From sequence record NZ_CP143948.1: DNA of 64,000 bases; one strand, given 5' to 3'. A model generated the notes under the pieces. It was not told the DNA's origin, made no database searches, and worked only from the letters and a program-made list of their open reading frames with translations. This document shows positions 1 through 64,000 of this stretch, in pieces (positions within the stretch are counted from its first letter, which is position 1; every line of letters begins with the position of its first letter). Source of the DNA: a plasmid. Position numbers and translations under genes: made by a program.

Positions 1-339
1 TCGTGGAAAAAATGCACATGCCACGAAAAACAGCACCGATACTATGCCACATATCCTGATTGCAAGAGCGAATATGTCATCGAGCGCCTTTATGTCCTGC
101 TTGCCCCAATACTGCGCCCCGAGTATTGCAAGCCCTGCTGTAGCGGCTGAAAGAAACATGTTCTGGATGAACTGTATCTGTGTGGCAAGCGAAACCGCTG
201 ACATATAGTTCTGGTCCAGTCCTCCAAGCATGAAAGCATCCGCCACAGCCACCAGCGCCAGCATCAGATTCTGCACCATTATCGGGACCATGAGTGTCCA
301 CAGCTTTTTGTAGAAATGTGTATCAAATTCTATTGTTTT
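1..339 (-). CDS. MATE family efflux transporter, N-terminal part (gene continues beyond the window start)
   Basis: Minus-strand frame opens at the ATG at 337-339 and runs to the window edge without a stop. Translation begins MKTIEFDTHFYKKLWTLMVPIMVQNLMLALVAVADAFMLGGLDQNYMSAVSLATQIQFIQNMF, a typical MATE TM1-TM2 signature. The six-frame track does not list it because it is partial. Confidence 0.75.
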
Positions 340-371
340 CATAAGTAAATTTTACCTCTATATATAAATCT

Positions 372-866
372 CTAAAGGTTTACAAGTATCCGTGTCCATG
401 CTTCGCATAGCCTTTCAAATGACCATGCCGCATTTGCAGGGCTTGTGGACGGCAGTGTGACTGCCTCCATACCTGTCAGAGTAAGCTGATATTTCTTATA
501 AAGCGCTCCTGCTTTATTTCCGTTTACATATACCTGTTTTATATCGGCTGTTTCAAGGATTTTCCTTATATCTGTCGGTTCGACGTTTTTGATGCTGTTG
601 TCGCTCGAACCCTTGATATCACAGCTTTGTATCACATCCCATATGGCTATGTGGTTTTTAAACAGCATATATTTCTTCTCATCTATCGTCTCCGGCACCG
701 GTTCATCCAATAGATACGCAAGCAGCTTCCAAAAACGGTTCTGCTTGTGTCCGTAATAGAAATTGTTTTCCCTTGATGCAACGGACGGCAGAGTGCCGAG
801 GATCAGTATGCGGCTGTTTTCATCATAGACAGGCTCGAAGGAGTGGGTTATGTGTTCGTATTCCAT
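372..866 (-). CDS. uracil-DNA glycosylase superfamily protein (Mug/TDG-like or DNA-deoxyinosine glycosylase family)
   Basis: 164 aa. ILILGTLPSxxS, NxFYYGHKQNRFW and HIAIWDV motifs match UDG-superfamily glycosylases. Confidence 0.6.
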   Translation of the reverse strand: MEYEHITHSFEPVYDENSRILILGTLPSVASRENNFYYGHKQNRFWKLLAYLLDEPVPETIDEKKYMLFKNHIAIWDVIQSCDIKGSSDNSIKNVEPTDIRKILETADIKQVYVNGNKAGALYKKYQLTLTGMEAVTLPSTSPANAAWSFERLCEAWTRILVNL

Positions 867-1138
867 ATTGTTACCTCTTATATCTGCAGCAGCTCTTCCG
901 GCTTATCAATACATTTTAACTATACTACAATGCCGTTGTTTTTTACAACAATACGCATAGTTCCCAGAAAAATAACTTATGATTATTATACTTTATCCAT
1001 CTTGATTTCACAATCTTTTGTTCACGACAAAAAAGTAGTCGTTTCACTTCCACATTTTTTGACGTTATAACCCATTATAACCCATTGATGTTTCACTCAA
1101 AATGGGTTATAATAGATTGTAAGAAACGGGGTGATATT

Positions 1139-2938
1139 ATGGATATCTACAAACGAATTTATGAATTAGAAAACGAGATAGCAGCCTTACCACAAGGTTC
1201 TATCAACATGAAGAAAATTTACGGCAAAGAGCAGCCTTATCTGCAATGGACAGAGAATGGAAAAAGCAAAAGCAAGTACATTAAAAAGAACGAACGCGAA
1301 GAAATTTTTGCAGGTGTTGAAAGGCGCAAACAGCTTCAAGAAGAATTGAAAGAACTGAAACAACACAGTTCTATTGATCCATCTAAATCTACAGATTTTG
1401 AAACTTCTGTCATTATCGGAGAACGTCTTCTGGCACTGACAAAAGGTGTAAAAAACTGGGGAAAACGTGATTGTTTCAGACAGTTACAGGCATATTTAAA
1501 CAGTGAGGAAACAGATCGTGTATGCTTGGTATTTGGTCTGCGACGAACAGGAAAGACAACAATGCTGCGTCAGGCTGTTTTAGGAATGACTCCATCACAG
1601 TCCGCAAAATCAGCATACATCAAAGCAAAAGGGAGCGATACCATGGCAGCGATGAATCGTGATTTGGGCAAACTCCTTGATCTGGGATATGAATATGTTT
1701 TTATTGACGAAGTAACCCTAATGCCCGACTTTATTGATTCAGCAGCACTATTCTCTGATATCTACGCTGCACAAGGTATGAAAATTGTTTTATCCGGAAC
1801 AGATTCTCTTGGCTTTTGGTTTGCGCTTCATCAGGAACTTTATGATCGAGCTGTTACGATTCACACTACCTTTATTCCATTCCGTGAACATAGTCGTTTA
1901 CTCGGTATCGACAGTATTGACGAGTATATTCGCTATGGCGGCACACTTCGTGCAGGAGAACTGGATTTTGATGATAAAGACGTTATTTCAGAGGATGCTT
2001 CGTTCCGTGATGACGAATCCACACGGCGTTATATCGATACCGCAATCTGTAAAAATATCCAGCACTCCCTGAGTTGTTGTCAAGACGGAGGATATTTCCG
2101 TCATCTCCAATCACTCTATGAGGCAGGTGAACTAACAGGTGCTATCAATCGAATCATTGAGGATATGAATCATCGTTTCCTTATTCGTATTCTGACCGAC
2201 AAATTCAAATCTCATGATTTGGGTTCAGCTGCTGATGTTTTGCGAAGAGATCGTAATCCCAAACAGCGTACAGATATTTTGGATAAAATCGATACAGAAG
2301 CAGTAACCAAACGATTAATGGATATGTTGGAGATTCACAATAAAGAAGAACAATCTATTGGTATTACAAATGCTCACATAGAGGAAATCAAAGAATATTT
2401 GAAAGCACTTGACCTGATTGTTGACGTTCCACGAGAAACGGTAATTCCAAGTGCCGAACCACTAGAGAATATTTTATTCACGCAACCAGGCATGCGTTAT
2501 TGCCAGGCACAGGCATTGGTTCATTCTTTGACAAAAGATGAATTATTCTCTACATTGAGCGAGCACGAAAAAATGTTAGTTTCTGAACGTATTTTGGAAG
2601 AAGTGCGTGGTCGTATGATGGAAGACATCGTACTTTTAGAAACATTCAAATCGGCTAAAAGGCATCAACGTGTTTTCAAATTGCAATTTGCTGTCGGCGA
2701 ATACGATATGGTAATTTACGATGCTAAACTCAATACATGTGAATGCTACGAAATAAAACACAGCTCGAAAATTGTTCCAATGCAAGCCCGCTTCTTAGTT
2801 GACGAAGAGAAACTGAATCAAACAAGTCAGAGATTTGGCCAGATTACCAAGCGATGTGTGCTCTATCGTGGTGAAGATTCCGTCATGGAAAATGGCGTTG
2901 AGTATCAGAATGTAGAAAATTATTTGAAACATTTATAA
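1139..2938 (+). CDS. AAA+ ATPase, AAA_14/DUF4143 family, with an N-terminal coiled-coil extension
   Basis: Walker A motif GLRRTGKTTML, Walker B motif YVFIDEV, C-terminal DUF4143-like region. Start placed at MDIYKRIY (ATG 1139) because a GGGGTGA RBS lies just upstream. The track ORF begins earlier, at 1085. Confidence 0.7.
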   Translation: MDIYKRIYELENEIAALPQGSINMKKIYGKEQPYLQWTENGKSKSKYIKKNEREEIFAGVERRKQLQEELKELKQHSSIDPSKSTDFETSVIIGERLLALTKGVKNWGKRDCFRQLQAYLNSEETDRVCLVFGLRRTGKTTMLRQAVLGMTPSQSAKSAYIKAKGSDTMAAMNRDLGKLLDLGYEYVFIDEVTLMPDFIDSAALFSDIYAAQGMKIVLSGTDSLGFWFALHQELYDRAVTIHTTFIPFREHSRLLGIDSIDEYIRYGGTLRAGELDFDDKDVISEDASFRDDESTRRYIDTAICKNIQHSLSCCQDGGYFRHLQSLYEAGELTGAINRIIEDMNHRFLIRILTDKFKSHDLGSAADVLRRDRNPKQRTDILDKIDTEAVTKRLMDMLEIHNKEEQSIGITNAHIEEIKEYLKALDLIVDVPRETVIPSAEPLENILFTQPGMRYCQAQALVHSLTKDELFSTLSEHEKMLVSERILEEVRGRMMEDIVLLETFKSAKRHQRVFKLQFAVGEYDMVIYDAKLNTCECYEIKHSSKIVPMQARFLVDEEKLNQTSQRFGQITKRCVLYRGEDSVMENGVEYQNVENYLKHL

Positions 2939-3169
2939 TTTTCCCCTAAAGAAAGAGAGGTCCATGACATTTAACATCATGAACCTCTCTTTCTTTATTA
3001 TCCTCTATGAGCCATCCACTTCTTTTGCTTCTTCCAGCAACGGCTGTAGCTCGTTTGCTTGAGTGCAATATAAACACCAGAAGTACAGGTTTTCAAAGCT
3101 AATTCATGAAATCGTTTACACATACTTAACAGCTGATAAATACTGGAATGTTAATAATTCTACGCAGCA

Positions 3170-3203
3170 AAAAAGGAACCGGAAAATCCGGTTCCTTTTT
3201 GAT
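3170..3203. terminator. bidirectional rho-independent terminator between convergent genes
   Basis: aaaaaGGAACCGGaaaatCCGGTTCCttttt: perfect 9-bp stem flanked by A-run and T-run. Confidence 0.7.
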
Positions 3204-3258
3204 ATCGCATCTTTTATGATAAATATATTCTAACTGCTTCATATAAGTAATACACAAA

Positions 3259-4734
3259 TCAGCTCAGCTCTATCTCATATGCTCCGGCTTCAAAATCCAC
3301 CGTAAGAAGCGCATACGCTTCACCGTTATCATAGCGGATTGAGAGCTTTGGTCCTTCTCCTGCTACTGTGATGACAGCTCCCTTCTCAAACGCCTTATGG
3401 GTGTTTCTCATGCGAAGCAGCTCAAGCTGCTTTGCAACAACATCCTTTTTTAGCGCCTCCTCAATATCGGAAGCACTGAGGTTTGTCCTGTTGATTTCCT
3501 TATGTCCTGATTCTCCTGCTCGTCTTACTGCCTCATGGTCATTTTTGCCTGCAAAGAGATCCAGATACCATACCTGCGGCTTGCCCGGCATGAACATCTG
3601 AATAGCACGGGCCAGAAGCATTTTGCTGTCAGACTCACCAAGCGCACTGTAATATGTGGCATTGACCTGATAATATATATTCTTCTGTCCATGAAGATTT
3701 TTGACCATGCCGCCACGAGATACAATCAAATCTATAAGCGAGCGAATATCGTCCTCCGGAAGCAGACCCTTTAAATCCAGAAGAGGTATGCCGTCATGGC
3801 AGCCAAGCATATTGACAGTGGAGATTTTATCATCCACAACCTCACGCGCCCATTTTGCAAGGTAATCTGCTCTCCTGTTCTCAATCGCGTCAATTACCAG
3901 TCCCGGTAAAAAGAAATCATATGTGGCATAGCCCTTATCTGCAAGGGTTTTGTATATTTTCTCCTCATATGCCGCGTGTATTTCAGGCAGCAGAGTCAGC
4001 CCGAGCGGAGCTGCAAGCTCATGGATCTGCTGTAGAAATTCCCAGGTCTCAGGATCATTCAGGAAATTCTTTTTCCCCGGTGCCTTAGGCGCATAGGCAA
4101 ATGCATCGAGCCGCACAATAGCCGCACCGTAGGATGCTATTTTTTCAAGTGTTTCACGATAAAAATCCCATACCTTTTCGGACTTTATATTTAAATCCAT
4201 CTGCCCCAGATATTCTCTGCCATGCACCTCCTGGTAAAATGTGTTCCAGTATGGCACCCTTCGTCCATCCGGAAACTCAACCATGAGAATCGGAAGCCCC
4301 GGCTTTCTGAAAAACATCTGCTTTAAGCATGACTCATCAGGCTGTATGTAGCCCTCGTCCGTCATGACTCCATGACCTTCCCAGAATTTGTTCCAGTCTA
4401 TGAAAAAATCCCGGTACTCCGACTCATCGCCCTTTTCCACAAGATCCTTGAACTGTGGTGACTGTGCTGAAGCATGATTTAAAATAAAGTCAAGCTTTAA
4501 GTCAATCCCCAGCTCCTTCAATTGCGATAAATCCTCTATTGTCGCAAGCTCCTCATTCAGATTGTAGTCCACGACCGAAAATCCGCGATCCAAATCCGAA
4601 TGATACAGGCTTGGCAGAATATAAAATGATGAAAATGTGTCCTGCATTTCCTTCTTTTTGAGCAGCGCTGCGATATCGGAAAGCTTACCGCCCAGACTGT
4701 CAGGATATGCGTTAAGCATAGGTTTATTGTTCAT
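3259..4734 (-). CDS. gtfA: sucrose phosphorylase (GH13_18 family)
   Basis: Matches sucrose phosphorylase along its length (YPDSLGG, FYILP, ILNHASAQSPQFKDLVEKGDESEY, RLDAFAYAPK). The track ORF begins at a TTG (4755). An ATG at 4734 with an AAGGATGG RBS lies 5 nt after the alpha-galactosidase stop. Confidence 0.8.
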   Translation of the reverse strand: MNNKPMLNAYPDSLGGKLSDIAALLKKKEMQDTFSSFYILPSLYHSDLDRGFSVVDYNLNEELATIEDLSQLKELGIDLKLDFILNHASAQSPQFKDLVEKGDESEYRDFFIDWNKFWEGHGVMTDEGYIQPDESCLKQMFFRKPGLPILMVEFPDGRRVPYWNTFYQEVHGREYLGQMDLNIKSEKVWDFYRETLEKIASYGAAIVRLDAFAYAPKAPGKKNFLNDPETWEFLQQIHELAAPLGLTLLPEIHAAYEEKIYKTLADKGYATYDFFLPGLVIDAIENRRADYLAKWAREVVDDKISTVNMLGCHDGIPLLDLKGLLPEDDIRSLIDLIVSRGGMVKNLHGQKNIYYQVNATYYSALGESDSKMLLARAIQMFMPGKPQVWYLDLFAGKNDHEAVRRAGESGHKEINRTNLSASDIEEALKKDVVAKQLELLRMRNTHKAFEKGAVITVAGEGPKLSIRYDNGEAYALLTVDFEAGAYEIELS

Positions 4735-7564
4735 AGACTTTGCCATCCTTTCCAACTACTATACGCGCATTTTTACTCTGTAAATCAAGCTTTTCCTGCT
4801 CCAACTCTACCACGCGGCATATGAAAGGGCTTGCGGCGTTTTCGTCACGTCCTCTCTTAATGCGGCGCGCCTTAGTCTCCTCAGGCGAACTCTCCAAAAA
4901 TACAGGTATATCAACACCCTTAAGGTATTCGCTTCCTCCGTGGGTCCACTCCAGGATGAGCACCTTAATTCCTGTAAAATCAGTTTCATCATATGAGATA
5001 TCACCGTCCTGGCGGCCCATATGCTTTATCTCAATTATATTTTTTCCTTTCTTAAACTCTGAAAGCTCCTTGTTAATCCTGTCAAAGTCAATCTCCTTAG
5101 GTGTTCCAAGATATCCACGTAAGCCATCCTCACCGGACTCGTTATACACATTAAGGCGTTCTTCGTCGTTTCTCATCGGGATACGGTGTGGATAATTGTC
5201 CCCAGTCAGCACATAGCAGGCTGTATTATCCTTCAAAAAATACTGCTGCAGGGCTGCTGCAATCGTTGTCTTTCCTGAGCCTGAGCCGCCGTAGATGCTT
5301 ATTACAATACGTTTATCAGAAGAACTATCTGCAGTGTCAGCCTCACTTAATTTTAGATTGCCGCACACCTTCTTTATCTCATCATACAGCTTCTTTGCCT
5401 CATCAAGCCTGATAAATGAAAACTGATATGCCTCATACTCCTTTGTTGCAAACGGAAGCGGTATTCCGGCATTCATCAGTGCTGCACCTGTGTACTGCCT
5501 GCCGGTATTTTCCTCAATATATACTGCATCCGACTCCAAGCCCTTAAGCTTCACATAGCAAGCAGCCGCGTTTGCCTCCGCATACAGACGAACCACGCTC
5601 ACAAGCGCCCTGTCCTTTGCCCTTGAGACAGACATCCACGCAGCCACCTCATCCTCAAATGGGCTTGTAAGGCGCCAGTAGGTGCCCTCATTTATAAGCA
5701 TCTCATACTTCTTAAAGGTCTTGATCTGCTCTCTGATTTCTTCCTTTTCCTCATCCGACAGAAGGGCCGGATTCAGCTCATAGCCAAAGGTTCCTGCCAT
5801 GGCTGTGATGCCTCTTGTTTTAAGGCTTGTCACTCTGCCGGTCTGATGATTTGGCACTGCCGATACATGCGCTCCCATGGACGATACCGGATAGAAGAAT
5901 GATGTGCCATACTGTATTCTTGTACGGTTTATGGCATCTGTATTGTCACTGCACCATATCTGTGGACTGTAGTAGAGCATGCCTGCATCAAATCGTCCAC
6001 CGCCACCGCTGCAGCCCTCAAGAAGTATATCCGGATATCTTGTCACCAGACGCTCCATAAAATCATACACTCCAAGCACGTAGTCGTATGCAAGATTTCC
6101 TGCATATACGTCAGCCATGCTTCTGTTCATATCCCACTTCACGTAGTCGATTTTTCCCTGGTCAAACACTGCGCAGATCTGATTGAAAATATTGTCCCTG
6201 ACTTCTTTTCTCGAAAAGTCTAAAAGAAGCTGGTTTCTTGAGCGTACAGGAAGCTTTCCCGGAATCTGGATAGCCCAGTCAGGATGCTCTCTGTACAGAT
6301 TACTGTCCTCATTTACCATCTCAGGCTCAATCCATATTCCAAACTTCACTCCCTGCGCATGCACTCTGTCGATGAGCTCAGAAAGTGTTCCGCCAAGCTT
6401 TTTCTCATTCACAAACCAGTCACCGAGTGATGAATTATCATCATCTCTCTTTCCAAACCAGCCGTCATCCATGACCACCATATCTATGCCCAGTGATGCG
6501 GCCTCCTTTGCAAGGTCTACTATCGTATCACCGGTAAAGTCAAAGTAAGCAGCCTCCCAGCTATTGATGAGCACCGGTCTTACCTCATGTGCAAATCTGC
6601 TCCTGCACACATGCTCACTGATGCAGGTGTGGTACTGATGGGAAAGCTGTGAGAAACCGTCTGCCGAGTATGACATAATCACCTCAGGCACTGTAAAGGT
6701 CTCTCCTGCCGCAAGCGGATATGAAAACAGCTCATCGGAAAGCCCCATTAAAAGGCGTGTCTGGTTAATCTGATCCTTCTCTGCCTCACATGAGAAGTTG
6801 CCACTATATACAAAAAGCATACCATAGCAGTCTCCTGCATTTTCTGTAGTATCGCGCTGTGCGAGAATAACCGCCGGATTGTACTGGTGGCTCGAGGTTC
6901 CTCTGCGGCTTCCGAATGAAAGTGTGCCGTGTCCTAAGTGTGTGCGCTCAAGATTGCGCTCCATGGCATGCTTACCGTAGAATCTGATCACATCATAGTC
7001 TCCGTAAACCATATCCAGGCAGGCAGCATGAGCCTTTTCAATTGTAATATTCCCACTGCCTGTATTTTTAATGAGCACACTTCTTGTGATGACATCACAA
7101 GCCTCAAGCACACCATAAAGCAGATGCACCTCAACGCCTGCGATATCATCGCCAAGAACTATTTCAAGAGTCTGCGCTTCATCATCAGATGCCCACACTG
7201 CCGGAAGTCCCTTTAGAGCGTATTTTCCGTCTCTGATTTCATGACTCTTATAAAGAAGCTCAACACTCTCAGTGCCCTGTTCGTTTTTGATATCAAGCGC
7301 AATATTTCTGAAATCGCCTGTGCCAAGTGTCGGATACTCCTGTGGCAGCGTATCAAGCGAATATGTACGGTTCATGCCTGCTGCGTAAGGATTGCCTGAA
7401 AAGCCTCTGTCAGCATATGTCAGAACATAGTCCATATCACATGTGCTTTTTGCTCCGTAGTACAGATGCAGCAGATAGCCCAGTCTGTCCACCTGCATCT
7501 GATATGTGGTGTGAGCTGTCTGTAAAGTAAAAATTTTCTTGTTTGGATTAAATATAATTGCCAT
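4724..7564 (-). CDS. GH36 alpha-galactosidase fused to a C-terminal uridine-kinase/PRK-like P-loop kinase domain
   Basis: Residues 1-~725 match a GH36 alpha-galactosidase (AgaA/MelA type). Residues ~735-946 carry a Walker A motif (ISIYGGSGSGKTT) and Udk-like blocks (VLILEW, DIPVFLESSPEETKARRIKRGRDE, IVVGKDG). The ORF is continuous at 946 aa. Confidence 0.75.
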   Translation of the reverse strand: MAIIFNPNKKIFTLQTAHTTYQMQVDRLGYLLHLYYGAKSTCDMDYVLTYADRGFSGNPYAAGMNRTYSLDTLPQEYPTLGTGDFRNIALDIKNEQGTESVELLYKSHEIRDGKYALKGLPAVWASDDEAQTLEIVLGDDIAGVEVHLLYGVLEACDVITRSVLIKNTGSGNITIEKAHAACLDMVYGDYDVIRFYGKHAMERNLERTHLGHGTLSFGSRRGTSSHQYNPAVILAQRDTTENAGDCYGMLFVYSGNFSCEAEKDQINQTRLLMGLSDELFSYPLAAGETFTVPEVIMSYSADGFSQLSHQYHTCISEHVCRSRFAHEVRPVLINSWEAAYFDFTGDTIVDLAKEAASLGIDMVVMDDGWFGKRDDDNSSLGDWFVNEKKLGGTLSELIDRVHAQGVKFGIWIEPEMVNEDSNLYREHPDWAIQIPGKLPVRSRNQLLLDFSRKEVRDNIFNQICAVFDQGKIDYVKWDMNRSMADVYAGNLAYDYVLGVYDFMERLVTRYPDILLEGCSGGGGRFDAGMLYYSPQIWCSDNTDAINRTRIQYGTSFFYPVSSMGAHVSAVPNHQTGRVTSLKTRGITAMAGTFGYELNPALLSDEEKEEIREQIKTFKKYEMLINEGTYWRLTSPFEDEVAAWMSVSRAKDRALVSVVRLYAEANAAACYVKLKGLESDAVYIEENTGRQYTGAALMNAGIPLPFATKEYEAYQFSFIRLDEAKKLYDEIKKVCGNLKLSEADTADSSSDKRIVISIYGGSGSGKTTIAAALQQYFLKDNTACYVLTGDNYPHRIPMRNDEERLNVYNESGEDGLRGYLGTPKEIDFDRINKELSEFKKGKNIIEIKHMGRQDGDISYDETDFTGIKVLILEWTHGGSEYLKGVDIPVFLESSPEETKARRIKRGRDENAASPFICRVVELEQEKLDLQSKNARIVVGKDGKVYEQ

Positions 7565-7603
7565 AAAATCACCTCATATTATTGTTAAAATAGTGTTTAA
7601 AAA

Positions 7604-8440
7604 TTATCCCTTGATTGCACCGTTTGCAACACCGTTTAATATCTGCTTCTGGCAGATTATATAGAATATAAGTATCGGTATCAAAGCCAGAATATATGAT
7701 GCAAATGCCAGATTGTAGTTGGTTCCAAACTGTGTCTGGAAATTCAGCTGTGCCAGCGGCAGTGTATTCTGTCCTGTTCCTGACATGATGACAAGCGGTG
7801 TCATGACATCATTCCAGGTACCGAGTGCTGTCAGGATGGCTACTGTCGCATGCATAGGCTTCATCATAGGAAATACAACTCTCCAGTATGTTGTCCATGT
7901 ACTTGCGCCATCGATGTCTGCAGCCTCCTCAAGTGCCATAGGGATATTTTTCAAGTATCCACTATATAATAATACATTCATTGGCATGTAAAATACAAGA
8001 TATAAAATGATAACTCCTGCCCTGTTTCCAAGTCCCATCTGCGCAGTCTGCTTTACAAGAGGCATCATGAGAATTGAGAATGGCACAAACATACCGCTTA
8101 CAATGTAAAGATATATGAAACGGAAGCTCTTTTTCCTTGCCATGCCTCGTCCGATAACATATCCTGCAATCGAATGGATAAGGATTGCGAGAACAATGGT
8201 CACAATAGTGATAAGTAAGCTGTTTCCGAGAGAATGCCAGAAATCAGTCACCTTCATAGCCTCTGTGAAGTTTGAAAAGCTCCACTTTGAAGGGAATGAA
8301 AGAGCTCCTGCGACATCATTTGTCATCTCACTCGGTTTCTTGAAGGCAATGATAACAGCCATATACAGCGGGAAAAATACTGTTAAGGTTCCCAATATTA
8401 AAACGATGGTAAGTACCCAGTTTGATTTTTGTTTTTTCAT
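7604..8440 (-). CDS. carbohydrate ABC transporter permease (MalG/RafG-like)
   Basis: 278 aa, 6 TM, EAA-like loop (ALEEAADIDGAST). Lies in the raffinose locus. Confidence 0.8.
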   Translation of the reverse strand: MKKQKSNWVLTIVLILGTLTVFFPLYMAVIIAFKKPSEMTNDVAGALSFPSKWSFSNFTEAMKVTDFWHSLGNSLLITIVTIVLAILIHSIAGYVIGRGMARKKSFRFIYLYIVSGMFVPFSILMMPLVKQTAQMGLGNRAGVIILYLVFYMPMNVLLYSGYLKNIPMALEEAADIDGASTWTTYWRVVFPMMKPMHATVAILTALGTWNDVMTPLVIMSGTGQNTLPLAQLNFQTQFGTNYNLAFASYILALIPILIFYIICQKQILNGVANGAIKG

Positions 8441-9315
8441 TATAACTGCTCCTCCTTCTTATTCATAACGCCCATCTGGAATAGTGAAATAGCCACAATT
8501 ACAACAAAGAAAATTACTGCGTTTGCACTCTGGAAGCCAAACTGTCCTCCATCCATACCATTTCTGTAAATCAGGTATGAGATTGACTCAGTGCTCTGCG
8601 CCGGGCCGCCCTTTGTCAATGACATAATCTGGTCAAATACCATGAGGAAGTTCTTTGTGCTGAGCACCAGATTGATTGTAACAAATGGCATAACGAGTGG
8701 AAATGTAACCTTCCAGAACTGCTTCCATTTGCTTGCTCCGTCGAGCATGCTGGCTTCGTAAACATCCTCAGGCACTGTCTGCAGTCCGGATATATAAATG
8801 ATGGTATTCATGGCAACCGCCTGCCATACCCCGACAATCAGCACACCAATCCATGCATATTTTTCACTCGCCAGAATACTGTTTTGTAAGAAACCGATGT
8901 TGAAGGTATTTCCTACTGCCGGCAGAATATATGTAAAAATAAAGCTGAAAATGTAACCAATAACCAGTCCGCCAAGGATATTCGGTACGAAATAAACACC
9001 TCTTAATGCACTCTTGCCGCGGATATTGCTGTTTAACGCAACTGCCATTACAAGGCTTAATACATTTACAAGTACAGTTCCTGCAATCGCATATTTAAAG
9101 GTAAACAGATAGCTCTTTCCGACTCTGGCGTCGGTAAACAGGTCTGTATAGTTTCTAAGTCCGACATAATCATATGAGCCATAGCCCTTGTAGTTTGTAA
9201 AGCTGTAAATCACACCCTTTATCATCGGCAGTGTGTTGAATGCGAAAAATAAAACCACAACAGGTATCACAACTGCCCAGAATGTCTTGTCTCTATTTGA
9301 CATTTTCTTTTTCAT
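8440..9315 (-). CDS. carbohydrate ABC transporter permease (MalF/RafF-like)
   Basis: 291 aa membrane protein with EASMLDGASKWKQFWKVTFP. Translationally coupled to the downstream permease. Confidence 0.8.
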   Translation of the reverse strand: MKKKMSNRDKTFWAVVIPVVVLFFAFNTLPMIKGVIYSFTNYKGYGSYDYVGLRNYTDLFTDARVGKSYLFTFKYAIAGTVLVNVLSLVMAVALNSNIRGKSALRGVYFVPNILGGLVIGYIFSFIFTYILPAVGNTFNIGFLQNSILASEKYAWIGVLIVGVWQAVAMNTIIYISGLQTVPEDVYEASMLDGASKWKQFWKVTFPLVMPFVTINLVLSTKNFLMVFDQIMSLTKGGPAQSTESISYLIYRNGMDGGQFGFQSANAVIFFVVIVAISLFQMGVMNKKEEQL

Positions 9316-10613
9316 TTTGCATCCTCCTGTTCCTTCTGGTAATCCTGTACTTCACGAATCAGATCTCTGTTGTAACGCTTCCAGTCTGAATCAAATTTCT
9401 TTAAGAACTTCTCCTTTGCATTGTCACCTGTGTCAAGCAGATATGTCTGAATCATGGCATCCACGCTCATCTCACTTGGATAATGATGATCCTGATAATC
9501 TGACATACGGTTGTCCTTTATATACTCCTGCATATCCTCCAGTGTATCAGGTATTGCGAAATCTCCCTCCTTGCAGGCAATTCCGCCCTGGTCATCCAGA
9601 TATGTCTGAATTGTCTCATCGCTGTACAGATATTCAAGCACCTCGTATGCTGCTTCCTTATTTTTGCAGGCCTTCATAACTGAAAACTGTAAATCTATTC
9701 CTGAATTTAACACATTGTCAGCCTCATTATCATTTGCCGGGAAAGTAAATGAACCGATATTCATATCAGGATTAACCGACTTAATCTGAGGAATAGCATA
9801 GCTTCCTATCGTGTACATGGCAGATTCACCTCTGGCAAAGGCTGTACATGCGTCATTGTAGCTGTAAGCATATGGATTGTCCTCTGCATAATCAAGCAAT
9901 GTGCGTATCTTGTCGGCAACCGGAGAATATGCCTCCTCAAATGTCGTATTTCCCATATTTACCTGATTACAGGTGTCTGAATCACAAAGGCCTACTGCAA
10001 GGGCATTCCACGGTGCCAGACAGGTCCATGTATCCTTAAAGCCCAGATACAAAGGAAGTGTTCCGCTTTCCTTTATCTCATTGCACAGTGCTGTAAACTC
10101 ACTCCAGGTTGTAGGCACCTTCCAGCCATTCTCCGCAAACATATCCTTGTTGTAAAGCACTCCTGCTGCATTTGCGGCGTAAGGAAGTGCATAGGTGCCA
10201 TCCTTTGGAATGAACTCAAGCTCCTTGTCCATATCCAGATATGCCTTTTTTACAGTGTCCACTGCATCCAGATCTGAGATATCCTCAAACAAATCTGCAT
10301 CCAGGAAATTTGAATAATTGATATCTCCACCTATTGCAATGATGTCCGGATAATCCTCACGGATGAAGCGTGTCTTTAAAATAGTCATAGCCTCATTCGG
10401 AGATGAGATAGTCAGGTGAATATCATCGTGAGTCTCATTAAATCGCTTTTCAATCTTCTCGAAAGCCTTAACAGCCTCCGGCTTATAAGAAACCACCTCA
10501 ATCTCAGTTTTTCCGTCCGCCCGCTTTTCATTTCCACATCCGGTCAGCCCTGTAGTGCACATTCCGAGTGCCAGCACAACCGCCATAGCCTGACAAATCT
10601 TTCTTTTTGCCAT
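9312..10613 (-). CDS. extracellular solute-binding lipoprotein of the sugar ABC transporter (RafE/MsmE-like)
   Basis: 433 aa with a lipobox (LTGCGNE). Family-1 SBP fold, located upstream of two permeases. Confidence 0.75.
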   Translation of the reverse strand: MAKRKICQAMAVVLALGMCTTGLTGCGNEKRADGKTEIEVVSYKPEAVKAFEKIEKRFNETHDDIHLTISSPNEAMTILKTRFIREDYPDIIAIGGDINYSNFLDADLFEDISDLDAVDTVKKAYLDMDKELEFIPKDGTYALPYAANAAGVLYNKDMFAENGWKVPTTWSEFTALCNEIKESGTLPLYLGFKDTWTCLAPWNALAVGLCDSDTCNQVNMGNTTFEEAYSPVADKIRTLLDYAEDNPYAYSYNDACTAFARGESAMYTIGSYAIPQIKSVNPDMNIGSFTFPANDNEADNVLNSGIDLQFSVMKACKNKEAAYEVLEYLYSDETIQTYLDDQGGIACKEGDFAIPDTLEDMQEYIKDNRMSDYQDHHYPSEMSVDAMIQTYLLDTGDNAKEKFLKKFDSDWKRYNRDLIREVQDYQKEQEDAK

Positions 10614-10792
10614 ATTTTTTCACTCCTTTTCTGTTTTATTTGCTCTTTTTCCTGATTAACTGATTATAACATACCATTATGCATACAATAAATACCATTA
10701 TTTTTGCTTTTTTATATCAATATGCTATAAAATATGTTATAATTGCATATAATGTCGCATAAGGGTATATTTATAGTATTAATCAATAAGGA

Positions 10793-11644
10793 GTGACTCA
10801 CATGGACAAACTTTCCTTCAATATTTTTCCAAATGTAAATTTCATAGATTTGTGTATGTACCAGTTCGGCCACGAGCAGTGCGAACCGGGACACTCATTT
10901 GGTCCTGCCACAAGAAACCACTATCTATTCCACTATGTACTGTCCGGCACCGGCACTCTGATGGCCGATAATGCAAAGGGCATTACACAAACCTACAACA
11001 TAAAAAGCGGGCAGGGCTTTCTGATTTTTCCCGGCCAGATAAATACCTATATCGCAGATGACAAGCTTCCTTGGGAATACATATGGATTGAGTTTGACGG
11101 TCTGCGCGTCAAGGAGGCTCTCACCACAACAGAGCTTACCCAAAATAATCCTGTATATCACACACACTCAAAGGATATCCGCGAAAAGCTTGTTGAGGAA
11201 ATGCTCTACATCACAAGGCACCCCTCAGAATCACCGTATCACCTGATTGGGCATATGTACCTTTTTCTGGATTATCTGATGCAGTCAGCCAAATCATCAA
11301 AACTCGTTCCGGGTGGGAAAATGAGTGATTTTTATATAAAAGAAGCGATGAATTATATCGAGCAGAATTTTCAGAATGATATCTCAATCGAAGATATTGC
11401 CGGAGTCTGCGGCATAAACCGAAGCTATCTGGGCAAAATTTTCAAAAATTCCGTTGGACATTCACCTCAGGAATTTCTCATGAATTATCGTATGATAAAG
11501 GCCACAGAGCTTTTAAAGCTGACCTCCTTATCCATCGCAGATGTTGGTTCTGCCGTTGGATACGAAAATCAGCTTCATTTCTCACGCGCCTTTAAAAATA
11601 TCTACGGAGTGGCTCCGAGGGAGTGGAGGAACGAGCATAAATAA
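10793..11644 (+). CDS. AraC family transcriptional regulator (MsmR/RafR-like), divergent from the transporter
   Basis: 283 aa. N-terminal cupin-like sugar-binding domain and C-terminal AraC HTH (IADVGSAVGYENQLHFSRAFK). Confidence 0.8.
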   Translation: MTHMDKLSFNIFPNVNFIDLCMYQFGHEQCEPGHSFGPATRNHYLFHYVLSGTGTLMADNAKGITQTYNIKSGQGFLIFPGQINTYIADDKLPWEYIWIEFDGLRVKEALTTTELTQNNPVYHTHSKDIREKLVEEMLYITRHPSESPYHLIGHMYLFLDYLMQSAKSSKLVPGGKMSDFYIKEAMNYIEQNFQNDISIEDIAGVCGINRSYLGKIFKNSVGHSPQEFLMNYRMIKATELLKLTSLSIADVGSAVGYENQLHFSRAFKNIYGVAPREWRNEHK

Positions 11645-11646
11645 GC

Positions 11647-12687
11647 TCACTGTTCATCCTTCACAAATTCATTTACATTGTCATGGGTCACCTTCTCATA
11701 CGGCAGATAAACATACTTTTTATCCTCAAACTTTATGTTTTTCATGCTGCCCCCGGTGGCTGCCAGATAGGCAAGCTGAGCCATAGCCCTTGCCTGTCCC
11801 TCCTTGTCATTGTAGACTGTTGCCGCAAGCTTCGACTGCTGCACTGCTTCAAGCCCATCGTCTGTGCCGTCCACTCCAAAAAATGCAGGTACATTCGACT
11901 CCGTCACACCAAGCTTTTCGTATGCGTCTATCGCTCCGAGTGCCATTGCATCGTTGTTTGCAATAACCAGCTCTATGCTGTTTTTATACTGACCTATAAG
12001 CTGTGTCATACGGTTCTGCGCCTGAGCACGATTCCAGTTTGCTATCTGACAGCTAAGCTTTTCTATCTGAAGACCGTTATTCTTCATGCTCTCTGTCACA
12101 CTCTCTGTCCTGACAATGGCATCCTGATGTCCCATCTCTCCCTCCAGGATGACGTACTGTATCCTGCCATCACCGTTTTTATCCACACCCGGATTATTCT
12201 TTATATAATCGGCAATGAGTTCCCCCTGCATCTGACCTGACTGCTTTGCCTTGGCCCCGACATAGTACAGCTTATCCCAGCGATTTAAATCCTCATCAAC
12301 CGGCTCCCTGTTAAAGAAAATAATCGGGATGTCCTTCTCCATTGCAGCATTTATAATATGCGACAAATCTGTTCTGTCTGCCAGATTAATACACAGCACA
12401 TTGCAGCCGTCCTCTATCATCTCCTGCACCTGGTCATCCTGTGCACGCTGTGAGCCTGCAGCATCCATGATTGTCATGCTGATATCATATTTGTCTGTAT
12501 CAAGACTTGCGCACTCCTTTTTGAAAGTTTCTATCAGCTCCCCGATAAATGTATCCTTCTGGTCATAGCAGGTCACGCCTATATATATCTGTTTTTTCTC
12601 GTCAACTCTTGTGTTGCTGCACGAGACAAATGACAATATCAGTGCAAAACACAGTATCATCATGGTATTTCTTATTCTGCTTCTCAT
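11647..12687 (-). CDS. periplasmic sugar-binding lipoprotein (PBP1, MglB/RbsB-like), probably a sensor partner
   Basis: 346 aa with a lipobox (LSFVSCSN). Type-I periplasmic binding-protein fold. Lies in an operon with the HK/RR pair. Confidence 0.65.
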   Translation of the reverse strand: MRSRIRNTMMILCFALILSFVSCSNTRVDEKKQIYIGVTCYDQKDTFIGELIETFKKECASLDTDKYDISMTIMDAAGSQRAQDDQVQEMIEDGCNVLCINLADRTDLSHIINAAMEKDIPIIFFNREPVDEDLNRWDKLYYVGAKAKQSGQMQGELIADYIKNNPGVDKNGDGRIQYVILEGEMGHQDAIVRTESVTESMKNNGLQIEKLSCQIANWNRAQAQNRMTQLIGQYKNSIELVIANNDAMALGAIDAYEKLGVTESNVPAFFGVDGTDDGLEAVQQSKLAATVYNDKEGQARAMAQLAYLAATGGSMKNIKFEDKKYVYLPYEKVTHDNVNEFVKDEQ

Positions 12688-12701
12688 TTATTGTTCCCCC
12701 A

Positions 12702-13757
12702 CTACTGGCTGATTGCATACAAAAGCTTCTTGTTTTCTTCATCAAACAGATTTTTTCTGGTAAGAAGCTGGTAAGATACCGGCTTTTCCTCTACTGAATA
12801 TTTTCTACTGCCACGCAGCATATCGACCAGTCCTACAACACTTTTGTATCCGGCAGCAAATTCATCAGGTGTGATAAGAGCCTCTGTCCAGCCCGAATCG
12901 AGATAATATATGGCTTCTGTTGAGTTTCCTATCCCATATACCAGTGCACCCTGCAGATTATTATCAGAGGCTTCCTTTGCCGCCTCAACCACACTTGCAT
13001 CATCTATTGCAAGAACTATGTCAACCTTTCTCTGTGACTGCAGATTTATTTTCTCCCCGGTATCCGAAACACCTGATACAATCCACATCACAACACAGCC
13101 GCTCTCCGCGAGAGTATCCTTTATGCCATCAATGCGTTTTTTACAGGCATCGGATTCAGTGTTTTCACAATAGATTCCTATTTTTTTACCTGAAAGTGTT
13201 CCGTTGTTGTCAGCAAGAAGCTTTTGTGCCAGTTCCACACCCATGCTGTACTGGTCAAACTCCACTGTATTTAACGACTTAAAGCTCTCGCTTCCCGCCT
13301 GGTCTCCGACTACCATTATCGGTGTCTTTTTATTTATCCGGATAAGTGTATTAAGGCTTTTTTCTTCTGTCATTTTTTCTGCTGTCGGCTTGAAAACGAC
13401 CGCATCAGCTTTTTTGTTTATCTCCTGCTTTATGACATCAATTTCATCTGACATATTGTTCAGATTTTCCTTACTTATCATAACTACATCCACACCATAC
13501 TCAGAAGCCGCCATTTTCATGCCATATTTAAACGCAGCACTGTGGCTTTCATCCACATCAGCCATCACAACTGCAATACGCTCCGGTTTCTCATTGAGCT
13601 TATTGTATGCGATAAAACCTATTCCTATCACAAGTAGTACTCCCAGCAGCAGCTCTGTTATGATGAAGTTTCTCTTATTCTTGCTCATATTTGTCCATTT
13701 ATTTTTCACTGTCACACTCACACCTCCCATACAGCAAGGGAATTGTACTTGCTTCAT
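12702..13757 (-). CDS. membrane-anchored periplasmic-binding-protein domain protein (XylFII-like sensor component); start uncertain
   Basis: 351 aa with an N-terminal TM anchor followed by a PBP1 domain. Sits immediately downstream of the LytS-like kinase. An internal ATG at 13688 (MSKNKRNF) is an alternative start. Confidence 0.6.
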   Translation of the reverse strand: MKQVQFPCCMGGVSVTVKNKWTNMSKNKRNFIITELLLGVLLVIGIGFIAYNKLNEKPERIAVVMADVDESHSAAFKYGMKMAASEYGVDVVMISKENLNNMSDEIDVIKQEINKKADAVVFKPTAEKMTEEKSLNTLIRINKKTPIMVVGDQAGSESFKSLNTVEFDQYSMGVELAQKLLADNNGTLSGKKIGIYCENTESDACKKRIDGIKDTLAESGCVVMWIVSGVSDTGEKINLQSQRKVDIVLAIDDASVVEAAKEASDNNLQGALVYGIGNSTEAIYYLDSGWTEALITPDEFAAGYKSVVGLVDMLRGSRKYSVEEKPVSYQLLTRKNLFDEENKKLLYAISQ

Positions 13758-15540
13758 GCTATATGATGCTCCTCAAATTGAAGTCTGTTTTCCTCTGAAT
13801 AGACAATTGCCGGGATTTTGATTGTCACAACAGTTCCCTCATCAAGCTCACTTTCTATATGCAGACCATAGCGCTCTCCAAACAGTATCTTTATCCTGTT
13901 ATTTACATTGACAAGCCCTACTCCCGAGCCCTTCTTGTGAACCCTGTCCGTATTTGTCAGCAAAAGCGGAATTTCATTCTCCGGAATGCCCATTCCGTTG
14001 TCTGATACCGTTATGATGATATCCTCTCCCACTTTTTGGCCTCCGACTACTATCTCTCCGAAATCGTCCAGCTCTCTGATTCCGTAATTTAGTGCGTTTT
14101 CCAAAATCGGCTGAAGCACCAGCTTCACCGCACAGTAGTCCATTATTTCCTCGTCTACATCAAAGCTCACCTCAAATTTGTTCTTATAGCGCACCTTCTG
14201 AATATTCATGTAGCTTTTTGCGTGCAAAAGCTCATCTCGTACAGGTATTATGGTATGTCCCTTCGACAGACTGATACGGAAAAGTTTTGCAAGCTGCGTA
14301 ATCATAAACGAGGCCTCCTCGTTTTTGCCTCCTTCAATCATCCATGTGATGGAGTCAAGAGTATTATACAAAAAGTGCGGATTAATCTGGCTTTGAAGCA
14401 CATCAAGCTCGCTCTTTCGTCTCTCGTTCTGCTCCCATACGATCTTCTTCATGAGCTCATTGTTCTGCTTATATGAATTGCGTATAGAGTATCCCAGATG
14501 CCGTATCTCTGAGGAACCACCTACATAAATATCTGCTTCATTGCCACTTTCATACCTTTTCACAGAATCATCCAGCTTCATTATCGGCTTTGAAATACGT
14601 ATAGCTATCACTCTGTTTATCCACACAAACATCATAGCCATAATAATCATTATAACAAAAACAAACTGCTTCACATCCGCCATCTTATTGGTAAAGATGG
14701 AGTATGGCATCACACATACAAGCTTCCAGCCTGTGTAGCTGATTGTATCTACCATAATCTTACGATGCACTCCATTCAGATAATCATCATATATACTGTT
14801 TTGCGACTTTGCCGCAACATCGCTGTTTTCCGGAACATCTCCATCAAACTGTATCTGATGCGGATGGTAAATAATATTGCCATTTGCATCACACAGATAA
14901 TAATACTGTCCTTTTCCCGATGTATTTATCCTCTCAAGCATCCTTGATACACTCGAATAATCCATGTCCACAAGCATCACACCCATCTGTGATTCTGAAC
15001 CGGAGGTCAGCTCCACGGCACGGCTTGATGATATGACCAGATGATATCTCATGGAACCATCGTCAAACAGATTCTGTACATGAGGTGTTGAAAAATGTAT
15101 ATTTTCCATGCGCTCCATAGCTTCTATGAACCAGTCCTGTTTTGTCACATTCGGGTCCTCCTTCTGGGACACAACAGGCTCTGCAGCTATAAGGCTTCCA
15201 TACTGATTATACAAGGCAATACTGCGCAGATATTCCTTGTTTGACTCATAGAGCAGGCTCATGCCTTCGTGTATGCTGTCAGACTGCTTTAAAATATCAT
15301 TCTCCTTTATTACATTATAATACGCCGCATCCGAAACCTGCCTCATATTGACCAGATAGCTTTCCACACTGTCTATTGTCTGGTCCATCACCTTATGATT
15401 GCTCTCTATGATACTGTCCTGCGATGCATCGGCAAATTTTATATACATCACCACAACTGTGACAAGCATTATTGCAAACGACAGCAGTGAGAATGAGAGC
15501 ATTATTATGGATTGTATATTGCCTGATTTATACCTTATTT
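13754..15540 (-). CDS. sensor histidine kinase, LytS/YesM-like (His_kinase plus HATPase_c)
   Basis: Two TM segments around an extracellular domain, HAMP, the NPHFLYNTL H-box and a GHKL ATPase (GSGVGLVNV). The likely start, MRKIRYK, overlaps the RR stop. Confidence 0.75.
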
Positions 15541-17132
15541 TTCTCATACTCTGTCCTGTACCTGGATGGGGAAACCCCATACTTTCTCTTAAAAACATAA
15601 CTGAAATAGTTCGGATCCGCATAGCCTACATTCTGGGCTATGACATAGCTCTTATCGTCTGTCTCCACAAGCATTCTGGCAGCCTTGTCCATTCTGTAAT
15701 CAGTCAGATACTCCACAAACGAGCTGCCGGTTTCCTTCTTGAACAGACTTGAAAAATACGAGTTAGATACTCCTAATTCCTTACATGTATCGTCAAGTCC
15801 AAGTTCCACACTTCTGTAATTCCTGTGCACATAATCCTTTGCACTGTCTATGAGTGACTTCTTGGAGTTGTATCTGGCATCAGCCATATCATCATGCAGC
15901 CTGCTTGAAAAATCCAAAAGCCACTGCTTGAGCACCACCGGCTCAAAATTGGAGAGCTCATTATAAAGCCTGCCTACACTTCCCGATATTTCCTGCGCAT
16001 TTAGCTCATTATTGCTCATGAAGTGATATAGCTCACTGATCAGCTCCATTACTGCCACATGGTAGTTCTCAAGTGACTGCTGCGACATAAAACTATGCTG
16101 CATATACGCTTCCACAGCCTGCTCTACATCCTCTATCTTGCCGATACATATCATTTTAAATAAATATGACAGCTCATTTCCCTCATCGCCATCCTTTGAT
16201 ATACGTCGCTGTGGCTCAACCTCTGTCATGTTTATTGCTCTGTTGCTGCCATAAAGCACCCTGTAGGATACTGCCTCCCTCGCACTCTGATAAGAGCTCA
16301 CCAGCTCCTGTACATTTTCGCACACCTGTCCGATTCCGACCGTCACCTTTGCTCCCATTACATGATTTACATATTTGCAGAATCTGTCGCACTCATCTGT
16401 CAGCTCAGAGATATCCTCCTGCTGCATAAGCTGGGCTATCATGACCGTATCACCGAGATAGTTAAAAATCCTGCCATTCCAGCGCTCCTTTAAATCAGCC
16501 TGTGCCTGTCGCTCTACTGACACTGCAAGCAGTCTGATATCCATGCCCTGCGGCATCTGACTTGCGGAGGTATGTATAATAATACAGCAGTAATATGGTC
16601 CCTCAAGCACAATCTTATAGTCACGCATGTACCTGCCCAGCTCATTTTCCGGTATGCGTCCCTCGATAAGTGTCGTATAAAAGTTTGACTGCAAAACAGG
16701 CAACGATGCTGCATAATACTGCTTCAATATGTCTGTGTTTTTCTTCTCATTCAGCTCATCATCCAGCTTTGTCTTAAGCTTTTTGAATACCTCTGTGATT
16801 TCAGCCAGATTGAGCGGCTTTAAAATATACTCCTCTATCTCGAGATGTACAGCCTCCTTTGCATACTCAAAATCGTCGAAGCCTGTGAAAAGCAAGAGCT
16901 TCGTCGCAGGAAACCTCTGCCTGATGTTACTGCACAGCTCAAGTCCGTCCATGTAAGGCATACGTATGTCAGTCATCACAACATCCGGCTGCATGTCCTC
17001 CATCATTTCAAGCGCCTTGAAGCCATTTCCCGCATGTCCTACCACATGAAAACCAATCTGCTCCCAGGATACCTTTCTCTCGATTACCTCTATTACATCC
17101 TCTTCGTCATCAACCAGTAATAATGTATACAT
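15528..17132 (-). CDS. response regulator with REC domain and C-terminal AraC HTH (YesN-like)
   Basis: MYTLLLVDDE...TDIRMP receiver domain. C-terminal AraC-type HTH (GYADPNYFSYVFKRKYGVSPSRYR). Confidence 0.8.
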   Translation of the reverse strand: MYTLLLVDDEEDVIEVIERKVSWEQIGFHVVGHAGNGFKALEMMEDMQPDVVMTDIRMPYMDGLELCSNIRQRFPATKLLLFTGFDDFEYAKEAVHLEIEEYILKPLNLAEITEVFKKLKTKLDDELNEKKNTDILKQYYAASLPVLQSNFYTTLIEGRIPENELGRYMRDYKIVLEGPYYCCIIIHTSASQMPQGMDIRLLAVSVERQAQADLKERWNGRIFNYLGDTVMIAQLMQQEDISELTDECDRFCKYVNHVMGAKVTVGIGQVCENVQELVSSYQSAREAVSYRVLYGSNRAINMTEVEPQRRISKDGDEGNELSYLFKMICIGKIEDVEQAVEAYMQHSFMSQQSLENYHVAVMELISELYHFMSNNELNAQEISGSVGRLYNELSNFEPVVLKQWLLDFSSRLHDDMADARYNSKKSLIDSAKDYVHRNYRSVELGLDDTCKELGVSNSYFSSLFKKETGSSFVEYLTDYRMDKAARMLVETDDKSYVIAQNVGYADPNYFSYVFKRKYGVSPSRYRTEYEKNKV

Positions 17133-17369
17133 TTTATGTCTTCTCCCTGCTTGTAATTATTGAACTGCATACACCATAAAATCCGTGTGTAGCATAAATT
17201 TATCCCCCGGATATTAAAATGTGTCTGTATAGTATTATACCACATCTGATATATTCTTTTATAGCTTTACATAAACAAAAGTGTAACTGTTAAAGAAAAA
17301 AGCAGAGATGCCACCCTGACATCTCTGCTGATCATTTTGGAAGTATGAAAAAGAAATTTTCTTGCGATA

Positions 17370-19019
17370 TTATTTCTTCTGAACGTATTTCAGACAGTCA
17401 AGTGTAACTGCTACAAGAATGATAATTCCTGAGAATACGAACTGAAGGTTTGTATCAATACCAAGGATTGTAAGAGAGTATGTGAGTGCTGTGAAGATAC
17501 ATACACCGGTTACAACACCTGATATCTTACCGATACCACCTGTGAATGATACACCACCAACTACACAGGCTGCGATTGCATCCATGTCCCAGCCCTGTCC
17601 ATAAGCTGCTGAACCTGAACCAACCATTCTTGCACACTCAAGCCATGAGCCAAATCCATAAAGGATACCGGCCATCACGAATGCGCCGAGAGTTACTGCA
17701 AAAACTGAGATACCTGAAACTGCTGCTGCCTCCGGGTTTCCTCCTACTGCGTAGAGGTTTTTACCAAATGTTGTCTTGTTCCAGATAAACCATACAATTG
17801 CGATTGCTGCTACTGCCCAGATGATGATGGTTGGGAAACCATTTACCTTTGGAATAATCATGTTAGGGATGACCGGCTCAATTGCACCGAATGAAACTCC
17901 CTTTGTAGCATATGTTACGATACCGAAGATAACAAGCATGTTGGCCATGGTTGAAATAAACGGATGCATCTTAAACTTCGCTGTAAAAAATCCTGCAATA
18001 CTTGTGAAGAATGTACAAAGCACGATACATGCAAGTAATGCGATAACCACTCTTGCACCTGTTGGTACTCCTGTAAAGTCAAATATATGACCGAATACAG
18101 AGCCTGTATTGATACCCTGATGCATGATGATTGTGGCTGTTGTCATACCCATACCAACCATTCGTCCAACAGAAAGGTCCGTTCCTGTTAAGAGGATAAG
18201 TCCTGCAACACCAAGTGCTAAGAACATTCTCGGTGAAGCCTGCTGAAGAATATTCAGTATGTTGTTGTATGTCAGAAGAGGTGTGCCCTTCTTTATCGGT
18301 GTTATGACACAAAGCGCTATGAATATAAGTATAATTGCAATATAAAGACCATTCTGTAACAGGAAGTTTCTCCTATTGAACGTATACTTGTAATTCTCCC
18401 ATTTCTGAGCTCTTTTCTCCATAAATGTGAACTTTGAAAGACGAAGCATATCAATCAGGTGATACTTGTAGCTGTATGCCTCATGCTTTTTGTCCTTGAT
18501 CGTCTGATACTCTTTCTCGAGCTCAAGCTTCTCATTGGAAATACGATTCTTGTGTACGTAGTTTTCTTCCTTTATCTCAGTACTGTCTGATGTCTTTGCA
18601 AGAGCAGCCTTGTGCTTTTTATCAAGCTCTGCCATTCTCTCATTATGAGCAGCAAGCGCCTCTGCCTTTTCCGCCTCACAGCTTGCCTTAACGGCATTGT
18701 AATACTTTGAATCAAAATTTTCCTTTAAATAGCTTTCAGCCTTGGCAATGAGCTTTGAAATCTCATCCTTGTTCTTTGCCTCAACAGCCTTTGCCTTTGC
18801 AAGCTCTTTCTCGCAGGCTGCTATTTCTGACTCTTTCTCGCCCTTTGAAAGAGTTTTATCTCTCTTGATGCCTGCTATCGCTGACTGACACTCTACAACC
18901 TTTGTAGTTCCGTCTTTTCTGAGTGCATCAATTTCTTTTTGTATTCCACCAACATATTCGTCGATAGGCTGGCGCAGAGCACGCTCCTGCTCAGCCGTTA
19001 AAATCTTACTATTAGCCAT
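17370..19019 (-). CDS. mglC: sugar ABC transporter permease (MglC-like) with a ~230-aa N-terminal coiled-coil extension
   Basis: C-terminal ~320 aa form an MglC/RbsC-type 10-TM permease. The N-terminal part is a K/E/A-rich coiled coil. Confidence 0.7.
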   Translation of the reverse strand: MANSKILTAEQERALRQPIDEYVGGIQKEIDALRKDGTTKVVECQSAIAGIKRDKTLSKGEKESEIAACEKELAKAKAVEAKNKDEISKLIAKAESYLKENFDSKYYNAVKASCEAEKAEALAAHNERMAELDKKHKAALAKTSDSTEIKEENYVHKNRISNEKLELEKEYQTIKDKKHEAYSYKYHLIDMLRLSKFTFMEKRAQKWENYKYTFNRRNFLLQNGLYIAIILIFIALCVITPIKKGTPLLTYNNILNILQQASPRMFLALGVAGLILLTGTDLSVGRMVGMGMTTATIIMHQGINTGSVFGHIFDFTGVPTGARVVIALLACIVLCTFFTSIAGFFTAKFKMHPFISTMANMLVIFGIVTYATKGVSFGAIEPVIPNMIIPKVNGFPTIIIWAVAAIAIVWFIWNKTTFGKNLYAVGGNPEAAAVSGISVFAVTLGAFVMAGILYGFGSWLECARMVGSGSAAYGQGWDMDAIAACVVGGVSFTGGIGKISGVVTGVCIFTALTYSLTILGIDTNLQFVFSGIIILVAVTLDCLKYVQKK

Positions 19020-19037
19020 ATCCGTCTTCTCCCTTTA

Positions 19038-20546
19038 TTATAGGTACTTTGCACTGAGTCTCAGCAGTTCTTCCTGATTGGTTTCCTTTGTATTGACAAT
19101 TCCTGAGAGTCGTCCGTTTGACATGACTCCGATACGATTTGTTATACCAAGGATCTCAGGCATCTCAGATGAAACTACAATGACTGTCTTACCCTGCTTT
19201 GCCATATTGATTATCAGCTCGTAAATCTCATATTTGGCACCTACATCGATACCTCTTGTAGGCTCATCCATCATGAATATCTGCGGTCCTCTTTCAAGCC
19301 ATTTACCAAAGATAACCTTCTGCTGGTTTCCTCCTGACAGAGCCGAAATCATATCCTCCGGTCCCATACACTTTGTGTGCATAATCTTTATCTCATCAGA
19401 GGTGGCCTTTGTCATCTTGCTGTCTGAAAGTGCCGGTCCATTCTTATAAGCACCGAGATTTGCGATTGTTGTGTTAAAGGTGAGGTTTCCCTTAAGGAAA
19501 AGTCCATTTGCTTTTCTTTCCTCTGTGATAAGTGCGAAGCCATAGTCCATAGCCTCCTTTGCACAGGTGAAATTCATAAGCTGGTTCTTAAAATATACTC
19601 GTCCCGCAGCTCTTGTCCTGATTCCGAAAATCGTCTCAAGAAGCTCTGTACGACCTGCTCCGACAAGTCCGTATAGTCCAAATATCTCCCCCTCATGCAC
19701 ATCAAATGTGATGTCCTGCAGATGTGGCTCGTACTTTGTCGAAAGATGCTGTATTGACAAGATTACATCCTTTGGTTTGTTGTCTACCGGAGGGAATCTG
19801 TTCTCCAGTACTCGTCCAACCATCGCTGCAATCAGTTCATTCATATTTGTTTCTTTTGTGCTCTTTGTCATGACCAAATTTCCATCTCTAAGAACCGAAA
19901 TCTCATCACATATCTCAAAAATCTCATCCATCTTGTGAGAAATATAGATAAGTGAAATACCCTGGTCACGAAGCATCCTCATCATCTGGAACAGCTTTTC
20001 AACCTCCTGTACCGTAAGTGATGATGTAGGCTCATCCAATACTATAACCTTTGAGTTGTATGATATTGCCTTTGCAATCTCACACATCTGTCGCTGTGAT
20101 ACTGACATATTTTTCATCGGCTGCTCGAGATTAACTGTCATTCCCAGCTTTCTGAATAATTCAGACGCTTCTTTTTTCATGCGTCCCTCATCAATCATAC
20201 CAAATGAATTGACCGGATATCTTCCGAGAAACAGATTGTCTACGACATTTCTCTCAAGACACTGGTTCAACTCCTGATGCACCATCGCTATTCCATTTTC
20301 CAGTGCATCCTTAGGACCCGAAAAGCTTACCTCTTTTCCGTCCAGATATATAGTTCCCTCGTCCTTCTGGTATGTACCAAAAAGACATTTCATCATTGTC
20401 GACTTACCGGCTCCGTTCTCCCCCATGAGACCCATTACAGTACCTTTTTTCACATCTAAATTGATGTGGTCAAGAACCCTGTTTCGTCCAAATGACTTGC
20501 TCATGCCACGAATCGATAAGATGTTTTCATTATTCTTATCGCCCAT
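19038..20546 (-). CDS. mglA: sugar ABC transporter ATP-binding protein with two ABC domains (MglA-like)
   Basis: Two Walker A motifs (GENGAGKST, GLVGAGRTE) and two LSGGNQQK signatures. Start placed at MGDKNNEN (20546), which has a GGAGCAGG RBS. The track ORF starts at 20621. Confidence 0.8.
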   Translation of the reverse strand: MGDKNNENILSIRGMSKSFGRNRVLDHINLDVKKGTVMGLMGENGAGKSTMMKCLFGTYQKDEGTIYLDGKEVSFSGPKDALENGIAMVHQELNQCLERNVVDNLFLGRYPVNSFGMIDEGRMKKEASELFRKLGMTVNLEQPMKNMSVSQRQMCEIAKAISYNSKVIVLDEPTSSLTVQEVEKLFQMMRMLRDQGISLIYISHKMDEIFEICDEISVLRDGNLVMTKSTKETNMNELIAAMVGRVLENRFPPVDNKPKDVILSIQHLSTKYEPHLQDITFDVHEGEIFGLYGLVGAGRTELLETIFGIRTRAAGRVYFKNQLMNFTCAKEAMDYGFALITEERKANGLFLKGNLTFNTTIANLGAYKNGPALSDSKMTKATSDEIKIMHTKCMGPEDMISALSGGNQQKVIFGKWLERGPQIFMMDEPTRGIDVGAKYEIYELIINMAKQGKTVIVVSSEMPEILGITNRIGVMSNGRLSGIVNTKETNQEELLRLSAKYL

Positions 20547-20640
20547 ACTTCCTGCTCCTAACTCTATATTTGCTGTCGTCTGTATACACTTTATTTTGGG
20601 GAGAGATTTTTCCCTCCCCAACTAAGTGCTTTAAATACTT

Positions 20641-21924
20641 TTACTGGTTCAAAAGAGCTGTATAAGAAGCTGCATTATCTGTCTTAACCATGTTGATTGC
20701 AAATGCATCGTACTGGCTTGGATTTCCAAGTCTGTTTGTGATATTAGACTCTGTCTGTCCATCACCACCGATGTACTCAACATCAAGATTTAAGAGATCA
20801 TCATACTTCTGTAAGAGTGGCTGATATGTAGAGCTTAAGAAGTTATCTGAAGCATTGTAGATATTCAGCCATACCTTCTTTGTAGGGTGCTTTGCTGAAT
20901 CAAGCTGTGTTGAAACAGGTGCCCATACAACTGTTGAATCTGTGAAATCCTTGTAGTTATCTGCTGTAACTGCTACGTTTAATGCGTAGTAAGATCTCTC
21001 ATCATCCTTGTAAACATATACATCATCGCTTAATACGTTTCCTGCATCATCCTCTGTGCCGATACCTGTATCAATATCTACACCATCGAGTGCGTTTCTA
21101 AGTACACGAAGTGTGAGGTAAGCCTGAACGTCAGCATGCTGGCTGATTGTTCCGCCATAGCCCTCTGCGATAGCTGCTACTGCATCACTGTTGGCATCGT
21201 ATCCGAATGTTGGAACCTTGTTGTCCTTTGACCATGCATTGAACATTGACATTCCCATTCCATCGTTGTTAGAAACAACTACGTCGATTGACTCGCCAAA
21301 TGATGATGACCATGTTCCGATTGCATTTCCTGCTGTAGCTGCATCCCATGTAGCTCCTGCTGAGTTCTTCATCTCCTGTGAAGCAAGCTCTCTTACTACA
21401 TAGTCTTTGCCGTTTACAGTAATCTTGCCGTCCTGAACCTCAGCTGCTTTTCCGTCTGAGTTTGTTCCTGCCGGTGCACTGTCAATCTCGCCGCTCTTGT
21501 CTACGCCTGTTCCAAGAGCCTTACGAACACCTCTTGTTCTTGCAATTGAATCGTTGTGTCCGATATCACCGATTGCAAGTACATATCCGATAACTCCATC
21601 CCCATTTCTGTCGATCGTATCGATGTTCTTCTCGATATACTCTTTTACCATTTCTCCCTGAAGTTCAGCTCCCTGATTAGCATCGAAACCTACATAATAG
21701 GTATCCTTGTTGTAGTTGAGTGCTGTTGTGTCAAGCTCTCCTGTTGAGCTGTTTGATGGCTGACGGTTGAACCACACAAGTGGCTTGTCCTTGTTTGCAA
21801 CATCTGATGTCGTTGTGCTGCTTCCCCCTTTCTGTGTATCAGAAGAACCCCCATCTGATCCACAAGCGGCCATTGACGCTGCCATAGCAGCTACCATCAT
21901 GATTGCAACAAATTTTTTCTTCAT
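20641..21924 (-). CDS. mglB: galactose/glucose-binding lipoprotein (MglB-like)
   Basis: 427 aa with a lipobox (MAASMAACGSD). PBP1 fold with clostridial-type extensions. First gene of the mgl-like operon. Confidence 0.7.
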   Translation of the reverse strand: MKKKFVAIMMVAAMAASMAACGSDGGSSDTQKGGSSTTTSDVANKDKPLVWFNRQPSNSSTGELDTTALNYNKDTYYVGFDANQGAELQGEMVKEYIEKNIDTIDRNGDGVIGYVLAIGDIGHNDSIARTRGVRKALGTGVDKSGEIDSAPAGTNSDGKAAEVQDGKITVNGKDYVVRELASQEMKNSAGATWDAATAGNAIGTWSSSFGESIDVVVSNNDGMGMSMFNAWSKDNKVPTFGYDANSDAVAAIAEGYGGTISQHADVQAYLTLRVLRNALDGVDIDTGIGTEDDAGNVLSDDVYVYKDDERSYYALNVAVTADNYKDFTDSTVVWAPVSTQLDSAKHPTKKVWLNIYNASDNFLSSTYQPLLQKYDDLLNLDVEYIGGDGQTESNITNRLGNPSQYDAFAINMVKTDNAASYTALLNQ

Positions 21925-22025
21925 ATATTTTTGTCCCCCTTTGTTTTGTTGGTAAGGCTAGTATACAAAAATTTTTCGGGAATCACTATAGAATATTTTT
22001 CGATAAACATTAAAAATTTTACTGT

Positions 22026-22046
22026 TTTTCGTCATGTAGACGAAAA
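22026..22046. promoter_or_regulatory. perfect 8-bp inverted repeat TTTTCGTC-n5-GACGAAAA upstream of mglB; candidate operator or weak terminator
   Basis: ttttcgtcatgtagacgaaaa lies between the GntR stop and the mglB start. Nearby TTTTCG repeats. Confidence 0.3.
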
Positions 22047-22088
22047 TTTTCTAGTTTTTATTTTTTCGCTACGTCATATTGTTCAGCT

Positions 22089-22388
22089 TCAACAAAAACG
22101 GGCTTTCCGCTTTGTCCTTATTACTTCCTTTGCTCCGTCACTCACAAACATTCCAATCCCTCTTTTCTTATACAAAATTCCTGCATCCACAAGTATATTT
22201 ATGCCCTTTGCCGCTGTAGACGGATTTATCGCATACAGCTTTGCAAGCTCGTTTGTGCTCGGCACGCGCTCATCCTCCAAAAGCACATCCCGCAGTATGT
22301 CGTTTTCTATCATTTCGCTTATCTGAATATAGATTGATTTCTCCTGATTCAGAATTTCATTCACATGCTCCGCCTCTTTTCTATACAA
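22089..22388 (-). CDS. GntR family (short, YtrA-like) transcriptional regulator
   Basis: 99 aa. Winged HTH (VPSTNELAKLYAINPSTAAKGINILVDAGILYKKRGIGMFV). Confidence 0.7.
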   Translation of the reverse strand: MYRKEAEHVNEILNQEKSIYIQISEMIENDILRDVLLEDERVPSTNELAKLYAINPSTAAKGINILVDAGILYKKRGIGMFVSDGAKEVIRTKRKARFC

Positions 22389-22660
22389 ATAGAAAACGTT
22401 ATACGTATGGCTGTATGTACAGTTTACGTTTGGTATATGGTTAAGTATGCTGTACGTATAAAATACTTAGAACCAGTTGTCAGTGATTGAATGAATTACG
22501 GGTACAAAAAAGCACCATTTATAGGTGCTGAAAATAAAGAAAACTATAAGCAATACTTATTGTAGCATGTGTAAATTTACACTTCAATCACAGAGATGTG
22601 CCAATATTATGTCATAGCATAATAAAAGGGATTAGATGAACACTATCTAATCCCTAAAGG

Positions 22661-23041
22661 TTATGGTGTAACGATATTTAGTTTCTCTATTGCAACTTCA
22701 GTGTCAAGTACATTATTCTCAAAGAAATAGAAAGTAATTTCTTGACCAGCCTCTAAATATGTAATGTCGAGAGATGATTTGTTGCAATTTAATGTAATAT
22801 TGGTACCATCAAAAAAATTATTTTTTTGACTGATATCAACACAGATTTTTTTTTGAGAGTTATCTATGGATGTGATGATACCGTTTGAATGGAACCAATG
22901 AGTATTATCATCTCCGGAAATAGCATTTTCTTCCATAATAGAATCTCCTTTCATGGAACCATTTTTATGTATGAATATCACAACAATTCCGCTTAATATT
23001 AATACAAATATTAGAATAAGTAGTCGCTTTTTTTTATCCAT
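22661..23041 (-). CDS. hypothetical membrane-anchored protein
   Basis: Start at MDKKKRLLILIFVL (GAGGT RBS). One TM segment plus a ~100-aa extracytoplasmic domain. Confidence 0.5.
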   Translation of the reverse strand: MDKKKRLLILIFVLILSGIVVIFIHKNGSMKGDSIMEENAISGDDNTHWFHSNGIITSIDNSQKKICVDISQKNNFFDGTNITLNCNKSSLDITYLEAGQEITFYFFENNVLDTEVAIEKLNIVTP

Positions 23042-23086
23042 TAAAAGTTGTACCTCGCAAATCAGTCCAGTTTCCAAAATCTAAAT

Positions 23087-23233
23087 TTATCGTAGTAGTG
23101 CATCTCCTAAATACCCCAGACCACGTTGGATATTTGCTCCTGCTCTATCGATAGCACCCGCTATAATAATTGCGGCAACTATAATTGCAGTCGCTATAAT
23201 AATTTTACCTATTAGATGTTGATATTCTTTCAT
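23087..23233 (-). CDS. small hydrophobic protein (48 aa)
   Basis: MKEYQHLIGKIIIATAIIVAAIIIAGAIDRAGANIQRGLGYLGDALLR with an AAAGGAGA RBS. The longer track ORF (start 23305) would include the conserved upstream motif. Confidence 0.5.
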   Translation of the reverse strand: MKEYQHLIGKIIIATAIIVAAIIIAGAIDRAGANIQRGLGYLGDALLR

Positions 23234-23250
23234 AGTTATGTCTCCTTTCA

Positions 23251-23278
23251 AATTCATATTTTCCAGCTCGACAAGCTG
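23251..23278 (-). promoter_or_regulatory. conserved 28-bp upstream motif, copy 1 (contains palindrome CAGCTtgtcgAGCTG)
   Basis: aattcatattttccagctcgacaagctg. Identical except for 1 nt to the copy at 24325-24352. Both lie 30-50 nt upstream of a minus-strand start. Confidence 0.55.
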
Positions 23279-23338
23279 GGATTTATCCCTCGCTTTGTTT
23301 GTCACCTCTCCATTAATAATTCAATATGCGACCACACA

Positions 23339-24286
23339 TTATTTCTCAACACGAGCGTACAGCCTGACAAATCCATCATCCTGCATTACTTCAAAGACAA
23401 TCTCATCACCGTACTCAATGTGGGAATATCCACCATCTGAATAACTGTAATATGTATTTTCTCCGCCGGTAAAGCTCAAATAGTACCCAGTGCTTGCGGG
23501 ATGGGTACAGACGCTGGCCACCACCCGCCCTCTGTTTATAAACACAACATGGTTCATACCCTCGCTGACACTTTCTTTCAAAGCGGGGCTTTTCGAACCG
23601 ACCACTCGCTCAATGCGTTCCTTTGAGGTATAGGGATCAAAGGTATATACAGTGGTCCATTCAAAGGGGACAATCTCCTCCAAAGTGATGCTGTCACATT
23701 CCAAAGCGGTTAGTGTTTTTTCCAGTTTGGCGTTATTGAAATAAATCCTCGGATCTCCGAAAATGAGATAAAGAGCAAACAACACCCCGGCAATTCCGAG
23801 AATTATACCGTGCCACAAATTTGAGCGTTTCCACGCTTTCTCGTCTTCTGCACTTAAAATCCCTGTACCCCACTCACCGTTTTTCATGCGCAGCCGTTTA
23901 TGCTTTGAAACATACCAACTGAACCAGATAGCATATCCCACTGCAATCAGCAGAAGTCCCATCAGGGTGGCTCTGAGTAGCGTTGTTACGGAACAGACCG
24001 AAGCCAAAAGGCCCGCCAAAAGAATCAAAAGAATCGGGACATCTGCTGCAATGTATGCGAATTTGCCAAACAGGTCACGGTACAAGACCTTTCCCTGCTG
24101 TGCCTGCCTTATATCCTCATCATAGGCTTCCTGGGAAAACGCTGTAACTATGGCTTTAACGGTCAGGTATCCGATCAATATGATCCAAAACATATCCACC
24201 AGCCCGTCAAAAGTCATCACTTTCATAACAACAAATGTGCAACCCAGCAACGATGCCAGCAATGTTTTCGGACTGACTAATTTCAT
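23339..24286 (-). CDS. hypothetical integral membrane protein with a C-terminal soluble domain
   Basis: 315 aa. N-terminal multi-TM region. GGAGGGGG RBS. Preceded by motif copy 2. Confidence 0.55.
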   Translation of the reverse strand: MKLVSPKTLLASLLGCTFVVMKVMTFDGLVDMFWIILIGYLTVKAIVTAFSQEAYDEDIRQAQQGKVLYRDLFGKFAYIAADVPILLILLAGLLASVCSVTTLLRATLMGLLLIAVGYAIWFSWYVSKHKRLRMKNGEWGTGILSAEDEKAWKRSNLWHGIILGIAGVLFALYLIFGDPRIYFNNAKLEKTLTALECDSITLEEIVPFEWTTVYTFDPYTSKERIERVVGSKSPALKESVSEGMNHVVFINRGRVVASVCTHPASTGYYLSFTGGENTYYSYSDGGYSHIEYGDEIVFEVMQDDGFVRLYARVEK

Positions 24287-24324
24287 GAGAACACCCCCTC
24301 CACAGATTTCGTTCCGCTATCATA

Positions 24325-24352
24325 AATTCAAATTTTCCAGCTCGACAAGCTG
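24325..24352 (-). promoter_or_regulatory. conserved 28-bp upstream motif, copy 2
   Basis: aattcaaattttccagctcgacaagctg. Confidence 0.55.
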
Positions 24353-24361
24353 AAATTTTTG

Positions 24362-24769
24362 TTATTCTACGATACCTTCAATATAGCTGTAATCAATATT
24401 TCCCTTTGTAACAGAATAGAAAAATGGATCTTTTCTAATTGTATCATCTGAATTGATAATAAAATTATTCCAATCGCCTGCCTCGTTGCCATCAGACAAA
24501 TAAATAGTAACTTTGAAACTATATCCCATATATCCCAAAGATAGCTTTGACCGCTTTACTTCGACGCCATTCAAATTTTCGACAATATGCTGAATCTGCT
24601 CTTTGTCGGTAATATGTGTTGCGTTTCCGCTATTGCCATTGAAAACAACTATTTCCATGACCTCATTAGGGTCTAAGTCCATCAAGTCGAGTGGAATATT
24701 AAACCATACAACAATGCCCATCAAAAGAATTATCACAACAGACAGCAATATGATGATTTTCTTTTTCAT
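24362..24769 (-). CDS. hypothetical membrane-anchored protein
   Basis: 135 aa. N-terminal TM segment (IIILLSVVIILLMGIVVWF) and a small extracytoplasmic domain. Confidence 0.5.
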   Translation of the reverse strand: MKKKIIILLSVVIILLMGIVVWFNIPLDLMDLDPNEVMEIVVFNGNSGNATHITDKEQIQHIVENLNGVEVKRSKLSLGYMGYSFKVTIYLSDGNEAGDWNNFIINSDDTIRKDPFFYSVTKGNIDYSYIEGIVE

Positions 24770-25048
24770 ATCAGCTCACCTCCTAGTCAACTTTCGATTG
24801 AACAAAATCGCTGCGCGATGGCCTGCCAAGGCTGTGGCGCAGTTTTATTTTTATTAAAAAGCAGTGGAATTACTTTCCATAATCCGTTATTGTTAAGTTA
24901 CCACACGAAACAACTGAACTAAGAAAGCTCCACTGCCTATGATAAGAATAACATTTTTCAGTCTCTTCCGCAATCGGAATTATGACGCTAATGCACCTCC
25001 GAATAGGTAGATATAATTATTAACACTACTTATTCTGGAGGTTTTATT

Positions 25049-25897
25049 ATGTATAAAGATATTTTTGAATCCATCCGCAATGAAGCGGAAAAACGTAACC
25101 TTCGTGAAAGAACTATTCAACTGTATTGCTCTGATGTCAGTTACTTCCTTCGTTGGATTGGAAAAAATGTTTCTGATCTTACACTTGAAGATGCGGAAAG
25201 TTTTCTTACTGCCAAACGTCTGGAAGGAAGGTCTCCTGAAACTCACAATCACTATCGGTCTGCAATAAAGTTCTTATATAAAAAGGTGCTGAATACTGTC
25301 TGGGATGATGACACTGTTCCGGCTATGAAAAGAGAGCGAAATCTTCCTGCCGTTCTATCCCGCGATGAAATAAATGCAATCATTGACGCCACTCCGAATC
25401 TGAAGCATAAAGCGATTATTGCAACTATGTATTCTTCTGGATTACGTGTATCAGAGGTTGTTCATCTTCATTATGATGACATTTCACGTACCAACATGAC
25501 AATTCATGTTCGTGAAACCAAAGGCAGAATTGACCGGTATACGATTCTGTCTCAAAAAAATTTAGACCTTCTCACAGAGTATTGGTTCAAATGTGGTCGC
25601 CCTAAAGATATCCTTTTCCCAAGTTCCTGGTCCGGTGGATATCTTGATATAGCCAGTGTTAACCAGTTCTTTAAGAAAAGTGCTAAACTCGCCGGCATTA
25701 ACCGTCATGTTTCCTCTCATGCGTGCCGTCATAGTTTTGCCAGCCACTTATTCGAAAGCGGCACAGATATAAAATATATCCAGTCACTTCTGGGACATGT
25801 TGATCCTCGCTCTACAGATGTTTACCTTCATGTGAGCAACAAGACACTTCTTGGGATCCGCAGCCCATTCGACAACCCGGAAGGTGGTGAATCATGA
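25049..25897 (+). CDS. tyrosine recombinase (XerD-like phage-integrase family) associated with the IS91 transposase
   Basis: C-terminal catalytic motifs HACRHSFASHLFESGTDIKYIQSLLGHVDPRSTDVYLHVS. Overlaps the downstream transposase by 4 nt. Confidence 0.75.
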   Translation: MYKDIFESIRNEAEKRNLRERTIQLYCSDVSYFLRWIGKNVSDLTLEDAESFLTAKRLEGRSPETHNHYRSAIKFLYKKVLNTVWDDDTVPAMKRERNLPAVLSRDEINAIIDATPNLKHKAIIATMYSSGLRVSEVVHLHYDDISRTNMTIHVRETKGRIDRYTILSQKNLDLLTEYWFKCGRPKDILFPSSWSGGYLDIASVNQFFKKSAKLAGINRHVSSHACRHSFASHLFESGTDIKYIQSLLGHVDPRSTDVYLHVSNKTLLGIRSPFDNPEGGES

Positions 25898-27069
25898 GTA
25901 AGGATTGTACGATTCAGGATGTTTTTCATCGTTTTTATCCATCTTTTGAATCCACACATAGTATTTCTCCCGCTCAGCGAAAGGCCGCTTATCACATCAT
26001 GAATTGCAAAACCGGTGCCTTTGGTGTGAATGTAAGTGTATGCGAGGACTGCGGCTGCATATCAGTCCACTATAACTCCTGCCGTGACAGGTGCTGTCCT
26101 ATGTGTCAGGAGTTTCCAAAAGAAAAATGGGTAGATGCACGGCGGGAGGATATCTTAGATGCTCCTTATTTCCATGTGATTTTTACAGTTCCGGAAGAAC
26201 TCAATCCCATTATCTACAGCAACCAGAAATTCTTATACACTGCTCTTTATCATGCGGCTTCAGATACTCTCAGTGAACTTGCTGCTGATTGTAAATATCT
26301 TGGGACTGATATCGGCTATATTTGTATCCTCCATACATGGGGAAGTACCATGAATTTTCATCCTCATATCCATGCGATTGTTCTTGGTGGAGGGCTGGAT
26401 GTGAAAAATCATTGGAAAGACAATGGGAAAGATTTTTTCCTTCCGATTAAGGTAATCTCAAAAACGTTTCGTGGAAAATACATGGCTGAACTTAAGCAGC
26501 TCTGGGAAAATGACAGGCTTGAATTTCATGGATCGGCTGCACCTTACAAAAACCACTATACTTTCAAGGAATTGTTAAATACCTGCTATACAAAGGAATG
26601 GATTCCTTATTGCAAGAAACCATTTGACGGTGCCGAATCTGTCATCAGATACCTTGGAAAATACACCCACCGGATTGCTATCAGCAACTACCGTATCAAA
26701 GACATGACAGAATCTACAGTTACTTTTTCCGCTAAAGATTACAAAAACCAAGGGCTTTGGAAAGAGATCACCATATCCGGCGAGGAATTTATCCGTCGAT
26801 TTTTAATGCATGTTCCTCCAAAACGTTTTGTACGTATCAGGCACTATGGTCTTCTTTCATCCAGAAATAAGAAGAAAAAGATTACCCTATGCAGAAACAT
26901 CCTTGGTTGCAAAAAATATATTTCCAAGCTGAAAGATATGGATGCACCTGCCATTATCCGTCTTCTTTATAATAAAGATATATGCAAGTGCTCTTCCTGT
27001 GGTGGTAAGATTATTCCTCTGCCTACAGAACAACATTTTATAAAACCAAAACCACATATGCTCTGTTAA
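25894..27069 (+). CDS. IS91 family transposase (rolling-circle HUH/Y2)
   Basis: N-terminal Cys-rich zinc-binding region, HPHIHAIV HUH motif, tyrosine-containing RYLGKYTHRIAISNYR. Confidence 0.8.
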   Translation: MSKDCTIQDVFHRFYPSFESTHSISPAQRKAAYHIMNCKTGAFGVNVSVCEDCGCISVHYNSCRDRCCPMCQEFPKEKWVDARREDILDAPYFHVIFTVPEELNPIIYSNQKFLYTALYHAASDTLSELAADCKYLGTDIGYICILHTWGSTMNFHPHIHAIVLGGGLDVKNHWKDNGKDFFLPIKVISKTFRGKYMAELKQLWENDRLEFHGSAAPYKNHYTFKELLNTCYTKEWIPYCKKPFDGAESVIRYLGKYTHRIAISNYRIKDMTESTVTFSAKDYKNQGLWKEITISGEEFIRRFLMHVPPKRFVRIRHYGLLSSRNKKKKITLCRNILGCKKYISKLKDMDAPAIIRLLYNKDICKCSSCGGKIIPLPTEQHFIKPKPHMLC

Positions 27070-27336
27070 CGTATCATAACTGTATATTTTTTTTAGCTTC
27101 CTTAGGGAGGCTTATTTCTGGTGCCATAATACAGGACTGAATTATAAATTCTATGTATTTCTATGTGTACACGCTATCCTATTATAAATAGAGTGTCAGA
27201 ATTAAAAGTCCATATAGAGTTGACGCGCTTTGTTCAACCAGAAAAAATCGAAATTGATGCAAACGAGAGGGCAGTTAATGAAAAGTCTCAATACTGCTTT
27301 TTCGTTTGCACCACCTTCGATTCTTTCCTTAACGAT

Positions 27337-27549
27337 TTATCTATTTTCATAATCAATCAAAATCTTCTTACAACTACTACAACGATAAGCTTCACAATGA
27401 GGGATTCCTTCTGACCCTTTACTCAATTCCAGATCGTCCGATTTTTTAATACGAAAAGCTTTTATCGGATTATCAACTGCAAAAGTAATGTCTAGTGAAC
27501 TCATTAGGTATCCTCTTATCATTTCATCACCACAATATGGACATTTCAT
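27337..27549 (-). CDS. small zinc-ribbon protein
   Basis: 70 aa. CPYCG...CSSCKK metal-binding pairs. Confidence 0.45.
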   Translation of the reverse strand: MKCPYCGDEMIRGYLMSSLDITFAVDNPIKAFRIKKSDDLELSKGSEGIPHCEAYRCSSCKKILIDYENR

Positions 27550-27703
27550 GCAGATTCACCTCCTATAAATTCTGATTTATATAATTATCTCTCTAACTTT
27601 CCCCATTTTATAGGCTTTCCCGCCTGTCCATTAGTGAAATGATATGTAGTTTCCCTTATTTTTGCCCTTATGAGATAATCACAAGGGAAATAAGGGAAAT
27701 TTT

Positions 27704-29029
27704 TTAGTCATTGCCCACCACTTTATCAAGAAGCCGAACTGATTTTCGTTTCGCATCTCTTGTGGAGTGAGCATAGACGTTCATTGTGGTACTGACATCT
27801 GAGTGTCCCAACAATTCCTGCACATCTTTTGGGGCAGCTCCATTTGCTAAAAGGTTGCTTGTATAGGTGTGACGTAACTGGTGGAAATGAAAGCCTTCAA
27901 ATCCCTCTAATGTTTTTGCCACCTTTCTGCAAACAGTCCCCAAAGTAGTTGGAAGTTCCAAACAACCATCCGGTCTTAAACAGACGAAAGAAATTTCTTT
28001 ATAATCTGTCGGGACTTCCTCTGTTCTGTCTAAGCAATAATATTCGTAGTACACTCTGTTTTTCTCTTTGACCGCTTTGTAGTAGTTCGTGTGATAAAGT
28101 TCTCCGTACTGCATTCGATTTTTTAACTGCTCTTTCCGGGCATTACGGAAAATCTCTACCAGCGTATCTCCAAAATCAACAATCCTCACTTTTTTCCGCT
28201 TGGTTGGTCCGATGATATATTTGCGCTTTGAGCCATCGTATCGGATGCTGCGTCTTATGGTAAGGCATTGTTCTTCCAGATTTACGTCCTGCCACGCCAA
28301 ACCGCAGGCTTCTCCAATACGAAGCCCGGCATAATAGGCTATCTGGATTGGAAGTATTGCGGCTGGGTTCTTTTTTTGCAGATAAGCAAGCAGTCTTTCA
28401 TAATCTTCTCGTGAAATTGGTTGGACATTTCCGTCCATATCCTCATCGGAAAACAAATCCACTTCATCCGTCTGATACCGCAGTTTAATATACTGCATGG
28501 GATTGAACGTAATATACTGCTTTGGAAATACTGCAAAACGGAAGGACTGCTGCATGACTGCGGAAAAAGAATGGATATAATCTTTGCTGTAACCCTTTCT
28601 CTCTTTTCCGTCGGGATGAACTCCCCCGAAGGAAAGCAAATCGAAGAAGGATTGCAAATGTTCAGAGGTTACATTTTTCAGTTTCCGTTCTGCCAATGGG
28701 TGTTTCTTGATATTTCGGATTGTTCCGAGGTAATTCTCCACCGTACCATTGCTGAGCGTACCTGTTTTTAATTCCTCCTCTGCCCACACATCCAAAAGCT
28801 GTCCGACTGTGAGATTTTCCGCTTTGGCAACAAATTTCTTTTTCTCATAATCATCCATTGCCTGACGGAGCAGCTTTTCAGTTTCACTTTTGCTTTCTGT
28901 TCCAACGCATTCTTTCTGAACAAGATTGCCGCTTGCGTCCTCTACATAGAAGCGGTAGTACCATTTCTTTCCTTTTTTTCTTACAGATCCTTTTGCCATA
29001 ATCGTATGTCTCCTTTCGATATTAGACAA
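27704..29029 (-). CDS. int: site-specific tyrosine integrase (Tn916/ICE-type Int with N-terminal DNA-binding domain)
   Basis: 441 aa. C-terminal HQLRHTYTSNLLANGAAPKDVQELLGHSDVSTTMNVYAH catalytic region. Confidence 0.85.
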   Translation of the reverse strand: MSNIERRHTIMAKGSVRKKGKKWYYRFYVEDASGNLVQKECVGTESKSETEKLLRQAMDDYEKKKFVAKAENLTVGQLLDVWAEEELKTGTLSNGTVENYLGTIRNIKKHPLAERKLKNVTSEHLQSFFDLLSFGGVHPDGKERKGYSKDYIHSFSAVMQQSFRFAVFPKQYITFNPMQYIKLRYQTDEVDLFSDEDMDGNVQPISREDYERLLAYLQKKNPAAILPIQIAYYAGLRIGEACGLAWQDVNLEEQCLTIRRSIRYDGSKRKYIIGPTKRKKVRIVDFGDTLVEIFRNARKEQLKNRMQYGELYHTNYYKAVKEKNRVYYEYYCLDRTEEVPTDYKEISFVCLRPDGCLELPTTLGTVCRKVAKTLEGFEGFHFHQLRHTYTSNLLANGAAPKDVQELLGHSDVSTTMNVYAHSTRDAKRKSVRLLDKVVGND

Positions 29030-29085
29030 TCGGAACTGATGAAATGCTTCGTGCGTGTAAGTATATCATAACTCCGGTTGTCTTA

Positions 29086-29715
29086 CTATACCGATTCGGA
29101 ATCTTCGTATAAGACTTCTGATAAAAGATTTGCAAGCCTTTGTTCTGCTGTTTTTGGTTTCTTGGAATAGAGCCTTACAACGTCTGCCATCTCATTAAAA
29201 GCATTGATGGTGTGAGTGATTTCCCTTAAGAACATAATCTCATTATATTCCTCATTCGATTCAAACCCTATTGTTTTGGCAATATCCGTCTGACCAGCAT
29301 TTCCCTTGAAGTTTTTGCAGGCGAACTGGAAGGAATCCAAAAACAGACCATATTGTTTTAACATCAGCAGTAATAAATCTTTTGAAAAAGCATCTTCTTC
29401 TTTGGTAAGGGCAAGCGGTAACTGTTCCAGAATATCTCCCATCGCATCACGAATCTGTAATTCTCTCTTATCCGTAATGTCGGTTTCATATTCATCTGTT
29501 TCCCCTTTGAGCCATTCCACAGATACATGGAGTGCTTCCGAAAGACCTTCCAGCACCATTTTTTTCGTATTGTCAATCGAACCATTCTCATAACGCAGGA
29601 TTGTAGAAGCGGTAACTCCCATCTTCTCTGCGACATAAGGCTGTGTCAGATTCAATTCCAGACGGCGCTGTTTTATTCTGCTGCCTATCAGCTTGCGTAA
29701 TTCTTTATCTTTCAT
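29086..29715 (-). CDS. XRE-family HTH transcriptional regulator
   Basis: HTH LNLTQPYVAEKMGVTASTILRYENG. Start placed at MKDKELRK. The track ORF starts at 29802. Confidence 0.7.
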   Translation of the reverse strand: MKDKELRKLIGSRIKQRRLELNLTQPYVAEKMGVTASTILRYENGSIDNTKKMVLEGLSEALHVSVEWLKGETDEYETDITDKRELQIRDAMGDILEQLPLALTKEEDAFSKDLLLLMLKQYGLFLDSFQFACKNFKGNAGQTDIAKTIGFESNEEYNEIMFLREITHTINAFNEMADVVRLYSKKPKTAEQRLANLLSEVLYEDSESV

Positions 29716-29886
29716 GCTGACTGCCTCCTTTTTCGGTATGTATGAATTATAGCATTGTTTTTCCGAAATTGCAATATGCAATGCAATATTTATTTTTAAC
29801 ATTTCGTAACGCTTGACAAAAAGATGTGAAAAGGATATACTTACATCACAGGAATTGCATAATGCAATTTATAAGGAGGTGATTAT

Positions 29887-30117
29887 ATGACGCAAAGAAA
29901 AATTGCATTATCCATCGAAGAAGCTGCCGACTATACGGGAATCGGCAGAAACACCTTAAGACAGCTTGTAGAATGGAAGAAACTTCCGGTATTAAAGGTT
30001 GGTCGTAAAGTCCTGATTAAAACCGATATTCTGGAAATGTTTATGGAAGCGAATGAAGGTCGTGATTTGAGGGATAGAGGAAATGTAAAAGCCGTAACAA
30101 GAACTGCGGCAAATTAA
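29887..30117 (+). CDS. xis: excisionase/helix-turn-helix DNA-binding protein (Xis-like)
   Basis: 76 aa. IEEAADYTGIGRNTLRQLV HTH. AAGGAGGTG RBS. Confidence 0.65.
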   Translation: MTQRKIALSIEEAADYTGIGRNTLRQLVEWKKLPVLKVGRKVLIKTDILEMFMEANEGRDLRDRGNVKAVTRTAAN

Positions 30118-30257
30118 AAAGGCGGCTTCCCAAGAAACCGCCAAAGGTTCTATCAGACCGAAGCCATGATATACCTACACGCAAGAAGATTATACCATGT
30201 GCTTCTTCTGATACGCAACCAAGAACTTATGTTTGTGAAGGAAAGGAGAATGTAAGA

Positions 30258-30572
30258 ATGGCAAAATCAACAAAAAGTTATGAAGCACGAATGCTTGAAA
30301 TGGAAAAGAAAGAGCAGGAAAGCCTTGAAAAGGCGAAACGATATGCGGCACAGAAGAAAGAACTTCTGAAGCGAAAGAAAGCCGAAGAAAGTAAAAAACG
30401 AACCCATAGGCTCTGTCAGATTGGCGGTGCGGTGGAATCCGTTCTCGGTGCGCCTATTGAGGAAGAAGACATCCCAAAGCTGATTGGTTTTCTGAAAAGG
30501 CAGGAAGCCAACGGGAAATTTTTCTCAAAGGCAATGCAGAAAGAAGTCAATACCGATATGGAGGAAGTGTAA
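30258..30572 (+). CDS. DUF3847-like small charged protein, common upstream of Mob relaxases
   Basis: 104 aa, K/E-rich, positioned immediately upstream of the relaxase. Confidence 0.5.
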   Translation: MAKSTKSYEARMLEMEKKEQESLEKAKRYAAQKKELLKRKKAEESKKRTHRLCQIGGAVESVLGAPIEEEDIPKLIGFLKRQEANGKFFSKAMQKEVNTDMEEV

Positions 30573-30899
30573 TGGCGGAGGGGATGAGTTTTTCATTCCC
30601 TTCATTGCTTTTTCATGAAGGGCGCACTTATGGACAACCAGAGGTCGTCCCAATAAGTTTGCCACAAGTGGCAACCGGTCTGCGTTCACGCTTGCCGGGC
30701 TCGTTCCGTCGGCGGGGCTTTCAGCCAGACCTGCTCATGCCGCAGGAGGCACTCTTCGCCAGAGAGGCGCATTCCATGCAGGCTGCTATGCGCAGGGCAC
30801 TCTTACGCAGAGGGCGTTCCGGCAATGCTGCTTTTCCTAAAACCGAAAGCAATGTTGCCGGAAATCTATGCCGGATGTGCAGAAAGGAGGAATCCAGAC

Positions 30900-32621
30900 A
30901 TGGCGATTTTTCATTACACAGTCAAAATAGTCGGACGAAGTAAAGGGAAATCTGTTATCTCCGCTTCCGCATATCTCAATGGGGATGTGATGAAAAACGA
31001 GGAAACCGGGAGAATCAGTTATTACACTTCTAAAAAAGAAATGGTCTACACTCGGCTGATGATGTGTGAAAACGCACCTCCTGAATGGCAGATAGTACCA
31101 GAAGAAAATATAAAACGCTTTCAAAAATCTGTCCGATACAAAAGATCAGAAGATAAAGAAGCTGCTTTAGAAAAATTTAAAATCACATTTCAGAAACAAA
31201 GGTTATGGAATGAGGTATTGAAGATTGAAAAAAATGCAGATGCCCAACTTGGCAGGTCATTTGAATTTGCCCTTCCCAAAGAATGGAACAGACAGGAACA
31301 AATTCAATATACAACTGACTATATTCAAAAAACTTTTGTAGATAGAGGAATGTGTGCTGATTGGAGTATCCACGATAAAGGGGATGGCAACCCCCATGTC
31401 CATCTGCTTCTGACTATGCGTCCTTTTAACCCGGATCATTCTTGGGGAAAGAAAGAAGTCAAGGATTGGGATTTTCTCAGAGATAAAAACGGAAATATCG
31501 TGATTGATGAATCCCATCCGAACTGGTGGCAGGATAAGAAAAACCCTGACCGTCATGGAATCCGTATCCCTGTATTAGACGAAAACGGAATTCAGAAGAT
31601 GGGTGCAAGAAACCGCCTGCAATGGAAACGGGTGCTGACCGATGCTAACGGATGGAACAATCCAAAAAATTGTGAACTGTGGCGGAGTGAATGGGCAAAG
31701 GTGTGTAATGAACATCTTCCTTTGCATAATCAGGTCGATCACCGTTCTTATGAAAAACAGGGAAAACTCCAGATTCCTACCATCCATGAAGGCGCTGACG
31801 CAAGAAAGATTGAACAAAAGTTTCTTGCCGGGCAGGAAATAAAAGGTTCGTGGAAAGTAGCGGAAAATCAAATCATAAAACAACAAAACACGTTATTGCA
31901 AAAGATACTGGACACCTTTGGAAAAGTATCGGGTGCATTATCATTATGGAAGGAGCGATTAAATGACATTAGAAGAAAGCCGGGAAATTATACCCTTAAT
32001 GGAATCCATGATTGGGCAAATCGAAGAACAGCAGACCTTAATGGCAGAAATGATTCTGGAAATGCAGAACCGGGACACCCAACTCTCTCTTATGCAGGAA
32101 CAGAATCAGAAATTGCAAAAATTAAACAGCGAGTTATCCGAGCTGCTCAACATTTTGCCAAATACCGAGGAACTGCTTTCCAAGATGGAAGAACAGAAAA
32201 CGAAGATAGAACTTTTGGAAAACGAAAATCAGCAATGGCAGAAATTGGTACAGAAACTGAACAGCGAAAACAGTTTATTACTGAAACAGAACACCGAATT
32301 GCTGAACTGGAACAGCAGATAGAGAAAGGACGTGATATAGATGAACGAATCCAGAGAATCAAAGAACGCCGAACAGTTGGAAGAACTTCTCCTCTTGACC
32401 GAGGAGATACAAGAAGAACTGGAACAGAAAGACCAGCTTATCGTGGAACTGAAGACGCAGCTCAACGAATCTCTGACCTTGAACGAGAAATTAAACAAAG
32501 AGAACAGAGCCGGGAATATTCAATCATTAAAGAACGACTTGAAGATGGCAGACAGAGCATTGCGGATCGAGAAAGAAAAGCTGCGAAGCGCAAACGTCAC
32601 TATAGAGGATTGTCAAGATAA
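30900..32621 (+). CDS. MobA/MobL-family relaxase (MOBQ); the 3' part is questionable and may be frameshifted
   Basis: Start at MAIFHYTVKIV with an AAGGAGG RBS. A catalytic Tyr-containing N-terminus and an HVHLLLTMRPF His motif. After ~31960 the frame-0 translation becomes G/R/T-rich low complexity while frame +1 carries RBS-preceded ORFs. Confidence 0.6.
   Translation: MAIFHYTVKIVGRSKGKSVISASAYLNGDVMKNEETGRISYYTSKKEMVYTRLMMCENAPPEWQIVPEENIKRFQKSVRYKRSEDKEAALEKFKITFQKQRLWNEVLKIEKNADAQLGRSFEFALPKEWNRQEQIQYTTDYIQKTFVDRGMCADWSIHDKGDGNPHVHLLLTMRPFNPDHSWGKKEVKDWDFLRDKNGNIVIDESHPNWWQDKKNPDRHGIRIPVLDENGIQKMGARNRLQWKRVLTDANGWNNPKNCELWRSEWAKVCNEHLPLHNQVDHRSYEKQGKLQIPTIHEGADARKIEQKFLAGQEIKGSWKVAENQIIKQQNTLLQKILDTFGKVSGALSLWKERLNDIRRKPGNYTLNGIHDWANRRTADLNGRNDSGNAEPGHPTLSYAGTESEIAKIKQRVIRAAQHFAKYRGTAFQDGRTENEDRTFGKRKSAMAEIGTETEQRKQFITETEHRIAELEQQIEKGRDIDERIQRIKERRTVGRTSPLDRGDTRRTGTERPAYRGTEDAAQRISDLEREIKQREQSREYSIIKERLEDGRQSIADRERKAAKRKRHYRGLSR
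31963..32322 (+). CDS. coiled-coil protein, possibly the displaced C-terminal segment of the relaxase
   Basis: GGAAGGAG RBS 7 nt upstream. Heptad-rich LxxLxxL sequence. Confidence 0.4.
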   Translation: MTLEESREIIPLMESMIGQIEEQQTLMAEMILEMQNRDTQLSLMQEQNQKLQKLNSELSELLNILPNTEELLSKMEEQKTKIELLENENQQWQKLVQKLNSENSLLLKQNTELLNWNSR

Positions 32622-33306
32622 AATACGCTGCTTAACACAGGAACGGGATTATGCCCGGACACATCAGAAAATCGTAGAGATACCGGTGGAAAAGCCGGTA
32701 CTCTATGAAAAATGTGAAGCCTGTGACCGGGCAGCCTATCAGAATGCAAAAACGAAATACGAAACACAAAAAGAGCGACTTGCCGGACAGTATAAAGCAA
32801 AAACGGTAATGTTCCAAACAACCTTGTTTCTTCTTGCATGGTATTCGCTGATATCCACTCTTTTTCAGGCAATACAGTCAGATGTGCTCCTTTCCGATTG
32901 TAAATCATTCTTCAATGATTTAGCATCATTCATACAAACCTTTGTCGGATGGACGATTGATGCCGGGCATTCTGCGGCACAGATTAGTACAAAAATTCCA
33001 AATGCTTTTATAGCCGGAATGGTATATTGGTTATTGCTAATATTGATTGTAGGAATATGTATGGCAGGAACAGGGATGCTGGCGATACTGATAGAAATAA
33101 AGGTTATAGAATTATATAAGAAAAACTGTTGGGATGTTATTACTCTACTAATGATACTGACAAGTGTTGCTATTGTCATTTATTTTGGAGAATCAATCAA
33201 AAAAGTACTGTCAGTAAATCTTCTATTGCTTTTCGTACTTTCGCAGGGCGCATATGTTGGAATTAGATGTTATCTTAAAGTTTGGTTAGAAAAAAGACCA
33301 TATTAG
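32341..33306 (+). CDS. hypothetical protein with an N-terminal coiled coil and four C-terminal TM helices
   Basis: 321 aa. The C-terminal hydrophobic segments argue that the ORF is real. Confidence 0.5.
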   Translation: MNESRESKNAEQLEELLLLTEEIQEELEQKDQLIVELKTQLNESLTLNEKLNKENRAGNIQSLKNDLKMADRALRIEKEKLRSANVTIEDCQDKIRCLTQERDYARTHQKIVEIPVEKPVLYEKCEACDRAAYQNAKTKYETQKERLAGQYKAKTVMFQTTLFLLAWYSLISTLFQAIQSDVLLSDCKSFFNDLASFIQTFVGWTIDAGHSAAQISTKIPNAFIAGMVYWLLLILIVGICMAGTGMLAILIEIKVIELYKKNCWDVITLLMILTSVAIVIYFGESIKKVLSVNLLLLFVLSQGAYVGIRCYLKVWLEKRPY

Positions 33307-33501
33307 TATTTTCAACTTACTGTATAGACAGTAAAATTACTCCATACCAGCCTAGTGAAAATTTACTGTATGAAAAGAAGTATTACAGAGAAAAAAGGCT
33401 GTAAAAACAGGAACAGCCAGCCCGAAAGAATTTACGGACTGGCTGTATCAGCAGAGTAATGTAATTGTGGAGCTGACCGAGATATGAAAAGCTTTCTATC
33501 A

Positions 33502-35838
33502 TCAATTTCGCATTATTGCAATAACAGATTGCTTCTTCCATGAATGAATAAGCAATATTGTCATCAAACTTTCAAGCATAAACATAGCAACAGCAAAAAG
33601 AGTAAAAGCAACAACCGGAAATACAAATCCCGTAGACATGCCTGCATTTTTCAAAAATATACCGATTGCATATCCGCCGGGGATTCCAACAACAGCAGTT
33701 ATAAGCAATGCAATCAAAGTAGTAAAAAGACCTTCCATCATAAATGCTTGCTTCAACTGCTTATTTGTCATACCAATAGATTTTAGTGTGCCCATTTCCT
33801 GTTTGTGTGATAAAAGATTTGTCACAGTAAGATTGATTTGATTGATGACCGCAAATATCCACAAGATGGCTGCAATCGCATAAGCTAATGTAAAACCTGC
33901 ACGATTGTCTGATTGGTGTTCTACAATAAAATCTTGAAGGGTTTGTAAGCGAACATCCCTATTGTCAGAAACGAGTAATTTGAGTTCTTGCTCGATTATC
34001 TCCTGATATTCAGCTTCTGCTTGTATTTCGATTGCGTATGTACAGTCATAACCTGCAAGTTCTTTGAGCATATTTTCCGGCATTCTGAAAATATAGCCAC
34101 CCATTCCATCATTGCTGGAAGTGATTGCACCAATTTTGAATGCTTTTGTTATTGTTTTACCACTATGATTTTTGAAATTAAAGGTCACAGTATCCCCAAT
34201 TTGAGGTTTCCAATGGTAAACATCATAAATACGTTCGGGATCACTTACAACTAATTCTGTATCATCAGTAATATTTCCAGATAAAACCGCTGCATTTAGC
34301 GACGCCAAATCCTTTTCATTATAGCCGAGCATCAAGGTGCTATCTGAAATATCATTGTCTGTTGAAAAATCAACTGGTACGGTAGCATAAGTAAATATAT
34401 TGCTAACTCCCTCTATATCTCCAACACGCTTTACATAATCAGAAAAATATTCTTTCTGCAAGAGAGCATCCAAATTTTCACTTTCGTTTTCTAAATCAAT
34501 GCTGATTTTGAAATCTCCGTACTTCATATCCCAATAACGAGCCATACTCTCGGCATTAAAAGAACTCTGATAACTTGCTGCAAGGAAAAATATAACTCCG
34601 CACAGTCCCAATGATAAAATGGTCAATAGAGATTTTTTTCTGTTTCTGGAAAAGCTGATTTTCGCTAAATATACAGGCGTAATACGATGTCTTTTGTGAG
34701 TGCGGTAATTTACAATTCCCACTGGATTTTTCAGGGCGGAAATTGGAGAAGTATTCGCTGCAATTTTTGCTGGTTTACGAACACTAATATAAACAAGCAG
34801 TATTCCAAAAAGGCATGCGCCACATAGAGAAACAATAAATGCAAATACTGACCAGCCTTTTGATTGCAGACAATAGCTGATGATCGTTCCCATGATACTA
34901 CCAATTAAAATCCCCGGAACTGCAAGCATATAACCCTGTTTAAGAACTATTTTATAAATTTGCTTTTTACTTGCCCCTATTGTCCGAAGCTGTCCGAACT
35001 CAGCAACTTTTTGTCCAACCGAAATATAGAAAATGCTGTAAATTACAAGTGCGGCAGCTAAAAACAAAATGGCAGCAACTACACCATATACCGCATAATT
35101 ACTGAAGGACAAAGTTGTATTTACATAATCATAGTAACTGCTGACTGTCCAATTATTCAGTCCAGTCTCCTCTGAAATTTGAGATAATATTTCTGTTGCT
35201 TCGTCTTTTGTAAGGGTATCTGCATTTTCAAGCCAAACATATCCATTAAGCAGGTTATTTCCACGTAATTCCCGGCATTTTTCAAGTGAAACAAAAACAG
35301 GATAAGCGGTAGAAGTTTTATCATGATAAATACCAACAATAGTATAATTCTTCAAAGTACCATCCAGATTCAACTGAACTATGGCGTTGATTTCCGGAGA
35401 CTTATTTTCACTGGCAAAAAAGGCATCTGTAACAGCAATTTCACTTGCTTTCTCTGGATATTTTCCGTCAAAGGCAGGAATCAAACTAAGCATGTCATCA
35501 TCATAATAAATCAGAGACAGTTCTTTAGAATTTTCTTTCACTGTTTTGATATTACAGGAAAGTCCTACACTTTTTACTTCTTCGTTTGCTAACAACTTTT
35601 CTTTACTGTCCTGCGTAATGTCAAAGAAAATCCCTTGATGTAATCCTTCGATTTCTTTCTGATTTTGATAAATGATATTTTGCACTGTGAGCAACGACAT
35701 CATTATCATAGCAACGGCTACAATAATTGCCGAAAGGCAAAATAAGTTTTTCTTCTTATCAAAACGCACACTTTTTCGTGCTAATTTTTTAATTACTGCA
35801 CTGGTATCATTTTCAAAAGGATAATTCATAATTCCCAC
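33502..35838 (-). CDS. ABC transporter permease, FtsX/MacB-type (two FtsX domains)
   Basis: 778 aa with multiple TM segments and a large extracytoplasmic domain. Coupled to the upstream ATPase. Confidence 0.75.
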   Translation of the reverse strand: MGIMNYPFENDTSAVIKKLARKSVRFDKKKNLFCLSAIIVAVAMIMMSLLTVQNIIYQNQKEIEGLHQGIFFDITQDSKEKLLANEEVKSVGLSCNIKTVKENSKELSLIYYDDDMLSLIPAFDGKYPEKASEIAVTDAFFASENKSPEINAIVQLNLDGTLKNYTIVGIYHDKTSTAYPVFVSLEKCRELRGNNLLNGYVWLENADTLTKDEATEILSQISEETGLNNWTVSSYYDYVNTTLSFSNYAVYGVVAAILFLAAALVIYSIFYISVGQKVAEFGQLRTIGASKKQIYKIVLKQGYMLAVPGILIGSIMGTIISYCLQSKGWSVFAFIVSLCGACLFGILLVYISVRKPAKIAANTSPISALKNPVGIVNYRTHKRHRITPVYLAKISFSRNRKKSLLTILSLGLCGVIFFLAASYQSSFNAESMARYWDMKYGDFKISIDLENESENLDALLQKEYFSDYVKRVGDIEGVSNIFTYATVPVDFSTDNDISDSTLMLGYNEKDLASLNAAVLSGNITDDTELVVSDPERIYDVYHWKPQIGDTVTFNFKNHSGKTITKAFKIGAITSSNDGMGGYIFRMPENMLKELAGYDCTYAIEIQAEAEYQEIIEQELKLLVSDNRDVRLQTLQDFIVEHQSDNRAGFTLAYAIAAILWIFAVINQINLTVTNLLSHKQEMGTLKSIGMTNKQLKQAFMMEGLFTTLIALLITAVVGIPGGYAIGIFLKNAGMSTGFVFPVVAFTLFAVAMFMLESLMTILLIHSWKKQSVIAIMRN

Positions 35839-35843
35839 CTCCT

Positions 35844-36515
35844 TTAGCCAACAATTTTACCATCTTCAATCCGTACAATGCGGTCTGCGAGTTGAGCGAT
35901 CTCGTTGTTGTGAGTAATCATTACAATGGTCTGATTAAATTCTCCGCTGGTATGCTTCAAAAGCCCTAACACATCTGCACTGGTCTTGCTATCAAGATTT
36001 CCGGTCGGTTCATCAGCAAGGATAATCGCAGGCTTCGTAATTAAAGCTCGTGCAATCGCTACACGTTGCTGTTGACCGCCTGAAAGATTGTTCGGCATAT
36101 TTTCCAGTTTATCTTCTAAAGCCAACATATACACAACTTCGTCCATAAATTTCTGGTCTACTGTATCGCCATCCAGTTCCACAGGCAGGACGATATTTTC
36201 ATATACATTCAAAATCGGAACCAGATTATAATTTTGGAAGATAAATCCGATGTTACGACGGCGGAAAATTGTCAATTCATCATCATTCTTTTTTGCGAGT
36301 TCTTCTCCCCGTACAATCACGCTGCCGGAAGTGGGGGTATCAAGTCCTCCCATCATGTGAAGCAATGTAGACTTACCGCTGCCGGAAGTTCCAACTACGG
36401 CAACAAATTCTCCCTGTTCCACAGTAAAATTTACACCATTAAGGGCACGAGTAATATTTGGTTCTGTGCCGTAATACTTCTTTAAGTCGATTGTTTGTAA
36501 AATGCTCATATTCAA
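35844..36515 (-). CDS. ABC transporter ATP-binding protein (MacB/LolD/BceA-like)
   Basis: Walker [10 protein letters not shown], signature [15 protein letters not shown], Walker [12 protein letters not shown]. Confidence 0.85.
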
Positions 36516-36575
36516 ATGCTCCTTTCAAGGCTTTCTATCTGTTGATAAAGCCATTGTAAACCACAAATGTTACAC

Positions 36576-36646
36576 AAATGTCCGAGATAGAAAAAATTTT
36601 TATCGAAAATCAGAGTGAAATGTTACAACGCTCGGACATTTCAAAA
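36576..36646. promoter_or_regulatory. two inverted copies of the AAATGTCCGAG / TGTTACA motif in the HK-ABC intergenic region
   Basis: aaatgttacacAAATGTCCGAG at 36566-36586 and aaatgttacaacgCTCGGACATTT at 36618-36641. A third copy is upstream of the RR gene. Confidence 0.5.
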
Positions 36647-36660
36647 AAAGTGGTTATATC

Positions 36661-37692
36661 TTACCTTACAGGAAGCATAATAGAAAATTCTGAGCCTTGC
36701 CTCAGCTCTGAAACGACCTTGATATAGCCCCCTTGCCTTGTTACAATCTCACGAGCCAAATACAAACCTATTCCCACACCCTGTTGATCGTGTACTTCTT
36801 CCTCACGATAGAAGCGCCGGAAGATGGCAGCCTGATTGCTTTCTGAAATGCCCTTGCCGGTGTCGGTCACTTTGACCTCTACGTACATTTCCCACTGAAC
36901 CACTGATACAGAAATCTTTCCACCTGACGGAGTGTATTTTACTGCATTGTCCAGCAGATTGAAAAGGGCTTCGCTTGTCCACTTGCTGTCATGGGAGATT
37001 ATCAAATTTTCCGGGCAATCCACGGATACAGCAATTTCTTTTTTCTCTGCGGCATATACAATACTGCTCATGGCTTGTGCAAGCGTATGGAATAAGCTGC
37101 TGTCTTTCTTTTCTAATCGTATTGCTCCGGTTTCCAACCGGGACGTTTTAACCAGTGCTTGGAACAGAAAATCCAGTTTATCAGTCTGACTGCGTATGCC
37201 TTGTAAAAAGTCCATCCGTTCTTCTTCTGAAACAGGCTTTGTTAAAAGTGTGTCCGTTACCATTTGCAAATTGCTGACAGGCGTTTTAACTTGATGTGAA
37301 ATATCAGAAATCAGCATTTGAAGCTCCTGTCGTTCCATGTCTACCTTGTGCCGGTTTTTCTGCATAATCTCATACAACCGAATTAAGCGGTGGTTGATAC
37401 GGGCAAAAAGAGTTTCACTATCATTTGACTTTTGTAATTCCTCGTTTCCATCAATCATGTTGTCCAGCGTCCGGCACAAATTAGAAGTAAAATGAGAAAG
37501 GCGTTTTCCAAAAATCAGCACCAATAGCCAAATCCAGAAAAACGCACAGAGTGTCAATGTTCCACCCACTATAAAAATTCGTATATCCTGCATTATACCG
37601 CCGAAAATACCGGTAATTACCAGCATAGAGAAAACCATGCCAGCACTAACCAGTCTACAAATTTTCTTAGCAGAAAGGTTATTCAGATTCAT
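36661..37692 (-). CDS. intramembrane-sensing histidine kinase (BceS/VraS-like)
   Basis: Two N-terminal TM helices with a very short loop, H-box MLISDISHQVKTP, and HATPase (GVGIGLYLAREI). Start placed at MNLNN, overlapping the RR stop (ATGA). Confidence 0.75.
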   Translation of the reverse strand: MNLNNLSAKKICRLVSAGMVFSMLVITGIFGGIMQDIRIFIVGGTLTLCAFFWIWLLVLIFGKRLSHFTSNLCRTLDNMIDGNEELQKSNDSETLFARINHRLIRLYEIMQKNRHKVDMERQELQMLISDISHQVKTPVSNLQMVTDTLLTKPVSEEERMDFLQGIRSQTDKLDFLFQALVKTSRLETGAIRLEKKDSSLFHTLAQAMSSIVYAAEKKEIAVSVDCPENLIISHDSKWTSEALFNLLDNAVKYTPSGGKISVSVVQWEMYVEVKVTDTGKGISESNQAAIFRRFYREEEVHDQQGVGIGLYLAREIVTRQGGYIKVVSELRQGSEFSIMLPVR

Positions 37693-38378
37693 TTCTTTTC
37701 GCCTCCTGTCCATTGATACCCCATACCATAAACCGTTTTGATATATGTGTCGCCATCCGCTTCAATCTTACTGCGAATACGGCTGATAGAAGTAGTAAGG
37801 GTATGTTCATCTACATATTTTTCATCAACATCCCACAGTTTTTCTAAAAATTGTTGGCGAGTAAGTACCTGCTTCGGATTTTTAAGAAATAGGTTCAACA
37901 TTTTATATTCCATCGCAGAAAGTGCTAATGGTTTCCCGTTCAAACTTGCAAATTGTTCCGAAAAATCCAGAAACAAGCTACCATCCTCGTAAATATCCTT
38001 AGCTGGTTTGTGATGCTCCAACATAGCGAACATGGCTTTGATTTTTCGCTGCAAAGCACTAATCGAAAAAGGTTTCGTGATATAATCCACTGCACCAGCT
38101 TCATATCCCCGTATCTGATTGCTTTCCTGATCGTTGGCAGTTAGAAATATAACTACTGTATCAGGATGCTCTGGCTTGATAAGACGGCATAGGTCATAAC
38201 CATTTCCGTCTGGTAAATTTATATCCAGCAATACCAAATCAAAAATGTTTGTTTTTAATGATTCAGCGGCTGTCCTTGCATTCAGAACAGAAGTTATTGT
38301 GTAACCGTCCAATTCCAAATTATAAGTAAGCGTTTTATTCAAAAGATTATCATCTTCGACAATTAAAATATGCTTCAT
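37689..38378 (-). CDS. OmpR/BceR-family response regulator
   Basis: MKHILIVEDD...LLDINLPDGNG receiver domain and a winged-helix output domain (YIKTVYGMGYQW). AAGGAAG RBS. Confidence 0.8.
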   Translation of the reverse strand: MKHILIVEDDNLLNKTLTYNLELDGYTITSVLNARTAAESLKTNIFDLVLLDINLPDGNGYDLCRLIKPEHPDTVVIFLTANDQESNQIRGYEAGAVDYITKPFSISALQRKIKAMFAMLEHHKPAKDIYEDGSLFLDFSEQFASLNGKPLALSAMEYKMLNLFLKNPKQVLTRQQFLEKLWDVDEKYVDEHTLTTSISRIRSKIEADGDTYIKTVYGMGYQWTGGEKK

Positions 38379-38418
38379 ATTATCACTTCCTTTTCTTTTT
38401 GCAGATAGTATAACAGGC

Positions 38419-38429
38419 AAATGTCCGAG
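38419..38429. promoter_or_regulatory. third copy of the AAATGTCCGAG motif, upstream of the response-regulator gene
   Basis: caggcAAATGTCCGAGaattgttacaagg. Confidence 0.45.
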
Positions 38430-38627
38430 AATTGTTACAAGGACAAATATATTTTTCATTTTACAGCTTTTTTCTGTGTACTGCAATTTTATAAAAGAAA
38501 GGACAGCAGTGTCAAATTGCTGTCCTTTCTTTTATCATAGCTGGTAGTGTAGAAGCGTGGGTTCATCATATCGGGTGTGGTATCTTTAACTACAGGAAAC
38601 TCCCTACAACACTATCTCACTTCTTGC

Positions 38628-38867
38628 TTAATAAAGTTCTAATGAATCTTCTGTATCCACCCACATCTGTAAATTGCCATCAAGATATAATCTTGCATAT
38701 TCCAAAGGCTCATCCACAGCCAATGAAGTAAGCGCACATTCTGATCCATATGTGGTTTTTAAATTTTTTTCAGCTTCCCAGCAATCAATGCGAAGCATAT
38801 ATCCAGCACTTGTGTAAACATCAATACTATCGTGGTTTATATTATATTCTGCATAAATTGTTCTCAT
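38628..38867 (-). CDS. hypothetical protein (79 aa) at the right edge of the element
   Basis: ORF followed by a bidirectional terminator at 38498-38537. Confidence 0.35.
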   Translation of the reverse strand: MRTIYAEYNINHDSIDVYTSAGYMLRIDCWEAEKNLKTTYGSECALTSLAVDEPLEYARLYLDGNLQMWVDTEDSLELY

Positions 38868-39192
38868 CGTATCTTATCTCCATTTTCTTTTGATAATCAG
38901 TTACAGAGTTAAATATCGAAAACATTTCAATCAGTTCACCATGTCGTTATTGTTATATGTTATATTGTGTTATGAAATTTTCTTTCCCTTAATTTTTCCC
39001 ATATTAAGGTTCATGAAAAGCAATGGGAAAATGTAACACAAGGGAAAGAGTAAGGGAAAGTTCACTTGCTACAAACTTAGTATTTTCAAGGGTTTGCGAA
39101 GAATTTGATAATCAAATATAACAGTTATTAAATTTCCTAAAATATGTGAAATATCAATTATAATTTGATAAGCTCCTCTAAGAGATTATGTT

Positions 39193-39543
39193 TCAATTTT
39201 CTTCTATGTATTTCACTACTCTATCTATATTTCCGCTTTCATATTCATCATGTGTTAATTTGAAACACTCATCCTTACTAACACTGCTGTAGTCTATATA
39301 CCTAGCAATATCTTCTGGAATTAAAAACAAGTTTACTCCTTCTCGTTTCAGCGATTGTAAATCTCCGTGATTGACATCAACAATTACTTCCGCTTCCCAA
39401 TTTTTTGCTTTAATTGCAGACTGTAAATTTTCTTTTAATACAGTACTTCTCTTTTTTTTAAAAATATTAAAATGTCCATCATGTCCAACCTGTGAATTTC
39501 TCCCATTAGTTACATAGGGTACAATGGCTATTTTTTTTATCAT
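39193..39543 (-). CDS. hypothetical protein (116 aa)
   Basis: AAAGGAGGA RBS 8 nt before ATG 39543. Starts MIKKIAIVPYVTNGRNSQVGHDGHF. No confident family assignment. Confidence 0.4.
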   Translation of the reverse strand: MIKKIAIVPYVTNGRNSQVGHDGHFNIFKKKRSTVLKENLQSAIKAKNWEAEVIVDVNHGDLQSLKREGVNLFLIPEDIARYIDYSSVSKDECFKLTHDEYESGNIDRVVKYIEEN

Positions 39544-39624
39544 TAACTTGTCCTCCTTTTCCACTTCTTATAACTTCTAATTTTACTTAAACTTTTTTCA
39601 CCTTAAAAAACTGGGATTTTCGCA

Positions 39625-40005
39625 TTATTTCTGTTGTGCCTTAACAAAAATGCTCTCTGTTACAAGGGCTATCGTTATAAGGGCTCCTACAAGGGAGTAA
39701 TTGTTTAATCCATACATCAACGGCATAAGAGAAATAACTGCTGTAATAATCGAAAGAACAAACAAGGCGTTAAAAACGCTATCTTTCTTCAAAGAAATCA
39801 ACGAAAGCAACAAAATAACAACAGTAAGTATGGCTGTAATAAGTGGAGCAAAATTTGCATATCCAAACGGTATAAGACTAAAGTATGAAAATGTTTCTCT
39901 TACTCTTTCTGTTGGAGATGGAGCAAAAGTACAAACTGCTCCCAGTGGTAATGCTTCTAACACTATTGTTAAAGCCGGAAAAACCACTAAGCTGATTTTT
40001 TTCAT
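39625..40005 (-). CDS. hypothetical small integral membrane protein
   Basis: 126 aa with 3-4 hydrophobic segments. Confidence 0.45.
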   Translation of the reverse strand: MKKISLVVFPALTIVLEALPLGAVCTFAPSPTERVRETFSYFSLIPFGYANFAPLITAILTVVILLLSLISLKKDSVFNALFVLSIITAVISLMPLMYGLNNYSLVGALITIALVTESIFVKAQQK

Positions 40006-40054
40006 GTTGTGTACCTCCGTCTACAAATCGTGGTTTGTTGATGCAAAACTATTA

Positions 40055-40210
40055 AGACTTATCTTCGTTATTATCGCTCTTAAATAAACCGATAATAACA
40101 ACAATCAGACCTAAAACACCACCTCCAAACGCAATGATATTATCTATGGATAGAGCAATTGCCGCAAGAATGATTGCTATACCCAATAACATTATTTTTG
40201 TTCCCATTCA
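40055..40210 (-). CDS. unannotated 51-aa membrane peptide
   Basis: MGTKIMLLGIAIILAAIALSIDNIIAFGGGVLGLIVVIIGLFKSDNNEDKS. Strong AAGGAGG RBS. Below the track's 60-aa cut-off. Confidence 0.45.
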
Positions 40211-40309
40211 TTCCGCCTCCTTCCTATTTGGTGCTTCATCTGCTCCAGACAAAACACCATTATGGCAAAAGTTAGCAATAAAAACATCATTCATAGTGCA
40301 TCCCTCTAA

Positions 40310-40906
40310 ATGCTCCTTCTTCAATACAACTCCCAGTTTCTTTCACTTCTTGATGAAGCCATTAACCTTGATGAAATTGTTCCTGTTTCTTTTGTTACTC
40401 ATTTCCACGCTTCAACCGGAATACCTCGAAAGCACCAGCTTTATCCGATGCTCAAGGCACTTCTACTCCAGCGTATTTTTTTCAATCCCGACAGATACGC
40501 TCCTGCTTGCGTTCCTAGAGTACTCTCAGGAACTTCGTGATTTCTGCGACTTTGATGCTGTTCCAGATGGTTCCAAATTTACACGTTTTAAACAGGACTT
40601 CTTGTTGGATTTACGATCTTCGAAGACATTGGATTTCGTAATGCTTTTATTCCTCTCCGTGCCTATCCTGGCATAGAACGTGGCTCGAAATAATGGGAAG
40701 ATACTTACAAGATCCGTGTAAATGTTGAAAATTCAATCAACCATTTCAAAGATAGTTGCAGCATTGCGAATCGTAAGACCCAGAATGAGAAAACGCTTCA
40801 TGCTGATTTACTTCTTGCCGGAATCACCCAGCTTGTTACTGTAATTGTCGCTGATAAGATTCATCAGTACCAATACATTCGGAGTTTGAAGCCCTTGATT
40901 GCCTGA
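40310..40906 (+). pseudogene. decayed DDE transposase remnant (IS4/IS1182-like; N-terminal DUF772-like fragment and C-terminal fragment, internally deleted or frameshifted)
   Basis: Fragments TGIPRKHQLYPMLKALLLQRIFFNPDR and LLLAFLEYSQELRDFCDFDAVPDGSKFTRFKQDF (other frames). A C-terminal block NVENSINHFKDSCSIANRKTQNEKTLHADLLLAGITQLVTVIVADKIHQYQYIRSLKPLIA ends at 40906. Confidence 0.5.
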
Positions 40907-41355
40907 TTATTAATATGCATATAATCTTTTCTTCGCAGTTTATCTGGGAAATCTTTTAGTCATGTCTAAATTTAGAAGCACCTACTTTTCATCTTTAAGA
41001 ATCCTACGTTGCAGAATTCTTACCGCTTTTTAATCAGGAGTGCGCACTTGTTCCGCAATTACCTACTTGTTGTACTTTTTATTATCGTAACTATCCAGAA
41101 CCACCACACACATTCACAAAACCGCACGATATTTGTACTTTATCTGCACTCTGTTTAGCATCGCTGCTACACAGCTAATTTCGCTCATATTTGCGGTATG
41201 GTTGCATGGTTAACCACTCAAGTAACTAACCTATGAACTTATAATAGATAATATAAATAATATTGTCAACTGTATTTTTCTCCATATAAAAAAGACCATA
41301 CACTCAGTTGTTTTCTGAATGTATGATCCTTTAATTCATCTTATTCCCAACAGCA

Positions 41356-42075
41356 CTATGGTAGTTCAAATGTCAGCCTCTCCCCTGTCGCAGGATGGTC
41401 AAAAACAATCTTGTATGAGCAAAGTGCAAGCTGCTCCCTCACACCGAAACCGGTGCGTCCTGATTTGCTTCCCGTTCCTGAGTTATTTGAGACAGTCTTC
41501 CCATACTTGGTATCTCCAATCAGAGGATAGCCGATATTTGCAAGCTGCAAACGTATCTGATGGTGCCTTCCTGTGAGAAGCTTTATGTCAAATTCTGTTT
41601 TATTGCATTCATTTGATATTATCCTGTACTGAAGCACTGCTTTTTTTGCCTGCCTGTCTTTTTCGCTTGTGATTTTAGATGTATTGGTACGCTTGTCGAA
41701 AGAGATATAATCTGTGAGAGTATGCCATGCCAGATCATGATTATCTTCTTTATTATCTTCTTCCTTATCTGCTCCTGACACTCCCTGCCCTCTGCTTGCC
41801 GCACGATAATATTTCTCGATTGTATGCTCCTTTATCTGTCTGCTCAAAGAAGCCGCGGCTTTCTGATTCTTGGCAAATACCATCACTCCCTCTACCGGCT
41901 GGTCGAGCCTATGCACTATGCCAACATAGGGTGGCTCATTTTTAGCCGCCCTGTAATTTCTTATGAAGCTCTCCATATCCTGCTGCCCTATACGCCTGGT
42001 CTGTGTAGCAATTCCCGCCGGCTTATAGCAGACGATAATGTCGTTGTCTTCGTAAATAATATCTGGTTTTCCCAT
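41356..42075 (-). CDS. RluA-family pseudouridine synthase
   Basis: HRLDQPVEGVMVFAKN catalytic Asp motif, GRHHQIRLQLA. Start placed at MGKPDIIYED. The track ORF starts at 42186. Followed by a terminator at 41295-41340. Confidence 0.75.
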   Translation of the reverse strand: MGKPDIIYEDNDIIVCYKPAGIATQTRRIGQQDMESFIRNYRAAKNEPPYVGIVHRLDQPVEGVMVFAKNQKAAASLSRQIKEHTIEKYYRAASRGQGVSGADKEEDNKEDNHDLAWHTLTDYISFDKRTNTSKITSEKDRQAKKAVLQYRIISNECNKTEFDIKLLTGRHHQIRLQLANIGYPLIGDTKYGKTVSNNSGTGSKSGRTGFGVREQLALCSYKIVFDHPATGERLTFELP

Positions 42076-42255
42076 GTTGTAACTCCCACAAATTGTTATT
42101 GTAACTTTTAACTGTTCAGCACATTTACAGTTGCGATACGCAAGCATATAGCCAAGTGTCACCTCACATACAAACGAAGGCAGCATCGGTATAAAATAAT
42201 AGTTACTTATTATATTTTATCAACTCAATGAGTTGTTAGCAATGGTATTAAAAAA

Positions 42256-43005
42256 CTAATTCTGACAATTTAATATTCTTTTTGCACATTCTATCTGTTC
42301 CTTTGTAGGAGGCTCCACCCCTTCAAGCTGATATGGTATACCAAGCTCCTTCCACTTGAACACCCCAAGTGTGTGGTACGGCAGCACCTCAACCCTTTCC
42401 ACCGTTTTAAGTGTGTCGATAAACTCTCTAAGCTGCTTTAAATATCTCTCATCCGTGGTGATTCCAGGCACAAGCACATGACGTATCCACATTTTTTTAC
42501 CGTTTTTTGAGAGATATTGTGCCATATCAAGGATATTCTTATTTGTCTGTCCCGTAAGCTTTTTGTGCTCCTCGTCATCTATATGCTTGATGTCCAGCAT
42601 GAAGAGATCTGTATATTTCATCAGCTCATTAAATTTGCCGAAAAACGGTTCTTCCACGGTAAACGGATTTCCTGATGTGTCAAGGCATGTGTTTACACCT
42701 TTTTCCTTTGCAAACTTAAATAGCTCTGTGACAAAGTCTATCTGCAAAAGTGCTTCACCTCCGCTTACTGTGATGCCACCTGTTTGCTTCCAGTACGCTT
42801 TATAGCGCATGGCGGTCTTTAGCACCTCCTGCGGTGTCATCAGCTTTGCACCGTCATTTTCGCCGCATTTGGCCCATGTGTCCGGGTTATGGCAGTATTT
42901 ACAGCGCATATTGCAGCCCTTCAAAAATACTATATATCTCACTCCCGGGCCGTCGGCTGAGCCGAAGCTTTCTACCGAGTGTACTCTTCCTAGTGTTTCT
43001 CCCAT
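42256..43005 (-). CDS. pflA: pyruvate formate-lyase activating enzyme (radical SAM)
   Basis: CNMRCKYCHNPDTW radical-SAM cluster motif. 249 aa. Downstream of pflB. Confidence 0.85.
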   Translation of the reverse strand: MGETLGRVHSVESFGSADGPGVRYIVFLKGCNMRCKYCHNPDTWAKCGENDGAKLMTPQEVLKTAMRYKAYWKQTGGITVSGGEALLQIDFVTELFKFAKEKGVNTCLDTSGNPFTVEEPFFGKFNELMKYTDLFMLDIKHIDDEEHKKLTGQTNKNILDMAQYLSKNGKKMWIRHVLVPGITTDERYLKQLREFIDTLKTVERVEVLPYHTLGVFKWKELGIPYQLEGVEPPTKEQIECAKRILNCQN

Positions 43006-43050
43006 GTTTTACCTGCCACTCAAAATGTGTTCAAATATACTCAAACACAT

Positions 43051-43250
43051 CGAGAAATTAAAGTCCTTGCGGATACTTCTTACTGCTTCGATGTGTATGC
43101 TTTGGCGATTGTAAACAATACGCTACTCACAAGTTCGTGTACACTCCACAGTCGTAAATTCCTGCGATAGCCCGCAGTACATACTTACGTTTGCGTTTAT
43201 TATGCAACTTCGTAAGTTAAAGCATCTCTTAGATTAAGAGCAGCATTGAA
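43051..43250 (-). ncRNA. predicted omega-RNA (reRNA) scaffold of TnpB, by position only
   Basis: Region spanning the 3' end of tnpB and the right-end sequence, where IS200/605/607 omega-RNAs are encoded. Contains hairpin ATGTGTT-n13-AACACAT. Not confirmed by folding. Confidence 0.3.
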
Positions 43251-44360
43251 ATCCCTATCCTCAACATAACCACAATCACAACGATATATTCTATCTGAAA
43301 GCTTCAAATCTTTCTTGATAGCACCACAGCAATGACATATTTTGGATGATGGATACCATCTGTCTACGACTCTTAATTCAATACCATTTTCATCACATTT
43401 TGCTTTAAGCTTGGTTCTAAATTCATAGAACTTCTGTGACGCAACAGCTTTTGAAAGATGTCTGTTCTTCATCATTCCTGATACATTCAAATTTTCAATA
43501 GTTATATAAGATGGCTTGGTTTTCACTATCTCAGCTATTGATTTATTGATATAATCAGTACGGATATTATCTATTTTATGATGAAGTCTTTGTACTTTGA
43601 GCTTTTGCTTTTGTATATTCTTTTGAGTGGACTCTCCTTTCTTTAAGTTCTCATATTTTCGTGAGAGACATCTTTGTTCTCTACGCAGTTTCTTTTCCAA
43701 TTTTTTAATTCTTGTTGACTTATTGATATTTTTATAAGTTTTACCATTGGAAACAATCGCCAAGTCTTTTAAACCCAAGTCAATTCCTATACCACCATTG
43801 CTATTATTAGCAATCTTAACGTTGGGAATTTCTACAAGAACTGACACATAGTATCTGTCTGCTTTGACGGATACTGTACCGCTTTTGATTTTCCATCCGT
43901 CTTTAGTTGTTGGTATATAACCTTTTTCTTTAATGCGTACCCAACCTAAAGTGGGTATGTTCAGCCTATGTCTCTCACATCTACAGTCTTTAGTATTGTT
44001 CTTTACGAAATACATTTTTACATCAGATTTACCTTTCTTTTTGAAATTAGGAAAAGCGCTTTGATGTTTAAAAAATCTTGTAAATGCAGTACATCCATCT
44101 TCAATAGACTTTTTTACAGCTTTTGAATATGCTTCTTTAATCCATATTTTATCAGGATTATTAGGAATATACTCATTATTAAGCCATACGCTGAAACTCT
44201 TGCCAGTCATAAACTTTTCACCGTTATCATATAAAGTTTTGTTGTGACCGAGATAGAAGTTATAGACGTACCTACAAGTGCCAATAGTCTTGTTAATCTT
44301 GATTTTTTGCTCAATCGTCGGATTTATTTCCGTCTTGAAGCTCTTTAGCAATTTCCTCAT
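43200..44360 (-). CDS. tnpB: TnpB (OrfB_IS605 RuvC-like RNA-guided endonuclease family)
   Basis: 386 aa. Split RuvC motifs (GIDLGLKD, ITIENLNV) and a C-terminal zinc finger CHCCG...CDCG. Confidence 0.85.
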   Translation of the reverse strand: MRKLLKSFKTEINPTIEQKIKINKTIGTCRYVYNFYLGHNKTLYDNGEKFMTGKSFSVWLNNEYIPNNPDKIWIKEAYSKAVKKSIEDGCTAFTRFFKHQSAFPNFKKKGKSDVKMYFVKNNTKDCRCERHRLNIPTLGWVRIKEKGYIPTTKDGWKIKSGTVSVKADRYYVSVLVEIPNVKIANNSNGGIGIDLGLKDLAIVSNGKTYKNINKSTRIKKLEKKLRREQRCLSRKYENLKKGESTQKNIQKQKLKVQRLHHKIDNIRTDYINKSIAEIVKTKPSYITIENLNVSGMMKNRHLSKAVASQKFYEFRTKLKAKCDENGIELRVVDRWYPSSKICHCCGAIKKDLKLSDRIYRCDCGYVEDRDFNAALNLRDALTYEVA

Positions 44361-44961
44361 CCCTTTCTATTTGTTTTTCATACTTACGAAGTCCATACAA
44401 CCTGCAAGAGAATACATGAAGTATAGAAACAATATCCTGTACGAGTTCTTCCTGTGGTGATAGTTCTTCGTTGTTCACTACCACAATGCTTGTATTAAAC
44501 TTCATACAGAATTTTTCAAACCAATCGTAACCAAATCTGATAAATCTATCTTTATGAGTTACTATTATGGTTTTTATTTTCTGTTCCATTACTTCATTTA
44601 ATAATTCATTCCACTTTTTACGATTGTAATTAAGACCACTTCCATAATCCTCAATACACTGGTCTATAATAATACCTTTAGCATTACAAAACTGTCGCAA
44701 AAATGCAACTTGATTCTGTAAATCATCTTTTTGATTTCTTGTAGACACTCTGGCATAAATAACTACCTGACGTTTATCATTTTCAATATTTATGCCTTTG
44801 AATTGAAGGTACTGGTCATAGGTATAATAACGCCTATCAGTTGGAGTTCGATTTGCCTTTAAAGTTCCTTCTCTGTCCCAGCGTTGCAATGTCTTAACAG
44901 ACACACCTAACAGTTCAGCAAAATCTTTTGGCTTATAATTTGTGATATTTGATGTATTCAT
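44311..44961 (-). CDS. tnpA: IS607-family TnpA: MerR-like HTH plus serine recombinase
   Basis: N-terminal HTH (FAELLGVSVKTLQRWDREG), catalytic VVIYARVSTRNQKDDLQNQ. Overlaps tnpB by 50 nt. Confidence 0.85.
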   Translation of the reverse strand: MNTSNITNYKPKDFAELLGVSVKTLQRWDREGTLKANRTPTDRRYYTYDQYLQFKGINIENDKRQVVIYARVSTRNQKDDLQNQVAFLRQFCNAKGIIIDQCIEDYGSGLNYNRKKWNELLNEVMEQKIKTIIVTHKDRFIRFGYDWFEKFCMKFNTSIVVVNNEELSPQEELVQDIVSILHVFSCRLYGLRKYEKQIERDEEIAKELQDGNKSDD

Positions 44962-45084
44962 AATAATTTACTCCTTTGAGTATATTTAAACACATTTAAT
45001 CACATTTAACAATATATTCAATTACTTATTTTCTCCTCCTAGGTTGTTGCTACTACTTTTATTTTATGGTACGGAATTTTCGGC

Positions 45085-45215
45085 AACCCGCCAGCCGGGA
45101 CTTTTCAATGCTCAGGTTCTTCGGGCTAAGAGGCTGTATGAATTATGATTTTGGTTTTCTATGCTTGACGCGACCGGCTTTTACACACCTTCCGAAAATT
45201 CCTTACGCTGTGGTG
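45085..45215. repeat. partial, divergent copy of the repeat family seen at 50525-50820
   Basis: Shared core gctaagaGGCTGTATGAATTATGattttGGTTTTCTATGCTTGACGcgACCGGCTTTTAc and a CCTTACGyTGTGG end. Confidence 0.5.
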
Positions 45216-45283
45216 TTATTTAGAAAATCAGAATATGCAGGCACTTGGCCTGCACATTCTGGAATGTTGGATATTTTTTTATA

Positions 45284-47536
45284 TTACATTCTCTCGTGGC
45301 ATGTACGTGAGATTACATCGAGCTGCTGCTCTCTTGTGAGGTCGATGAACTTAACTGCGTATCCTGATACTCGGATTGTGAAGTTTGCGTACTCCTCCTT
45401 CTCAGGATGCTCCATTGCATCGATGAGCTTCTCTTTACCGAATACGTTTACATTGAGGTGATGTGCACCCTGATCGAAGTATCCGTCCATTACGTTTACA
45501 AGGTTGTCGATTCTCTCTCCCTCGTTGTTTCCGAGTGCTCCCGGATTGATGGTCTGTGTATTTGAGATTCCATCAAGCGCCCACTCATATGGAAGCTTTG
45601 TGAGTGAGTTTAAGGATGCGAGAAGTCCGTTCTGCTCTGCGCCGTATGATGGGTTTGCTCCCGGTGAGAGTGGCTCTCCGGCTTTACGTCCGTCAGGCAT
45701 TGCTCCTGTAGCTTTTCCGTATACTACGTTTGATGTAATTGTAAGGATTGATGTTGTAGGCTCTGAATCACGGTATGTGTGATGCTTCTTTAACTTGTCC
45801 ATGAATGTCTTAAGAAGCCATACACCGATTTCGTCCGCGCGGTCATCATCGTTTCCGTATTTAGGGAACTCTCCCTCGATTTCGAAATCCTTTGCCAGTC
45901 CGCTCTCGTCACGGACTACTTTAACCTTTGCATATTTGATTGCTGAAAGAGAATCGATTACGTGTGAGAATCCTGCGATTCCTGTTGCAAATGTTCTCTT
46001 TAAGTCTGTATCCATGAGTGCAAGCTCTGCTGCCTCATAGTAGTATTTGTCATGCATGTACTGGATAAGGTTTAATGTATTTACATAGATGTCTACTAAC
46101 CAGTCCATCATCTTGTCGTATTTCGCCATTACCTCGTCATAGTCAAGGTACTCTGCTGTGATAGGTGCGTAGTTTGGTCCTACCTGCTCACCTGATTTTT
46201 CATCAACACCACCGTTGATAGCGTAAAGGAGACATTTTGCAAGGTTTGCACGTGCTCCGAAGAACTGCATCTCTTTACCTGTCTGTGTTGCAGATACACA
46301 GCAGCAGATTGCATAATCATCGCCCCATACAGGCTTCATTGCGTCATCGTTCTCATACTGGATTGAGCTTGTCTCAATTGAGATGCGGGCTGCATAATCC
46401 TTGAAGGTCTGAGGAAGCTTTGATGAGTAGAATACTGTGAGGTTTGGCTCCGGTGCAGGTCCCATGTTCTCTAATGTATGGAGGAAACGGAAGTCTGTCT
46501 TTGTAACCATTGAACGTCCGTCCACACCTGTTCCTGCCACGTCAAGTGTTGCCCATACAGGATCACCTGAGAATAACTGGTTGTATGAAGGAATACGTGC
46601 AAATTTAACCATACGAAGCTTCATTGTAAAATGGTCGATGAGCTCCTGTGCTTCCTGCTCTGTGAGGATGCCCTTGTCCATATCTCTCTTGATGTAAATG
46701 TCAAGGAATGTAGATACACGTCCTACTGACATTGCTGCACCATTCTGTGTCTTGATTGCTGCAAGGTATCCGAAGTATAACCACTGAACTGCCTCTTTTG
46801 CGTTTGTTGCAGGTCTTGAGATATCATATCCGTAAATCTCTGCAAGCTTCTTCATATCCTCAAGACATTTAATCTGCTCTGCGATTTCCTCTCTTAAACG
46901 GATAACATCATCTGTCATCTGTCCACAGCCACAGTTTGCCTTATCCTTCTTTTTCTCTTCGATGAGATAATCAAGTCCGTATAATGCTACACGACGGTAA
47001 TCGCCTACGATACGTCCACGGCCGTATGTGTCAGGAAGACCTGTAAGGATCTTTGCATGACGAACCTTCATCATCTCAGGTGTGTATGCATCGAATACTG
47101 CTGTGTTGTGTGTCTTATGATATTTTGTGAAAATTTCCTTGAGCTTGTCGCTTACATTGTAACCATATGTCTCAGCAGCCTGTACTGCCATCTTGATTCC
47201 ACCGTAAGGCATGAATGCTCTCTTTAACGGCTTATCTGTCTGAAGACCTACAATCTGCTCGAGGTCCTTTAATGACTCATCTATATATCCAGGGCCGTAA
47301 GCTGTAATTCCTGTTACAACCTCTGTCTCCATGTCAAGAACTCCGCCCTTGGCACGCTCCTCTTTCTGTAATTTCTGAAGCGCATCCCACAGCTTGTTTG
47401 TAGCATCTGTCGGATCAGCTAAAAAGCTCTCATCTCCGTCGTATGGAGTGTAGTTGTCCTGAATAAACTGACGGACGTTGATTTCCTCTTTCCAAAGACG
47501 TCCTTCAAATCCATCCCACTCTTTCATCTCTATCAT
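45284..47536 (-). CDS. pflB: formate C-acetyltransferase (pyruvate formate-lyase, glycyl radical enzyme)
   Basis: 750 aa. C-terminal glycyl-radical motif RVSGYAVKF and catalytic CC pair (AICCCVSA). Confidence 0.9.
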
Positions 47537-47856
47537 TGTAATATCCTCCTTAAAATGTATGAATGTTACTTCGTTTGATTAGTTTTGTTTAACTGTGGTT
47601 AGTATATACTTACTACAGTATTTTTGTCAATATCCCTGTTGTTTCTTTTGAGATACATTCCCTGGTTATTTACACGACCATGGCTGATTTTATAATCAAA
47701 AAGAGCCAACTGTCCGGGTTTATCGCCCAGACGGTCGGCTCTTATTTGTTATATTTCATGTGGTTATTCCACTTATCCGTCAGTCATATAACACGTTCAT
47801 AGTAGACTATTTTTCTCAATAAAGCAATAGTGTTTTAGAACTATTTTTATTCTTTT

Positions 47857-48906
47857 CTATTCCGCACGAACCGCCCAGCGCATCTTCGTGGACCTGGCAC
47901 GTCCGTTCTGAGCACATTCCTGTGCTGATGGACGAATCACATCCTTGGAATAGTCGCTGTATATTCCTGCTTTATATCCTGCCTTGAGTGCCTTTTTGAC
48001 CAGCTTGTCCTCTCCTGAATGGAAGGTAAGAATGGCAGCTCTTCCACCGGGCTTTAATGCTCCCGGGAGCTTTTCCATAAACTCATATAGCACTTCAAAC
48101 TCATGGTTTACGTCTATGCGAAGCGCCTGGAATGTGCGCTGACAGGTCTTTTTGATTATGTCCTTCTTATCCTTTTCAGGGAGAAAATCGAGTGTCTGCT
48201 CTATAATGTGACGAAGCTTTGTGGTCGTATCTATGCGGTTGCCCTTCCTGATCTCGTCTGTGATTGCCTTTGCAAGCTCCTCGCAATACGGCTCATCTGA
48301 GTTCTCATAGAGCATACCCGAAAGCTCCTCACGGGATATATTATCAAGCCGCTCTGCTGCACTGATACCGGCATTTGGATTAAGACGCAGATCCAGCGGT
48401 CCATCCACCTTAAACGAAAAACCACGCTCAGGATTATCTATCTGCATTGATGAAACTCCCAGATCGGCAAGTATGAAATCAAAGCCTCCTACTTCCTTTG
48501 CAATCTCATCTATTGTGCAGAAGTTCTGAAGCTTTATGGTGAGAATATCCTCTCCAAAACCTGCTTCCGCGAGACGCTTTTTTGTCTTTTCAGACTCGAT
48601 TGGGTCAACATCTGTAGCAAACATATGTCCCTGTCCTTCAAGCTTTTCAAGCATTGCCCTTGTGTGGCCACCGTATCCGAGTGTGGCATCAAAGCCTGTC
48701 TGTCCCGGCTTTATGTCCAGAAAATCTATGATTTCTTTTACCATTATGGATATGTGCATGCCCGCAGGGGTATTTCCCTTGCTGATGACATGCTCAATTG
48801 TATCCTTGTATTTCTCCGGATTTAATTCCTTGTATTTTTCCTCAAATTTTTTGGGATATTTTCCGCTATAGTGCACGCGGCGCTTGTGCTGTTTTTCTTC
48901 GCTCAT
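47857..48906 (-). CDS. rsmH: RsmH-like 16S rRNA (cytosine1402-N4)-methyltransferase paralog, standalone, with a ~45-aa N-terminal extension
   Basis: HISIMVKEIIDFL, DATLGYGGHT SAM-binding motif, FHSGEDK. Not adjacent to mraZ/ftsL. Confidence 0.65.
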   Translation of the reverse strand: MSEEKQHKRRVHYSGKYPKKFEEKYKELNPEKYKDTIEHVISKGNTPAGMHISIMVKEIIDFLDIKPGQTGFDATLGYGGHTRAMLEKLEGQGHMFATDVDPIESEKTKKRLAEAGFGEDILTIKLQNFCTIDEIAKEVGGFDFILADLGVSSMQIDNPERGFSFKVDGPLDLRLNPNAGISAAERLDNISREELSGMLYENSDEPYCEELAKAITDEIRKGNRIDTTTKLRHIIEQTLDFLPEKDKKDIIKKTCQRTFQALRIDVNHEFEVLYEFMEKLPGALKPGGRAAILTFHSGEDKLVKKALKAGYKAGIYSDYSKDVIRPSAQECAQNGRARSTKMRWAVRAE

Positions 48907-49003
48907 TTTATGCTCCGTTTCATTCTGAGTTAGAACTGTTATGCTGACTTTTGCTACAGTATAACTTTTATTTTACTTTTCCGCAAGATAATGACTTACA
49001 TTC

Positions 49004-50389
49004 CTATACCATCTGCACGAGCCACACGTCGCTTTTCACCATGAAGTATCCGATGACTACCTTTATCAGCTCTGTGGCCTGCACTAGGAAGTACACCGCT
49101 ACTATGCCAAGTGCTGTGTATTTGGCAAGCACAAATGCCACCGGCACCACTATCACCCACGTAAATACGGAGTCAAACAGAAATGTGACCAGTGTCTTGC
49201 CTCCTGAGCGGAGTGTGAAATACGACGAATGTGTAAATGCACAAAACGGCATAATTATCGCTGATACCGCTATGAAGCTTGTTGCGAGTGACTTGATTTC
49301 ATCTGTTGTGTTATATATCTGAGGGAAAAATCCGCCTACCAGAAGCATGACCGCCGCCATTACAGAACAGCAGAACACACTGAACACTATCATCTTGTTA
49401 TCCGCATCCTTTGCCTTTTCAAGCTCACCGGCTCCAAGATACTGCCCTACAACTATGCTGATGCATGCGCCAAGCTGTATAAACACGATATTGAAAAGGT
49501 TTGTTATCGTTGTCGCAATGTTTAAACCTGCGATTACCGAGAGTCCTCGTACTGAATAGCACTGTGTAACCGTTGTCATGCCTGCTGCCCATAAAAGCTC
49601 ATTGAGCATGAGTGGCAGTCCCTTGATGAATATAGTCTTAAACTCACCAAACGGCATTCCTATTCCTCTGTAAGCGCCCTCGAGATATCTGTTCTTATCC
49701 CTGTTTTTATGCGCCCACAGCACAACTATTATTGTCTCAATATATCGCGACATCACAGTGGCAATAGCGGCTCCCGCCACACCCAGCTTTGGTATCGGTC
49801 CTATTCCGAAGATGAGCAGAAAATCAAGCACCGCATTGCTTCCAACTGCTGCAAAGCTTGCAACCATCGGTACAAAAGTCTGTCCTGTTTCCTTTATGTT
49901 TGTCGCATAGGCCTGCGTCACCGCAAACGGTATGAGACCTATCATAACAATTTCCAGATATTCCTTTCCATATGCCAGTGCTACCTCCGTGGCACCGTTT
50001 CCTGCCGTATCTGTCAGATAAAGTGATATGAAACCTGTTCCGTTCGTGATAAACAGTGTCATCGCTATTGCTGTAACAAGCAGCGCTGCATACAGCTTGA
50101 ATCTGAAGGAATACATATGCCCTTTATGATTTCCCTTGCCAAAATACTGTGCTCCGAATATACTTGCCGCTGACACCGCCCCAAATACAGCCAGATTGTA
50201 CACAAATATGAGCTGGTTTACGATTGCTACTCCTGACATCTGCTCTGTACCAAGCTGTCCTACCATAATGTTGTCCAGAAAGCTTACCAGATTTGTGATT
50301 GCATTCTGGATTATCATTGGTATGGCCAGCATGAGATATCGCTTATAAAATGCTTTGTCTCCTATATATTTTTGTCTGAATTTATGCAT
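49004..50389 (-). CDS. MATE family efflux transporter
   Basis: 461 aa, 12 TM. N-terminal YKRYLMLAIPMIIQNAITNLVSFLDNIMVGQLG. Confidence 0.8.
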   Translation of the reverse strand: MHKFRQKYIGDKAFYKRYLMLAIPMIIQNAITNLVSFLDNIMVGQLGTEQMSGVAIVNQLIFVYNLAVFGAVSAASIFGAQYFGKGNHKGHMYSFRFKLYAALLVTAIAMTLFITNGTGFISLYLTDTAGNGATEVALAYGKEYLEIVMIGLIPFAVTQAYATNIKETGQTFVPMVASFAAVGSNAVLDFLLIFGIGPIPKLGVAGAAIATVMSRYIETIIVVLWAHKNRDKNRYLEGAYRGIGMPFGEFKTIFIKGLPLMLNELLWAAGMTTVTQCYSVRGLSVIAGLNIATTITNLFNIVFIQLGACISIVVGQYLGAGELEKAKDADNKMIVFSVFCCSVMAAVMLLVGGFFPQIYNTTDEIKSLATSFIAVSAIIMPFCAFTHSSYFTLRSGGKTLVTFLFDSVFTWVIVVPVAFVLAKYTALGIVAVYFLVQATELIKVVIGYFMVKSDVWLVQMV

Positions 50390-50524
50390 GTTTGTCCCCC
50401 TTTCGATTTCTCCATGGTTCTTTCGTGCAATGTTACTATTTTACTACGTCAGACTTTATTTTTCAAATATTTTATGTGTTTTCCTTAATTTATTTTAGGA
50501 TTCAGAATTTTGTATCATAATGGC

Positions 50525-50820
50525 CATGGGGCTGGGCGTAAGTCACAGAGTCCGGGCGGGCACGCCACACTCTCGCTTCCGCTACGCTTCGCAGCTAAGA
50601 TTCTGTACGAATTATGCCTTTGGGTTTTTCTATGCTTGACGAAACCGGCTTTTATGCGCCGTCCATGGCGCATAACGCCTTGCCCAGCCGTCCATGGCTG
50701 GGCATTTCTGGGTTTCATGGGCATAATTCTACAGCTTCTAAGCTGCTCCGCTATTCGCGTCCGCGAGGGTGCGACGTGCCCACCCGGACTCTGCGACTTA
50801 CGCCCCTTACGTTGTGGATG
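50525..50820. repeat. MITE-like intergenic repeat bounded by 31-bp imperfect terminal inverted repeats
   Basis: GGGCGTAAGTCACAGAGTCCGGGCGGGCACG at 50534-50564 versus CGTGCCCACCCGGACTCTGCGACTTACGCCC at 50775-50805 (29/31 complementary). Internal GTCCATGG-loop hairpins. Confidence 0.55.
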
Positions 50821-51019
50821 GGTTTAATTTTTATTGTATCTGCGTCCTATTATAAACGGCACCGGAAACTATTATATCGAAGCTATTGTATAATAACAGT
50901 ACTATTTTTCAATAATTAAAGCTCCCAACTGACAACACTATTTGTGCTGTCACTTGGGAGCTCTTAATTTAATTTTTTATTATAGTTTTACTTTTTATGT
51001 CAATATCCTGTTTATTTGT

Positions 51020-52531
51020 TTACTGCCGGTTCATATCCTGTGTTTCCTGATACTTTCTGATTACGAAAAACATGGTAGTTCCATCACCCTCTTTGCTGGT
51101 AGCCCATATCTTGCCGCCGTGATCCTCTATAATCTTCTTTACGATGGAAAGTCCTATGCCGCTGCCTCCGGTAGCCGAATTTCTCGACGCATCCGCTCTG
51201 TAAAATCTGTCAAAAATATATGGCATATCTCTCTGGTTGATTCCTCGTCCATTGTCCTCGATTTCAACCTGTATGAAGTCACCAACATCATTTATCCTGA
51301 TATCTATATAGCTTTGTGTCTTGTTCATATACTTCACCGAATTGCCGACTATATTATTAATCACACGGCGAATCTGCTCCGGATCAGCAATGATAAGCAC
51401 GTTGCTATCCACATGATTCTCATATGAAAGCCTGATATTTTTTGCCTCAAGATCGAGTCCTATTTCCTCAACACAGTCGTTAAAATAATCTGTGACATTT
51501 ATCTTCGCAAAATTATATGGAATCCTGTTCGTATCAATCTTCGAGTAAAGTGTCAGCTCATTAATGAGCTTATCCATATCGTTTGCCTTATTGTAAATGG
51601 TTCTGACGTATTTATCTACCTTTTCAGGGGTGTTTGCCACTCCGTCAAGTATGCCCTCGGCGTAGCCCTTTACCGCAGTAATAGGAGTCTTTAAATCATG
51701 CGCGATATTGCTGATTAACACTCTGTTTTCAGACTCATTCGTCACCTTTTCCTCGGCATTTTTCTTGAGGCGCGCACGCATCTGCTCAAACGCAGTACAC
51801 AGCTCGCCAATCTCTCCGTCGCTCGGGCTCGTCTCAAGCTCAAAATCCAGATTGCCATCCTTGATATTTTCAGCGGCAATACGCAGCCTCTCTATCGGTG
51901 TGATGATACTCCTGTATATCCACACTATAAGCATGGCAGCCGTAGTAAGAAGTATCAATACAAGCGCAAATGCTCCCTCTATCAAAACAGTCCTGACCTC
52001 AGGGATCACGCACGCGGTTGATGTCACTATGTAAAGACTCGCCTCGTCACCATCACTGTCACGAAAATTAAGCTGCTTTATGAGCACCTTGTCATCACTG
52101 TCCATATAGCTGCTCACATCAGAGCTGCTCTGCTTATTGGATATTCGCGGAAGCTTTCTCAAAATATCATCATTGTCAATTCCACCATTGAAAATGAGCT
52201 CTCCTTCACTTTTCACTATGAGATATGAATACTTCTTCTCCAGCTTCTTATTTATCTTAGTCAGATAATCACTATCAAGAAGCCTGGATGGTTCTATGAG
52301 CGATGTCTTCTCGAGCTCATCATATGTGCGCCCTGTCACCTTGTTCAGAAACTGTACTGTGTCAGTGAGCGCGAGCATGCCCGCATCCTCCATGCCATAT
52401 GTCTTGTTTATGGCCTTTAGCTGAATCTTATTGAAACCCACAAGCACTATACTGGTGAGCACAACAGGCACAAAAATAATTATGCAGAATGATATAGCAA
52501 GTTTTGTTTTTATCTTCATAGTATTCTCCAT
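51020..52531 (-). CDS. sensor histidine kinase (two TM, extracellular sensor domain, HAMP, HisKA, HATPase)
   Basis: 503 aa. H-box LISNIAHDLKTP. ATP-binding GGSGIGLSIVKKI. Confidence 0.8.
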   Translation of the reverse strand: MENTMKIKTKLAISFCIIIFVPVVLTSIVLVGFNKIQLKAINKTYGMEDAGMLALTDTVQFLNKVTGRTYDELEKTSLIEPSRLLDSDYLTKINKKLEKKYSYLIVKSEGELIFNGGIDNDDILRKLPRISNKQSSSDVSSYMDSDDKVLIKQLNFRDSDGDEASLYIVTSTACVIPEVRTVLIEGAFALVLILLTTAAMLIVWIYRSIITPIERLRIAAENIKDGNLDFELETSPSDGEIGELCTAFEQMRARLKKNAEEKVTNESENRVLISNIAHDLKTPITAVKGYAEGILDGVANTPEKVDKYVRTIYNKANDMDKLINELTLYSKIDTNRIPYNFAKINVTDYFNDCVEEIGLDLEAKNIRLSYENHVDSNVLIIADPEQIRRVINNIVGNSVKYMNKTQSYIDIRINDVGDFIQVEIEDNGRGINQRDMPYIFDRFYRADASRNSATGGSGIGLSIVKKIIEDHGGKIWATSKEGDGTTMFFVIRKYQETQDMNRQ

Positions 52532-52642
52532 TTGAATAAATTAATAAGCCACTTTATATATACAACAAGGACATATCCTTTCGCATTTGAATTTGATATG
52601 TCCTATTAATACTACAATATCTACTATATTTTTTTAAAATCA

Positions 52643-53332
52643 CTACAGCTTAAATCTGTATCCCACGCCCCAAATAGTCTCAATATACTGTGGCTTTGCA
52701 GTGTTCATCTCGATTTTTTCACGAATCTTCTTGATATGAACAGTGACTGTCGCGATATCTCCTACTGAATCCATATTCCAGATTTCCTTGAAGAGCTCCT
52801 CCTTGGTAAATACATGGTTTGGATTCTCCGCAAGGAATGTGAGCAGATCAAATTCCTTTGTGGTAAACTGCTTTTCCTCTCCGTTTACCCACACACGGCG
52901 GGCTGTTTTGTCAATCTTGATGCCACGAATTTCAACGATGTCATTTTCAGGTGTGGCGCTTCCGATCAGGCGCTCATATCTGGCCAGATGAGCCTTTACC
53001 CTGGCAACAAGCTCTGATGGTGAAAACGGCTTTGTGACATAATCATCTGCGCCGAGTCCGAGTCCTCTTATCTTGTCGATATCATCCTTCTTTGCTGAAA
53101 CCATGAGTATCGGTGTGTTCTTTTTCTCACGAATCCGCTTACAAATCTCAAAGCCATCAATGCCCGGCAGCATAAGGTCAAGAATAAACAGATCAAAATC
53201 CTCCGCCAAAGCCCTTGCGAGACCGCTTGTGCCATCATTCTCCACCTCTACCTCAAAGCCGCTCAGCTCCAGGTAATCCTTCTCAAGATCAGCAATTGCA
53301 ACCTCGTCCTCTACTATCAAAATTCTGCTCAT
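52643..53332 (-). CDS. OmpR-family response regulator
   Basis: MSRILIVEDE...ILDLMLPGIDG receiver domain. Winged-helix YIETIWGVGYRF. Confidence 0.85.
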   Translation of the reverse strand: MSRILIVEDEVAIADLEKDYLELSGFEVEVENDGTSGLARALAEDFDLFILDLMLPGIDGFEICKRIREKKNTPILMVSAKKDDIDKIRGLGLGADDYVTKPFSPSELVARVKAHLARYERLIGSATPENDIVEIRGIKIDKTARRVWVNGEEKQFTTKEFDLLTFLAENPNHVFTKEELFKEIWNMDSVGDIATVTVHIKKIREKIEMNTAKPQYIETIWGVGYRFKL

Positions 53333-53420
53333 ATCCGTTCCTCCTGAAAATAAAAAGCCATGGAAACCGACTCAATGTCAGCCCCATGACTTAATTATAT
53401 CATATATCCGATAACTTCTG

Positions 53421-53460
53421 TCTAAATTTTCTCTAAATTCTTTCTAACTTTTTCTAAGAA
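53421..53460 (-). promoter_or_regulatory. four tandem ~10-bp direct repeats (TTAGAAARAR on the minus strand) upstream of the RR/HK operon
   Basis: tctaaattttctctaaattctttctaactttttctaagaa. The ~10-bp periodicity is typical of OmpR/PhoB-type boxes. Confidence 0.4.
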
Positions 53461-53518
53461 ATATAATGTATACTATCCGGCGCTCACAACCTAAAAAGCG
53501 CGAAGCCCCACATATTGT

Positions 53519-54700
53519 TTAGAGATACTTCTTGAGGTCCTCAACCTTATCAAGTGCCTCCCAAGGCAGCTTGATATCTGTACGTCCGAAGTGTCCGTAT
53601 GCTGCTGTCTGGCGGTAGATAGGTCTTCTGAGGTCAAGCATCTTGATGATTCCGGCCGGACGAAGGTCGAAATTCTCCCTTACGATTTCAACGATTCTGT
53701 CATCTGCAAGCTTTCCTGTGCCGAATGTATCAACCATGATAGATGTTGGCTGTGCAACACCGATAGCATATGAAAGCTGAATCTCACACCTGTCAGCAAA
53801 TCCTGCTGCTACAAGGTTCTTTGCTACGTAACGTGCTGCATATGCTGCTGAACGGTCTACCTTTGTACAGTCCTTTCCTGAGAAAGCTCCGCCGCCGTGA
53901 CGTGCATATCCACCGTAGGTGTCTACGATAATCTTACGACCGGTGAGACCTGCATCTCCGTGTGGTCCACCTATTACGAAACGTCCTGTAGGATTGATAA
54001 AGAACTTTGTCTCATCGTCAATCATATCCTTTGGAAGAATTGGATCAAATACATATTTCTTGATGTCCTCATGGATCTGCTCCTGGGTAACATCCTCGTC
54101 GTGCTGTGTTGAAAGTACAACTGCCTCAAGTCTTACCGGCTTTCCTGCCTCATCATACTCTACTGAAACCTGTGTCTTTCCGTCCGGACGAAGGTATGTA
54201 AGTGTGCCGTCTTTTCTAACCTTTGTGAGCTGGAATGCAAGCTTGTGAGCGAGTGCGATTGGGTATGGCATGTACTCCTCAGTCTCATTTGTAGCATATC
54301 CAAACATCATTCCCTGATCTCCGGCTCCGGTGTCGAGGTTGTCTGTAAGGTCGCCCTCTTTTGCCTCGAGTGCCTTGTCAACTCCCATGGCGATATCAGC
54401 AGACTGCTTGTCGATTGAAACCATTACTGCACATGAGTTTCCGTCGAGTCCCTTCTTTCCGTCATCATATCCGATCTCAAGTGCTGTTTTTCTGACGATT
54501 GCAGGAATATCAAGCTGTGCCTTTGTGGTAATCTCTCCTGTTACAAGGATGAAGCCTGTACAGCTTGCTGTCTCACATGCGACACGGCTCATCGGGTCCT
54601 GCTGTATGCATGCATCAAGGATGGCATCTGATACTGCATCGCAGAGCTTATCCGGATGTCCCTCAGTTACTGATTCTGATGTAAATAATAATTTCTCCAT
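53519..54700 (-). CDS. metK: S-adenosylmethionine synthetase
   Basis: [36 protein letters not shown]. 393 aa. Confidence 0.9.
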
Positions 54701-54734
54701 TAATTATCTGTTGCTCCTTTCATACTGTGTGACC

Positions 54735-54775
54735 AATATTTTTCCAATAAAAAACCACTTACTGCAAATAAGTGG
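54735..54775 (-). terminator. riboswitch expression-platform terminator in the metK leader
   Basis: Minus-strand CCACTTATTTGCAGTAAGTGG followed by TTTTTTATT. Confidence 0.55.
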
Positions 54776-54796
54776 ATTAAAATTAAGATAATAAAA

Positions 54797-54908
54797 ATCC
54801 TCTTATTGTTCGATTACTCGCTCAGGTTGGCACCTTCCTGTTTTCTAACGGGGTTGCCGTGACTTCATAGATCCTTTGTATCTCCATCACTCTGAATAAG
54901 AGAAGTTA
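54797..54908 (-). ncRNA. SAM-I (S-box) riboswitch
   Basis: Minus-strand sequence CTCTTATTCAGAGTGATGGAGATAC...GGATCTATGAAGTCACGGCAACC...GGTGCCAACCTGAGC...CAATAAGAG matches the S-box consensus (CTCTTATCAAGAG...GGCAACC...GTGCCAA...AGAG) directly upstream of metK. Confidence 0.7.
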
Positions 54909-55149
54909 CAATATAGAATTTTTCAAATCTCTGTCAGCTATATTACTACCACATGATATATATGTCAAGTATCATTTTCGATACAGATTTATCAATAATC
55001 CATTTTCGATACCCTATTCATTATTTATAAGCTATTTTATGCAATTATTCTTTCTTCCTTTATTGACTTTCATAATTTTTGTAATTATACTTAAATTTGT
55101 ATTTATAGTACTAAACACACAATATCAAAATAAATTTTTGGAGTAACTC

Positions 55150-56280
55150 ATGATTAAAATCAGCATAAAAGATGCGCAGATTGGTATGGTGGCAGCAGAA
55201 CCGATAAAGACCCCTCTGGGGCAGATACTTGCACTGCCCGGCACACCACTCACCCGTCAGCTCATCAACAAAATGAAGCTATATAAGGTAGGCAGCATCT
55301 CAATTCAAAACCCATCCTATGCAGCAGCACCGCAAGCCGGCGAAAATACAGCAAAGCGAGACAAGGTAAAACCTGTACCCAAAACCCGCGCACATGAGAT
55401 GGTGACCAACATCCAGCGTGTTCAGGCCTCAGAAGAGTTCCTAGGCTTCCAGCTCAAATACCTCACATGCATAAATCAAATCAAGGATACCTTTGGCAAA
55501 ATCTGTGCCGGTGAAAAATCCTTTGATGAGGCTGCGCTCCTTACTGCTGTCATTGACCTTTCCTCATCGTGCGGCACTACAATCGAGACCTTTGACATGC
55601 TCTACAACATGCGCACCATTGCAGACCCGTTGTACTCACACTGTCTGAATGTAGGGCTTATTACAAGGATGATCGGACGATGGCTTCATATGGAAAAGAC
55701 AGATGTGAATACGCTTACTATCGCAGGAGTACTTCACGATATCGGTAAATGCAAGATTCCCGATGATGTGCTAAACAAGCCTGACAAGCTCACAGATGAA
55801 GAATTTGCGCTCATAAAAAAACACCCACAGTTTGGTTTTGATTTGATTAGGGATCTGCAGATTGACTCCAGAATAAAGCGCACAGCCCTCATGCATCATG
55901 AGCGATGTGATGGCTCAGGCTATCCTTCACAGCTTGACAGCTCACTGATTGACGACTTTGCCATGATAACAGCCATCGCCGATGTATATGATGCCATGAC
56001 TGCTGCCAGACGCTATCGCGCGCCACTTTGTCCGTTCGCTGTCATATCAAGCTTTGAGCGTGAAGGTTTTACAAAGTACAATACAAAGTTCCTGCTTTTG
56101 TTTTTGAAAAAGCTTGCTACCACATACCAGAGCAACCGTGTAATGCTCAACGACAGCCGGTTCTGTAATATTGTGATGCTCAACCCACATGAACTGTCAC
56201 GCCCTATTGTACGTTTTGATGACGGCAGTATACTTGATTTGTCCACAAACCGCGAGTTTTTCATCAAATCTGTGATGTAA
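55150..56280 (+). CDS. HD-GYP domain phosphohydrolase (putative c-di-GMP phosphodiesterase) with an N-terminal domain of unknown function
   Basis: HD motif GVLHDIGK and HHERCDGSGYP (HD-GYP signature). Confidence 0.7.
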   Translation: MIKISIKDAQIGMVAAEPIKTPLGQILALPGTPLTRQLINKMKLYKVGSISIQNPSYAAAPQAGENTAKRDKVKPVPKTRAHEMVTNIQRVQASEEFLGFQLKYLTCINQIKDTFGKICAGEKSFDEAALLTAVIDLSSSCGTTIETFDMLYNMRTIADPLYSHCLNVGLITRMIGRWLHMEKTDVNTLTIAGVLHDIGKCKIPDDVLNKPDKLTDEEFALIKKHPQFGFDLIRDLQIDSRIKRTALMHHERCDGSGYPSQLDSSLIDDFAMITAIADVYDAMTAARRYRAPLCPFAVISSFEREGFTKYNTKFLLLFLKKLATTYQSNRVMLNDSRFCNIVMLNPHELSRPIVRFDDGSILDLSTNREFFIKSVM

Positions 56281-56438
56281 GCCGATTTATAATCAAAAGG
56301 GTTACGGAATAGTTGCTCAAAAAAATTATAAAATAACCAAAAATAAGAACCGTGCATCTACAATAAGATGCTGCCGGTTCTTATTTTATATATTGCATTT
56401 ATATTGTGTTTACATTTCATGCTTTACGTATATATCTA

Positions 56439-57731
56439 TTACGATACCTTGAGTATGAACTTCTGAAGCTCCTTCTCATCCTCTACCCTGGCAATCTTTG
56501 CGCCAATCTTTGTAAGCTTCTCCTCGAGTGCCTCATAGCCTCTCTGGATATAGTAGATATCATCAACCACTGTGATGCCCTCTGCTGCAAGACCTGCTAT
56601 AACCAGTGCAGCTCCTGCTCTTAGGTCAGGTGCATTCACTCTGGCACCTGTGTATCTTTTCACACCGCTGATGATTGCTATATTGCTCTCTACCTTTATA
56701 TCAGCTCCCATTCTGGTGAGCTCGTCAACATACTTGAAACGATTCTCAAATATGCTCTCTGTCACTGTACTGGTGCCCTCAGCGATACCCAAAAGCACCG
56801 CCATCTGTGGCTGCATATCTGTTGGGAAGCCCGGATATGGAAGTGTGGTGACCTGTGTATGCTTTAAATGTCCGTCTGATATTACTCTGACTGAGTCATC
56901 AAACTCCTCTACCTGGCAGCCTACCTCCAACAGCTTTGCTGTGGTGGCCTCAAGATGCTTTGGAATGACATTCTTTACCAGCACGTTGCCTCCTGCTGCC
57001 GCAACTGCAAACATGAATGTACCGGCCTCAATCTGATCCGGAATGACAGAATACTCTGTAGCATGTAATTTCTCCACACCTACAATTCTGATGACATCGG
57101 TTCCTGCGCCCCTGATATTTGCTCCCATGCTGTTTAAGAAGTTTGCCACGTCAACGACATGAGGCTCCTTAGCCGCATTCTCGATAACAGTCTTGCCATC
57201 TGCCATGGCTGCAGCCATCATAATATTGATTGTGGCACCTACAGAAACCTTATCCATATATATGTGTGTGCCCTTAAGCTCCTTTGCCCTGGCGATGACA
57301 AGGCCATGAGCTATGTCTATGTCTGCTCCCATGGAGCGGAAGCCCTTCATATGAAGGTCAATCGGCCTGCTTCCGATATCACAGCCTCCCGGAAGCGCAA
57401 CCTCTGCATGCTTGTATTTTCCAAGTAATGCACCAATCAAATAATATGATGCCCTGATTCGTCTGATGAATTCATTATCGACATTTACGCCTCTGATAAA
57501 TGAACCGTTTATCTTTACCTTGTGTATATCCACGCGCTCCACATGTGCGCCGATTTCTTCGATTGCCTGAAGTAAGACATTGATATCCCTTACATTTGGC
57601 AAATTATCTATTGTTACAGTCTCGTCTGTCATTATGGCAGCGGCCAAAATAGCAAGTGCAGCATTTTTGGCTCCACCAATTTCAACTTCACCGTATAAAG
57701 GATTTCCACCTTTGATTACGTACTGTTCCAT
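56439..57731 (-). CDS. murA: UDP-N-acetylglucosamine 1-carboxyvinyltransferase
   Basis: MEQYVIKGGNPLYGEVEIGGAKNAALAILAAAIM, catalytic Cys context GGCDIGSRPIDLH. 430 aa. Confidence 0.9.
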   Translation of the reverse strand: MEQYVIKGGNPLYGEVEIGGAKNAALAILAAAIMTDETVTIDNLPNVRDINVLLQAIEEIGAHVERVDIHKVKINGSFIRGVNVDNEFIRRIRASYYLIGALLGKYKHAEVALPGGCDIGSRPIDLHMKGFRSMGADIDIAHGLVIARAKELKGTHIYMDKVSVGATINIMMAAAMADGKTVIENAAKEPHVVDVANFLNSMGANIRGAGTDVIRIVGVEKLHATEYSVIPDQIEAGTFMFAVAAAGGNVLVKNVIPKHLEATTAKLLEVGCQVEEFDDSVRVISDGHLKHTQVTTLPYPGFPTDMQPQMAVLLGIAEGTSTVTESIFENRFKYVDELTRMGADIKVESNIAIISGVKRYTGARVNAPDLRAGAALVIAGLAAEGITVVDDIYYIQRGYEALEEKLTKIGAKIARVEDEKELQKFILKVS

Positions 57732-57918
57732 ATTCCACCTCTATGAATTCAGGAGTATACTTCCTCCTAATATACTATTCTCAATTTACACTATTGTTAT
57801 ACATCCAACTACAAATTTCATTTATGACGACGTATTTAAGCCGCCATTTGTGCCGGTGCTGCTTTTAATAAATGACGCAGCAGCTACTATTATCTAATCA
57901 TATCACGATAAATAAGCA

Positions 57919-58425
57919 CTATAATTCAAGTGCCTCCACCAGCTTCTCTACTGTCTGCTCCACATCAAGCCCCTCCTCGGAAACCTCGATGTCTGCATAC
58001 TGCTCATACAATTTTGAGCGCTCTTCAAAAAGGGTCTCTAAAGTCTGCCCTTTCTTTAATACTACACCTCTACCCTTTATGTCTGCAAGTCGTTTTTCCA
58101 AAATAGCATAAGAAACCTTGAGATACACAACTCTGCCTATCTCCTTAAGATGCTCCATGGCTTCTTTTCCGTATACCACCGAACCGCCTGTAGCTATAAT
58201 GGCCCTATCAGCCCTGATAGAGGCATTGACACGGTTCTCTACCTCTATAAAACCGTCCGTGCCCTTTTCCTCAATTATCTCACGCAGAAGCTTTCCCTCC
58301 TGCTCCTGTATCAGTAAATCCGCATCCAGGAAGCTGTATCCCAGCACCTTTGCAAGTATTACGCCTATGGTACTCTTTCCAACTCCCGGCATGCCTATAA
58401 GTACGATATTAGTTTTCTGTTCCAT
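57919..58425 (-). CDS. aroK: shikimate kinase
   Basis: IVLIGMPGVGKSTIG Walker A. 168 aa. Confidence 0.85.
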   Translation of the reverse strand: MEQKTNIVLIGMPGVGKSTIGVILAKVLGYSFLDADLLIQEQEGKLLREIIEEKGTDGFIEVENRVNASIRADRAIIATGGSVVYGKEAMEHLKEIGRVVYLKVSYAILEKRLADIKGRGVVLKKGQTLETLFEERSKLYEQYADIEVSEEGLDVEQTVEKLVEALEL

Positions 58426-59629
58426 CTACTGCCTCAGTATTCTCTGTATCTGTACTATTGGTGCTTTCTGACTGCTGTGTGCTCTCTGTAGCACTTGTGT
58501 CTGCTGCCTTTTTGTCCTTCTTGGTAGTAGTAAAATAATTGTGAATCTTGATCTTGTCAAGCTGCTTCTGCTTTACAGACCATTTTTCATCATCCTGCCA
58601 TCCTGAAAGGATGCCATTGTAATATTTGTCCTCTTTATTGCCCTTTACAGTCTTCCTGTTTGACTCTGTTGCTTTCTCATCGGTCTTTTTGTCGAGCCTT
58701 ACGATATAGTAAGTGCTGTCTGTAGTGATGAGGTCTGAGGTCTGTCCCTCCTCGAGGGAATTGAGTGCATCTACAACGCTCTGATCAAGATTGTTTGTAG
58801 TGTATACACTGTCCTTTGTCTTGCTGTCCGATGACTCTGAGCTCTCTTTAGACTCTGTGTCATCTGATTTCTTATCTGAATCATCTGTCTTTTCCGCATC
58901 CGGATCAACGTATGTGGCGTATGTGCCTGTTGTGGCTGTAGTGCCTGCTGCCTTGGCTGCATCCTCTAAGGATGATCCGCCTGCAAGCGCCTCTACCACT
59001 GCATCTGCCTGTGCCTTTATCTGTGCTGACTGCTCATCTGTATATGTCTGATACTGGTAATTAGAGTCATATGCACCCTTGTAATCAAGCTTCACAATGG
59101 TGTATGCAGCCATATTGGCTTCCTCATCCGTCACGCTTGAATCAGCATTTTTGATGATTGCAGCATACATCTTACTCTTTATGAGGCGAAGCTCTAAATA
59201 TTCCTCGACAATCTCCTCTGTAGCACTCATCTCGTCTATCACATCATCGGAATTTGCCTTCATAAACTTCTCTGCGGCCTTTTTGATTTCCTTTTTCTCA
59301 TCATCAGAAACCTCTACATCGTAATCTGACTGATGCGCCTTTAATGTGTAAAGCTCATGAGCCTCCTCGATAGCATTTTTCTTCCATGTTTCAAGCACAG
59401 TATTATTGCCTGATACTGTCTTGTCCCAGTAGCCCTCGCCCATGTACTGTATATACATGTCATCATAACCGGCCTCCTGGTACCTTATCATAAAATTAAC
59501 AAGCCCAAGCTTGATATCCTCTTTATCTAATGTCGCAACTGTTGCGGTTTTATTTATTGCACATCCTGTAAAAGCTGTAACTGAGATTGTTGCAGCTAAT
59601 AACATAGCTATTACTTTTTTCGCTTTCAT
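58409..59629 (-). CDS. SurA/PrsA-like lipoprotein (chaperone N-domain, no clear parvulin domain) with an acidic S/T-rich tail
   Basis: Lipobox FTGCAIN. SurA_N-like region. Low-complexity DKKSDDTESKESSESSDSK and C-terminal T/S/E-rich tail. Conserved position upstream of mfd. Confidence 0.5.
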   Translation of the reverse strand: MKAKKVIAMLLAATISVTAFTGCAINKTATVATLDKEDIKLGLVNFMIRYQEAGYDDMYIQYMGEGYWDKTVSGNNTVLETWKKNAIEEAHELYTLKAHQSDYDVEVSDDEKKEIKKAAEKFMKANSDDVIDEMSATEEIVEEYLELRLIKSKMYAAIIKNADSSVTDEEANMAAYTIVKLDYKGAYDSNYQYQTYTDEQSAQIKAQADAVVEALAGGSSLEDAAKAAGTTATTGTYATYVDPDAEKTDDSDKKSDDTESKESSESSDSKTKDSVYTTNNLDQSVVDALNSLEEGQTSDLITTDSTYYIVRLDKKTDEKATESNRKTVKGNKEDKYYNGILSGWQDDEKWSVKQKQLDKIKIHNYFTTTKKDKKAADTSATESTQQSESTNSTDTENTEAVDGTEN

Positions 59630-59792
59630 TGTATCTATCCTCTTTAAAATTGGTATAGTATCGCTCGTATATTATAGAGCTTTTCGGGCCTGCTGGCAAG
59701 CATTTTCTAAACTTTGTAAATTATCGTCAATTTCGCGTAAAGCATGTGGTGTTTCCTATGCTATATGCTACATGATTCCAAAATTCGGGTAA

Positions 59793-62700
59793 CTATTCAG
59801 CCGTAATCAGTTCCTTACGCATTTGCGAAATCAGTTCCTCCACCACATCAAGCACATCCCGCTTCTTTGCCACGCTGCCATTTTTTAAATCAAATGTGAA
59901 ATATGGGTTTTCTGCCATATTAAATTTGAGGGAAGATTTATACTGGGCAACAAGCATTGGTATCTTCTCCGGATTTATCCTTGCCCGTTCAAACATGGTA
60001 AGCTTTATCAGTGAGCCGGTCTGCTTTATCTCAGTGATATATACGGCATGTGCCAACGCCTTAAGCCTTGCCACGCGAAGCAGGCTGAGCACTGATTTTG
60101 GTGGTTCACCAAACCTGTCTATGAGCTCCTCGAGCATCTCATCCTTCTCTTCCTCTGTCTCTATGCCTGCAATACGCTTGTATATATCCAGCTTCTGGAA
60201 TTCGTTTGCAATATAACCTGCCGGAATATAAGCATCGGTAACAATATCCACGGTCGTATCAAATTTATCACTGATATCCTCGATGCCCTTTGCCTCTTTT
60301 ACAGCCTCGCTCAACATCTTGCAGTACAAATCGTAGCCCACTGCCTCCATGTGTCCGCTCTGCTCCGCACCGAGCAGATTGCCCGCACCACGGATTTCAA
60401 GGTCTCTCATGGCAATCTTAAAGCCGCTGCCAAGGTCTGAGTACTCCTTTATCGCTGCAAGACGCTTTTCTGCCACCTCTTTTAACATCTTGTTTCGCCT
60501 GTACATGAGAAATGCATACGCAGTACGGTTAGATCTGCCGACTCGTCCGCGGAGCTGATAAAGCTGTGAAAGTCCCATGTTGTCCGCATCGTGTATAATC
60601 ATTGTATTGACGTTTGAGATGTCAAGTCCTGTCTCTATAATGGTCGTGGATACAAGCACATCTATTTCACCATTGATGAAACGGTACATGATGCGCTCAA
60701 GCTCCGTCTCCTTCATCTGTCCGTGCGCAAATGCAACAGTCGCATCCGGCACCAGCTCCTGCAGCTTTGCCGTTATGTCTGCTATGTCGCGCACTTTATT
60801 GTACACATAGTACACCTGTCCGTTTCTGGCAAGCTCCCTGTTTATCGCCTCTCTGACAAGCTCATCATTGTACTCCATGACATATGTCTGAATCGGTACA
60901 CGGTCCATCGGCGGCTCCTCAAGCACGCTCATATCCCTTATGCCGATTAAACTCATGTGGAGTGTCCTCGGAATCGGTGTAGCGGTCAGTGTGAGCACAT
61001 CGACATTGACCTTCATCTGCTTAATCTTCTCCTTGTGAGTCACTCCGAAGCGCTGCTCCTCATCGATTACCAAAAGCCCCAGATCCTTAAACTGTACATC
61101 CTTTGAGAGTATGCGGTGTGTTCCGATAATGATATCGACCTCACCCTTTTTGAGCTTTTCTATCGTCTTTTTCTGCTCTGCTGCGCTTCTGAAACGGCAC
61201 ATCAAATCCACATTCACCGGAAAATCCTTCATCCTCTGCGAAAACGTATCGTAAATCTGCTGTGCCAGAATGGTTGTCGGAGCAAGATATGCCACCTGCT
61301 TGCTGTCCTGCACCGCCTTGAAGGCCGCACGGATTGCAACCTCCGTCTTGCCGTAGCCCACATCACCGCAAATCAGTCTATCCATTATTTTATGGCTCTG
61401 CATATCAGTCTTTGTGGCTTCAATTGCAAGAATCTGATCCTCAGTCTCATCAAAAGGAAAAAGCTCCTCAAACTCTCTCTGCCATACCGTATCCTCGCCG
61501 AAAGCATATCCGTTTTGCTGCTCACGCTGGGCGTACAGCTTCACCAGGTCTCCTGCAATCTGCTTTACCGCACCTCTGACCCTATTCTTTGTTCTGGTCC
61601 ATTCCTGACCGCCAAGCTTGTTGAGCTTTGGTTTTCTGGCATCCTTTCCGGCATATTTTTGTATCATGTCAAGCTGGGTAGCGAGGATATAGAGATTGGA
61701 GCCACCCTGATACTCTATCTTGATGTAGTCCTTTACCTTTTTGTCCACCTCAAGCTTTTCAATGCCGCGGTAAATACCAAGTCCGTGGTTTTCATGCACT
61801 ACATAGTCCCCCACCGACAAATCGGTAAAGCTCTGTATTTTTTCACCCTCATAGGTGCGGTGACGCTTCTTTTTCTTCTGCTGCGCCCCAAAAATATCTG
61901 ACTCCGTAATCACGGCAAACTTTAGGATAGGATACTCAAAGCCTCTTCTCACCTTGCCGTAGCAGACCATAATCTGCCCCTCAAAAAGCTCATGGTCGTA
62001 GTTTTCAGTGTAAAAGCATGTGATTCCCTGATCTGTGATATCCTCTGAAAGCCGCTTTGCCCTTGTCCTTGAACCGGATAAAAGAATGACTCTGTAGCCG
62101 TTTTTCTTATAGCGCTTTAAGTCCTTTATCAAAAGCTCAAAACTGTTGTTGTATGGGCTGACGCTCTGACAGTGAATACCATAGCTTCCCAGCTGGTGCA
62201 GTCCGTTTGCTTTATTATCGAGCGCACCGAGTGCGATACATGAATACTTCTCGAGCTTTGCCACTATCTCCTTCTCTGTAAAAAGACCGTTCATCTGCCC
62301 CGGAAGTATATATCCCATCGCAAGTCTCTGCTTCATGCTCTCAGAAAACTCGGTCTCTGTAAGCTTTCCCTGCTCTGCGCATCTGGTCAGCTCATCGAAG
62401 AATATAAGGCTGTCCGATGGCTTAAAATAATCCAAAAGCCCGACTCTCTCGTCAAAAAAGTACGACAAAAAAGCATCCATGCCTGCATACATGGACAGCT
62501 CTCCCCATTCCTCGGTAAGCTCGTCTGCCATCACAGTCACTCTGTGTGCTTCCTCTGTCTTCATCTGCTTTCTAAGCTTGTCAGACACACGCTTTGCCTC
62601 TGCCTTAAGCTTTTCAATTCCCCCGGCCTTTTCCTCATCGCTAAGTACAAGCTCTGCCGCCGGATATATGCTCACCCGGTCAATATTTTCAATAGATTTC

Positions 62701-63332
62701 TGGCTCTCGCAGTCAAAATATCTGATGGTGTCTATCTCGTCTCCCCACAGCTCGATTCGGATAGGATTCTCCTCCGTCAGCGGAAAAACATCAAGAATAC
62801 CACCCCTGACAGAAAACTGTCCCATCGTCTGGACCTGATACTCTTTTTCATAGCCCATTCTGATAAGAGCAGCCTGAATTTCCTTCAAATCCAAAAGCTG
62901 TCCCAGCTCAAGTGTAAGCACGTTTTCCCACATCTTTTCTATCGGCGCCATCGTATTCATCAGCGCATCAAAGGTGGTCACAAGCGTCACTCTCTCCTGC
63001 TCACGGATAGCCTTCAAAGCCCTGATGCGCTCCGCTGTCAGGAGATTGCCCCTGATATCCGACTGGTAAAAAAGCACATCCTTTGATGGATAATACACCA
63101 CCTCTTTGTCAAAAAAACTGTACTCATCGTACAGTTCCTTCGCCTTCTGCTCTCCAAAGGTCACAATAAGCTTGTTTTTCCTGTGACCTCCAAAGGCATA
63201 TATCATCTGTGATTTTTGCGCATCTATACATCCCGTGACAGATATAAGTCCGGACGATTTTTCTGCCGTTTTTGTCATCTCCTCAAAGCCCGCAAGGGAA
63301 AGGAGTGGTTCTGTAAATGCTTTCACTTTCAA
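59793..63332 (-). CDS. mfd: transcription-repair coupling factor
   Basis: 1179 aa. DEAD/helicase motifs GDVGYGKTEVA, DEEQRFG. UvrB-homology and TRG motifs. Confidence 0.9.
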   Translation of the reverse strand: MKVKAFTEPLLSLAGFEEMTKTAEKSSGLISVTGCIDAQKSQMIYAFGGHRKNKLIVTFGEQKAKELYDEYSFFDKEVVYYPSKDVLFYQSDIRGNLLTAERIRALKAIREQERVTLVTTFDALMNTMAPIEKMWENVLTLELGQLLDLKEIQAALIRMGYEKEYQVQTMGQFSVRGGILDVFPLTEENPIRIELWGDEIDTIRYFDCESQKSIENIDRVSIYPAAELVLSDEEKAGGIEKLKAEAKRVSDKLRKQMKTEEAHRVTVMADELTEEWGELSMYAGMDAFLSYFFDERVGLLDYFKPSDSLIFFDELTRCAEQGKLTETEFSESMKQRLAMGYILPGQMNGLFTEKEIVAKLEKYSCIALGALDNKANGLHQLGSYGIHCQSVSPYNNSFELLIKDLKRYKKNGYRVILLSGSRTRAKRLSEDITDQGITCFYTENYDHELFEGQIMVCYGKVRRGFEYPILKFAVITESDIFGAQQKKKKRHRTYEGEKIQSFTDLSVGDYVVHENHGLGIYRGIEKLEVDKKVKDYIKIEYQGGSNLYILATQLDMIQKYAGKDARKPKLNKLGGQEWTRTKNRVRGAVKQIAGDLVKLYAQREQQNGYAFGEDTVWQREFEELFPFDETEDQILAIEATKTDMQSHKIMDRLICGDVGYGKTEVAIRAAFKAVQDSKQVAYLAPTTILAQQIYDTFSQRMKDFPVNVDLMCRFRSAAEQKKTIEKLKKGEVDIIIGTHRILSKDVQFKDLGLLVIDEEQRFGVTHKEKIKQMKVNVDVLTLTATPIPRTLHMSLIGIRDMSVLEEPPMDRVPIQTYVMEYNDELVREAINRELARNGQVYYVYNKVRDIADITAKLQELVPDATVAFAHGQMKETELERIMYRFINGEIDVLVSTTIIETGLDISNVNTMIIHDADNMGLSQLYQLRGRVGRSNRTAYAFLMYRRNKMLKEVAEKRLAAIKEYSDLGSGFKIAMRDLEIRGAGNLLGAEQSGHMEAVGYDLYCKMLSEAVKEAKGIEDISDKFDTTVDIVTDAYIPAGYIANEFQKLDIYKRIAGIETEEEKDEMLEELIDRFGEPPKSVLSLLRVARLKALAHAVYITEIKQTGSLIKLTMFERARINPEKIPMLVAQYKSSLKFNMAENPYFTFDLKNGSVAKKRDVLDVVEELISQMRKELITAE

Positions 63333-63375
63333 TTCTCCATTTCTGTCTGTTCAAAATCACCTTGTCGATTTCCAG

Positions 63376-63936
63376 CTAGTTATATATGTTCATAGCCTTA
63401 TCCGTCTCGCCCTGCATCATAAGAACTGCTGCATCCATCGCATGACCGATAGCTTCCTCCACCTTTGCCCTGTCCTCAGAACTGAAACGCCCGAGCACAT
63501 GGTCAGCAAGATCCCAGCCCTGCGGCTTCTCTCCAACACCGACCTTGATACGGCTGAAGCCCTGTGTGCCGGTCATTGCAATGATGCTCTTAATCCCGTT
63601 GTGACCGCCGGCGCTGCCCTTTTTGCGGATACGGATACGCCCCGGCTCAAGCGAAATATCATCAAAAATAACAATCATTTCCTCATCAGGATCAAGCTTA
63701 TAAAAATTCATCACCTCAGCAACAGACTCGCCGCTTAAGTTCATGTATGTCTGCGGCTTCACGAGCAGCACCTTCATGCCCTCAATCACTCCGCTTCCAC
63801 AGAGCGCCTTGTGCTTCTTGTCTGTCACACTTATATTATATTTATCCGCAAGCGCATCTATCACATCAAATCCAATATTGTGCCTTGTGTGCTCATATTT
63901 TTTGTCAGGATTTCCAAGTCCTACTATAACGTACAT
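63376..63936 (-). CDS. pth: peptidyl-tRNA hydrolase
   Basis: MYVIVGLGNPDKKYEHTRHNIGF, GHNGIKSI. 186 aa. Confidence 0.9.
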   Translation of the reverse strand: MYVIVGLGNPDKKYEHTRHNIGFDVIDALADKYNISVTDKKHKALCGSGVIEGMKVLLVKPQTYMNLSGESVAEVMNFYKLDPDEEMIVIFDDISLEPGRIRIRKKGSAGGHNGIKSIIAMTGTQGFSRIKVGVGEKPQGWDLADHVLGRFSSEDRAKVEEAIGHAMDAAVLMMQGETDKAMNIYN

Positions 63937-64000
63937 CGTTTATCCTTTCTCTTTCTAATATTATTTTATCTACATGTCATATGCATATTGTCACATATCA

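Follow-up and report, generated by a model that had tools for sequence, protein, structure and literature searches.

The open reading frame at 4724..7564 on the minus strand of the window, which is the whole 64,000-nt stretch of plasmid DNA (NZ_CP143948.1) that was analysed, probably encodes an AgaSK orthologue from Agathobacter (Eubacterium rectale group); AgaSK is an alpha-galactosidase/sucrose kinase with a proposed route from raffinose to sucrose to sucrose phosphate. The probability of this reading was put at about 0.93. Since the ORF appears to be a copy of AgaSK, which was described in Ruminococcus gnavus in 2011, the GH36-kinase fusion is an architecture that is already known. An earlier note on this DNA had taken the fusion to be undescribed for raffinose utilisation, but AgaSK has been known since Bruel et al. 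2011 and is found in the PDB as 2YFN/2YFO. What is new here is the range of the fusion, which extends to at least 26 Lachnospiraceae species, and a linkage of the kinase to a phosphorylase that is tighter than its linkage to GH36. The features of the locus are as follows:

3259..4734, minus strand: GH13_18 phosphorylase, 491 aa, predicted sucrose 6F-phosphate phosphorylase (SPP) from its PDB match and motif
4724..7564, minus strand: agaSK, predicted bifunctional GH36 alpha-galactosidase/sucrose kinase, 946 aa, stop codon at 4724-4726
4727..5305, minus strand: sucrose-kinase (SK) P-loop domain, residues 754-946 (PF00485; 69% identity to R. gnavus SK)
5267..5290, minus strand: Walker A motif G759-G-S-G-S-G-K765-T766, read from the sequence
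5306..5416, minus strand: interdomain linker, residues 717-753 (37 residues), including the helix EAKKLYDEIKK
5417..7480, minus strand: GH36 module from Pfam, with GH36N (29-285), the Melibiase barrel (289-626) and GH36C (641-716)
7604..8440 and 8440..9315, minus strand: two ABC-transporter permeases (PF00528 BPD_transp_1, E 1.6e-25 and 6.9e-19)
9312..10613, minus strand: ABC-transporter solute-binding protein (PF01547 SBP_bac_1, E 2.4e-32)
10793..11644, plus strand: divergent AraC-family regulator, equivalent of agaR (PF00165, PF12833, PF02311)

The fusion protein and its R. gnavus counterpart

Translation of the agaSK ORF gave 946 aa in a single frame with zero internal stops. The three Pfam domains of the GH36 module were matched with E-values of 2.9e-85 (GH36N), 2.3e-148 (Melibiase) and 2e-19 (GH36C). 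Both catalytic aspartates were found in the product, Asp478 in KWDMN and Asp540 in CSDNTD, and the numbering of these residues is identical in the R. gnavus protein, RgAgaSK (PMC7688924). Residues 1-719 matched 2YFN/2YFO, 'alpha-galactosidase-sucrose kinase AgaSK', with 1401 bits. The tail singled out in the earlier note (4727-5362) corresponds to residues 735-946, and all the blocks quoted from it were located: GGSGSGKTT at 759-767, LILEWTHGG at 869-877, SSPEETKARRIKRGRDE at 892-908 and IVVGKDG at 935-941. With BLASTP, the tail showed 69% identity in a 238-aa alignment with the C-terminus of R. gnavus AgaSK (fragment P0005, in which the SK domain comes after the 2YFN C-terminus).

Both proteins have the same domain order of GH36N, catalytic barrel, GH36C, linker and Walker-A kinase domain, with the SK domain more diverged than the GH36 domain. 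A gap in the BLASTP alignment with P0005 revealed an 11-residue insertion in the Agathobacter linker, which makes this protein approximately 11 residues longer than RgAgaSK. The two also differ in host genus, and the Agathobacter copy is known here from its sequence.

The first description of AgaSK, from R. gnavus E1, is that of Bruel et al. 2011 (J Biol Chem 286:40814); later studies came from Tauzin et al. in 2019 (PMC6521584) and from Lafond et al. in 2020 (PMC7688924). According to the literature, the R. gnavus orthologue is an alpha-galactosidase active on melibiose, raffinose and stachyose. RgAgaSK phosphorylates sucrose with ATP (kcat 3.3 s-1, Km 3.1 mM), as does the isolated RgSK domain (kcat 2.4 s-1, Km 1.0 mM for sucrose; PMC7688924). 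In the Agathobacter operon, the upstream ABC transporter would import raffinose-family oligosaccharides, and the GH36 module, with D478 as nucleophile and D540 as acid/base, would cut alpha-1,6-galactose off them to give sucrose. The C-terminal P-loop domain (K765/T766, D789, E872 and the LID-like R901/R904/R906) would then use ATP to phosphorylate the sucrose, and further intracellular processing of the sucrose phosphate would follow.

The gene order of AraC regulator, binding protein, two permeases, agaSK and, directly downstream, GH13_18 phosphorylase was established by Pfam and synteny and is that of the published Rgaga1 locus (PMC7688924, PMC6521584), which E. rectale has already been reported to carry. 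The position of the AraC-family regulator is kept in syntenic loci. Of the 28 loci with agaSK or a disrupted copy, 24 keep the permease pair in synteny; in the other four, the upstream side is cut off or only partly matched. The solute-binding protein gene at 9312..10613 has its counterpart in the binding-protein gene at the Rgaga1 locus. For E. rectale ATCC 33656, both the bifunctional gene and the locus are named in the same two papers, and the locus and fusion reported for this strain and for Blautia hansenii DSM 20583 (bifunctional kinase/GH36 genes) match those seen here. The window is 97-99% identical along the whole locus to an Agathobacter sp. locus (L001), and public annotations place the 946-aa protein in Agathobacter and A. 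rectalis. From these matches, agaSK is in all likelihood the very member of the gene family listed by Tauzin 2019 and Lafond 2020.

Fold and conserved residues of the kinase tail

The earlier description of the tail as a uridine-kinase/PRK-like P-loop domain in frame with GH36 was borne out by a profile search and a structural model. PF00485 (PRK/uridine kinase) matched residues 754-906 of the full protein with 31.6 bits, rising to 35.4 bits when the tail was searched alone (gathering cut-off of 22 bits), spanning profile positions 1-151 of 196, and the tail is thereby a member of this family. An AlphaFold2 model of residues 735-946 had a mean pLDDT of 92.5, with low values (55-75) for the first 20 modelled residues, 735-754, which are part of the linker. 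A Foldseek search of the PDB with the model ranked uridine-cytidine kinases highest (E 2e-9, TM 0.61-0.68), ahead of both phosphoribulokinases and pantothenate kinases. The PF00485 assignment agrees with the structural matches to uridine-cytidine kinases and phosphoribulokinases. Like these kinases (PDB 3W8R, 1UFQ, 5B3F), the tail has a P-loop NMP-kinase-like fold, a Walker A motif and a LID-like Arg-rich helix.

The Walker A motif and 25 invariant positions are common to 70 members of the SK family. G759, S761, G762, G764 and K765 in Walker A are invariant, as are D789, E872, W873, H875 and R901, and more positions, including R904 and R906, are at least 90% conserved. Standalone SK proteins, such as P0095 of Petrocella atlantisensis, have the same invariant residues in a core that is 40-50% identical, and, as with agaSK, a strict-type GH13_18 phosphorylase gene comes next. 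They differ in having no GH36 fusion and in being extended at the N-terminus, where a GDMPGD motif is conserved; many also have an insertion of approximately 46 residues after the NDxER motif. Their public names are 'adenylylsulfate kinase', 'zeta toxin family protein' or 'ATP-binding protein'. The first is likely an over-annotation, since the adenylyl-sulfate kinase profiles fail on the Agathobacter protein: PF01583 matched only at profile positions 3-43 of 152 (the P-loop and a DGDN-like segment), and TIGR00455 reached only 27.6-30.1 of the 138.7 bits required.

Alternative readings of the frame and the tail

An assembly or sequencing artefact could unite a GH36 gene with a separate kinase gene into one long ORF. 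Separate genes do occur: a GH36 gene immediately precedes a standalone SK gene in four loci (L056, L057, L072 and L078), Clostridium sp. L2-50 has separate genes according to the literature, and the frame is disrupted in two assemblies (L006 and L012). However, the exact 946-aa sequence, publicly named 'MULTISPECIES: alpha-galactosidase [Agathobacter]', is on record from 660 contigs (NCBI, JGI, ENA, Logan), the frame is intact in 26 species-level genomes, and the R. gnavus fusion protein has been expressed and purified. The 90% cluster of the protein has 20,432 members. Because the exact sequence recurs on so many contigs, the frame is not an artefact of assembly, an explanation so improbable that it can be set aside, and the earlier note was right that no stop or frameshift breaks it. 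If the Pfam family name is taken as a hint, the tail would be a nucleoside (uridine/cytidine) kinase or a phosphoribulokinase, which we regard as highly improbable. The PF00485 match is above threshold, the nearest solved structures are uridine-cytidine kinases, and the Udk equivalog models do match, but only weakly: TIGR00235 gave 32.3-36.7 bits against a cut-off of 220.3 and NF004018 gave 31.8-36.3 against 180, and the phosphoribulokinase model gave 21-24 against 362. Identity to uridine-cytidine kinases is only 13-23%, and the SK-family motifs GDNYPHRIP and EWTHG are not Udk motifs. Furthermore, the acceptor of the 69%-identical R. gnavus orthologue is sucrose, a disaccharide and neither a nucleoside nor a pentulose phosphate, and the genomic partners of the SK family are all sucrose-related enzymes. 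Of the functions suggested earlier for the tail, phosphorylation of a sugar product therefore fits the characterised orthologue, and phosphorylation of a nucleoside is left without support. The other suggestion was an inactive nucleotide-sensing module, and a regulatory role without catalysis can be considered with it. The alpha-galactosidase kinetics of the R. gnavus enzyme on natural substrates are the same with or without the SK domain, and its Km for ATP is high (6-8 mM), as such a module might have it. This is contradicted by the catalytic residues (Walker A, D789, E872-W873-H875 and R901), which are invariant in the 70 homologues, and by the measured turnover of sucrose and ATP by the isolated R. 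gnavus domain, and a dead module is very unlikely.

Distribution of the fusion and linkage to the phosphorylase

A survey of GH36 homologues in Lachnospiraceae had been proposed, and our genome scan found the intact C-terminal extension in at least 26 species-representative genomes of the family. Hosts include Roseburia faecis, R. porci, Lachnobacterium, Eubacterium ramulus, Falcatimonas and Muricoprocola; the copy in Blautia intestinalis is disrupted. In contrast, Tauzin 2019 and Lafond 2020 described the fusion as limited to a few species.

The agaSK stop codon (4724-4726) is overlapped by the downstream gene, whose conserved ATG is at 4734, giving an overlap of 11 nt. The translational coupling to a sucrose phosphorylase claimed earlier holds for the overlap, but the most likely product is a sucrose 6F-phosphate phosphorylase, not a classical sucrose phosphorylase. 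In the PDB it matched 6S9U best, a strict SPP from Ilumatobacter coccineus, with 603.6 bits, compared to 198.5 bits for the classical sucrose phosphorylase 1R7A. Loop A contains KNIYYQ at residue 351, an instance of the KxxYYQ motif by which strict SPPs are recognised (PMC7178133). By motif and similarity the gene falls in the strict SPP clade of GH13_18. Its NCBIfam label, 'sucrose phosphorylase', comes from TIGR03852 (345.6 bits, cut-off 334.4). In measurements on RgSPP and IcSPP, sucrose 6F-phosphate was phosphorolysed and sucrose was not, and the phosphorylase type at the Rgaga1 locus is strictly specific for sucrose 6F-phosphate (PMC6521584).

The SK family is bound more tightly to the sucrose 6F-phosphate phosphorylase than to GH36. 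An SK gene is followed immediately by the phosphorylase gene in 75 of 80 kinase loci, spanning Bacillota, Actinomycetota, Spirochaetota and Chloroflexota. In 69 of the 74 measurable cases the genes overlap or are at most 50 nt apart, and every fusion locus with a measurable junction (n=25) has the 11-nt overlap. At least five proteins fuse the kinase and the phosphorylase in a single polypeptide, and the five complete ones retain all motifs. The fetched relatives of the characterised Acidimicrobiia (Ilumatobacter) phosphorylase also have the SK kinase gene directly upstream.

The position of the phosphate on sucrose

The phosphate of the AgaSK product has been assigned to glucose C6 (Bruel 2011 as cited in PMC7688924). 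On genomic evidence, we give an even chance to a different reading of the gene pairs, in which SK and the strict SPP form one conserved two-step module and the physiological product of AgaSK-type kinases is phosphorylated on fructose. SK would convert sucrose and ATP to sucrose 6F-phosphate, and the phosphorylase would convert sucrose 6F-phosphate and Pi to glucose-1-P and fructose-6-P. The SK product would then be the substrate of the translationally coupled SPP, with glucose-1-P and fructose-6-P gained for one ATP. This step conflicts with the published assignment because a glucose-C6 phosphate does not match the strict specificity of the phosphorylase for sucrose 6F-phosphate.

In the published model, which we consider quite possible though at somewhat under even odds, the kinase and the neighbouring phosphorylase serve separate routes. 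SK would make sucrose 6-Glc-phosphate, to be cleaved by a GH32 sucrose-6-phosphate hydrolase encoded elsewhere, and the phosphorylase would use sucrose 6F-phosphate of another origin, for example ABC-transporter import. Besides the glucose C6 assignment, Tauzin 2019 (PMC6521584) proposes sucrose 6F-phosphate uptake and a separate SacA route, and the model was repeated in a 2025 paper. In addition, among strict-type phosphorylase genes from environmental metagenomes, an SK gene is missing from the neighbourhood in 61 of the 65 loci that include upstream sequence, which suggests that the phosphorylase can work independently of SK. Nevertheless, the order of SK then phosphorylase across four phyla and in the Acidimicrobiia relatives, the close spacing and the repeated fusions are hard to explain if kinase and phosphorylase share no metabolite. 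The source of sucrose 6F-phosphate is conceded to be unknown (PMC7178133), and the 2020 mass spectrometry cannot tell the two sucrose phosphate isomers apart (PMC7688924). If SK and the strict SPP do form a two-step module, the phosphate would be on fructose, contrary to the published glucose C6 position, and gut bacteria would owe their sucrose 6F-phosphate, for which a source has been missing, to the SK kinase.

AgaSK identity and domain structure

The agaSK gene (window 4724-7564, minus strand) encodes 946 residues in an unbroken frame without a stop or frameshift, as the earlier note had described. By Pfam, residues 29-285, 289-626, and 641-716 form GH36 modules, and residues 754-906 match PF00485 (phosphoribulokinase/uridine kinase). 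The gathering cut-off of this family, 22 bits, was exceeded both by the whole protein (31.6 bits) and by the isolated tail (35.4 bits). Every sequence block that had been quoted for the tail was located in the protein. Residues 735-946 were modeled with AlphaFold2 using a 70-sequence family alignment (mean pLDDT 92.5, pTM 0.88). A Foldseek search of the PDB ranked uridine-cytidine kinases closest to this model (E 2e-9, TM 0.61-0.68), ahead of phosphoribulokinases and pantothenate kinases. Both the profile and the structural matches therefore support the uridine kinase/phosphoribulokinase-like P-loop fold that had been proposed for the tail.

The long reading frame is not an assembly artefact, since the identical 946-aa protein has been recorded from 660 independent contigs (NCBI, JGI, ENA, and Logan). 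It is listed as "MULTISPECIES: alpha-galactosidase [Agathobacter]" and falls in a 90% cluster of 20,432 sequences. An intact fusion frame was also present in at least 26 genomes of a scan with one genome per species. The top genome match, Agathobacter sp. LCP21S3_B2, is 97-99% identical across the entire locus, which places the window in Agathobacter, the Eubacterium rectale group.

Residues 1-719 match PDB entries 2YFN/2YFO, the "alpha-galactosidase-sucrose kinase AgaSK" of Ruminococcus gnavus E1, with 1401 bits; the deposited chain ends at residue 720. In the database fragment P0005, the C-terminal end of 2YFN continues into the R. gnavus kinase domain. The window tail is 69% identical to this fragment over 238 residues, and the two differ by a single 11-residue linker insertion, which is in the window protein. 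AgaSK was first described in 2011 (Bruel et al., J Biol Chem 286:40814). The R. gnavus enzyme, RgAgaSK, hydrolyses raffinose-family oligosaccharides, and ATP-dependent phosphorylation of sucrose was measured for the full enzyme (kcat 3.3 s-1, Km 3.1 mM) and for its isolated sucrose kinase (SK) domain (kcat 2.4 s-1, Km 1.0 mM; Lafond et al. 2020, PMC7688924). Blautia hansenii DSM 20583 and Eubacterium rectale ATCC 33656 have the bifunctional gene and its locus as well; in Clostridium sp. L2-50, the GH36 enzyme and the kinase are encoded by two separate genes (PMC7688924; Tauzin et al. 2019, PMC6521584). Earlier publications already cover the bifunctional enzyme, the crystal structure of the GH36 portion, the kinase activity, and the occurrence in E. 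rectale. The feature belongs to a known enzyme family and occurs in a host from which that family had been reported before. The earlier note was correct about the fold and the fusion but wrong in calling the architecture undescribed.

Conservation and specificity of the kinase domain

The SK family is of modest size: among 1.84 billion representative proteins, a profile search found 147 clusters (50% identity) at E <=1e-30 and 498 at E <=1e-10. In an alignment of 70 SK homologues, 25 positions were invariant. These include the Walker A residues G759, S761, G762, G764, and K765; G788, D789, Y791, and P792 of a GDNYP motif; N799, D800, R803, and R901; and E872, W873, and H875, which close the strand VLILEW. 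R904, R906, and D907 were kept in at least 90% of the sequences. The GDNYP segment aligns to the DGDN segment of APS kinases (phmmer, PDB sequences), a catalytic, Mg-binding segment in those enzymes.

Two functions had been considered for the tail besides sugar phosphorylation. A nucleoside kinase is disfavored, since the udk equivalog models gave only 32-37 bits with cut-offs of 180-220, and membership in the uridine kinases was rejected on these scores. An inactive nucleotide-sensing module is disfavored by the conserved SK motifs and by the activity measured for the orthologous domain. Membership in the phosphoribulokinases (21-24 bits, cut-off 362) and the APS kinases (28-30 bits, cut-off 139) was likewise rejected.

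Standalone SK proteins (P0063, P0065, P0067, P0093, P0095, and others) are extended at the N-terminus by a segment that includes a conserved GDMPGD motif, and many have an insertion of about 46 residues behind an NDxER motif. The GH36-fused forms lack both. Database proteins P0019, P0022, and P0025 were noted along with disrupted gene copies. A standalone 207-aa SK whose C-terminus, CIFFFLHSAEPVPFRSRPGIFRDRL, is aberrant counts hundreds of members in the database, which suggests a frameshifted allele circulating among gut strains.

The agaSK locus and its phosphorylase

The window locus corresponds to the published Rgaga1 locus (PMC7688924, PMC6521584), and its gene order is kept in the fusion loci that were fetched.

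Genes of the agaSK locus
10793-11644, plus strand: AraC-family regulator, divergently transcribed
9312-10613, minus strand: ABC solute-binding protein
8440-9315, minus strand: ABC permease
7604-8440, minus strand: ABC permease
4724-7564, minus strand: agaSK
3259-4734, minus strand: GH13_18 phosphorylase

Three other genes in the window appear unrelated to agaSK: a uracil-DNA-glycosylase superfamily protein (372-866, minus strand), an AAA_14 ATPase of 617 aa with a TTG start (1085-2938, plus strand), and a Peripla_BP_4 sugar-binding protein (11647-12687, minus strand).

The phosphorylase starts at an ATG at 4734 that is conserved across orthologues, preceded by the Shine-Dalgarno-like sequence GGAAAGGA, and overlaps the agaSK stop by 11 nt. 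The identical overlap was found in all GH36-SK fusion loci with a measurable junction (n=25). The earlier note had called this gene a sucrose phosphorylase. It does pass the NCBIfam model of that name, TIGR03852, although barely (345.6 vs 334.4 bits). Its closest solved relative, however, is the strict sucrose 6F-phosphate phosphorylase (SPP) of Ilumatobacter coccineus (6S9U, 603.6 bits), and the classical sucrose phosphorylase 1R7A scored only 198.5 bits. The motif KxxYYQ in loop A is a mark of strict SPPs (Franceus and Desmet, PMC7178133), and the window protein has KNIYYQ at residue 351. The R. gnavus phosphorylase is active on sucrose 6F-phosphate and inactive on sucrose (PMC6521584). The downstream gene is therefore predicted to encode an SPP.

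The public names conceal or misstate the sucrose kinase function. The agaSK product appears only as "alpha-galactosidase" and its neighbor as "sucrose phosphorylase", and standalone SK proteins carry the labels "adenylylsulfate kinase" or "zeta toxin family protein". The practical value of identifying agaSK lies in annotation.

Gene neighbors of the kinase

Kinase loci were surveyed by a genome scan with one genome per species; it gave at least 587 loci, and the 80 best were classified.

Arrangement of the SK kinase in the 80 loci
Intact GH36-SK fusion: 26 loci, in genomes all labelled Lachnospiraceae or closely related
Disrupted copy: 2 loci (L006, L012)
Standalone kinase with a separate GH36 gene directly upstream: 4 loci (L056, L057, L072, L078)
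Kinase gene without GH36 directly upstream: 48 loci (45 standalone, 3 kinase-phosphorylase fusions)

The tail described in the window is thus shared by Lachnospiraceae homologues. The frame of L006 is broken within GH36; L012, from Blautia intestinalis, is broken where GH36 meets SK, and its phosphorylase is fragmentary.

A GH13_18 phosphorylase was directly downstream of SK in 75 of the 80 loci, across four phyla and whether GH36 was present or absent. SK is tied to the phosphorylase much more strongly than to GH36. KxxYYQ was present in 70 of these 75 phosphorylases; in the others, K was replaced by R or N, or the gene ran into a contig end. Of 74 measurable gene pairs, 39 overlapped or formed a single fused frame, and another 30 had a gap of 1-50 nt. 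The five loci without a phosphorylase directly downstream were two from Chloroflexota, two from Solobacterium, and one at a contig end. In the Chloroflexota MAG loci (L042:729-6774 and L043:3414-8671), SK is directly behind a protein of 700-736 aa without a Pfam match; L042 has a GH32 enzyme upstream of SK, and L043 has an amylosucrase-like GH13 after it.

Complete kinase-phosphorylase fusions were found at L026:5911-8100, L036:5809-8310, and L075:5287-7986 and in the database proteins P0130 and P0158; P0129 and P0132 are fragments of this type. These proteins of 730-900 aa, from Bacillota and Actinomycetota, have SK at the N-terminus and the phosphorylase at the C-terminus, and all retain Walker A, GDNYP, EWTH, and KxxYYQ. 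No mention of this architecture was found in the cited literature on AgaSK and SPPs.

Other fusion candidates were also seen. P0201, P0209, P0231, and P0262, fused to a GH100-like (invertase-like) domain, lack GDNYP and EWTH; they are best regarded as a more distant group and were rejected as evidence for a further sucrose-related SK fusion. The GH100-like domain was assigned by Pfam for P0201 and P0231 and by similar length and layout for P0209 and P0262. Closer SK relatives also have apparent fusion partners: an esterase in P0122, a beta-lactamase-fold protein in P0127, and a fragment of a fumarase in P0124. Gene-calling artefacts may account for some of these.

For the converse question, the 120 listed matches to the downstream phosphorylase were all close Lachnospiraceae relatives. 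The sequence of the Ilumatobacter enzyme, as given in the PDB alignment, was instead used to seed a metagenome scan. Among the best 80 of at least 537 environmental loci, 65 were strict-type phosphorylase loci with at least 800 nt of upstream context, and an SK gene was present in 4 of these 65 and absent from the other 61. SK was directly upstream in L081, L082, and L102, the closest relatives of the Ilumatobacter enzyme among the best 80 (71-77% identity). The presence of SK therefore implies the phosphorylase, but not the reverse. The neighbors of other strict-type phosphorylases included a PfkB kinase and an MFS transporter in L130, a GH32-PfkB fusion in L157, and a sucrose-phosphate synthase together with a sucrose-6F-phosphate phosphatase in L093. 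These partners also point to sucrose 6F-phosphate metabolism.

Position of the phosphate

The best-supported reading of the pathway is that raffinose-family sugars would be imported, the GH36 module would free galactose and sucrose, and the SK domain would phosphorylate the sucrose with ATP as the donor. The fate of the product depends on where the phosphate is placed. In the published model, the phosphate is on C6 of glucose (Bruel et al. 2011, cited through PMC7688924), the product goes to a GH32 hydrolase, and SPP works in a separate route. The resulting sucrose 6-Glc-phosphate differs from sucrose 6F-phosphate, the substrate of the phosphorylase. The near-obligate pairing of the two genes and their repeated fusions suggest instead that the SK product feeds the phosphorylase, which would need the phosphate on fructose. 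Due to the conflict with the published measurement, we give this reading only about even odds. The mass spectrometry of 2020 could not separate the sucrose phosphate isomers (PMC7688924), and the specificity of the R. gnavus phosphorylase was measured without the glucose-6-phosphorylated isomer (PMC6521584).

The fusion enzyme itself is not new; only the linkage between kinase and phosphorylase might merit an experiment. If the two enzymes do share sucrose 6F-phosphate, the published regiochemical assignment would need to be revisited. One raffinose-derived sucrose would then yield two glycolytic hexose phosphates with one ATP spent, and this route would operate in abundant butyrate-producing gut Lachnospiraceae.

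Follow-up and report, generated by a model that had tools for sequence, protein, structure and literature searches.

A probable 11,588-bp integrative mobilizable element of the MOBQ2/DUF3847 type with an exchangeable two-component/ABC transporter cargo

Does the gene set between an integrase gene and a small DUF6061 gene in this 64,000-nucleotide stretch of DNA (the window) form a mobile element, where does it end, and what does it carry? A preliminary description had proposed an integrative mobilizable element (IME) of ~11.4 kb at 27651-39060, with structured flanking repeats as its att sites and a BceRS/BceAB-like peptide-resistance module as its cargo. We conclude, with a probability of about 0.85, that window positions 27579-39166 are one IME of the MOBQ2/DUF3847 type, 11,588 bp long, which would be mobilized by a helper and carries an exchangeable two-component/ABC cargo (Table 1). 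Its host region is chromosomal and is in its own right a decayed older mobile element.

Table 1. Coordinates of the element and its features in the window.
Feature	Position	Strand	Basis or remark
attL, left junction core AATTCTG-ATTT	27568..27578		Same 11-mer as uninterrupted L017 site
Left, integrase-proximal terminal segment, 5' start ATATAATTATCTC	27579..27703		Homology limit; holds left motif cluster
Left subterminal cluster, four AAGGG(A/C)AA motifs, two per strand	27650..27699		Left 'att' copy of the preliminary description
Tyrosine integrase, 431 aa	27704..28999	-	Pfam Phage_integrase 4e-26; exact protein on six other contigs
32-nt repeat, copy 1, ~47 nt upstream of int	29047..29078	-	Inverted repeat I2, 84% complementary; conserved in L071
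XRE-family HTH regulator, 209 aa	29086..29715	-	Pfam HTH_3 1.7e-12; 209 aa in all related contigs
Excisionase Xis, 76 aa	29887..30117	+	Pfam HTH_17 and Tn916-Xis; TIGR01764 51.7 bits, above cut-off
32-nt repeat, copy 2, ~70 nt upstream of DUF3847-relaxase operon	30157..30188	+	Inverted repeat I2
DUF3847 protein, 104 aa	30258..30572	+	PF12958 2e-8, 34.5 bits vs gathering score 40; same gene so listed in related contigs
Predicted oriT: inverted repeat GGGACGACC-TCT-GGTTGTCC, then nick-region core ATAAGTGCGCCCTT	30618..30651	-	Consensus match and fold
Ultraconserved non-coding block at and past oriT	30618..30821		~100% identity to L071
MOBQ relaxase, 573 aa, N-terminus MAIFHY...	30900..32621	+	Pfam MobA_MobL 5.5e-75; NCBIfam MobQ 7.9e-49; 573 aa in related contigs
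DUF6040 protein, ~241 aa, coiled-coil N-terminus, C-terminal TM helices; last conserved backbone gene	32581..33306	+	PF19506 7e-107; TM prediction
Exchangeable cargo slot between DUF6040 and DUF6061	33307..38627		blastn of element vs 77 loci
Cargo permease, tandem MacB-type (type VII ABC), 775 aa, (TM1-ECD-TM2-4) x2	33502..35829	-	Two FtsX domains
Cargo ABC ATPase, 221 aa, MacB/LolD/BceA group	35844..36509	-	Pfam ABC_tran 4e-36
Tandem direct repeat ACATTTGTG-TA-ACATTTGTG in kinase-ATPase spacer, just 5' of TACAAT hexamer	36562..36581	-	Read from sequence
Cargo histidine kinase, 343 aa, two N-terminal TM helices, ~5-residue loop	36661..37692	-	Pfam HisKA and HATPase_c; hydropathy
Cargo OmpR/PhoB-type response regulator, 229 aa	37689..38378	-	Pfam Response_reg and Trans_reg_C
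DUF6061 protein, 79 aa, backbone gene at integrase-distal end	38628..38867	-	PF19537 5e-12
Right subterminal cluster, five (A/T)(A/T)GGGAAA motifs, two minus and three plus	38983..39059		Right 'att' copy of the preliminary description
Right terminal segment, 3' end ...ATATGTGAAATATC	39060..39155		Homology limit
attR, right junction core AATTATA-ATTT	39156..39166		L017 empty site and family junctions

The limits of the inserted DNA come from a comparison of independent insertions, more than 40 in all, with each other and with a single empty site, L017. On the left, homology among independent insertions (L003, L005, L006, L007, and L018-L076) ended exactly at 27579; on the right, it started at the same point (39155) in at least ten different contexts. 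One identical integrase borders four different flanks with a constant break point, and the DUF6061 end was found in ten genomic contexts, two of them within one genome. When 27579-39166 was deleted in silico, the resulting sequence matched the uninterrupted L017 site (...CCTATA AATTCTG ATTT GATAAG...) at 299/300 positions. We place the limits of the element at 27579 and 39166 on the basis of these homology breaks and of the empty site that this deletion restores. Failure to reconstitute an empty site had been set beforehand as the outcome that would refute 27651-39060, and deletion of that interval gave a match of only 139/300; we reject it as the element because its removal does not rebuild the site. 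Nor are the proposed flanking repeats att sites, as independent insertions share a further 72 bp on the left and 96 bp on the right beyond them. The IME nature of the locus, by contrast, stood, with an integrase and Xis, a MOBQ relaxase, and no type IV secretion system (T4SS).

At both flanks we found an imperfect 11-bp repeat (AATTCTGATTT / AATTATAATTT), for which the family consensus is AACTnnnATTT. The comparison set comprised 33 copies with paired junctions, along with left and right flanks of which 40 and 56, respectively, were unique. Constraint differed along the core. First, the left and right junctions of a copy never disagreed at positions 1-4 (0/33). Second, each of positions 5-7 was mismatched in four to six paired copies, and 13 of the 33 had at least one such mismatch. 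Third, the TTT at positions 9-11 was invariant on the element side and variable on the flank side. Target preference is loose, roughly AATTCnACA-AACTGGA-ATTT-GT. We infer that positions 1-4 must match between element and target, and that the next three or four positions would lie within the strand-exchange overlap; mismatches tolerated there would account for the left/right differences within one copy.

If these repeats are the junctions, what are the structured sequences that lie 72-121 bp (left) and 96-172 bp (right) internal to the ends? They are real and non-random, although they are neither element ends nor an att core. We counted 15 instances of the motif AAGGGAAA in the window where 3.3 would be expected, 6 of them inside these two clusters, and both clusters have hairpin potential (z = -5.9 on the left and z = -3.0 on the right). 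The motifs are kept in relatives at just 71-79% identity, while the loop between them has diverged; those of the left cluster are invariant in L071 and L001 despite a diverged loop, and the loops differ in length (12 vs 40 nt). Lambda- and Tn916-type integrases classically have repeated subterminal sites on either arm. Most likely, the clusters are arm-type sites to which Int and/or Xis bind, and these inverted motifs, 70-170 bp inside the ends, may serve as accessory sites on which the recombination complex assembles. Some weight is also due to the idea, which we consider doubtful, that they are instead operators for XRE or Xis, or structural hairpins acting as a terminator after int or as single-strand signals after transfer: Pfam detected no arm-binding domain in the integrase N-terminus, both clusters can fold, and the left one lies directly 3' of the int stop codon. 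A common terminator role fails, however, because no gene ends ahead of the right cluster: its neighbour DUF6061 is transcribed away from it, with the cluster on its upstream side. In addition, neither hairpin is followed by a T-tract. Conserved motifs around loops that vary in length and sequence are also a better fit to protein-binding sites, as is the two-arm layout to arm-type sites.

The integrase-proximal genes carry the expected recombination and regulatory functions. The tyrosine integrase kept its identity (Pfam) but not its start, which had been placed at TTG 29029; we assign it to ATG 28999, as six other contigs carry the exact 431-aa form and none carries the 441-aa one. Pfam and NCBIfam also confirmed the XRE regulator, Xis, the DUF3847 protein, and the MobA/MobL relaxase named in the preliminary description. 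The xis and XRE genes are divergent, and a promoter scan placed a promoter-like TTGACA-17-TATACT between them (29813-29841). The two copies of the 32-nt repeat are oriented alike relative to their respective downstream genes, which makes this repeat a candidate shared promoter/operator.

Upstream of the relaxase gene, the nick-region core ATAAGTGCGCCCTT lies on the minus strand at 30618-30631. No second match occurs in the window (expected number, 0); it fits the MOBQ consensus NWACCNNTAAGTGCGCCCTYNN exactly (PMC3832669) and agrees with the Gram-positive oriT consensus (PMC10333310). The block that begins here is nearly identical to its L071 counterpart, although identity over the rest of that backbone is 78%. 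We assign 30618-30651 as the origin of transfer, with a predicted nick at ATAAGTGCGCC/CTT, because the consensus match, the adjacent inverted repeat, the position upstream of the relaxase, and the ultraconserved block coincide. A 123-aa open reading frame at 30572-30943 that overlaps this block has no match in Pfam or NCBIfam and is probably not a gene. DUF3847 is described in PMC12084326 as an accessory protein that accompanies the relaxase and typifies MOBQ2 IMEs. From what is known of the family, the MOBQ relaxase, aided by the DUF3847 protein, would nick oriT once the element is excised, and the single strand would leave via a mating pore supplied by a conjugative element in the same cell. 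A foreign pore would be needed because the IME has neither a pore nor a coupling protein of its own. No T4SS gene or coupling protein was found in the element or elsewhere in the 64-kb window, which upholds the proposal that it is mobilizable rather than conjugative, and no helper conjugative element lies within the window.

Full-length copies at 98-99% identity occur in at least 11 species representatives, spanning Lachnospiraceae, Intestinimonas (Clostridia, outside Lachnospiraceae), and Erysipelotrichia (Faecalibacillus). The element is very common among human gut Firmicutes, and an assembly collection lists the exact DUF6061 protein in 27,015 of its indexed blocks. These sequence comparisons point to recent horizontal spread, and the earlier claim of mobility is strongly supported by the >40 insertion sites, the empty site, and the close copies across families and classes. 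The circular attP junction was not seen in assembled metagenomes, in scans run without a positive control, or in viral contigs, among which the element end was represented just twice; this absence therefore weighs little against the element. Whether the present copy still moves is a separate matter: its core is atypical (AATT instead of AACT), and attL and attR differ at two positions. Among ~70 junctions, AATT recurs only in L093 and L094, which share an identical junction and flank. Because of these two features, this copy might excise poorly. It could even be stranded, an IME by descent that has lost excision and transfer here owing to a poor secondary site and the lack of a helper. We consider this unlikely. 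The departure from the consensus core and the T4SS-free window would fit such a fate, and decayed copies are known (L020 is without int through xis, and the L021 relaxase carries an insertion), but the backbone genes of the present copy are all intact, it is nearly identical to copies in other species, mismatches at positions 5-7 are frequent in apparently active copies, and a helper is possible elsewhere in the genome.

The remaining question concerns the cargo. When we compared the element with 77 loci by blastn, backbone homology to sister elements stopped at ~33273-33298 and resumed at ~38604-38638. The same backbone carries, in other copies, a response regulator and histidine kinase (RR+HK) with a BceAB-type transporter, RR+ABC-2+HK, a DUF1430 permease with an ATPase, RR+HK with an 886-aa MacB-type protein, or RR+HAMP-HK+Big_14. 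In the present slot, Pfam/NCBIfam and hydropathy bore out the four genes first proposed: an OmpR-type regulator, an intramembrane-sensing kinase, an ABC ATPase, and an FtsX permease. A promoter-like TTGACA-18-TAAAAT (scan 11/12) precedes the response regulator gene at 38515-38486, and the tandem repeat in the kinase-ATPase spacer is a candidate response-regulator box. BceS (8g3a_D) aligns to kinase residues 46-343 at 1.8e-15, with generic kinase cores scoring higher; the PDB matches of the ATPase are MJ0796, LolD, MacB, PsdA, and BceA, all at ~1e-50.

The permease does not deserve the BceAB-like label. A sequence comparison with BceB and PsdB gave no hit, even with the threshold at E<=10; the permease of sister element L046, by contrast, matches BceB at 2.9e-12. 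The predicted topology of the window permease is 8 TM helices with two external loops (~185 and ~220 aa), not 10 helices and one external domain. Its two halves are collinear with each other, and its AF2 model (pLDDT 79.7) found its best fold match in YbbP (9ge6/9ge7, E 5e-25), then MacB, with BceB far lower. That the preliminary description is right as a whole, with 27651-39060 as the element, the hairpin-like repeats as att core, and a BceRS/BceAB module inside, is thus extremely improbable: the repeats are real, similarly oriented at both ends, and statistically unusual, and the gene order with its small two-TM kinase recalls Bce modules, but the shared sequence outside the repeats, the unrestored empty site, and the permease all speak against it.

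What, then, might this module do? The pairing of a type VII transporter with a kinase of the intramembrane-sensing kind is the hallmark of peptide-sensing modules, a link established for Bce systems only. The cargo is plausibly an envelope-stress or peptide sensing-and-detoxification module, whose kinase probably senses transporter activity, as BceS does. Sister slots hold peptide- or bacteriocin-resistance families (BceAB-type, ABC-2 with a two-component system, and DUF1430), which, like the kinase-transporter pairing, argues against a role outside antimicrobial-peptide protection. Such a role, acting on another hydrophobic or membrane-embedded substrate (bile acids, lipids, heme) or in envelope homeostasis, is nevertheless a possibility, though the less likely one: YbbP, the nearest solved fold, is a proposed extractor of hydrophobic compounds from the membrane, and YbbAP acts on these rather than on peptides (PMC12646458). 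Other relatives are LolCDE, YtrEF, and HrtBA, and none of the homologues has an informative name.

Several known systems resemble parts of this element. Many insertion sites, an Xis, and central junction mismatches are features it shares with the systems of Tn916/Tn1549 and CTnDOT/NBU-type tyrosine integrases, for which the overlap ('coupling') sequences need not match. Tn1549 Int (6emy), the nearest solved relative of the integrase, is a distant one (E 3e-12, chiefly the catalytic C-terminus). Tn916 coupling sequences are under far less constraint than the present core, in which just three or four positions vary and four flanking ones are always identical. BceRS-BceAB and PsdRS-AB share the four-gene logic of the cargo, with an OmpR-type regulator, a small kinase that has two TM helices and no sensor domain, a MacB-group ATPase, and an FtsX-type permease, and all are type VII ABC systems; the permease sets the window element apart, unlike L046, which has a true BceB-type permease. 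E. coli YbbAP is the best full-length structural match of the permease (TM-score 0.55-0.59), and YbbP is likewise one polypeptide that mimics a MacB dimer and has a pair of MacB-like domains on the outside (PMC12646458). YbbP differs in having 10 TM helices, including a TM5-6 linker pair where our permease is predicted to have a cytoplasmic linker, and in its partner, the periplasmic esterase TesA rather than a two-component system in a Gram-positive host; sequence identity is only 12%.

As whole elements, Tn6104 and Tn6115 of Clostridioides difficile (PMC3158075) are also small, non-conjugative, and integrated, with a mobA/mobL gene, a two-component system and ABC transporter as accessory genes, and frequent nesting within other mobile elements. 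They use large serine recombinases and 2-bp targets, whereas the window element uses a tyrosine integrase with Xis and an 11-bp core. Closest are the MOBQ2 IMEs of Faecalibacterium and Roseburia, as described in the accessible portions of PMC12084326. These do not cover the 11-bp core, the arm-site clusters, the oriT, or the cargo slot bounded by DUF6040 and DUF6061, and 16/24 of the IMEs have a PF14198 (TnpV) gene that the window element lacks. The likenesses include a PF03389 relaxase beside a PF12958 (DUF3847) gene, a tyrosine integrase, non-specific integration, the absence of a T4SS, ABC-transporter cargo thought to export antimicrobial peptides, and near-identical copies common to Oscillospiraceae and Lachnospiraceae. 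MOBQ2/DUF3847 IMEs with such cargo are, on that account, already known, and the element is a genuine IME and an ordinary representative of this class.

An exact-protein look-up placed the 431-aa integrase of the element on six other contigs. Downstream of this gene, identity ran through the left repeat that the preliminary description had taken as an attachment site and for 72 bp more; past that end, the contigs with an identical integrase entered four different flanks, diverging at one common nucleotide. At the opposite end, the assembly collection has 27,015 indexed blocks with the exact DUF6061 protein, and among the matches listed a common gene order adjoined ten different neighborhoods (two in a single genome). 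Right-end homology started at one nucleotide in 10/10, 96 bp outside the right repeat. One of the DUF6061-carrying genomes (locus L017) also holds an uninterrupted version of the window's insertion site, which joins the flanks as CCTATA-AATTCTG-ATTT-GATAAG, i.e., CCTATA-AATTCTGATTT-GATAAG. Deleting window positions 27579-39166 (11,588 bp) restored this empty site at 299/300. Limits of 27651-39060 had been proposed before, with the proviso that their removal should reconstitute an empty site, and fail on that count: their deletion gave only 139/300. The discrete inserted element itself is strongly confirmed by the common break points and the restored L017 site. Across the family, it is present or absent at given sites, with more than 40 distinct flanks meeting identical break points. 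The circle junction of the excised element (attP; GTGAAATATC + 11 nt + ATATAATTAT) had 0 matches in two assembled-metagenome scans and one viral-contig scan. As the molecule would be rare and transient, and viral contigs contain the element end itself only twice, this negative result carries no information.

The hairpin-like repeats described earlier are indeed present (see the table), but they are not the attachment core, as the true junctions lie outside, 72 bp and 96 bp beyond them. Inverted copies of AAGGGAAA or close variants make up both sites. The left site has four copies and sits 72-121 bp inside its element end; the right site has five and sits 96-172 bp inside. The window has 15 occurrences of the AAGGGAAA octamer where 3.3 are expected, a count reached by no shuffle, and 6 of the 15 fall in these two clusters. 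Hairpin folding is possible at both (z = -5.9 and -3.0). Loop length is unequal between the two clusters of the window element, and 71-79%-identical relatives (L071 and the sister-family ends in L019, L060, L069, and L070) keep the motif copies with altered spacer or loop sequence. A common role as terminators is unlikely because no gene ends ahead of the right cluster. The most economical reading is that the clusters are accessory (arm-type) protein-binding sites in both attachment-site arms. A Pfam scan of integrase residues 1-78 found no arm-binding domain, which leaves Xis and the XRE protein as candidate binders. A 116-bp remnant on the Lachnospira eligens megaplasmid NC_012780 (L001), 90% identical to the element left end, is the sole trace there of a related element, and includes the whole AAGGGAAA cluster and the last integrase codons.

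To define the family, we scanned species-representative genomes with the DUF6040 protein, which gave 77 loci. Full-length copies at 98-99% identity are present in at least 11 of these, both in Lachnospiraceae (Roseburia, Blautia, Bovifimicola, and Anaerosacchariphilus) and outside that family, in Intestinimonas (another Clostridia lineage) and Faecalibacillus (class Erysipelotrichia). In 33 two-ended copies, the junctions read flank-AACTnnnATTT directly before ATATAATTATC on the left and AACTnnnATTT-flank directly after GTGAAATATC on the right. The distinct flanks (40 left and 56 right) show a weak target consensus, AATTCnACA-AACTGGA-ATTT-GT.

Comparison of the two junctions within each copy led to several observations. 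First, core positions 1-4 differ between left and right in 0/33 copies. Second, positions 5-7 each differ in 4-6 copies, and the two cores of a single copy are unequal at positions 5-8 in 13/33, a figure that would fit a limited tolerance of heterology but to which post-insertion mutation may contribute. Third, positions 9-11 are invariably TTT beside the left end of the element and variable beside the right flank. From these patterns, we infer a strand-exchange region in which identity would be required at AACT and mismatches tolerated in the next three or four bases. The window copy is unusual, as both its junctions begin AATT: its left 11-mer equals that of the empty site, and its right 11-mer (AATTATA-ATTT) is neither the empty-site core nor the usual family core. 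This single case is as expected for an incoming circle with an AATT-type core. The family core is reminiscent of the coupling sequences of Tn916/Tn1549 and the CTnDOT overlap but is much more constrained; the nearest solved integrase is Tn1549 Int, a distant match (3e-12).

Pfam and NCBIfam domain evidence upheld the gene list of the preliminary description. The backbone comprises a tyrosine integrase, an XRE regulator, Xis, a DUF3847 protein, a MobA/MobL relaxase, a DUF6040 membrane protein, and a DUF6061 protein. The element thus has its own integration/excision module (Phage_integrase, 4e-26; Xis with HTH_17 at 2e-12 and TIGR01764 over its cut-off) and its own relaxase (MobA_MobL, 5.5e-75) with an oriT. 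The DUF3847 gene scored 34.5 bits against a Pfam gathering score of 40 (E 2e-8), and PF12958 is listed for the same gene in related contigs. Three gene starts were corrected; a TTG start for the integrase was rejected, as it gave no match in the exact-protein look-up, and the ATG is the real start. The relaxase N-terminus (MAIFHY...AAAY25) appears to resemble that of RSF1010 MobA, in which Tyr25 is catalytic. A 32-nt sequence lies upstream of both int and the DUF3847-relaxase operon, in equal orientation relative to either downstream gene, and is conserved in L071. This arrangement suggests one promoter/operator common to the recombination and mobilization genes.

The oriT is located in a 330-bp stretch separating DUF3847 from the relaxase. 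Its 14-mer occurs once in the window, with none expected, and matches both the published MOBQ oriT consensus NWACCNNTAAGTGCGCCCTYNN (PMC3832669) and the Gram-positive consensus NcgtNtaAgtGCGCcCTta (PMC10333310). The candidate nick site is ATAAGTGCGCC/CTT. From the nick region, a GC-rich block of ~200 nt has essentially 100% identity to L071, although the two backbones otherwise share 78%. The block may serve as a relaxosome platform or as a signal for single-strand initiation, or it may be a patch of recent recombination. A 123-aa ORF spanning the oriT and this ultraconserved non-coding block has no family match and is probably spurious. Every ORF between the element ends was accounted for, and none encodes a VirB4, VirD4, or FtsK-type protein; the window ORFs scanned outside the element gave none either. 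Because neither set includes a mating-pore or coupling-protein gene, the element is mobilizable rather than conjugative, as had been called.

Coordinates of features in the window and in compared loci
Feature	Sequence	Position	Strand	Details
Integrase start	window	28999		ATG
XRE gene start	window	29715		
Relaxase start	window	30900		ATG
Left subterminal cluster	window	27651-27699		
Right subterminal cluster	window	38984-39060		
32-nt repeat	window	29047-29078 and 30157-30188		ACCGnAGnnATGATATACnTACACGCAnGAAG
oriT	window	30618-30651	minus	GGGACGACC-TCT-GGTTGTCC inverted repeat, directly followed by ATAAGTGCGCCCTT
Conserved block	window	30618-30821		
Folding segment	window	30573-30899	minus	folds well as single-stranded DNA, z = -3.5
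123-aa ORF	window	30572-30943		
DUF6040 to permease stop codon	window	33307-33501		27-nt direct repeat, 33314-33340 / 33360-33386; GC-rich hairpin, ~33415-33447
Tandem direct repeat	window	36562-36581	minus	ACATTTGTG-TA-ACATTTGTG, 11-bp phasing
IS91-family unit	window	24800-27332		
Phage_integrase gene	window	25049-25897		IS91-family unit
Y2_Tnp/Zn_Tnp_IS91 transposase gene	window	25894-27069		IS91-family unit
Strong hairpin	window	27241-27327		near right end of IS91-family unit
Older, decayed mobile element	window	23272-24799 and 39152-40338		
Older, decayed mobile element	L017	1-6904		
DUF772 transposase fragment	window	40134-40676		
IS605-type TnpB	window	43200-44360		
Left-end remnant	L001	~14990-15125		
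Related-family end	L019	18911-19492		
Related-family end	L060	17623-18141		
Related-family end	L070	19575-20103		
Related-family end	L069	1326-1838		
Decayed copy	L020	8201-16817		
Interrupted copy	L021	3498-16817		

In sister elements, backbone homology ends just before the DUF6040 stop codon and restarts at the DUF6061 stop codon. The slot so delimited holds four genes in the window element (regulator, kinase, ABC ATPase, and FtsX permease). We read the corresponding regions of sister elements at about locus 10900-17000 and found a regulator and kinase with a true BceAB-type transporter in L046 (permease match to BceB 7tcg_A, 2.9e-12), a regulator, an ABC-2 transporter, and a kinase in L033, a DUF1430 permease and ATPase in L051, a regulator and kinase with an 886-aa MacB-type permease in L063, a regulator, a HAMP kinase, and an Ig-like protein in L035, and genes without a family match in L040 and L043. 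Because family members differ in the module they carry, the designation of these genes as cargo is confirmed, and the modules show the slot to be biased to sensor-regulated envelope transporters. The left limit of the slot is marked by a direct repeat and a hairpin, which may be relevant to cassette exchange.

Which transporter the window slot carries was asked of both sequence and fold. The permease has two FtsX domains, many of its homologs carry PF12704 (MacB_PCD), and its partner is a MacB-group ATPase, which places the pair among type VII ABC systems (the MacB/FtsX superfamily). Hydropathy gave 8 TM helices and two external loops, one of ~185 residues following TM1 and one of ~220 following TM5. 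The halves of the protein are collinear when aligned, and an AlphaFold (AF2) model (40-sequence alignment, pLDDT 79.7) likewise has 8 TM helices, as two successive TM1-domain-TM2-4 units. By sequence, the permease matched LolF, MacB, YtrF, LolC/E, and HrtB-type proteins, with no match to BceB or PsdB at E<=10; as a positive control, the L046 cargo permease matched 7tcg_A (BceB) at 2.9e-12 and PsdB at 9e-10. By fold, it matched YbbP, MacB, Spr0695, LolC/E, YtrF, and HrtB. The best solved fold was E. coli YbbP (E 5e-25, TM-score 0.55-0.59, full length), with BceB ranking under it (E 1e-13 to 1e-14, TM-score 0.31-0.36). YbbP and BceB each have 10 TM helices, and YbbP has two periplasmic domains, whereas BceB has one large external domain, placed between its TM7 and TM8 (PMC12646458). 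The 8 predicted TM helices and two domains of the window permease depart from the BceB plan; it shares the two domains with YbbP but appears to be without the TM5-6 linker pair of YbbP.

The ATPase is equally close to MJ0796, LolD, MacB, PsdA, and BceA (about 1e-53 for the first three). The 343-aa kinase has TM helices at ~21-40 and 46-69 with ~5 residues between them, an intramembrane-sensing layout, and the OmpR-type regulator has Response_reg and Trans_reg_C domains. BceS aligns to kinase residues 46-343 (1.8e-15), with generic kinase cores scoring higher. No cargo protein received an equivalog-level name, all NCBIfam matches being under cut-off. The earlier comparison with BceRS/BceAB modules therefore holds for the regulator-kinase architecture but not for the permease, with its YbbP-like fold and no BceB/PsdB match. 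The best description of the cargo is a type VII ABC module under two-component control, of a non-Bce subtype, which plausibly works like a Bce module. In the kinase-ATPase spacer, a tandem repeat of ACATTTGTG lies directly 5' of a TACAAT hexamer, with a ATGTCCGAG / CTCGGACAT inverted repeat around it, and is a candidate binding site of the cargo's OmpR-type regulator.

The rest of the window is ordinary chromosome (Mfd, pyruvate formate-lyase, an EPSP-synthase-family enzyme that is MurA or AroA, RsmH, and sugar transporters). The IME is nested in an older, decayed mobile element, whose matching small ORFs in L017 (126 aa, 116 aa, DUF6487, 135 aa, and 315 aa) follow an integrase, AAA_25, a Mob_Pre relaxase, and TnpV; nearby in the window are instead a DUF772 transposase fragment and an IS605-type TnpB. 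L017 has its own IME copy ~4.5 kb from its empty site. Relative to L017, the window has also gained an IS91-family unit, whose hairpin accounts for a spurious Rfam "mir-548" match; Rfam gave only chance-level matches on 27000-40000. Some copies have, a few kb away at most, ends of a distinct related family. These ends are 71-79% identical; their termini are GTGAAATCTC/ATGAAATCTC and their cores AATCGGAATTT or AATTCAAGTTT. Their proximity suggests that related elements gather at common places. Some copies have decayed or been rearranged: L020 is without the integrase-to-Xis part (element positions 101-3042), the relaxase gene of L021 (Intestinimonas) is interrupted by 1.74 kb of inserted DNA, and the left part is internally duplicated in L043 and L050.

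We conclude that the IME is real, looks intact, and is very widespread; the general reading in the preliminary description stands, with corrections to the ends, to what the repeats do, and to the family of the transporter. A bolder reading joins three parts, and we put the chance that all hold together at roughly one in four. First, the backbone would be a dedicated, extremely prevalent human-gut shuttle for exchangeable envelope-defense cassettes with a fixed DUF6040-DUF6061 slot. Second, the window cassette, in which an intramembrane-sensing two-component system may serve an 8-TM tandem MacB/YbbP-like permease, would be a distinct flux-sensing resistance class, parallel to Bce and not Bce-derived. 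Third, the integrase would use a split core of four homology-needing and three or four heterology-tolerant positions. If so, a changed core alone could retarget the element, as the AATT variant hints.

The element is among the commoner mobile DNA in human gut Firmicutes, its 98-99% copies crossing family and class boundaries. Its exact ends, core, oriT, and slot limits make it easy to recognize or mask in genome and metagenome annotation, and they let one ask which defense cassettes circulate in the gut. A blanket "BceAB/bacitracin resistance" label for regulator-kinase-ATPase-FtsX clusters would mislead here. The points of most interest are the split behavior of the 11-bp core, the cassette-exchange slot, and the fact that a tandem permease like YbbP is paired here with an intramembrane-sensing kinase, an as yet unstudied combination.

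A literature search, with sequence-level catalogs outside its scope, turned up no publication that gives this element a name. No full copy emerged from a PLSDB plasmid search, which gave only partial matches: the 116-bp remnant of the left end in Lachnospira eligens (megaplasmid) and, in Subdoligranulum, a 78%-identical partial match to element positions 8992-11005 (the regulator-kinase part of the cargo and DUF6061). IME_Rho_tet was ruled out as the family, being serine recombinase-based (PMC12904643). Tn6104 and Tn6115 of C. difficile are mobilizable transposons with two-component and ABC cargo and serine recombinases (PMC3158075). The current understanding of IMEs is not overturned. With a PF03389 relaxase and an adjacent PF12958 gene, the element belongs with the MOBQ2 IMEs that have a DUF3847 partner gene, which are known in Faecalibacterium and Roseburia with non-specific integration and peptide-efflux-type cargo, near-identical copies being common to Oscillospiraceae and Lachnospiraceae (PMC12084326).

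What the first reader, a model, noticed from the sequence alone, without database searches (positions are those of the whole stretch)
43024..45000. IS607-family tnpA-tnpB element inserted between pflB and pflA, with conserved 22-bp end sequences and a presumptive omega-RNA
pflB and pflA are normally adjacent or co-transcribed. Here a serine-recombinase TnpA (MerR-like HTH) and a 386-aa TnpB (RuvC plus zinc finger) separate them. The two ends share TTTGAGTATATTT[A/G]AACACATT (44975-44996, and the reverse complement of 43024-43050), which is unexpected because IS607 elements are usually described as lacking terminal inverted repeats. The right end abuts the pflA start codon at 43005, so the insertion may have replaced pflA's native promoter. 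The 3' end of tnpB plus the right-end sequence (43051-43250, minus strand) is where an omega-RNA would be encoded, with its guide derived from the pflA-proximal flank.
Basis: partly seen in the sequence, partly recalled or inferred. Interest (0 to 1): 0.55.

Follow-up and report, generated by a model that had tools for sequence, protein, structure and literature searches.

The report
Known IS607 element splitting pflA's ribosome site
The 2 kb between pflB and pflA is a copy of ISEre1, a published IS607-family mobile element of the gut bacterium Agathobacter rectalis, so it is ordinary; the one notable point is that it, like its relatives, sits exactly between a host gene's ribosome-binding site and its start codon.

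Summary
The finding is real and its main interpretation is correct, but the element is already known. TnpB (386 aa) and the 187-nt guide-RNA scaffold (43013-43199, minus strand) are 100% identical to ISEre1 of [Eubacterium] rectale. Ren et al. 2024 (Cell Res, PMC11061315) list its TnpB among nine active in E. coli plasmid interference with a 5'-AGGAG TAM.

An uninterrupted pflB-pflA locus (L089) sets the insert at 2,023 bp (43013-45035). There is no target duplication, only a shared AGG.

However, it is subterminal, lying 38 bp inside the left end and 10 bp inside the right end. Subterminal inverted repeats are a documented IS607-family trait, so it is not unexpected.

The insertion did not replace a promoter. 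It cut pflA's Shine-Dalgarno sequence (AGGAG|G) away from its ATG, which now lies 7 nt past the right end.

This placement is family-wide. AGGAG flanks the left end in 47 of 51 copies. A same-strand start codon follows the right end within about 4-12 nt in roughly 65-80% of about 130 distinct sites. I found no paper linking the AGGAG TAM to the Shine-Dalgarno sequence. How the downstream genes, which include glmS and birA, are translated remains open.

The parts
43013..45035 (-). Whole ISEre1 insertion, 2,023 bp. The boundaries carry a 3-nt ambiguity because AGG is shared by both junctions; 43012-45034 or 43015-45037 are equivalent descriptions.
   Evidence: Empty site L089 reads CAACAACCTAGGAGGTAAAACATG. 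The occupied site reads CCTAGGAGG|AGAAAAT...GAGTGGCAGG|TAAAACATG. Homology to 80 copies ends at these points. GC is 33% against 41.7% for the window.
45036..45040 (-). Host AGGAG. It is pflA's native Shine-Dalgarno core, the integration target, and the TnpB TAM in the empty site.
   Evidence: In the empty site AGGAG lies 7 nt before the pflA ATG. AGGAG flanks the left end in 47 of 51 copies. The published TAM is 5'-AGGAG.
44962..45035 (-). Left end, 74 bp. It holds 10-bp direct repeats (TTAAATGTGA / TTAAATGTGT / TTAAATATAC), which are putative TnpA-binding motifs, and tnpA's own ribosome-binding site AAAGGAG.
   Evidence: Sequence. Conserved across copies. The binding role is inferred by analogy with IS1535 subterminal repeats.
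44975..44997 (.).
44311..44961 (-). tnpA, an IS607-type serine recombinase of 216 aa. It has an N-terminal MerR HTH, a catalytic domain at residues 66-194, and a YARVS motif with Ser73.
   Evidence: Pfam. NCBIfam NF033518 IS607 family transposase, 231.5 bits against a cutoff of 110, full length. PDB relatives are ISC1926, ISC1904 and IS1535 TnpA. Motif position.
43200..44360 (-). tnpB, an RNA-guided endonuclease of 386 aa. It overlaps the tnpA 3' end by 50 nt.
   Evidence: 100% identical to ISEre1 TnpB. Closely similar over its whole length to the solved ISFba1 TnpB, 8IAZ (E 5e-226). RuvC residues D194, E289 and D370 and the TAM-contact residues N61, N62, K80, K83, Y117, N121, N122 and S160 are all present.
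43013..43199 (-). Omega-RNA (reRNA) scaffold, 187 nt. Its RAGATH-18 core is at 43080-43152.
   Evidence: Exact match to the published ISEre1 scaffold. Rfam RF03064, 68.8 bits, E 6e-13. Consensus structure over 47 copies has 41 pairs, 14 with compensatory changes.
43023..43045 (.). Right arm of the subterminal inverted repeat. It lies inside the omega-RNA scaffold, so it may serve twice: as a TnpA site in DNA and as part of the scaffold's 3' closing helix in RNA.
   Evidence: The predicted closing helix (alignment columns 242-255 with 18-35) reaches only the repeat's outer end, about 43023-43026, and then runs on to about 43015. It shows only one-sided changes, so this helix is weakly supported.
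42993..43012 (-). Predicted 20-nt guide, GTAAAACATGGGAGAAACAC. It covers the pflA spacer, the ATG and codons 2-5.
   Evidence: These are the bases immediately 3' of the scaffold. The same 20 nt follow AGGAG in empty site L089. The 20-nt optimum is taken from Ren et al.. Transcription was not shown here.
42256..43005 (-). pflA (pyruvate formate-lyase activating enzyme). It is now preceded by GGCAG instead of AGGAG.

Best explanation
This is an intact, autonomous copy of ISEre1, an IS607-family insertion sequence of Agathobacter rectalis. It is inserted in the sense orientation exactly between the Shine-Dalgarno sequence and the start codon of pflA.

Shown here:
- Sequence identity with the published element.
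- The exact insertion point, with no target duplication.
- Intact catalytic motifs in both proteins.
- A covarying guide-RNA scaffold.
- The same AGGAG/start-codon context at more than 100 other sites.

Taken from published experiments:
- The identical TnpB is listed among nine that gave plasmid interference in E. coli with a 5'-AGGAG TAM and a 20-nt target (Ren et al. 2024, Fig. 3c legend).
- In the close relative ISFba1, single substitutions at any of the five TAM positions abolish cleavage.
- In a related IS607-family element (CboIStron), the serine recombinase excises the element as a circle. This leaves a precise donor joint, and TnpB cuts that joint to restore the element.

Inferred for this locus:
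- TnpA binds the subterminal repeats and exchanges strands at a 2-bp core inside the shared AGG. The family-wide common dinucleotide is AG.
- Transcripts running through the element yield a 187-nt scaffold plus about 20 nt of pflA leader and coding sequence as the guide.
- After excision the site becomes AGGAG plus GTAAAACATGGGAGAAACAC. This is a perfect TAM and target, so TnpB cleaves it and recombination with a sister copy reinstates the element.
- The occupied site is immune. There the target is preceded by GGCAG, which differs from the TAM at two positions.
- pflA has lost its strong ribosome-binding site and is probably translated less efficiently.
For: - Identity: TnpB 386/386 and scaffold 187/187 match ISEre1. 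The solved ISFba1 TnpB (8IAZ) matches at E 5e-226. RAGATH-18 scores above the gathering score.
- TnpA is a full-length NF033518 IS607 transposase.
- Empty site L089 against nine occupied sites among contigs encoding the identical PflA.
- 46 distinct reconstructed sites, 47 of 51 with exact AGGAG, plus 91 more distinct right-end flanks from metagenomes.
- Published TAM and activity. Published excision and homing for an IS607-family relative.
- Catalytic and TAM-contact residues are conserved.
- Scaffold covariation.
Against: - Nothing here shows transcription, TnpA activity or homing in A. rectalis itself.
- In other strains the copy at this same site carries a split or truncated tnpB (L082, L083, L088). 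The insertion may therefore be old and largely static in this lineage.
- IS607 elements are described as using a GG core, whereas this clade's right end always ends in AG. The core dinucleotide is unresolved.
Confidence: 0.92

Rival explanations
1. The copy at pflA is domesticated. Under this reading TnpB and its omega-RNA act as an RNA-guided repressor or regulator of pflA, in the manner of TldR, because the guide covers the pflA start region.
For: The guide is complementary to the pflA translation-initiation region. The insertion is present in 9 of 10 sampled contigs that encode the identical PflA.
Against: - The RuvC triad is intact, unlike the nuclease-dead TldR proteins.
- At the occupied site the target is preceded by GGCAG, not AGGAG, and single TAM substitutions abolish cleavage in ISFba1.
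- The same element sits at more than 100 unrelated genes.
- An empty allele exists.
- tnpB is broken in some strains with no change at pflA.
Confidence: 0.04
2. [quoted passage not shown]
For: The element is in the sense orientation inside a transcribed leader. IS607-family IStrons exist in Clostridia.
Against: - No group I intron match anywhere in 42500-45800, even at E up to 10.
- The left end is only 74 bp before tnpA, which is too short for a ribozyme.
- Group B IStrons are described as ending in CGG after a GG target, which is not the case here.
Confidence: 0.02
3. The copy is an immobile relic, fixed by descent in A. rectalis, and none of its functions operates any longer.
For: Frameshifted or truncated tnpB occurs at the same site in other strains (L082, L083, L088). 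The site is occupied in most sampled genomes.
Against: - In this window both ORFs, both ends and the scaffold are intact and identical to the published ISEre1 sequences, whose TnpB is listed as active.
- A 99.8%-identical copy with a different left flank exists (L001).
- An empty allele with a scarless AGGAGG TAAAAC junction exists.
Confidence: 0.1

Closest known systems
ISEre1 / ISFba1 group: IS607 TnpBs guided by RAGATH-18-derived reRNAs (Ren et al. 2024, Cell Res, PMC11061315; PDB 8IAZ)
   Same: TnpB and the 187-nt scaffold are 100% identical to ISEre1. The AGGAG TAM lies next to the left end. The scaffold follows the tnpB stop codon without overlapping the coding sequence. The RuvC and TAM-contact residues reported for ISFba1 are all present.
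   Different: Nothing differs at the sequence level. That paper mentions AG-rich TAMs next to the left end, but its text never contains 'ribosome', 'Shine' or 'start codon'. The SD-splitting placement shown here is therefore an added observation, not a different element.
IS607, IS1535 and ISC1926, the founding IS607-family members (Kersulyte 2000; Chen et al. 2018, eLife, PMC6188088)
   Same: A serine-recombinase TnpA with the HTH N-terminal to the catalytic domain. tnpB lies downstream. No target duplication and no true terminal inverted repeats. Subterminal inverted and direct repeats lie at unequal distances from the two ends.
   Different: Those elements end in GG, insert at a bare (G)GG, and show little further target preference. 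This clade ends in CAG and is found after the pentamer AGGAG.
CboIStron and intron-less IS607 elements of Clostridium (Zedaveinyte et al. 2024, bioRxiv 10.1101/2023.11.20.567912)
   Same: The mechanism is the best experimental model: circular excision with a precise donor joint, a TnpA target motif that matches the TnpB TAM, TnpB-driven restoration, and an omega-RNA with three stem-loops and a guide of about 18 nt beyond the right end.
   Different: The TAM and target there are TGGG with a GG core, and the element carries a group I intron. Here there is no intron and the TAM is AGGAG.
ISDra2 TnpB (IS200/IS605 family)
   Same: RNA-guided RuvC nuclease and the TAM-plus-guide logic. It matches at E 1e-41.
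   Different: It has an HUH TnpA, single-stranded DNA transposition, a TTGAT TAM, and an omega-RNA that overlaps the tnpB coding sequence.

Membership tests
IS607 family of insertion sequences | TnpA is a small serine recombinase whose DNA-binding HTH is N-terminal to the catalytic domain. | tested here: met
   MerR HTH at residues 9-58 and Resolvase at 66-194. NF033518 'IS607 family transposase', 231.5 bits against a cutoff of 110, covering profile positions 1-187 of 187. PDB relatives are ISC1926, ISC1904 and IS1535 TnpA.
IS607 family of insertion sequences | Insertion produces no target-site duplication. | tested here: met
   Comparing the empty and occupied sites shows only a shared AGG at both junctions and nothing duplicated.
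IS607 family of insertion sequences | No true terminal inverted repeats. Instead there are subterminal inverted and direct repeats at unequal distances from the ends. | tested here: met
   The inverted repeat lies 38 bp inside the left end and 10 bp inside the right end. Direct repeats with 10-bp spacing occur in the left end. The feature is described.
IS607 family of insertion sequences | GG core dinucleotide at the termini and at the target. | tested here: inconclusive
   The shared AGG in the window allows either GG or AG. Across copies the right end always ends in AG, and the next base is G in only 20 of 47. AG therefore fits better than GG.
IS607 family of insertion sequences | Mobility: the same element is found at different sites, and unoccupied alleles exist. 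| tested here: met
   46 distinct sites in genomes, 91 distinct right-end flanks in metagenomes, and empty allele L089.
RAGATH-18 reRNA-guided IS607 TnpB systems (Ren et al. 2024) | A RAGATH-18 RNA lies immediately 3' of tnpB, inside a scaffold of about 187 nt that does not overlap the coding sequence. | tested here: met
   RF03064 at 68.8 bits against a gathering score of 44.9. The scaffold at 43013-43199 equals the published ISEre1 scaffold and begins right after the stop codon.
RAGATH-18 reRNA-guided IS607 TnpB systems (Ren et al. 2024) | A TnpB of about 390 aa with an intact RuvC D-E-D triad and a zinc finger. | tested here: met
   D194, E289, D370, and the CHCC...CDC motifs. Aligned to 8IAZ.
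RAGATH-18 reRNA-guided IS607 TnpB systems (Ren et al. 2024) | A 5'-AGGAG TAM lies next to the left end, that is, 5' of the guide-matching sequence in the empty site. | tested here: met
   L089 reads AGGAG followed by GTAAAACATGGGAGAAACAC. 47 of 51 copies show it.
RAGATH-18 reRNA-guided IS607 TnpB systems (Ren et al. 2024) | RNA-guided double-stranded DNA cleavage. | not testable with these tools
   Plasmid interference is published for ISEre1 TnpB, whose listed sequence is identical to this protein (Fig. 3c legend; identity).
IStron (group I intron fused to an IS607) | A group I intron ribozyme occupies the 5' part of the element. | tested here: not met
   No intron family matched 42500-45800 at E up to 10. 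The left end is only 74 bp.
TldR-type domesticated TnpB regulators | An inactivated RuvC site and loss of the association with transposon ends. | tested here: not met
   The catalytic triad is intact. Both ends and tnpA are present.

The most novel reading that the evidence does not exclude
The RAGATH-18 clade of IS607 elements may be a dedicated 'ribosome-binding-site homing' transposon. Its integration target and nuclease TAM (AGGAG) are the Shine-Dalgarno consensus. Copies therefore sit, in the sense orientation, between the SD and the start codon of host genes, including glmS, birA, uvrA and pflA.

The novel reading is that this placement is adaptive rather than incidental. The element would hitch-hike on host promoters for its own expression. 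The structured omega-RNA scaffold, now the gene's 5' leader, would either sustain SD-poor translation or act as a reversible, scarlessly excisable translational valve on the host gene.

My data establish the placement pattern. They do not establish any function for it. I found no paper in the held library that makes the SD connection.
Probability: 0.2. Interest if true: 0.6.

Novelty: already known. Interest (0 to 1): 0.3.

Why it matters
As an annotation the finding matters little, because it is a published insertion sequence whose nuclease has been tested experimentally.

The added observation has some value. The TAM and target of this widespread gut-Firmicute transposon is the Shine-Dalgarno core, and copies split the SD from the AUG at more than 100 independent genes. 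This poses a concrete, testable question: how are genes such as glmS, birA and pflA translated when their SD is replaced by GGCAG at the foot of a 187-nt structured RNA?

It also means that omega-RNA maturation and the downstream mRNA's integrity compete for the same transcript. Finally, these elements could be natural, reversible modulators of gene expression in abundant human gut species.

Tried and rejected
1. IStron or group I intron. Rfam found no intron at E up to 10 in 42500-45800, and the left end is too short.

2. The right end as a substitute Shine-Dalgarno sequence. GGCAGG can pair with the anti-SD with one mismatch, and the window's junction scores -8.8 kcal/mol against -11.6 for the native site. 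Across 35 sites, however, the occupied leaders average -4.4, against -9.8 for the reconstructed empty sites and -2.4 for random 16-mers. About 20% of random 16-mers do as well, and the right end alone gives -3.0. This is at best a weak effect. The anti-SD sequence used was the canonical one and was not read from this genome.

3. Target-site duplication. None was found. An apparent CAAA repeat at L003 is not seen in other copies.

4. Promoter replacement. The sigma-70 scan shows no enrichment (9 sites found, 9.5 expected), and the native spacer is intact upstream of the left end.

5. Other copies in the window. There are none: the right-end motif occurs exactly once, and near-matches are at chance level.

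6. The weak TwoAYGGAY-like match in the pflB-pflA spacer (22.7 bits, E 2.9) is below threshold and was not pursued.

7. The first control for start-codon proximity was too loose, giving 13% at random positions. It was replaced by a stricter gene-start criterion.

8. The Science version of Zedaveinyte et al. is not held, so the bioRxiv version was used.
Full report
**What is in the sequence.**
Four minus-strand genes occupy the region:
- pflB, 45284-47536 (PFL-like plus glycine-radical domains).
- tnpA, 44311-44961 (216 aa; MerR-type HTH plus resolvase catalytic domain).
- tnpB, 43200-44360 (386 aa; HTH_OrfB_IS605, OrfB_IS605, Cas12f1-like TNB).
- pflA, 42256-43005 (radical SAM).

It is a 23-nt inverted repeat at 43023-43045 / 44975-44997 with one mismatch. 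It occurs nowhere else in the window, and none is expected by chance.

**True boundaries.**
A scan of one genome per species with TnpB returned 80 related loci in Lachnospiraceae, Erysipelotrichaceae and other gut Firmicutes. BLAST of the window element against them shows homology ending sharply at about 45040 on the left and about 43013 on the right, not at the repeat. Printing the junctions in register showed unrelated flanks outside these points.

A look-up of contigs encoding the identical PflA returned ten places. Nine carry the element at the same site. One, L089, has pflB and pflA separated only by the native spacer.

L089 reads ...CAACAACCTAGGAGGTAAAACATGGGAG.... The window reads ...CCTAGGAGG|AGAAAAT...GAGTGGCAGG|TAAAACATG.... 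The insert is therefore 2,023 bp (43013-45035). It has a 3-nt junction ambiguity (AGG) and no target duplication.

The repeat arms lie 38 bp inside the left end and 10 bp inside the right end. Chen et al. [quoted passage not shown] The repeat is therefore expected, not anomalous.

**Identity.**
- Rfam places RAGATH-18 (RF03064) at 43080-43152 on the minus strand, at 68.8 bits against a gathering score of 44.9.
- Ren et al. 2024 showed that RAGATH-18-derived RNAs are the guide RNAs of a clade of IS607 TnpBs of about 390 aa. Their TAM is 5'-AGGAG in 18 of 22 strains.
- Their Table S2 lists ISEre1 from [Eubacterium] rectale AM42-1. Its 386-aa TnpB equals the window protein, and its 187-nt scaffold equals window 43199 to 43013 exactly.
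- The exact-sequence look-up names the proteins as Agathobacter rectalis.
- ISEre1 TnpB is listed among nine TnpBs that gave plasmid interference in E. coli with an AGGAG TAM (Fig. 3c legend).
- The solved ISFba1 TnpB (8IAZ) aligns over the whole length at E 5e-226.
- The RuvC residues D194, E289 and D370 are present. So is every TAM- or heteroduplex-contact residue reported for ISFba1: N61, N62, K80, K83, Y117, N121, N122 and S160.
- TnpA is a full-length match to NCBIfam 'IS607 family transposase' and resembles the solved ISC1926, ISC1904 and IS1535 catalytic domains.
- An alignment of 47 scaffolds gives a consensus of 41 base pairs, 14 of them with compensatory double changes. These concentrate in the first hairpin, the RAGATH-18 terminal stem and the third hairpin.

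**How it most likely works.**
Published work on a related IS607-family element shows three things. The serine recombinase excises the element as a circle and leaves a precise donor joint. The integration motif equals the TnpB TAM. TnpB cleavage of the donor joint restores the element.

Transferred to this locus, which is inference, the chain is as follows:
- The guide is the 20 nt after 43013, GTAAAACATGGGAGAAACAC.
- The empty site presents AGGAG followed by exactly that sequence, so it is a perfect substrate.
- In the occupied site the same 20 nt are preceded by GGCAG, two changes from the TAM. Any single TAM change abolishes cleavage in ISFba1, which explains self-immunity.

The crossover core is unresolved. 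The window allows AG or GG. Across copies the right end always ends in AG, and the next base is G in only 20 of 47.

The AGGAG next to the left end is pflA's own Shine-Dalgarno sequence. In the empty allele it lies 7 nt before the ATG. The insertion leaves the SD 2 kb upstream and puts the right end 7 nt before the ATG. The 243-bp pflB-pflA spacer, including a 14-bp terminator-like hairpin just after pflB (45229-45261), is untouched. No promoter was replaced.

The placement is a property of the whole clade:
- Of 51 genome copies with both flanks, 47 have exact AGGAG at the left junction.
- They represent 46 distinct sites.
- All right ends read ...TTTTGAGTGGCAG.

| Sample | Criterion | Same-strand start codon opening an ORF, just after the right end |
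|---|---|---|
| Genome copies | lenient | 58 of 72, within 0-12 nt, mode 6-8 |
| Genome copies, reconstructed empty sites | strict gene start | 33 of 51 |
| All AGGAG pentamers in the same flanks | strict gene start | 14.5% |
| Random positions | strict gene start | 2.8% |
| Metagenome contigs, 91 further distinct right-end flanks | start plus ORF at 2-12 nt | 64 of 91 |
| Metagenome contigs | any ATG within +3 to +15 | 74 of 91 |

Downstream ORFs align with curated family models from at or near their first residue, so these are true starts. They include glmS, birA, uvrA (in two genomes at different sites), argJ, aroA, recJ, malQ, topB and xdhA.

Ren et al. noted AG-rich TAMs beside the left end. 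Their text contains no mention of ribosome, Shine-Dalgarno or start codon. Five literature searches found no paper connecting IS607 or its AGGAG TAM with the SD. The held library lacks most subscription journals, so this is absence in that library only.

**Why the copies cluster at SDs, and how the host genes are expressed.**
The simplest reading is that TnpA and TnpB both need AGGAG, that most non-SD AGGAGs lie inside coding sequences where insertions are lost to selection, and that SD-adjacent insertions are survivable.

I tested whether the right end supplies a replacement SD. GGCAGG can pair with the anti-SD with one mismatch, and the window's junction reaches -8.8 kcal/mol against -11.6 for the native site. 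Over 35 sites, however, occupied leaders average -4.4, against -9.8 for reconstructed empty sites and -2.4 for random sequence. The right end alone gives -3.0. The surrogate-SD idea is therefore weak.

Genes usually considered essential, such as glmS and birA, sit behind such insertions. The pflA copy persists in most sampled strains, even where tnpB has decayed (L082, L083, L088). Expression evidently continues. The mechanism is unknown and can be tested.

**Alternatives.**
- IStron: excluded. No intron was found, and the left end is 74 bp.
- TldR-like domesticated regulator: not supported. The RuvC site is intact and the TAM is absent at the occupied site.
- Immobile relic: possible for some strains, but this copy is intact and identical to the published ISEre1, whose TnpB is listed as active, and a scarless empty allele exists.

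**Verdict.**
The finding is correct and well observed, but the element is already known. The boundaries, the status of the repeat, the 'promoter' remark and the exact omega-RNA extent need the corrections given above. The modest added interest lies in the family-wide splitting of ribosome-binding sites.

Noticed in passing
window 47718-47797 (-): A ZMP/ZTP riboswitch (the 'pfl' RNA motif, RF01750, 57 bits against a gathering score of 39) lies about 180 nt upstream of the pflB start. pflB is therefore probably riboswitch-controlled. The IS lies downstream of this unit and could receive read-through transcription from it.
   Followed up: no
window 45229-45261 (-): A strong terminator-like hairpin (14-bp stem, 7 GC pairs, followed by a T-rich tail) lies directly after the pflB stop codon. 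This suggests pflA is not simply co-transcribed with pflB. The 243-bp spacer is identical in the empty allele L089.
   Followed up: partly
window 50584-50753 (-) and 45118-45256 (-): A strong TwoAYGGAY RNA (RF01731, 152.8 bits) lies at 50584-50753. A sub-threshold match to the same model (22.7 bits, E 2.9) lies in the pflB-pflA spacer and is probably chance.
   Followed up: no
window 54800-54902 (-): A SAM riboswitch (RF00162, 71.8 bits).
   Followed up: no
L002, L006, L008, L012, L047, L048 and many others: Many related copies have lost most or all of tnpA but keep the left end, tnpB, the scaffold and the right end. These are non-autonomous derivatives that retain the nuclease and guide. This agrees with the report by Ren et al. 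that many TnpAs are pseudogenes.
   Followed up: partly
L082, L083, L088 (same pflA site in other A. rectalis assemblies): tnpB is split or N-terminally truncated (235+166 aa, 336 aa, 149+215 aa) while tnpA and pflA remain intact. The pflA insertion is therefore old enough to decay in place.
   Followed up: no
L025:5351 and L046:5351: Two different genomes (Clostridium sp. UMGS615 and Blautia schinkii) each carry a copy in front of uvrA, with different flanks. These look like independent insertions at the same gene.
   Followed up: no
L019, L023 (alignment A1 columns 80-95) and L032 (columns 120-151): Some scaffolds carry 16-nt or 32-nt insertions inside RAGATH-18 loop regions. This implies those loops tolerate extra sequence.
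   Followed up: no
L001 (1,966-bp contig): A contig with a 99.8%-identical ISEre1 copy and a different left flank is binned in a 'Brachyspira sp.' MAG. It is probably a mis-binned repeat contig. It also shows that a second insertion site exists for the near-identical element.
   Followed up: no

Follow-up and report, generated by a model that had tools for sequence, protein, structure and literature searches.

A long inverted repeat in Agathobacter rectalis is a TwoAYGGAY RNA with an extended closing helix

TwoAYGGAY (Rfam RF01731) is an already catalogued RNA family whose function is still unproven. In the original description and its supplement, it is recorded from the human gut, gamma-proteobacteria and Clostridiales, is scored as probably RNA and not cis-regulatory, and has a closing helix, P1, that ‘is often very large’ (Weinberg et al. 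2010, Genome Biol 11:R31). Binding of CsrA by TwoAYGGAY has been proposed from motif scans (Gardner & Eldai 2015, PMC4333381). The Rfam clan of the family is CL00106, which is also the clan of CsrB, as seen when E. coli csrB was scanned.

The consensus site of the CsrA/RsmE proteins is reportedly CANGGANG (Dubey 2005, Schubert 2007), and work on RNAs with two CsrA sites reportedly places a spacing of 23 nt within reach of one dimer (Mercante 2009). We know of no sRNA antagonist of CsrA that has been demonstrated in the Firmicutes, where the protein FliW fills this role. Agathobacter rectalis (Eubacterium rectale) and Roseburia are among the most abundant flagellated commensals of the gut, and their flagellins are immunologically relevant. 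The E. rectale csrA gene lies within a flgM-csrA cluster (PMC3720852), and the A. rectalis protein is active in a B. subtilis chassis, where it represses motility (PMC13443453).

The window analysed here is a stretch of 64,000 nt (sequence record NZ_CP143948.1). An initial annotation of its letters had picked out a non-coding segment between a MATE gene and a histidine-kinase gene, bounded by inverted repeats, and had offered two readings of it, a MITE-like repeat or a structured sRNA family. The second of these is correct. A scan of the whole window with Rfam 15 identified 50584–50753 on the minus strand as a full-length member of TwoAYGGAY, scoring 152.8 bits where the gathering score is 43 (E = 1.6e-28); there was no TwoAYGGAY match on the plus strand. 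The segment 50534–50805 is thus a chromosomal minus-strand copy of the TwoAYGGAY RNA of A. rectalis, with the following parts.

50534–50805, minus strand: complete module, the TwoAYGGAY core plus an extended closing helix P1, a 272-nt hairpin-shaped RNA in one piece
50584–50753, minus strand: match to Rfam RF01731, TwoAYGGAY, model positions 1–168 of 168
50763–50805, minus strand: 5′ strand of the long P1, the right-hand terminal inverted repeat of the initial annotation (inverted repeat, fold, covariation in 15 copies)
50534–50576, minus strand: 3′ strand of the long P1, the left-hand terminal inverted repeat (same three lines of evidence)
50681–50704, minus strand: hairpin 1 with the first AYGGAY loop, UGCCCAGCC-AUGGAC-GGCUGGGCA (repeat finder, Rfam alignment)
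50652–50675, minus strand: hairpin 2 with the second AYGGAY loop, UUAUGCGCC-AUGGAC-GGCGCAUAA (repeat finder, Rfam alignment)
50806–50817, minus strand: leader motif CCACAACGUAAGG, directly 5′ of the hairpin, also in the remnant copy described below and in several Agathobacter paralogues
50885–50912, minus strand: promoter-like TTGAAA-16-TACAAT, 10/12 matches, ∼73 nt upstream of the hairpin

The features noticed initially are all real and are accounted for by the family. The 31-bp inverted repeat, GGGCGTAAGTCACAGAGTCCGGGCGGGCACG at plus-strand positions 50534–50564 against the reverse complement of 50775–50805, matches at 29/31 positions, and a repeat finder extends it to 43-nt arms (50534–50576 and 50763–50805) that are 88% complementary at the DNA level, with 186 nt between them and inner complementary segments within that interval. 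These arms are situated a little outside the Rfam model and prolong its closing helix; what had been taken for terminal inverted repeats are two paired strands, 5′ and 3′, of an unusually long P1. The two short hairpins with GTCCATGG loops (9-bp stems, 6-nt loops, at 50652–50675 and 50681–50704, with the 12-mer GCCGTCCATGGC common to both) are the two defining AYGGAY loops of the family, here AUGGAC; together with its closing pair each loop reads CAUGGACG. The core also has 3×3 internal loops (GGA/GAA), and the other GGAs of the element sit there or in stems.

Folding of the 306-nt region gave a single rod on the minus strand, with a free energy of −185.1 kcal/mol (z = −17.4 against dinucleotide shuffles) and 37 consecutive pairs in the outer arms; the plus strand folded at −172.7 kcal/mol (z = −12.5). 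The family pattern of two loops plus CGUCA is expected 0.00 times in a shuffled window, and an nhmmer profile of Agathobacter-type copies matched 50535–50804 with E = 1.2e-81. Protein coding was considered and rejected, the ORFs that overlap the element, 50510–50827 (+), 50515–50724 (−) and 50614–50919 (+), having no Pfam match at E ≤ 0.1.

Relatives were sought with the pattern of two loops plus the conserved CGUCA in contigs of one genome per species, and at least 120 stretches matched. Among the matches listed there were at least 8 copies in Agathobacter sp. LCP21S3_B2, at least 11 in Lachnospiraceae RGIG4909 and at least 5–6 each in Roseburia and in Lachnospiraceae MGB1, with others in Lachnospira and Lachnobacterium. 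Examples from Lachnospiraceae, Paraferrimonas, Shewanella and Stutzerimonas reached the Rfam threshold; in the Stutzerimonas copies the Rfam match is limited to the two hairpins (45 bits), and these copies have a sense-strand terminator and no long arms. Pattern matches from Selenomonadaceae and Dehalobacter (loci L022, L036, L085, L087, L049 and L069) all fell below the Rfam threshold when rescanned and were therefore not counted as members. Inverted arms of 85–190 nt on either side of the core were present in ∼47 Lachnospiraceae copies among the matches listed, which makes the long rod a trait of this lineage.

The structure is preserved while its outer sequence changes. Paralogues within one Agathobacter genome share a conserved core and have arms of different sequence that are yet complementary within each copy. 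An RNAalifold analysis of 15 copies found double compensatory changes in 45 of the 76 predicted pairs, including outer P1 and the stems of hairpin 1 (alignment columns 111–134) and hairpin 2 (columns 141–164), and the differences between a pair of orthologues (L038 and L086) are compensated changes. Two observations argue for selection at the RNA level: the asymmetric core sequence, including the 3×3 GGA/GAA internal loops, is conserved between paralogues while the arms drift, and across the whole element the sense strand is the more stable one in 27 of 39 copies (p = 0.02). The outer arms taken alone showed no strand bias in stability (21 versus 19 copies) and no strand-specific excess of G-U pairs (110 versus 112), and a G-U versus A-C strand test of the arms gave 184 versus 164, compatible with flipping or with homogenisation at the DNA level. 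Thus, the complementarity of the arms could be kept by arm-to-arm gene conversion, or a strand signal could have been scrambled by flipping.

For the function of the RNA, a CsrA decoy is the best mechanism we can offer, and it is proposed tentatively, at somewhat less than an even chance. Transcription would start at the promoter-like site at 50912–50885 or arrive by read-through; the two CAUGGACG loops, 23 nt apart, would each occupy one face of a CsrA dimer; and the RNA, as a decoy, would lift the repression exerted by CsrA, on flagellin for instance. The long perfect helix would shield the fold from the flanking transcript and is, speculatively, a plausible processing site for RNase III. 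With such insulation or release, a promoter-less cassette could work from read-through wherever it had landed. The proposal draws on the match of the loops to the CsrA/RsmE site CANGGANG, on their 23-nt spacing, on the motif-based suggestion of Gardner & Eldai (2015), on the shared clan and on the csrA gene and active CsrA of the organism. Against it, there are just two GGA hairpin loops, compared with many in CsrB and RsmZ. We also note the lack of a terminator, the lack of sense-side promoter enrichment and the dispensability of this copy in natural strains, for which the data are given below.

The strongest competitor, to which we give roughly half as much credence, is that the element is a TwoAYGGAY RNA with a partner other than CsrA: a pseudoknotted structured RNA that has a different partner, protein or RNA, or some other role. 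The small number of GGA loops fits this reading as well. So does the complementarity between GACG in the loops and CGUC, an invariant part of the conserved CGUCAAG segment (CGUCA being fixed by the search pattern), through which the loops could engage in tertiary pairing. A September 2026 bioRxiv preprint, Minerva (10.64898/2026.09.22.753630), the one recent work we know of that deals with the family at length, bears on the point. In it TwoAYGGAY occurs 52 times, including in the abstract, ‘pseudoknot’ 12 times and ‘cryo-EM’ 4 times, and CsrA never; flagell-, transposon, nuclease, integrase, ribozyme and recombinase are likewise absent, as apparently are ‘inverted repeat’, ‘mobile genetic’, ‘RNA-binding protein’ and ‘Lachnospiraceae’. 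The preprint may describe a different structure or role for TwoAYGGAY. On the other side, the loops are an exact match to the CsrA site, with a spacing that suits a dimer, the Rfam curators assign the family to the Csr/Rsm clan, and the organism has an active CsrA (PMC3720852, PMC13443453). The decoy mechanism is retained as the preferred, provisional one.

The Lachnospiraceae module also behaves as a repeat: it is a dispersed, multi-copy, near-palindromic cassette that lies directly 3′ of genes in either orientation. Many copies begin 6–46 nt from a stop codon, and among the 27 copies with both neighbouring genes called, the gene pairs were oriented ++ in 8, −− in 11, convergently in 7 and divergently in 1. 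The orientation of the element relative to its neighbours looks random. In some genomes copies with unrelated flanks are 96–99% identical, and in RGIG4909 they lie at contig ends, a pattern that points to a recent burst. For one orthologous locus, L042 and L113 align in plus/plus orientation over the element (94% identity) and in reverse over the flank (89%), so that the module has undergone an inversion, of the kind that recombination between its arms would produce. The initial proposal of a small repeat family therefore stands as a description (at least 5–11 copies per Lachnospiraceae genome, unrelated flanks, strain polymorphism), and is unsupported where it specified a MITE.

No conserved neighbouring protein was found; the ORF clusters within 2.5 kb of the 120 matches listed were spurious ORFs overlapping the RNA, plus unrelated families. 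No transposase adjoined any copy among the matches listed, and no parent IS was seen beside copies. There was no match in the plasmid collection PLSDB and no pattern match in 2.9 million viral contigs, and phage records gave one irrelevant 59-nt match. Direct repeats flanking the same copy had a mean length of 5.25 nt, compared with 5.10 nt for cross-copy pairs, and so gave no sign of target-site duplication. Direct repeats of 7–10 nt (GCCACARC) flank copies L112 and L094.

The initial annotation had suggested a check for insertion-site polymorphism between strains. The copy between the histidine-kinase (HK) and MATE genes is present, absent or deleted across A. rectalis strains. Ten A. rectalis contigs with an identical MATE protein were compared, and four alleles of the HK-MATE spacer were distinguished. 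The full allele is 630–648 nt (the window, L003 and L004). In the empty allele, of 243–255 nt, 12 unrelated nt replace ∼397 nt (five contigs). L007 retains the outer stem and has the Rfam core deleted between two GCGAA microhomologies, and the 285-nt allele of L006 and L008 has the 3′ flank and possibly a scrap of leader and arm. Filled and empty alleles in these ten contigs showed no target-site duplication. NCBI and UniRef both name the MATE protein as one of A. rectalis, and 13,806 blocks of the assembly collection contain it. Intergenic indels that bear no relation to the element were also found nearby, and polymorphism alone is therefore weak evidence of transposition.

A metagenome scan for arms of the window type returned 23 stretches, in which every placeable match with an intact core was the HK-MATE locus in the orientation of the window; a dedicated search for a flipped allele at this locus had 0 matches in metagenome contigs. 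Three metagenomic variants depart from the full copy: L153 has a 29-nt deletion between two identical loop segments that fuses the hairpins, L156 is truncated through a rearrangement within the core, and L155 is a hybrid that has the 3′ half of a different paralogue, through recombination or chimeric assembly. The core-deleted L007, the hairpin-fused L153 and the truncated L156 read plainly, on their sequences, as deletions or rearrangements of a full copy. Loss or breakage of the HK-MATE copy in many natural strains indicates that it is dispensable.

These results bear on a further alternative, that the element is a non-autonomous DNA transposon, MITE- or REPIN-like, whose long arms are recognised at the DNA level by a trans-acting transposase and whose conserved core is protein-binding or hitch-hiking, with no RNA function in Lachnospiraceae. 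Several traits are those of such an element: the many copies per genome with unrelated flanks, some of them 96–99% identical at contig ends; the presence/absence polymorphism between strains; the siting downstream of genes, in either orientation, as for REP elements and MITEs, and the single copy among 27 that lies in a divergent promoter region; the lack of a dedicated promoter or terminator in most copies; outer arms free of G-U strand bias; and the GCCACARC repeats of 7–10 bp around L112 and L094. We nevertheless regard this reading as improbable. Neither comparison of filled and empty sites revealed a target-site duplication, the empty alleles hold unrelated filler, and flanking repeats were hardly longer for the same copy than across copies (means of 5.25 and 5.10 nt). 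The arms differ between Agathobacter paralogues of 70–91% whole-element identity, so there is no common terminal inverted repeat, and neither a transposase nor any other conserved protein adjoins copies among the matches listed. Arms of the window type are confined to the HK-MATE locus in the 23 metagenome matches, no copies were found on viral contigs, phages or plasmids, and L007, L153 and L156 are plainly broken full copies. Finally, the core is a cross-phylum RNA motif; in Stutzerimonas it matches the Rfam model over the two hairpins only (45 bits), without long arms and with a sense-strand terminator. The lack of target-site duplication, the differing arms and the absence of a transposase beside copies also speak against the label of a MITE with terminal inverted repeats.

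The explanation we favour overall, and consider somewhat more probable than its competitors together, is that of a TwoAYGGAY member that forms a dispersed, unstable cassette and is a putative CsrA decoy. A bolder form of it would have the Lachnospiraceae element be a self-contained, mobile, invertible palindromic cassette with a putative CsrA-decoy core capping a perfect 240–450-nt hairpin, spreading promoter-less to gene 3′ ends and released by RNase III from whatever read-through transcript contains it, with recombination between the arms switching it between sense (active) and antisense (silent). Taken as a whole this elaboration is unlikely. If it were true, it would amount to population-level, copy-number-based tuning of CsrA activity and motility in abundant gut bacteria, and to a new kind of selfish RNA-gene repeat.

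The immediate neighbours are as initially annotated, a MatE transporter (49004–50389, minus strand) and a HAMP/HisKA/HATPase kinase (51020–52531, minus strand). A cis-acting role would make the element the histidine kinase's terminator or 3′ UTR, or else a regulatory 5′ leader of MATE. Element and both genes share one strand, with the element 214 nt past the kinase stop codon and 144 nt ahead of the MATE start codon, no terminator lies between element and MATE, and the Rfam family type is ‘Cis-reg’, all of which suggest such a role. This role is very improbable. The kinase owns a terminator at 50920–50962, a hairpin with a U-rich tail that is kept in strains without the element, and MATE has a promoter-like site of its own at 50466–50438 that is kept in the empty alleles. 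There is no intrinsic terminator after the hairpin, with no T-run past 50534, and other copies lie beside unrelated neighbours in all orientations; the original motif description, as noted above, also scored it as not cis-regulatory. An ordinary terminator of the upstream gene was rejected for the same reasons, the missing U-tract and the kinase's own terminator. In the allele comparison, the promoter-like site at 50912–50885 was limited to strains that carry the element (full alleles). Across 34 Lachnospiraceae copies, promoter-like sites numbered 6 on the sense and 5 on the antisense side, and T-runs were likewise without sense-side enrichment.

A second, shorter copy had been noted next to an IS607 element and was thought to have been targeted or co-mobilised by it. 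The features concerned are as follows.

45080–45224, minus strand: broken second TwoAYGGAY module (nhmmer match to profile positions 141–213, Rfam, strain comparison)
43012–45034 (±2 nt): IS607 element between pflB and pflA, delimited by comparison with IS-free strains
44311–44961: IS607 serine-recombinase gene tnpA
43200–44360: IS607 tnpB

Homology is borne out for the second copy. It has the core's 3′ half in common with the intact one, and likewise the CCACARCGTAAGG motif; nhmmer matched it at 45124–45194 (E = 1.8e-12), and its Rfam score is below the threshold (22.7 bits, E = 2.2). What is left comprises a leader (CCACAGCGUAAGG), the 3′ half of hairpin 2, CGUCAAGCAUAGAAAA..., the 3′ strand of P2 and a 3′ arm in decay; neither the 5′ arm nor either AYGGAY hairpin survives, which makes it a dead relic. 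A coding role was rejected here too, as the overlapping ORF 45066–45461 (+) has no Pfam match at E ≤ 0.1. The copy does not lie exactly at the left end of IS607, as had been stated, because ∼46 nt of native pflA leader separate the remnant (from 45080) from the IS end (45034). The junctions, set against the IS-free strains L019, L005 and L007, read ...CCTAGGAGG/AGAAAA... and ...GGCAGG/TAAAAC-ATG (slash, junction), and place the insertion at GG in the pflA ribosome-binding site, ...CCTAGGAGG/TAAAAC, 46 nt from the remnant. The three IS-free strains carry the remnant unchanged, whereas in strain L008 it is absent and 22 unrelated nt occupy the site. That the repeat is tied to IS607 as target site or passenger, for which its lying within ∼50 nt of the IS left end is the one point in favour, is next to impossible, since the remnant is identical in L019, L005 and L007 without the IS, lies outside the IS boundaries (43012–45034) with the insertion in the pflA ribosome-binding site, and has an intact counterpart at 50534–50805 with no IS nearby; co-mobilisation is thereby refuted.

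The finding mostly closes the question raised by this segment: no new name is needed, and the IS607 story is dropped. The modestly interesting additions made here are the extension of the rod across Lachnospiraceae, its inversion, the copy bursts and a natural spectrum of deletion alleles. Bursts of near-identical copies, inversion and frequent deletion explain assembly breaks and rearrangement junctions in Lachnospiraceae metagenome-assembled genomes, and frequent loss or internal deletion of the HK-MATE copy makes strains differ at this locus. TwoAYGGAY remains an orphan RNA. If a multi-copy, strain-variable RNA does titrate CsrA, strain-level intergenic variation would be linked to motility and flagellin output.

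Compared with known systems, the element resembles MITEs such as the Correia elements of Neisseria in being non-coding, multi-copy and strain-polymorphic, with inverted-repeat ends that form a long RNA hairpin, a potential substrate of RNase III. It differs from them in having no target-site duplication, no arm sequence common to the Agathobacter copies and no parent IS beside its copies, and its inverted repeat is a continuous helix leading to an RNA core, whereas MITEs have two short terminal sites. With the REP/BIME and REPIN sequences of proteobacteria it shares dispersed intergenic palindromes in either orientation that vary between strains, cluster at the 3′ ends of genes and seldom lie in divergent promoter regions; however, it is much longer (240–450 nt), has a conserved asymmetric structured core, and no RAYT-type transposase or GTAG-type signature was identified for it.

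The Csr/Rsm sponge sRNAs (CsrB, CsrC, RsmX/Y/Z; CL00106) are closer, with GGA displayed by hairpin loops in the CANGGANG context, several genes for the RNA in one genome (rsmX being an example), a host CsrA and the same Rfam clan. TwoAYGGAY has two GGA loops where the sponges have ∼5–22, the element is set in a long perfect helix without a recognisable terminator, its CsrA binding is putative, and its host belongs to the Firmicutes, in which CsrA is known to be antagonised by the protein FliW. The closest likeness is to TwoAYGGAY (RF01731) itself, with a full-length covariance-model match, two AYGGAY terminal loops, tandem G-A internal loops, a very long P1, a human-gut Clostridiales host and several copies per genome. 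P1 here has 43 nt per arm, and up to ∼190 nt in relatives, compared with the 24 bp given in 2010, and reaches past the Rfam model. In all other respects the element is a plain member of this family and no new kind of system.

The TwoAYGGAY module (Rfam RF01731) has been inverted via its own arms, the two strands of its long closing helix P1. Two Agathobacter genomes have the module at orthologous positions with the same flanks, and it faces opposite ways in the two (7500-8000 in L042 versus 7400-8000 in L113). Exchange between copies may be recorded in a metagenome stretch with arms of the window type:

L155, 6535-6950: hybrid TwoAYGGAY element, with 5′ half and 3′ half from different copies

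The 5′ half, together with its flank, matches the histidine kinase-side copy of the window exactly; the 3′ half, likewise with its flank, is from another paralogue, of the L066 type, and the crossover lies within hairpin 2. The hybrid reflects either recombination between paralogous copies, and thus a chromosomal rearrangement, or a chimera created at the repeat during metagenome assembly. The Lachnospiraceae MAG RGIG4909 carries at least 11 copies that are 92-99% identical (among them L024, L037, L051, L067, L093, L114, L133 and L138), most with a contig end within ∼100 nt, and its short-read assemblies are evidently broken by the repeat.

Partial units were also found, ahead of the full copy in L066:

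L066, ∼130 nt upstream of the TwoAYGGAY element at 4246-4502: tandem array of two truncated units

These have the form CACARCG..AA followed by GACGTAAGCACCGG-YCAY-CGGTGCGCACACGT..., and each is similar to the leader, the short motif just 5′ of the hairpin, plus the outer 5′ arm. Two further copies (L112 and L094) are flanked by direct repeats of 7-10 nt (GCCACARC).

The spacer between metK and the response regulator gene (window 53333-53518) likewise varies among strains. An AT-rich insertion of ∼161 nt lies directly upstream of the regulator's RBS in three A. rectalis contigs (L003, L005 and L008), and in L005 and L009 the metK-proximal end of the spacer differs by ∼54 nt. Both changes are unrelated to TwoAYGGAY, so intergenic mosaicism is a general feature of A. 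rectalis.

The IS607 insertion (window 43012-45034) is also polymorphic, being present in 9 of the 10 contigs retrieved via the pflA protein and missing from L019, L005, L007 and L008. The insertion point falls precisely where the Shine-Dalgarno sequence of pflA (AGGAGG) meets the spacer plus ATG, so that the element's end, ...GGCAGG, now stands in place of the Shine-Dalgarno context. Its tnpB is altered in several strains, being two separate ORFs in L012 and L018 and N-terminally shortened in L013, and is therefore decaying.

Other RNAs in the window also match Rfam families, the two riboswitches, both above threshold, being ordinary:

47718-47797, minus strand: ZMP/ZTP riboswitch, upstream of pflB
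54800-54902, minus strand: SAM-I riboswitch, upstream of metK
43080-43152, minus strand: RAGATH-18 RNA (RF03064), 68.8 bits

RAGATH-18, an Rfam 'sRNA', lies between the IS607 right end (43012) and the tnpB stop codon (43200). Because this is where the scaffold of a TnpB guide (omega/reRNA) is expected, RAGATH-18 probably belongs to the guide RNA of the IS607 TnpB.
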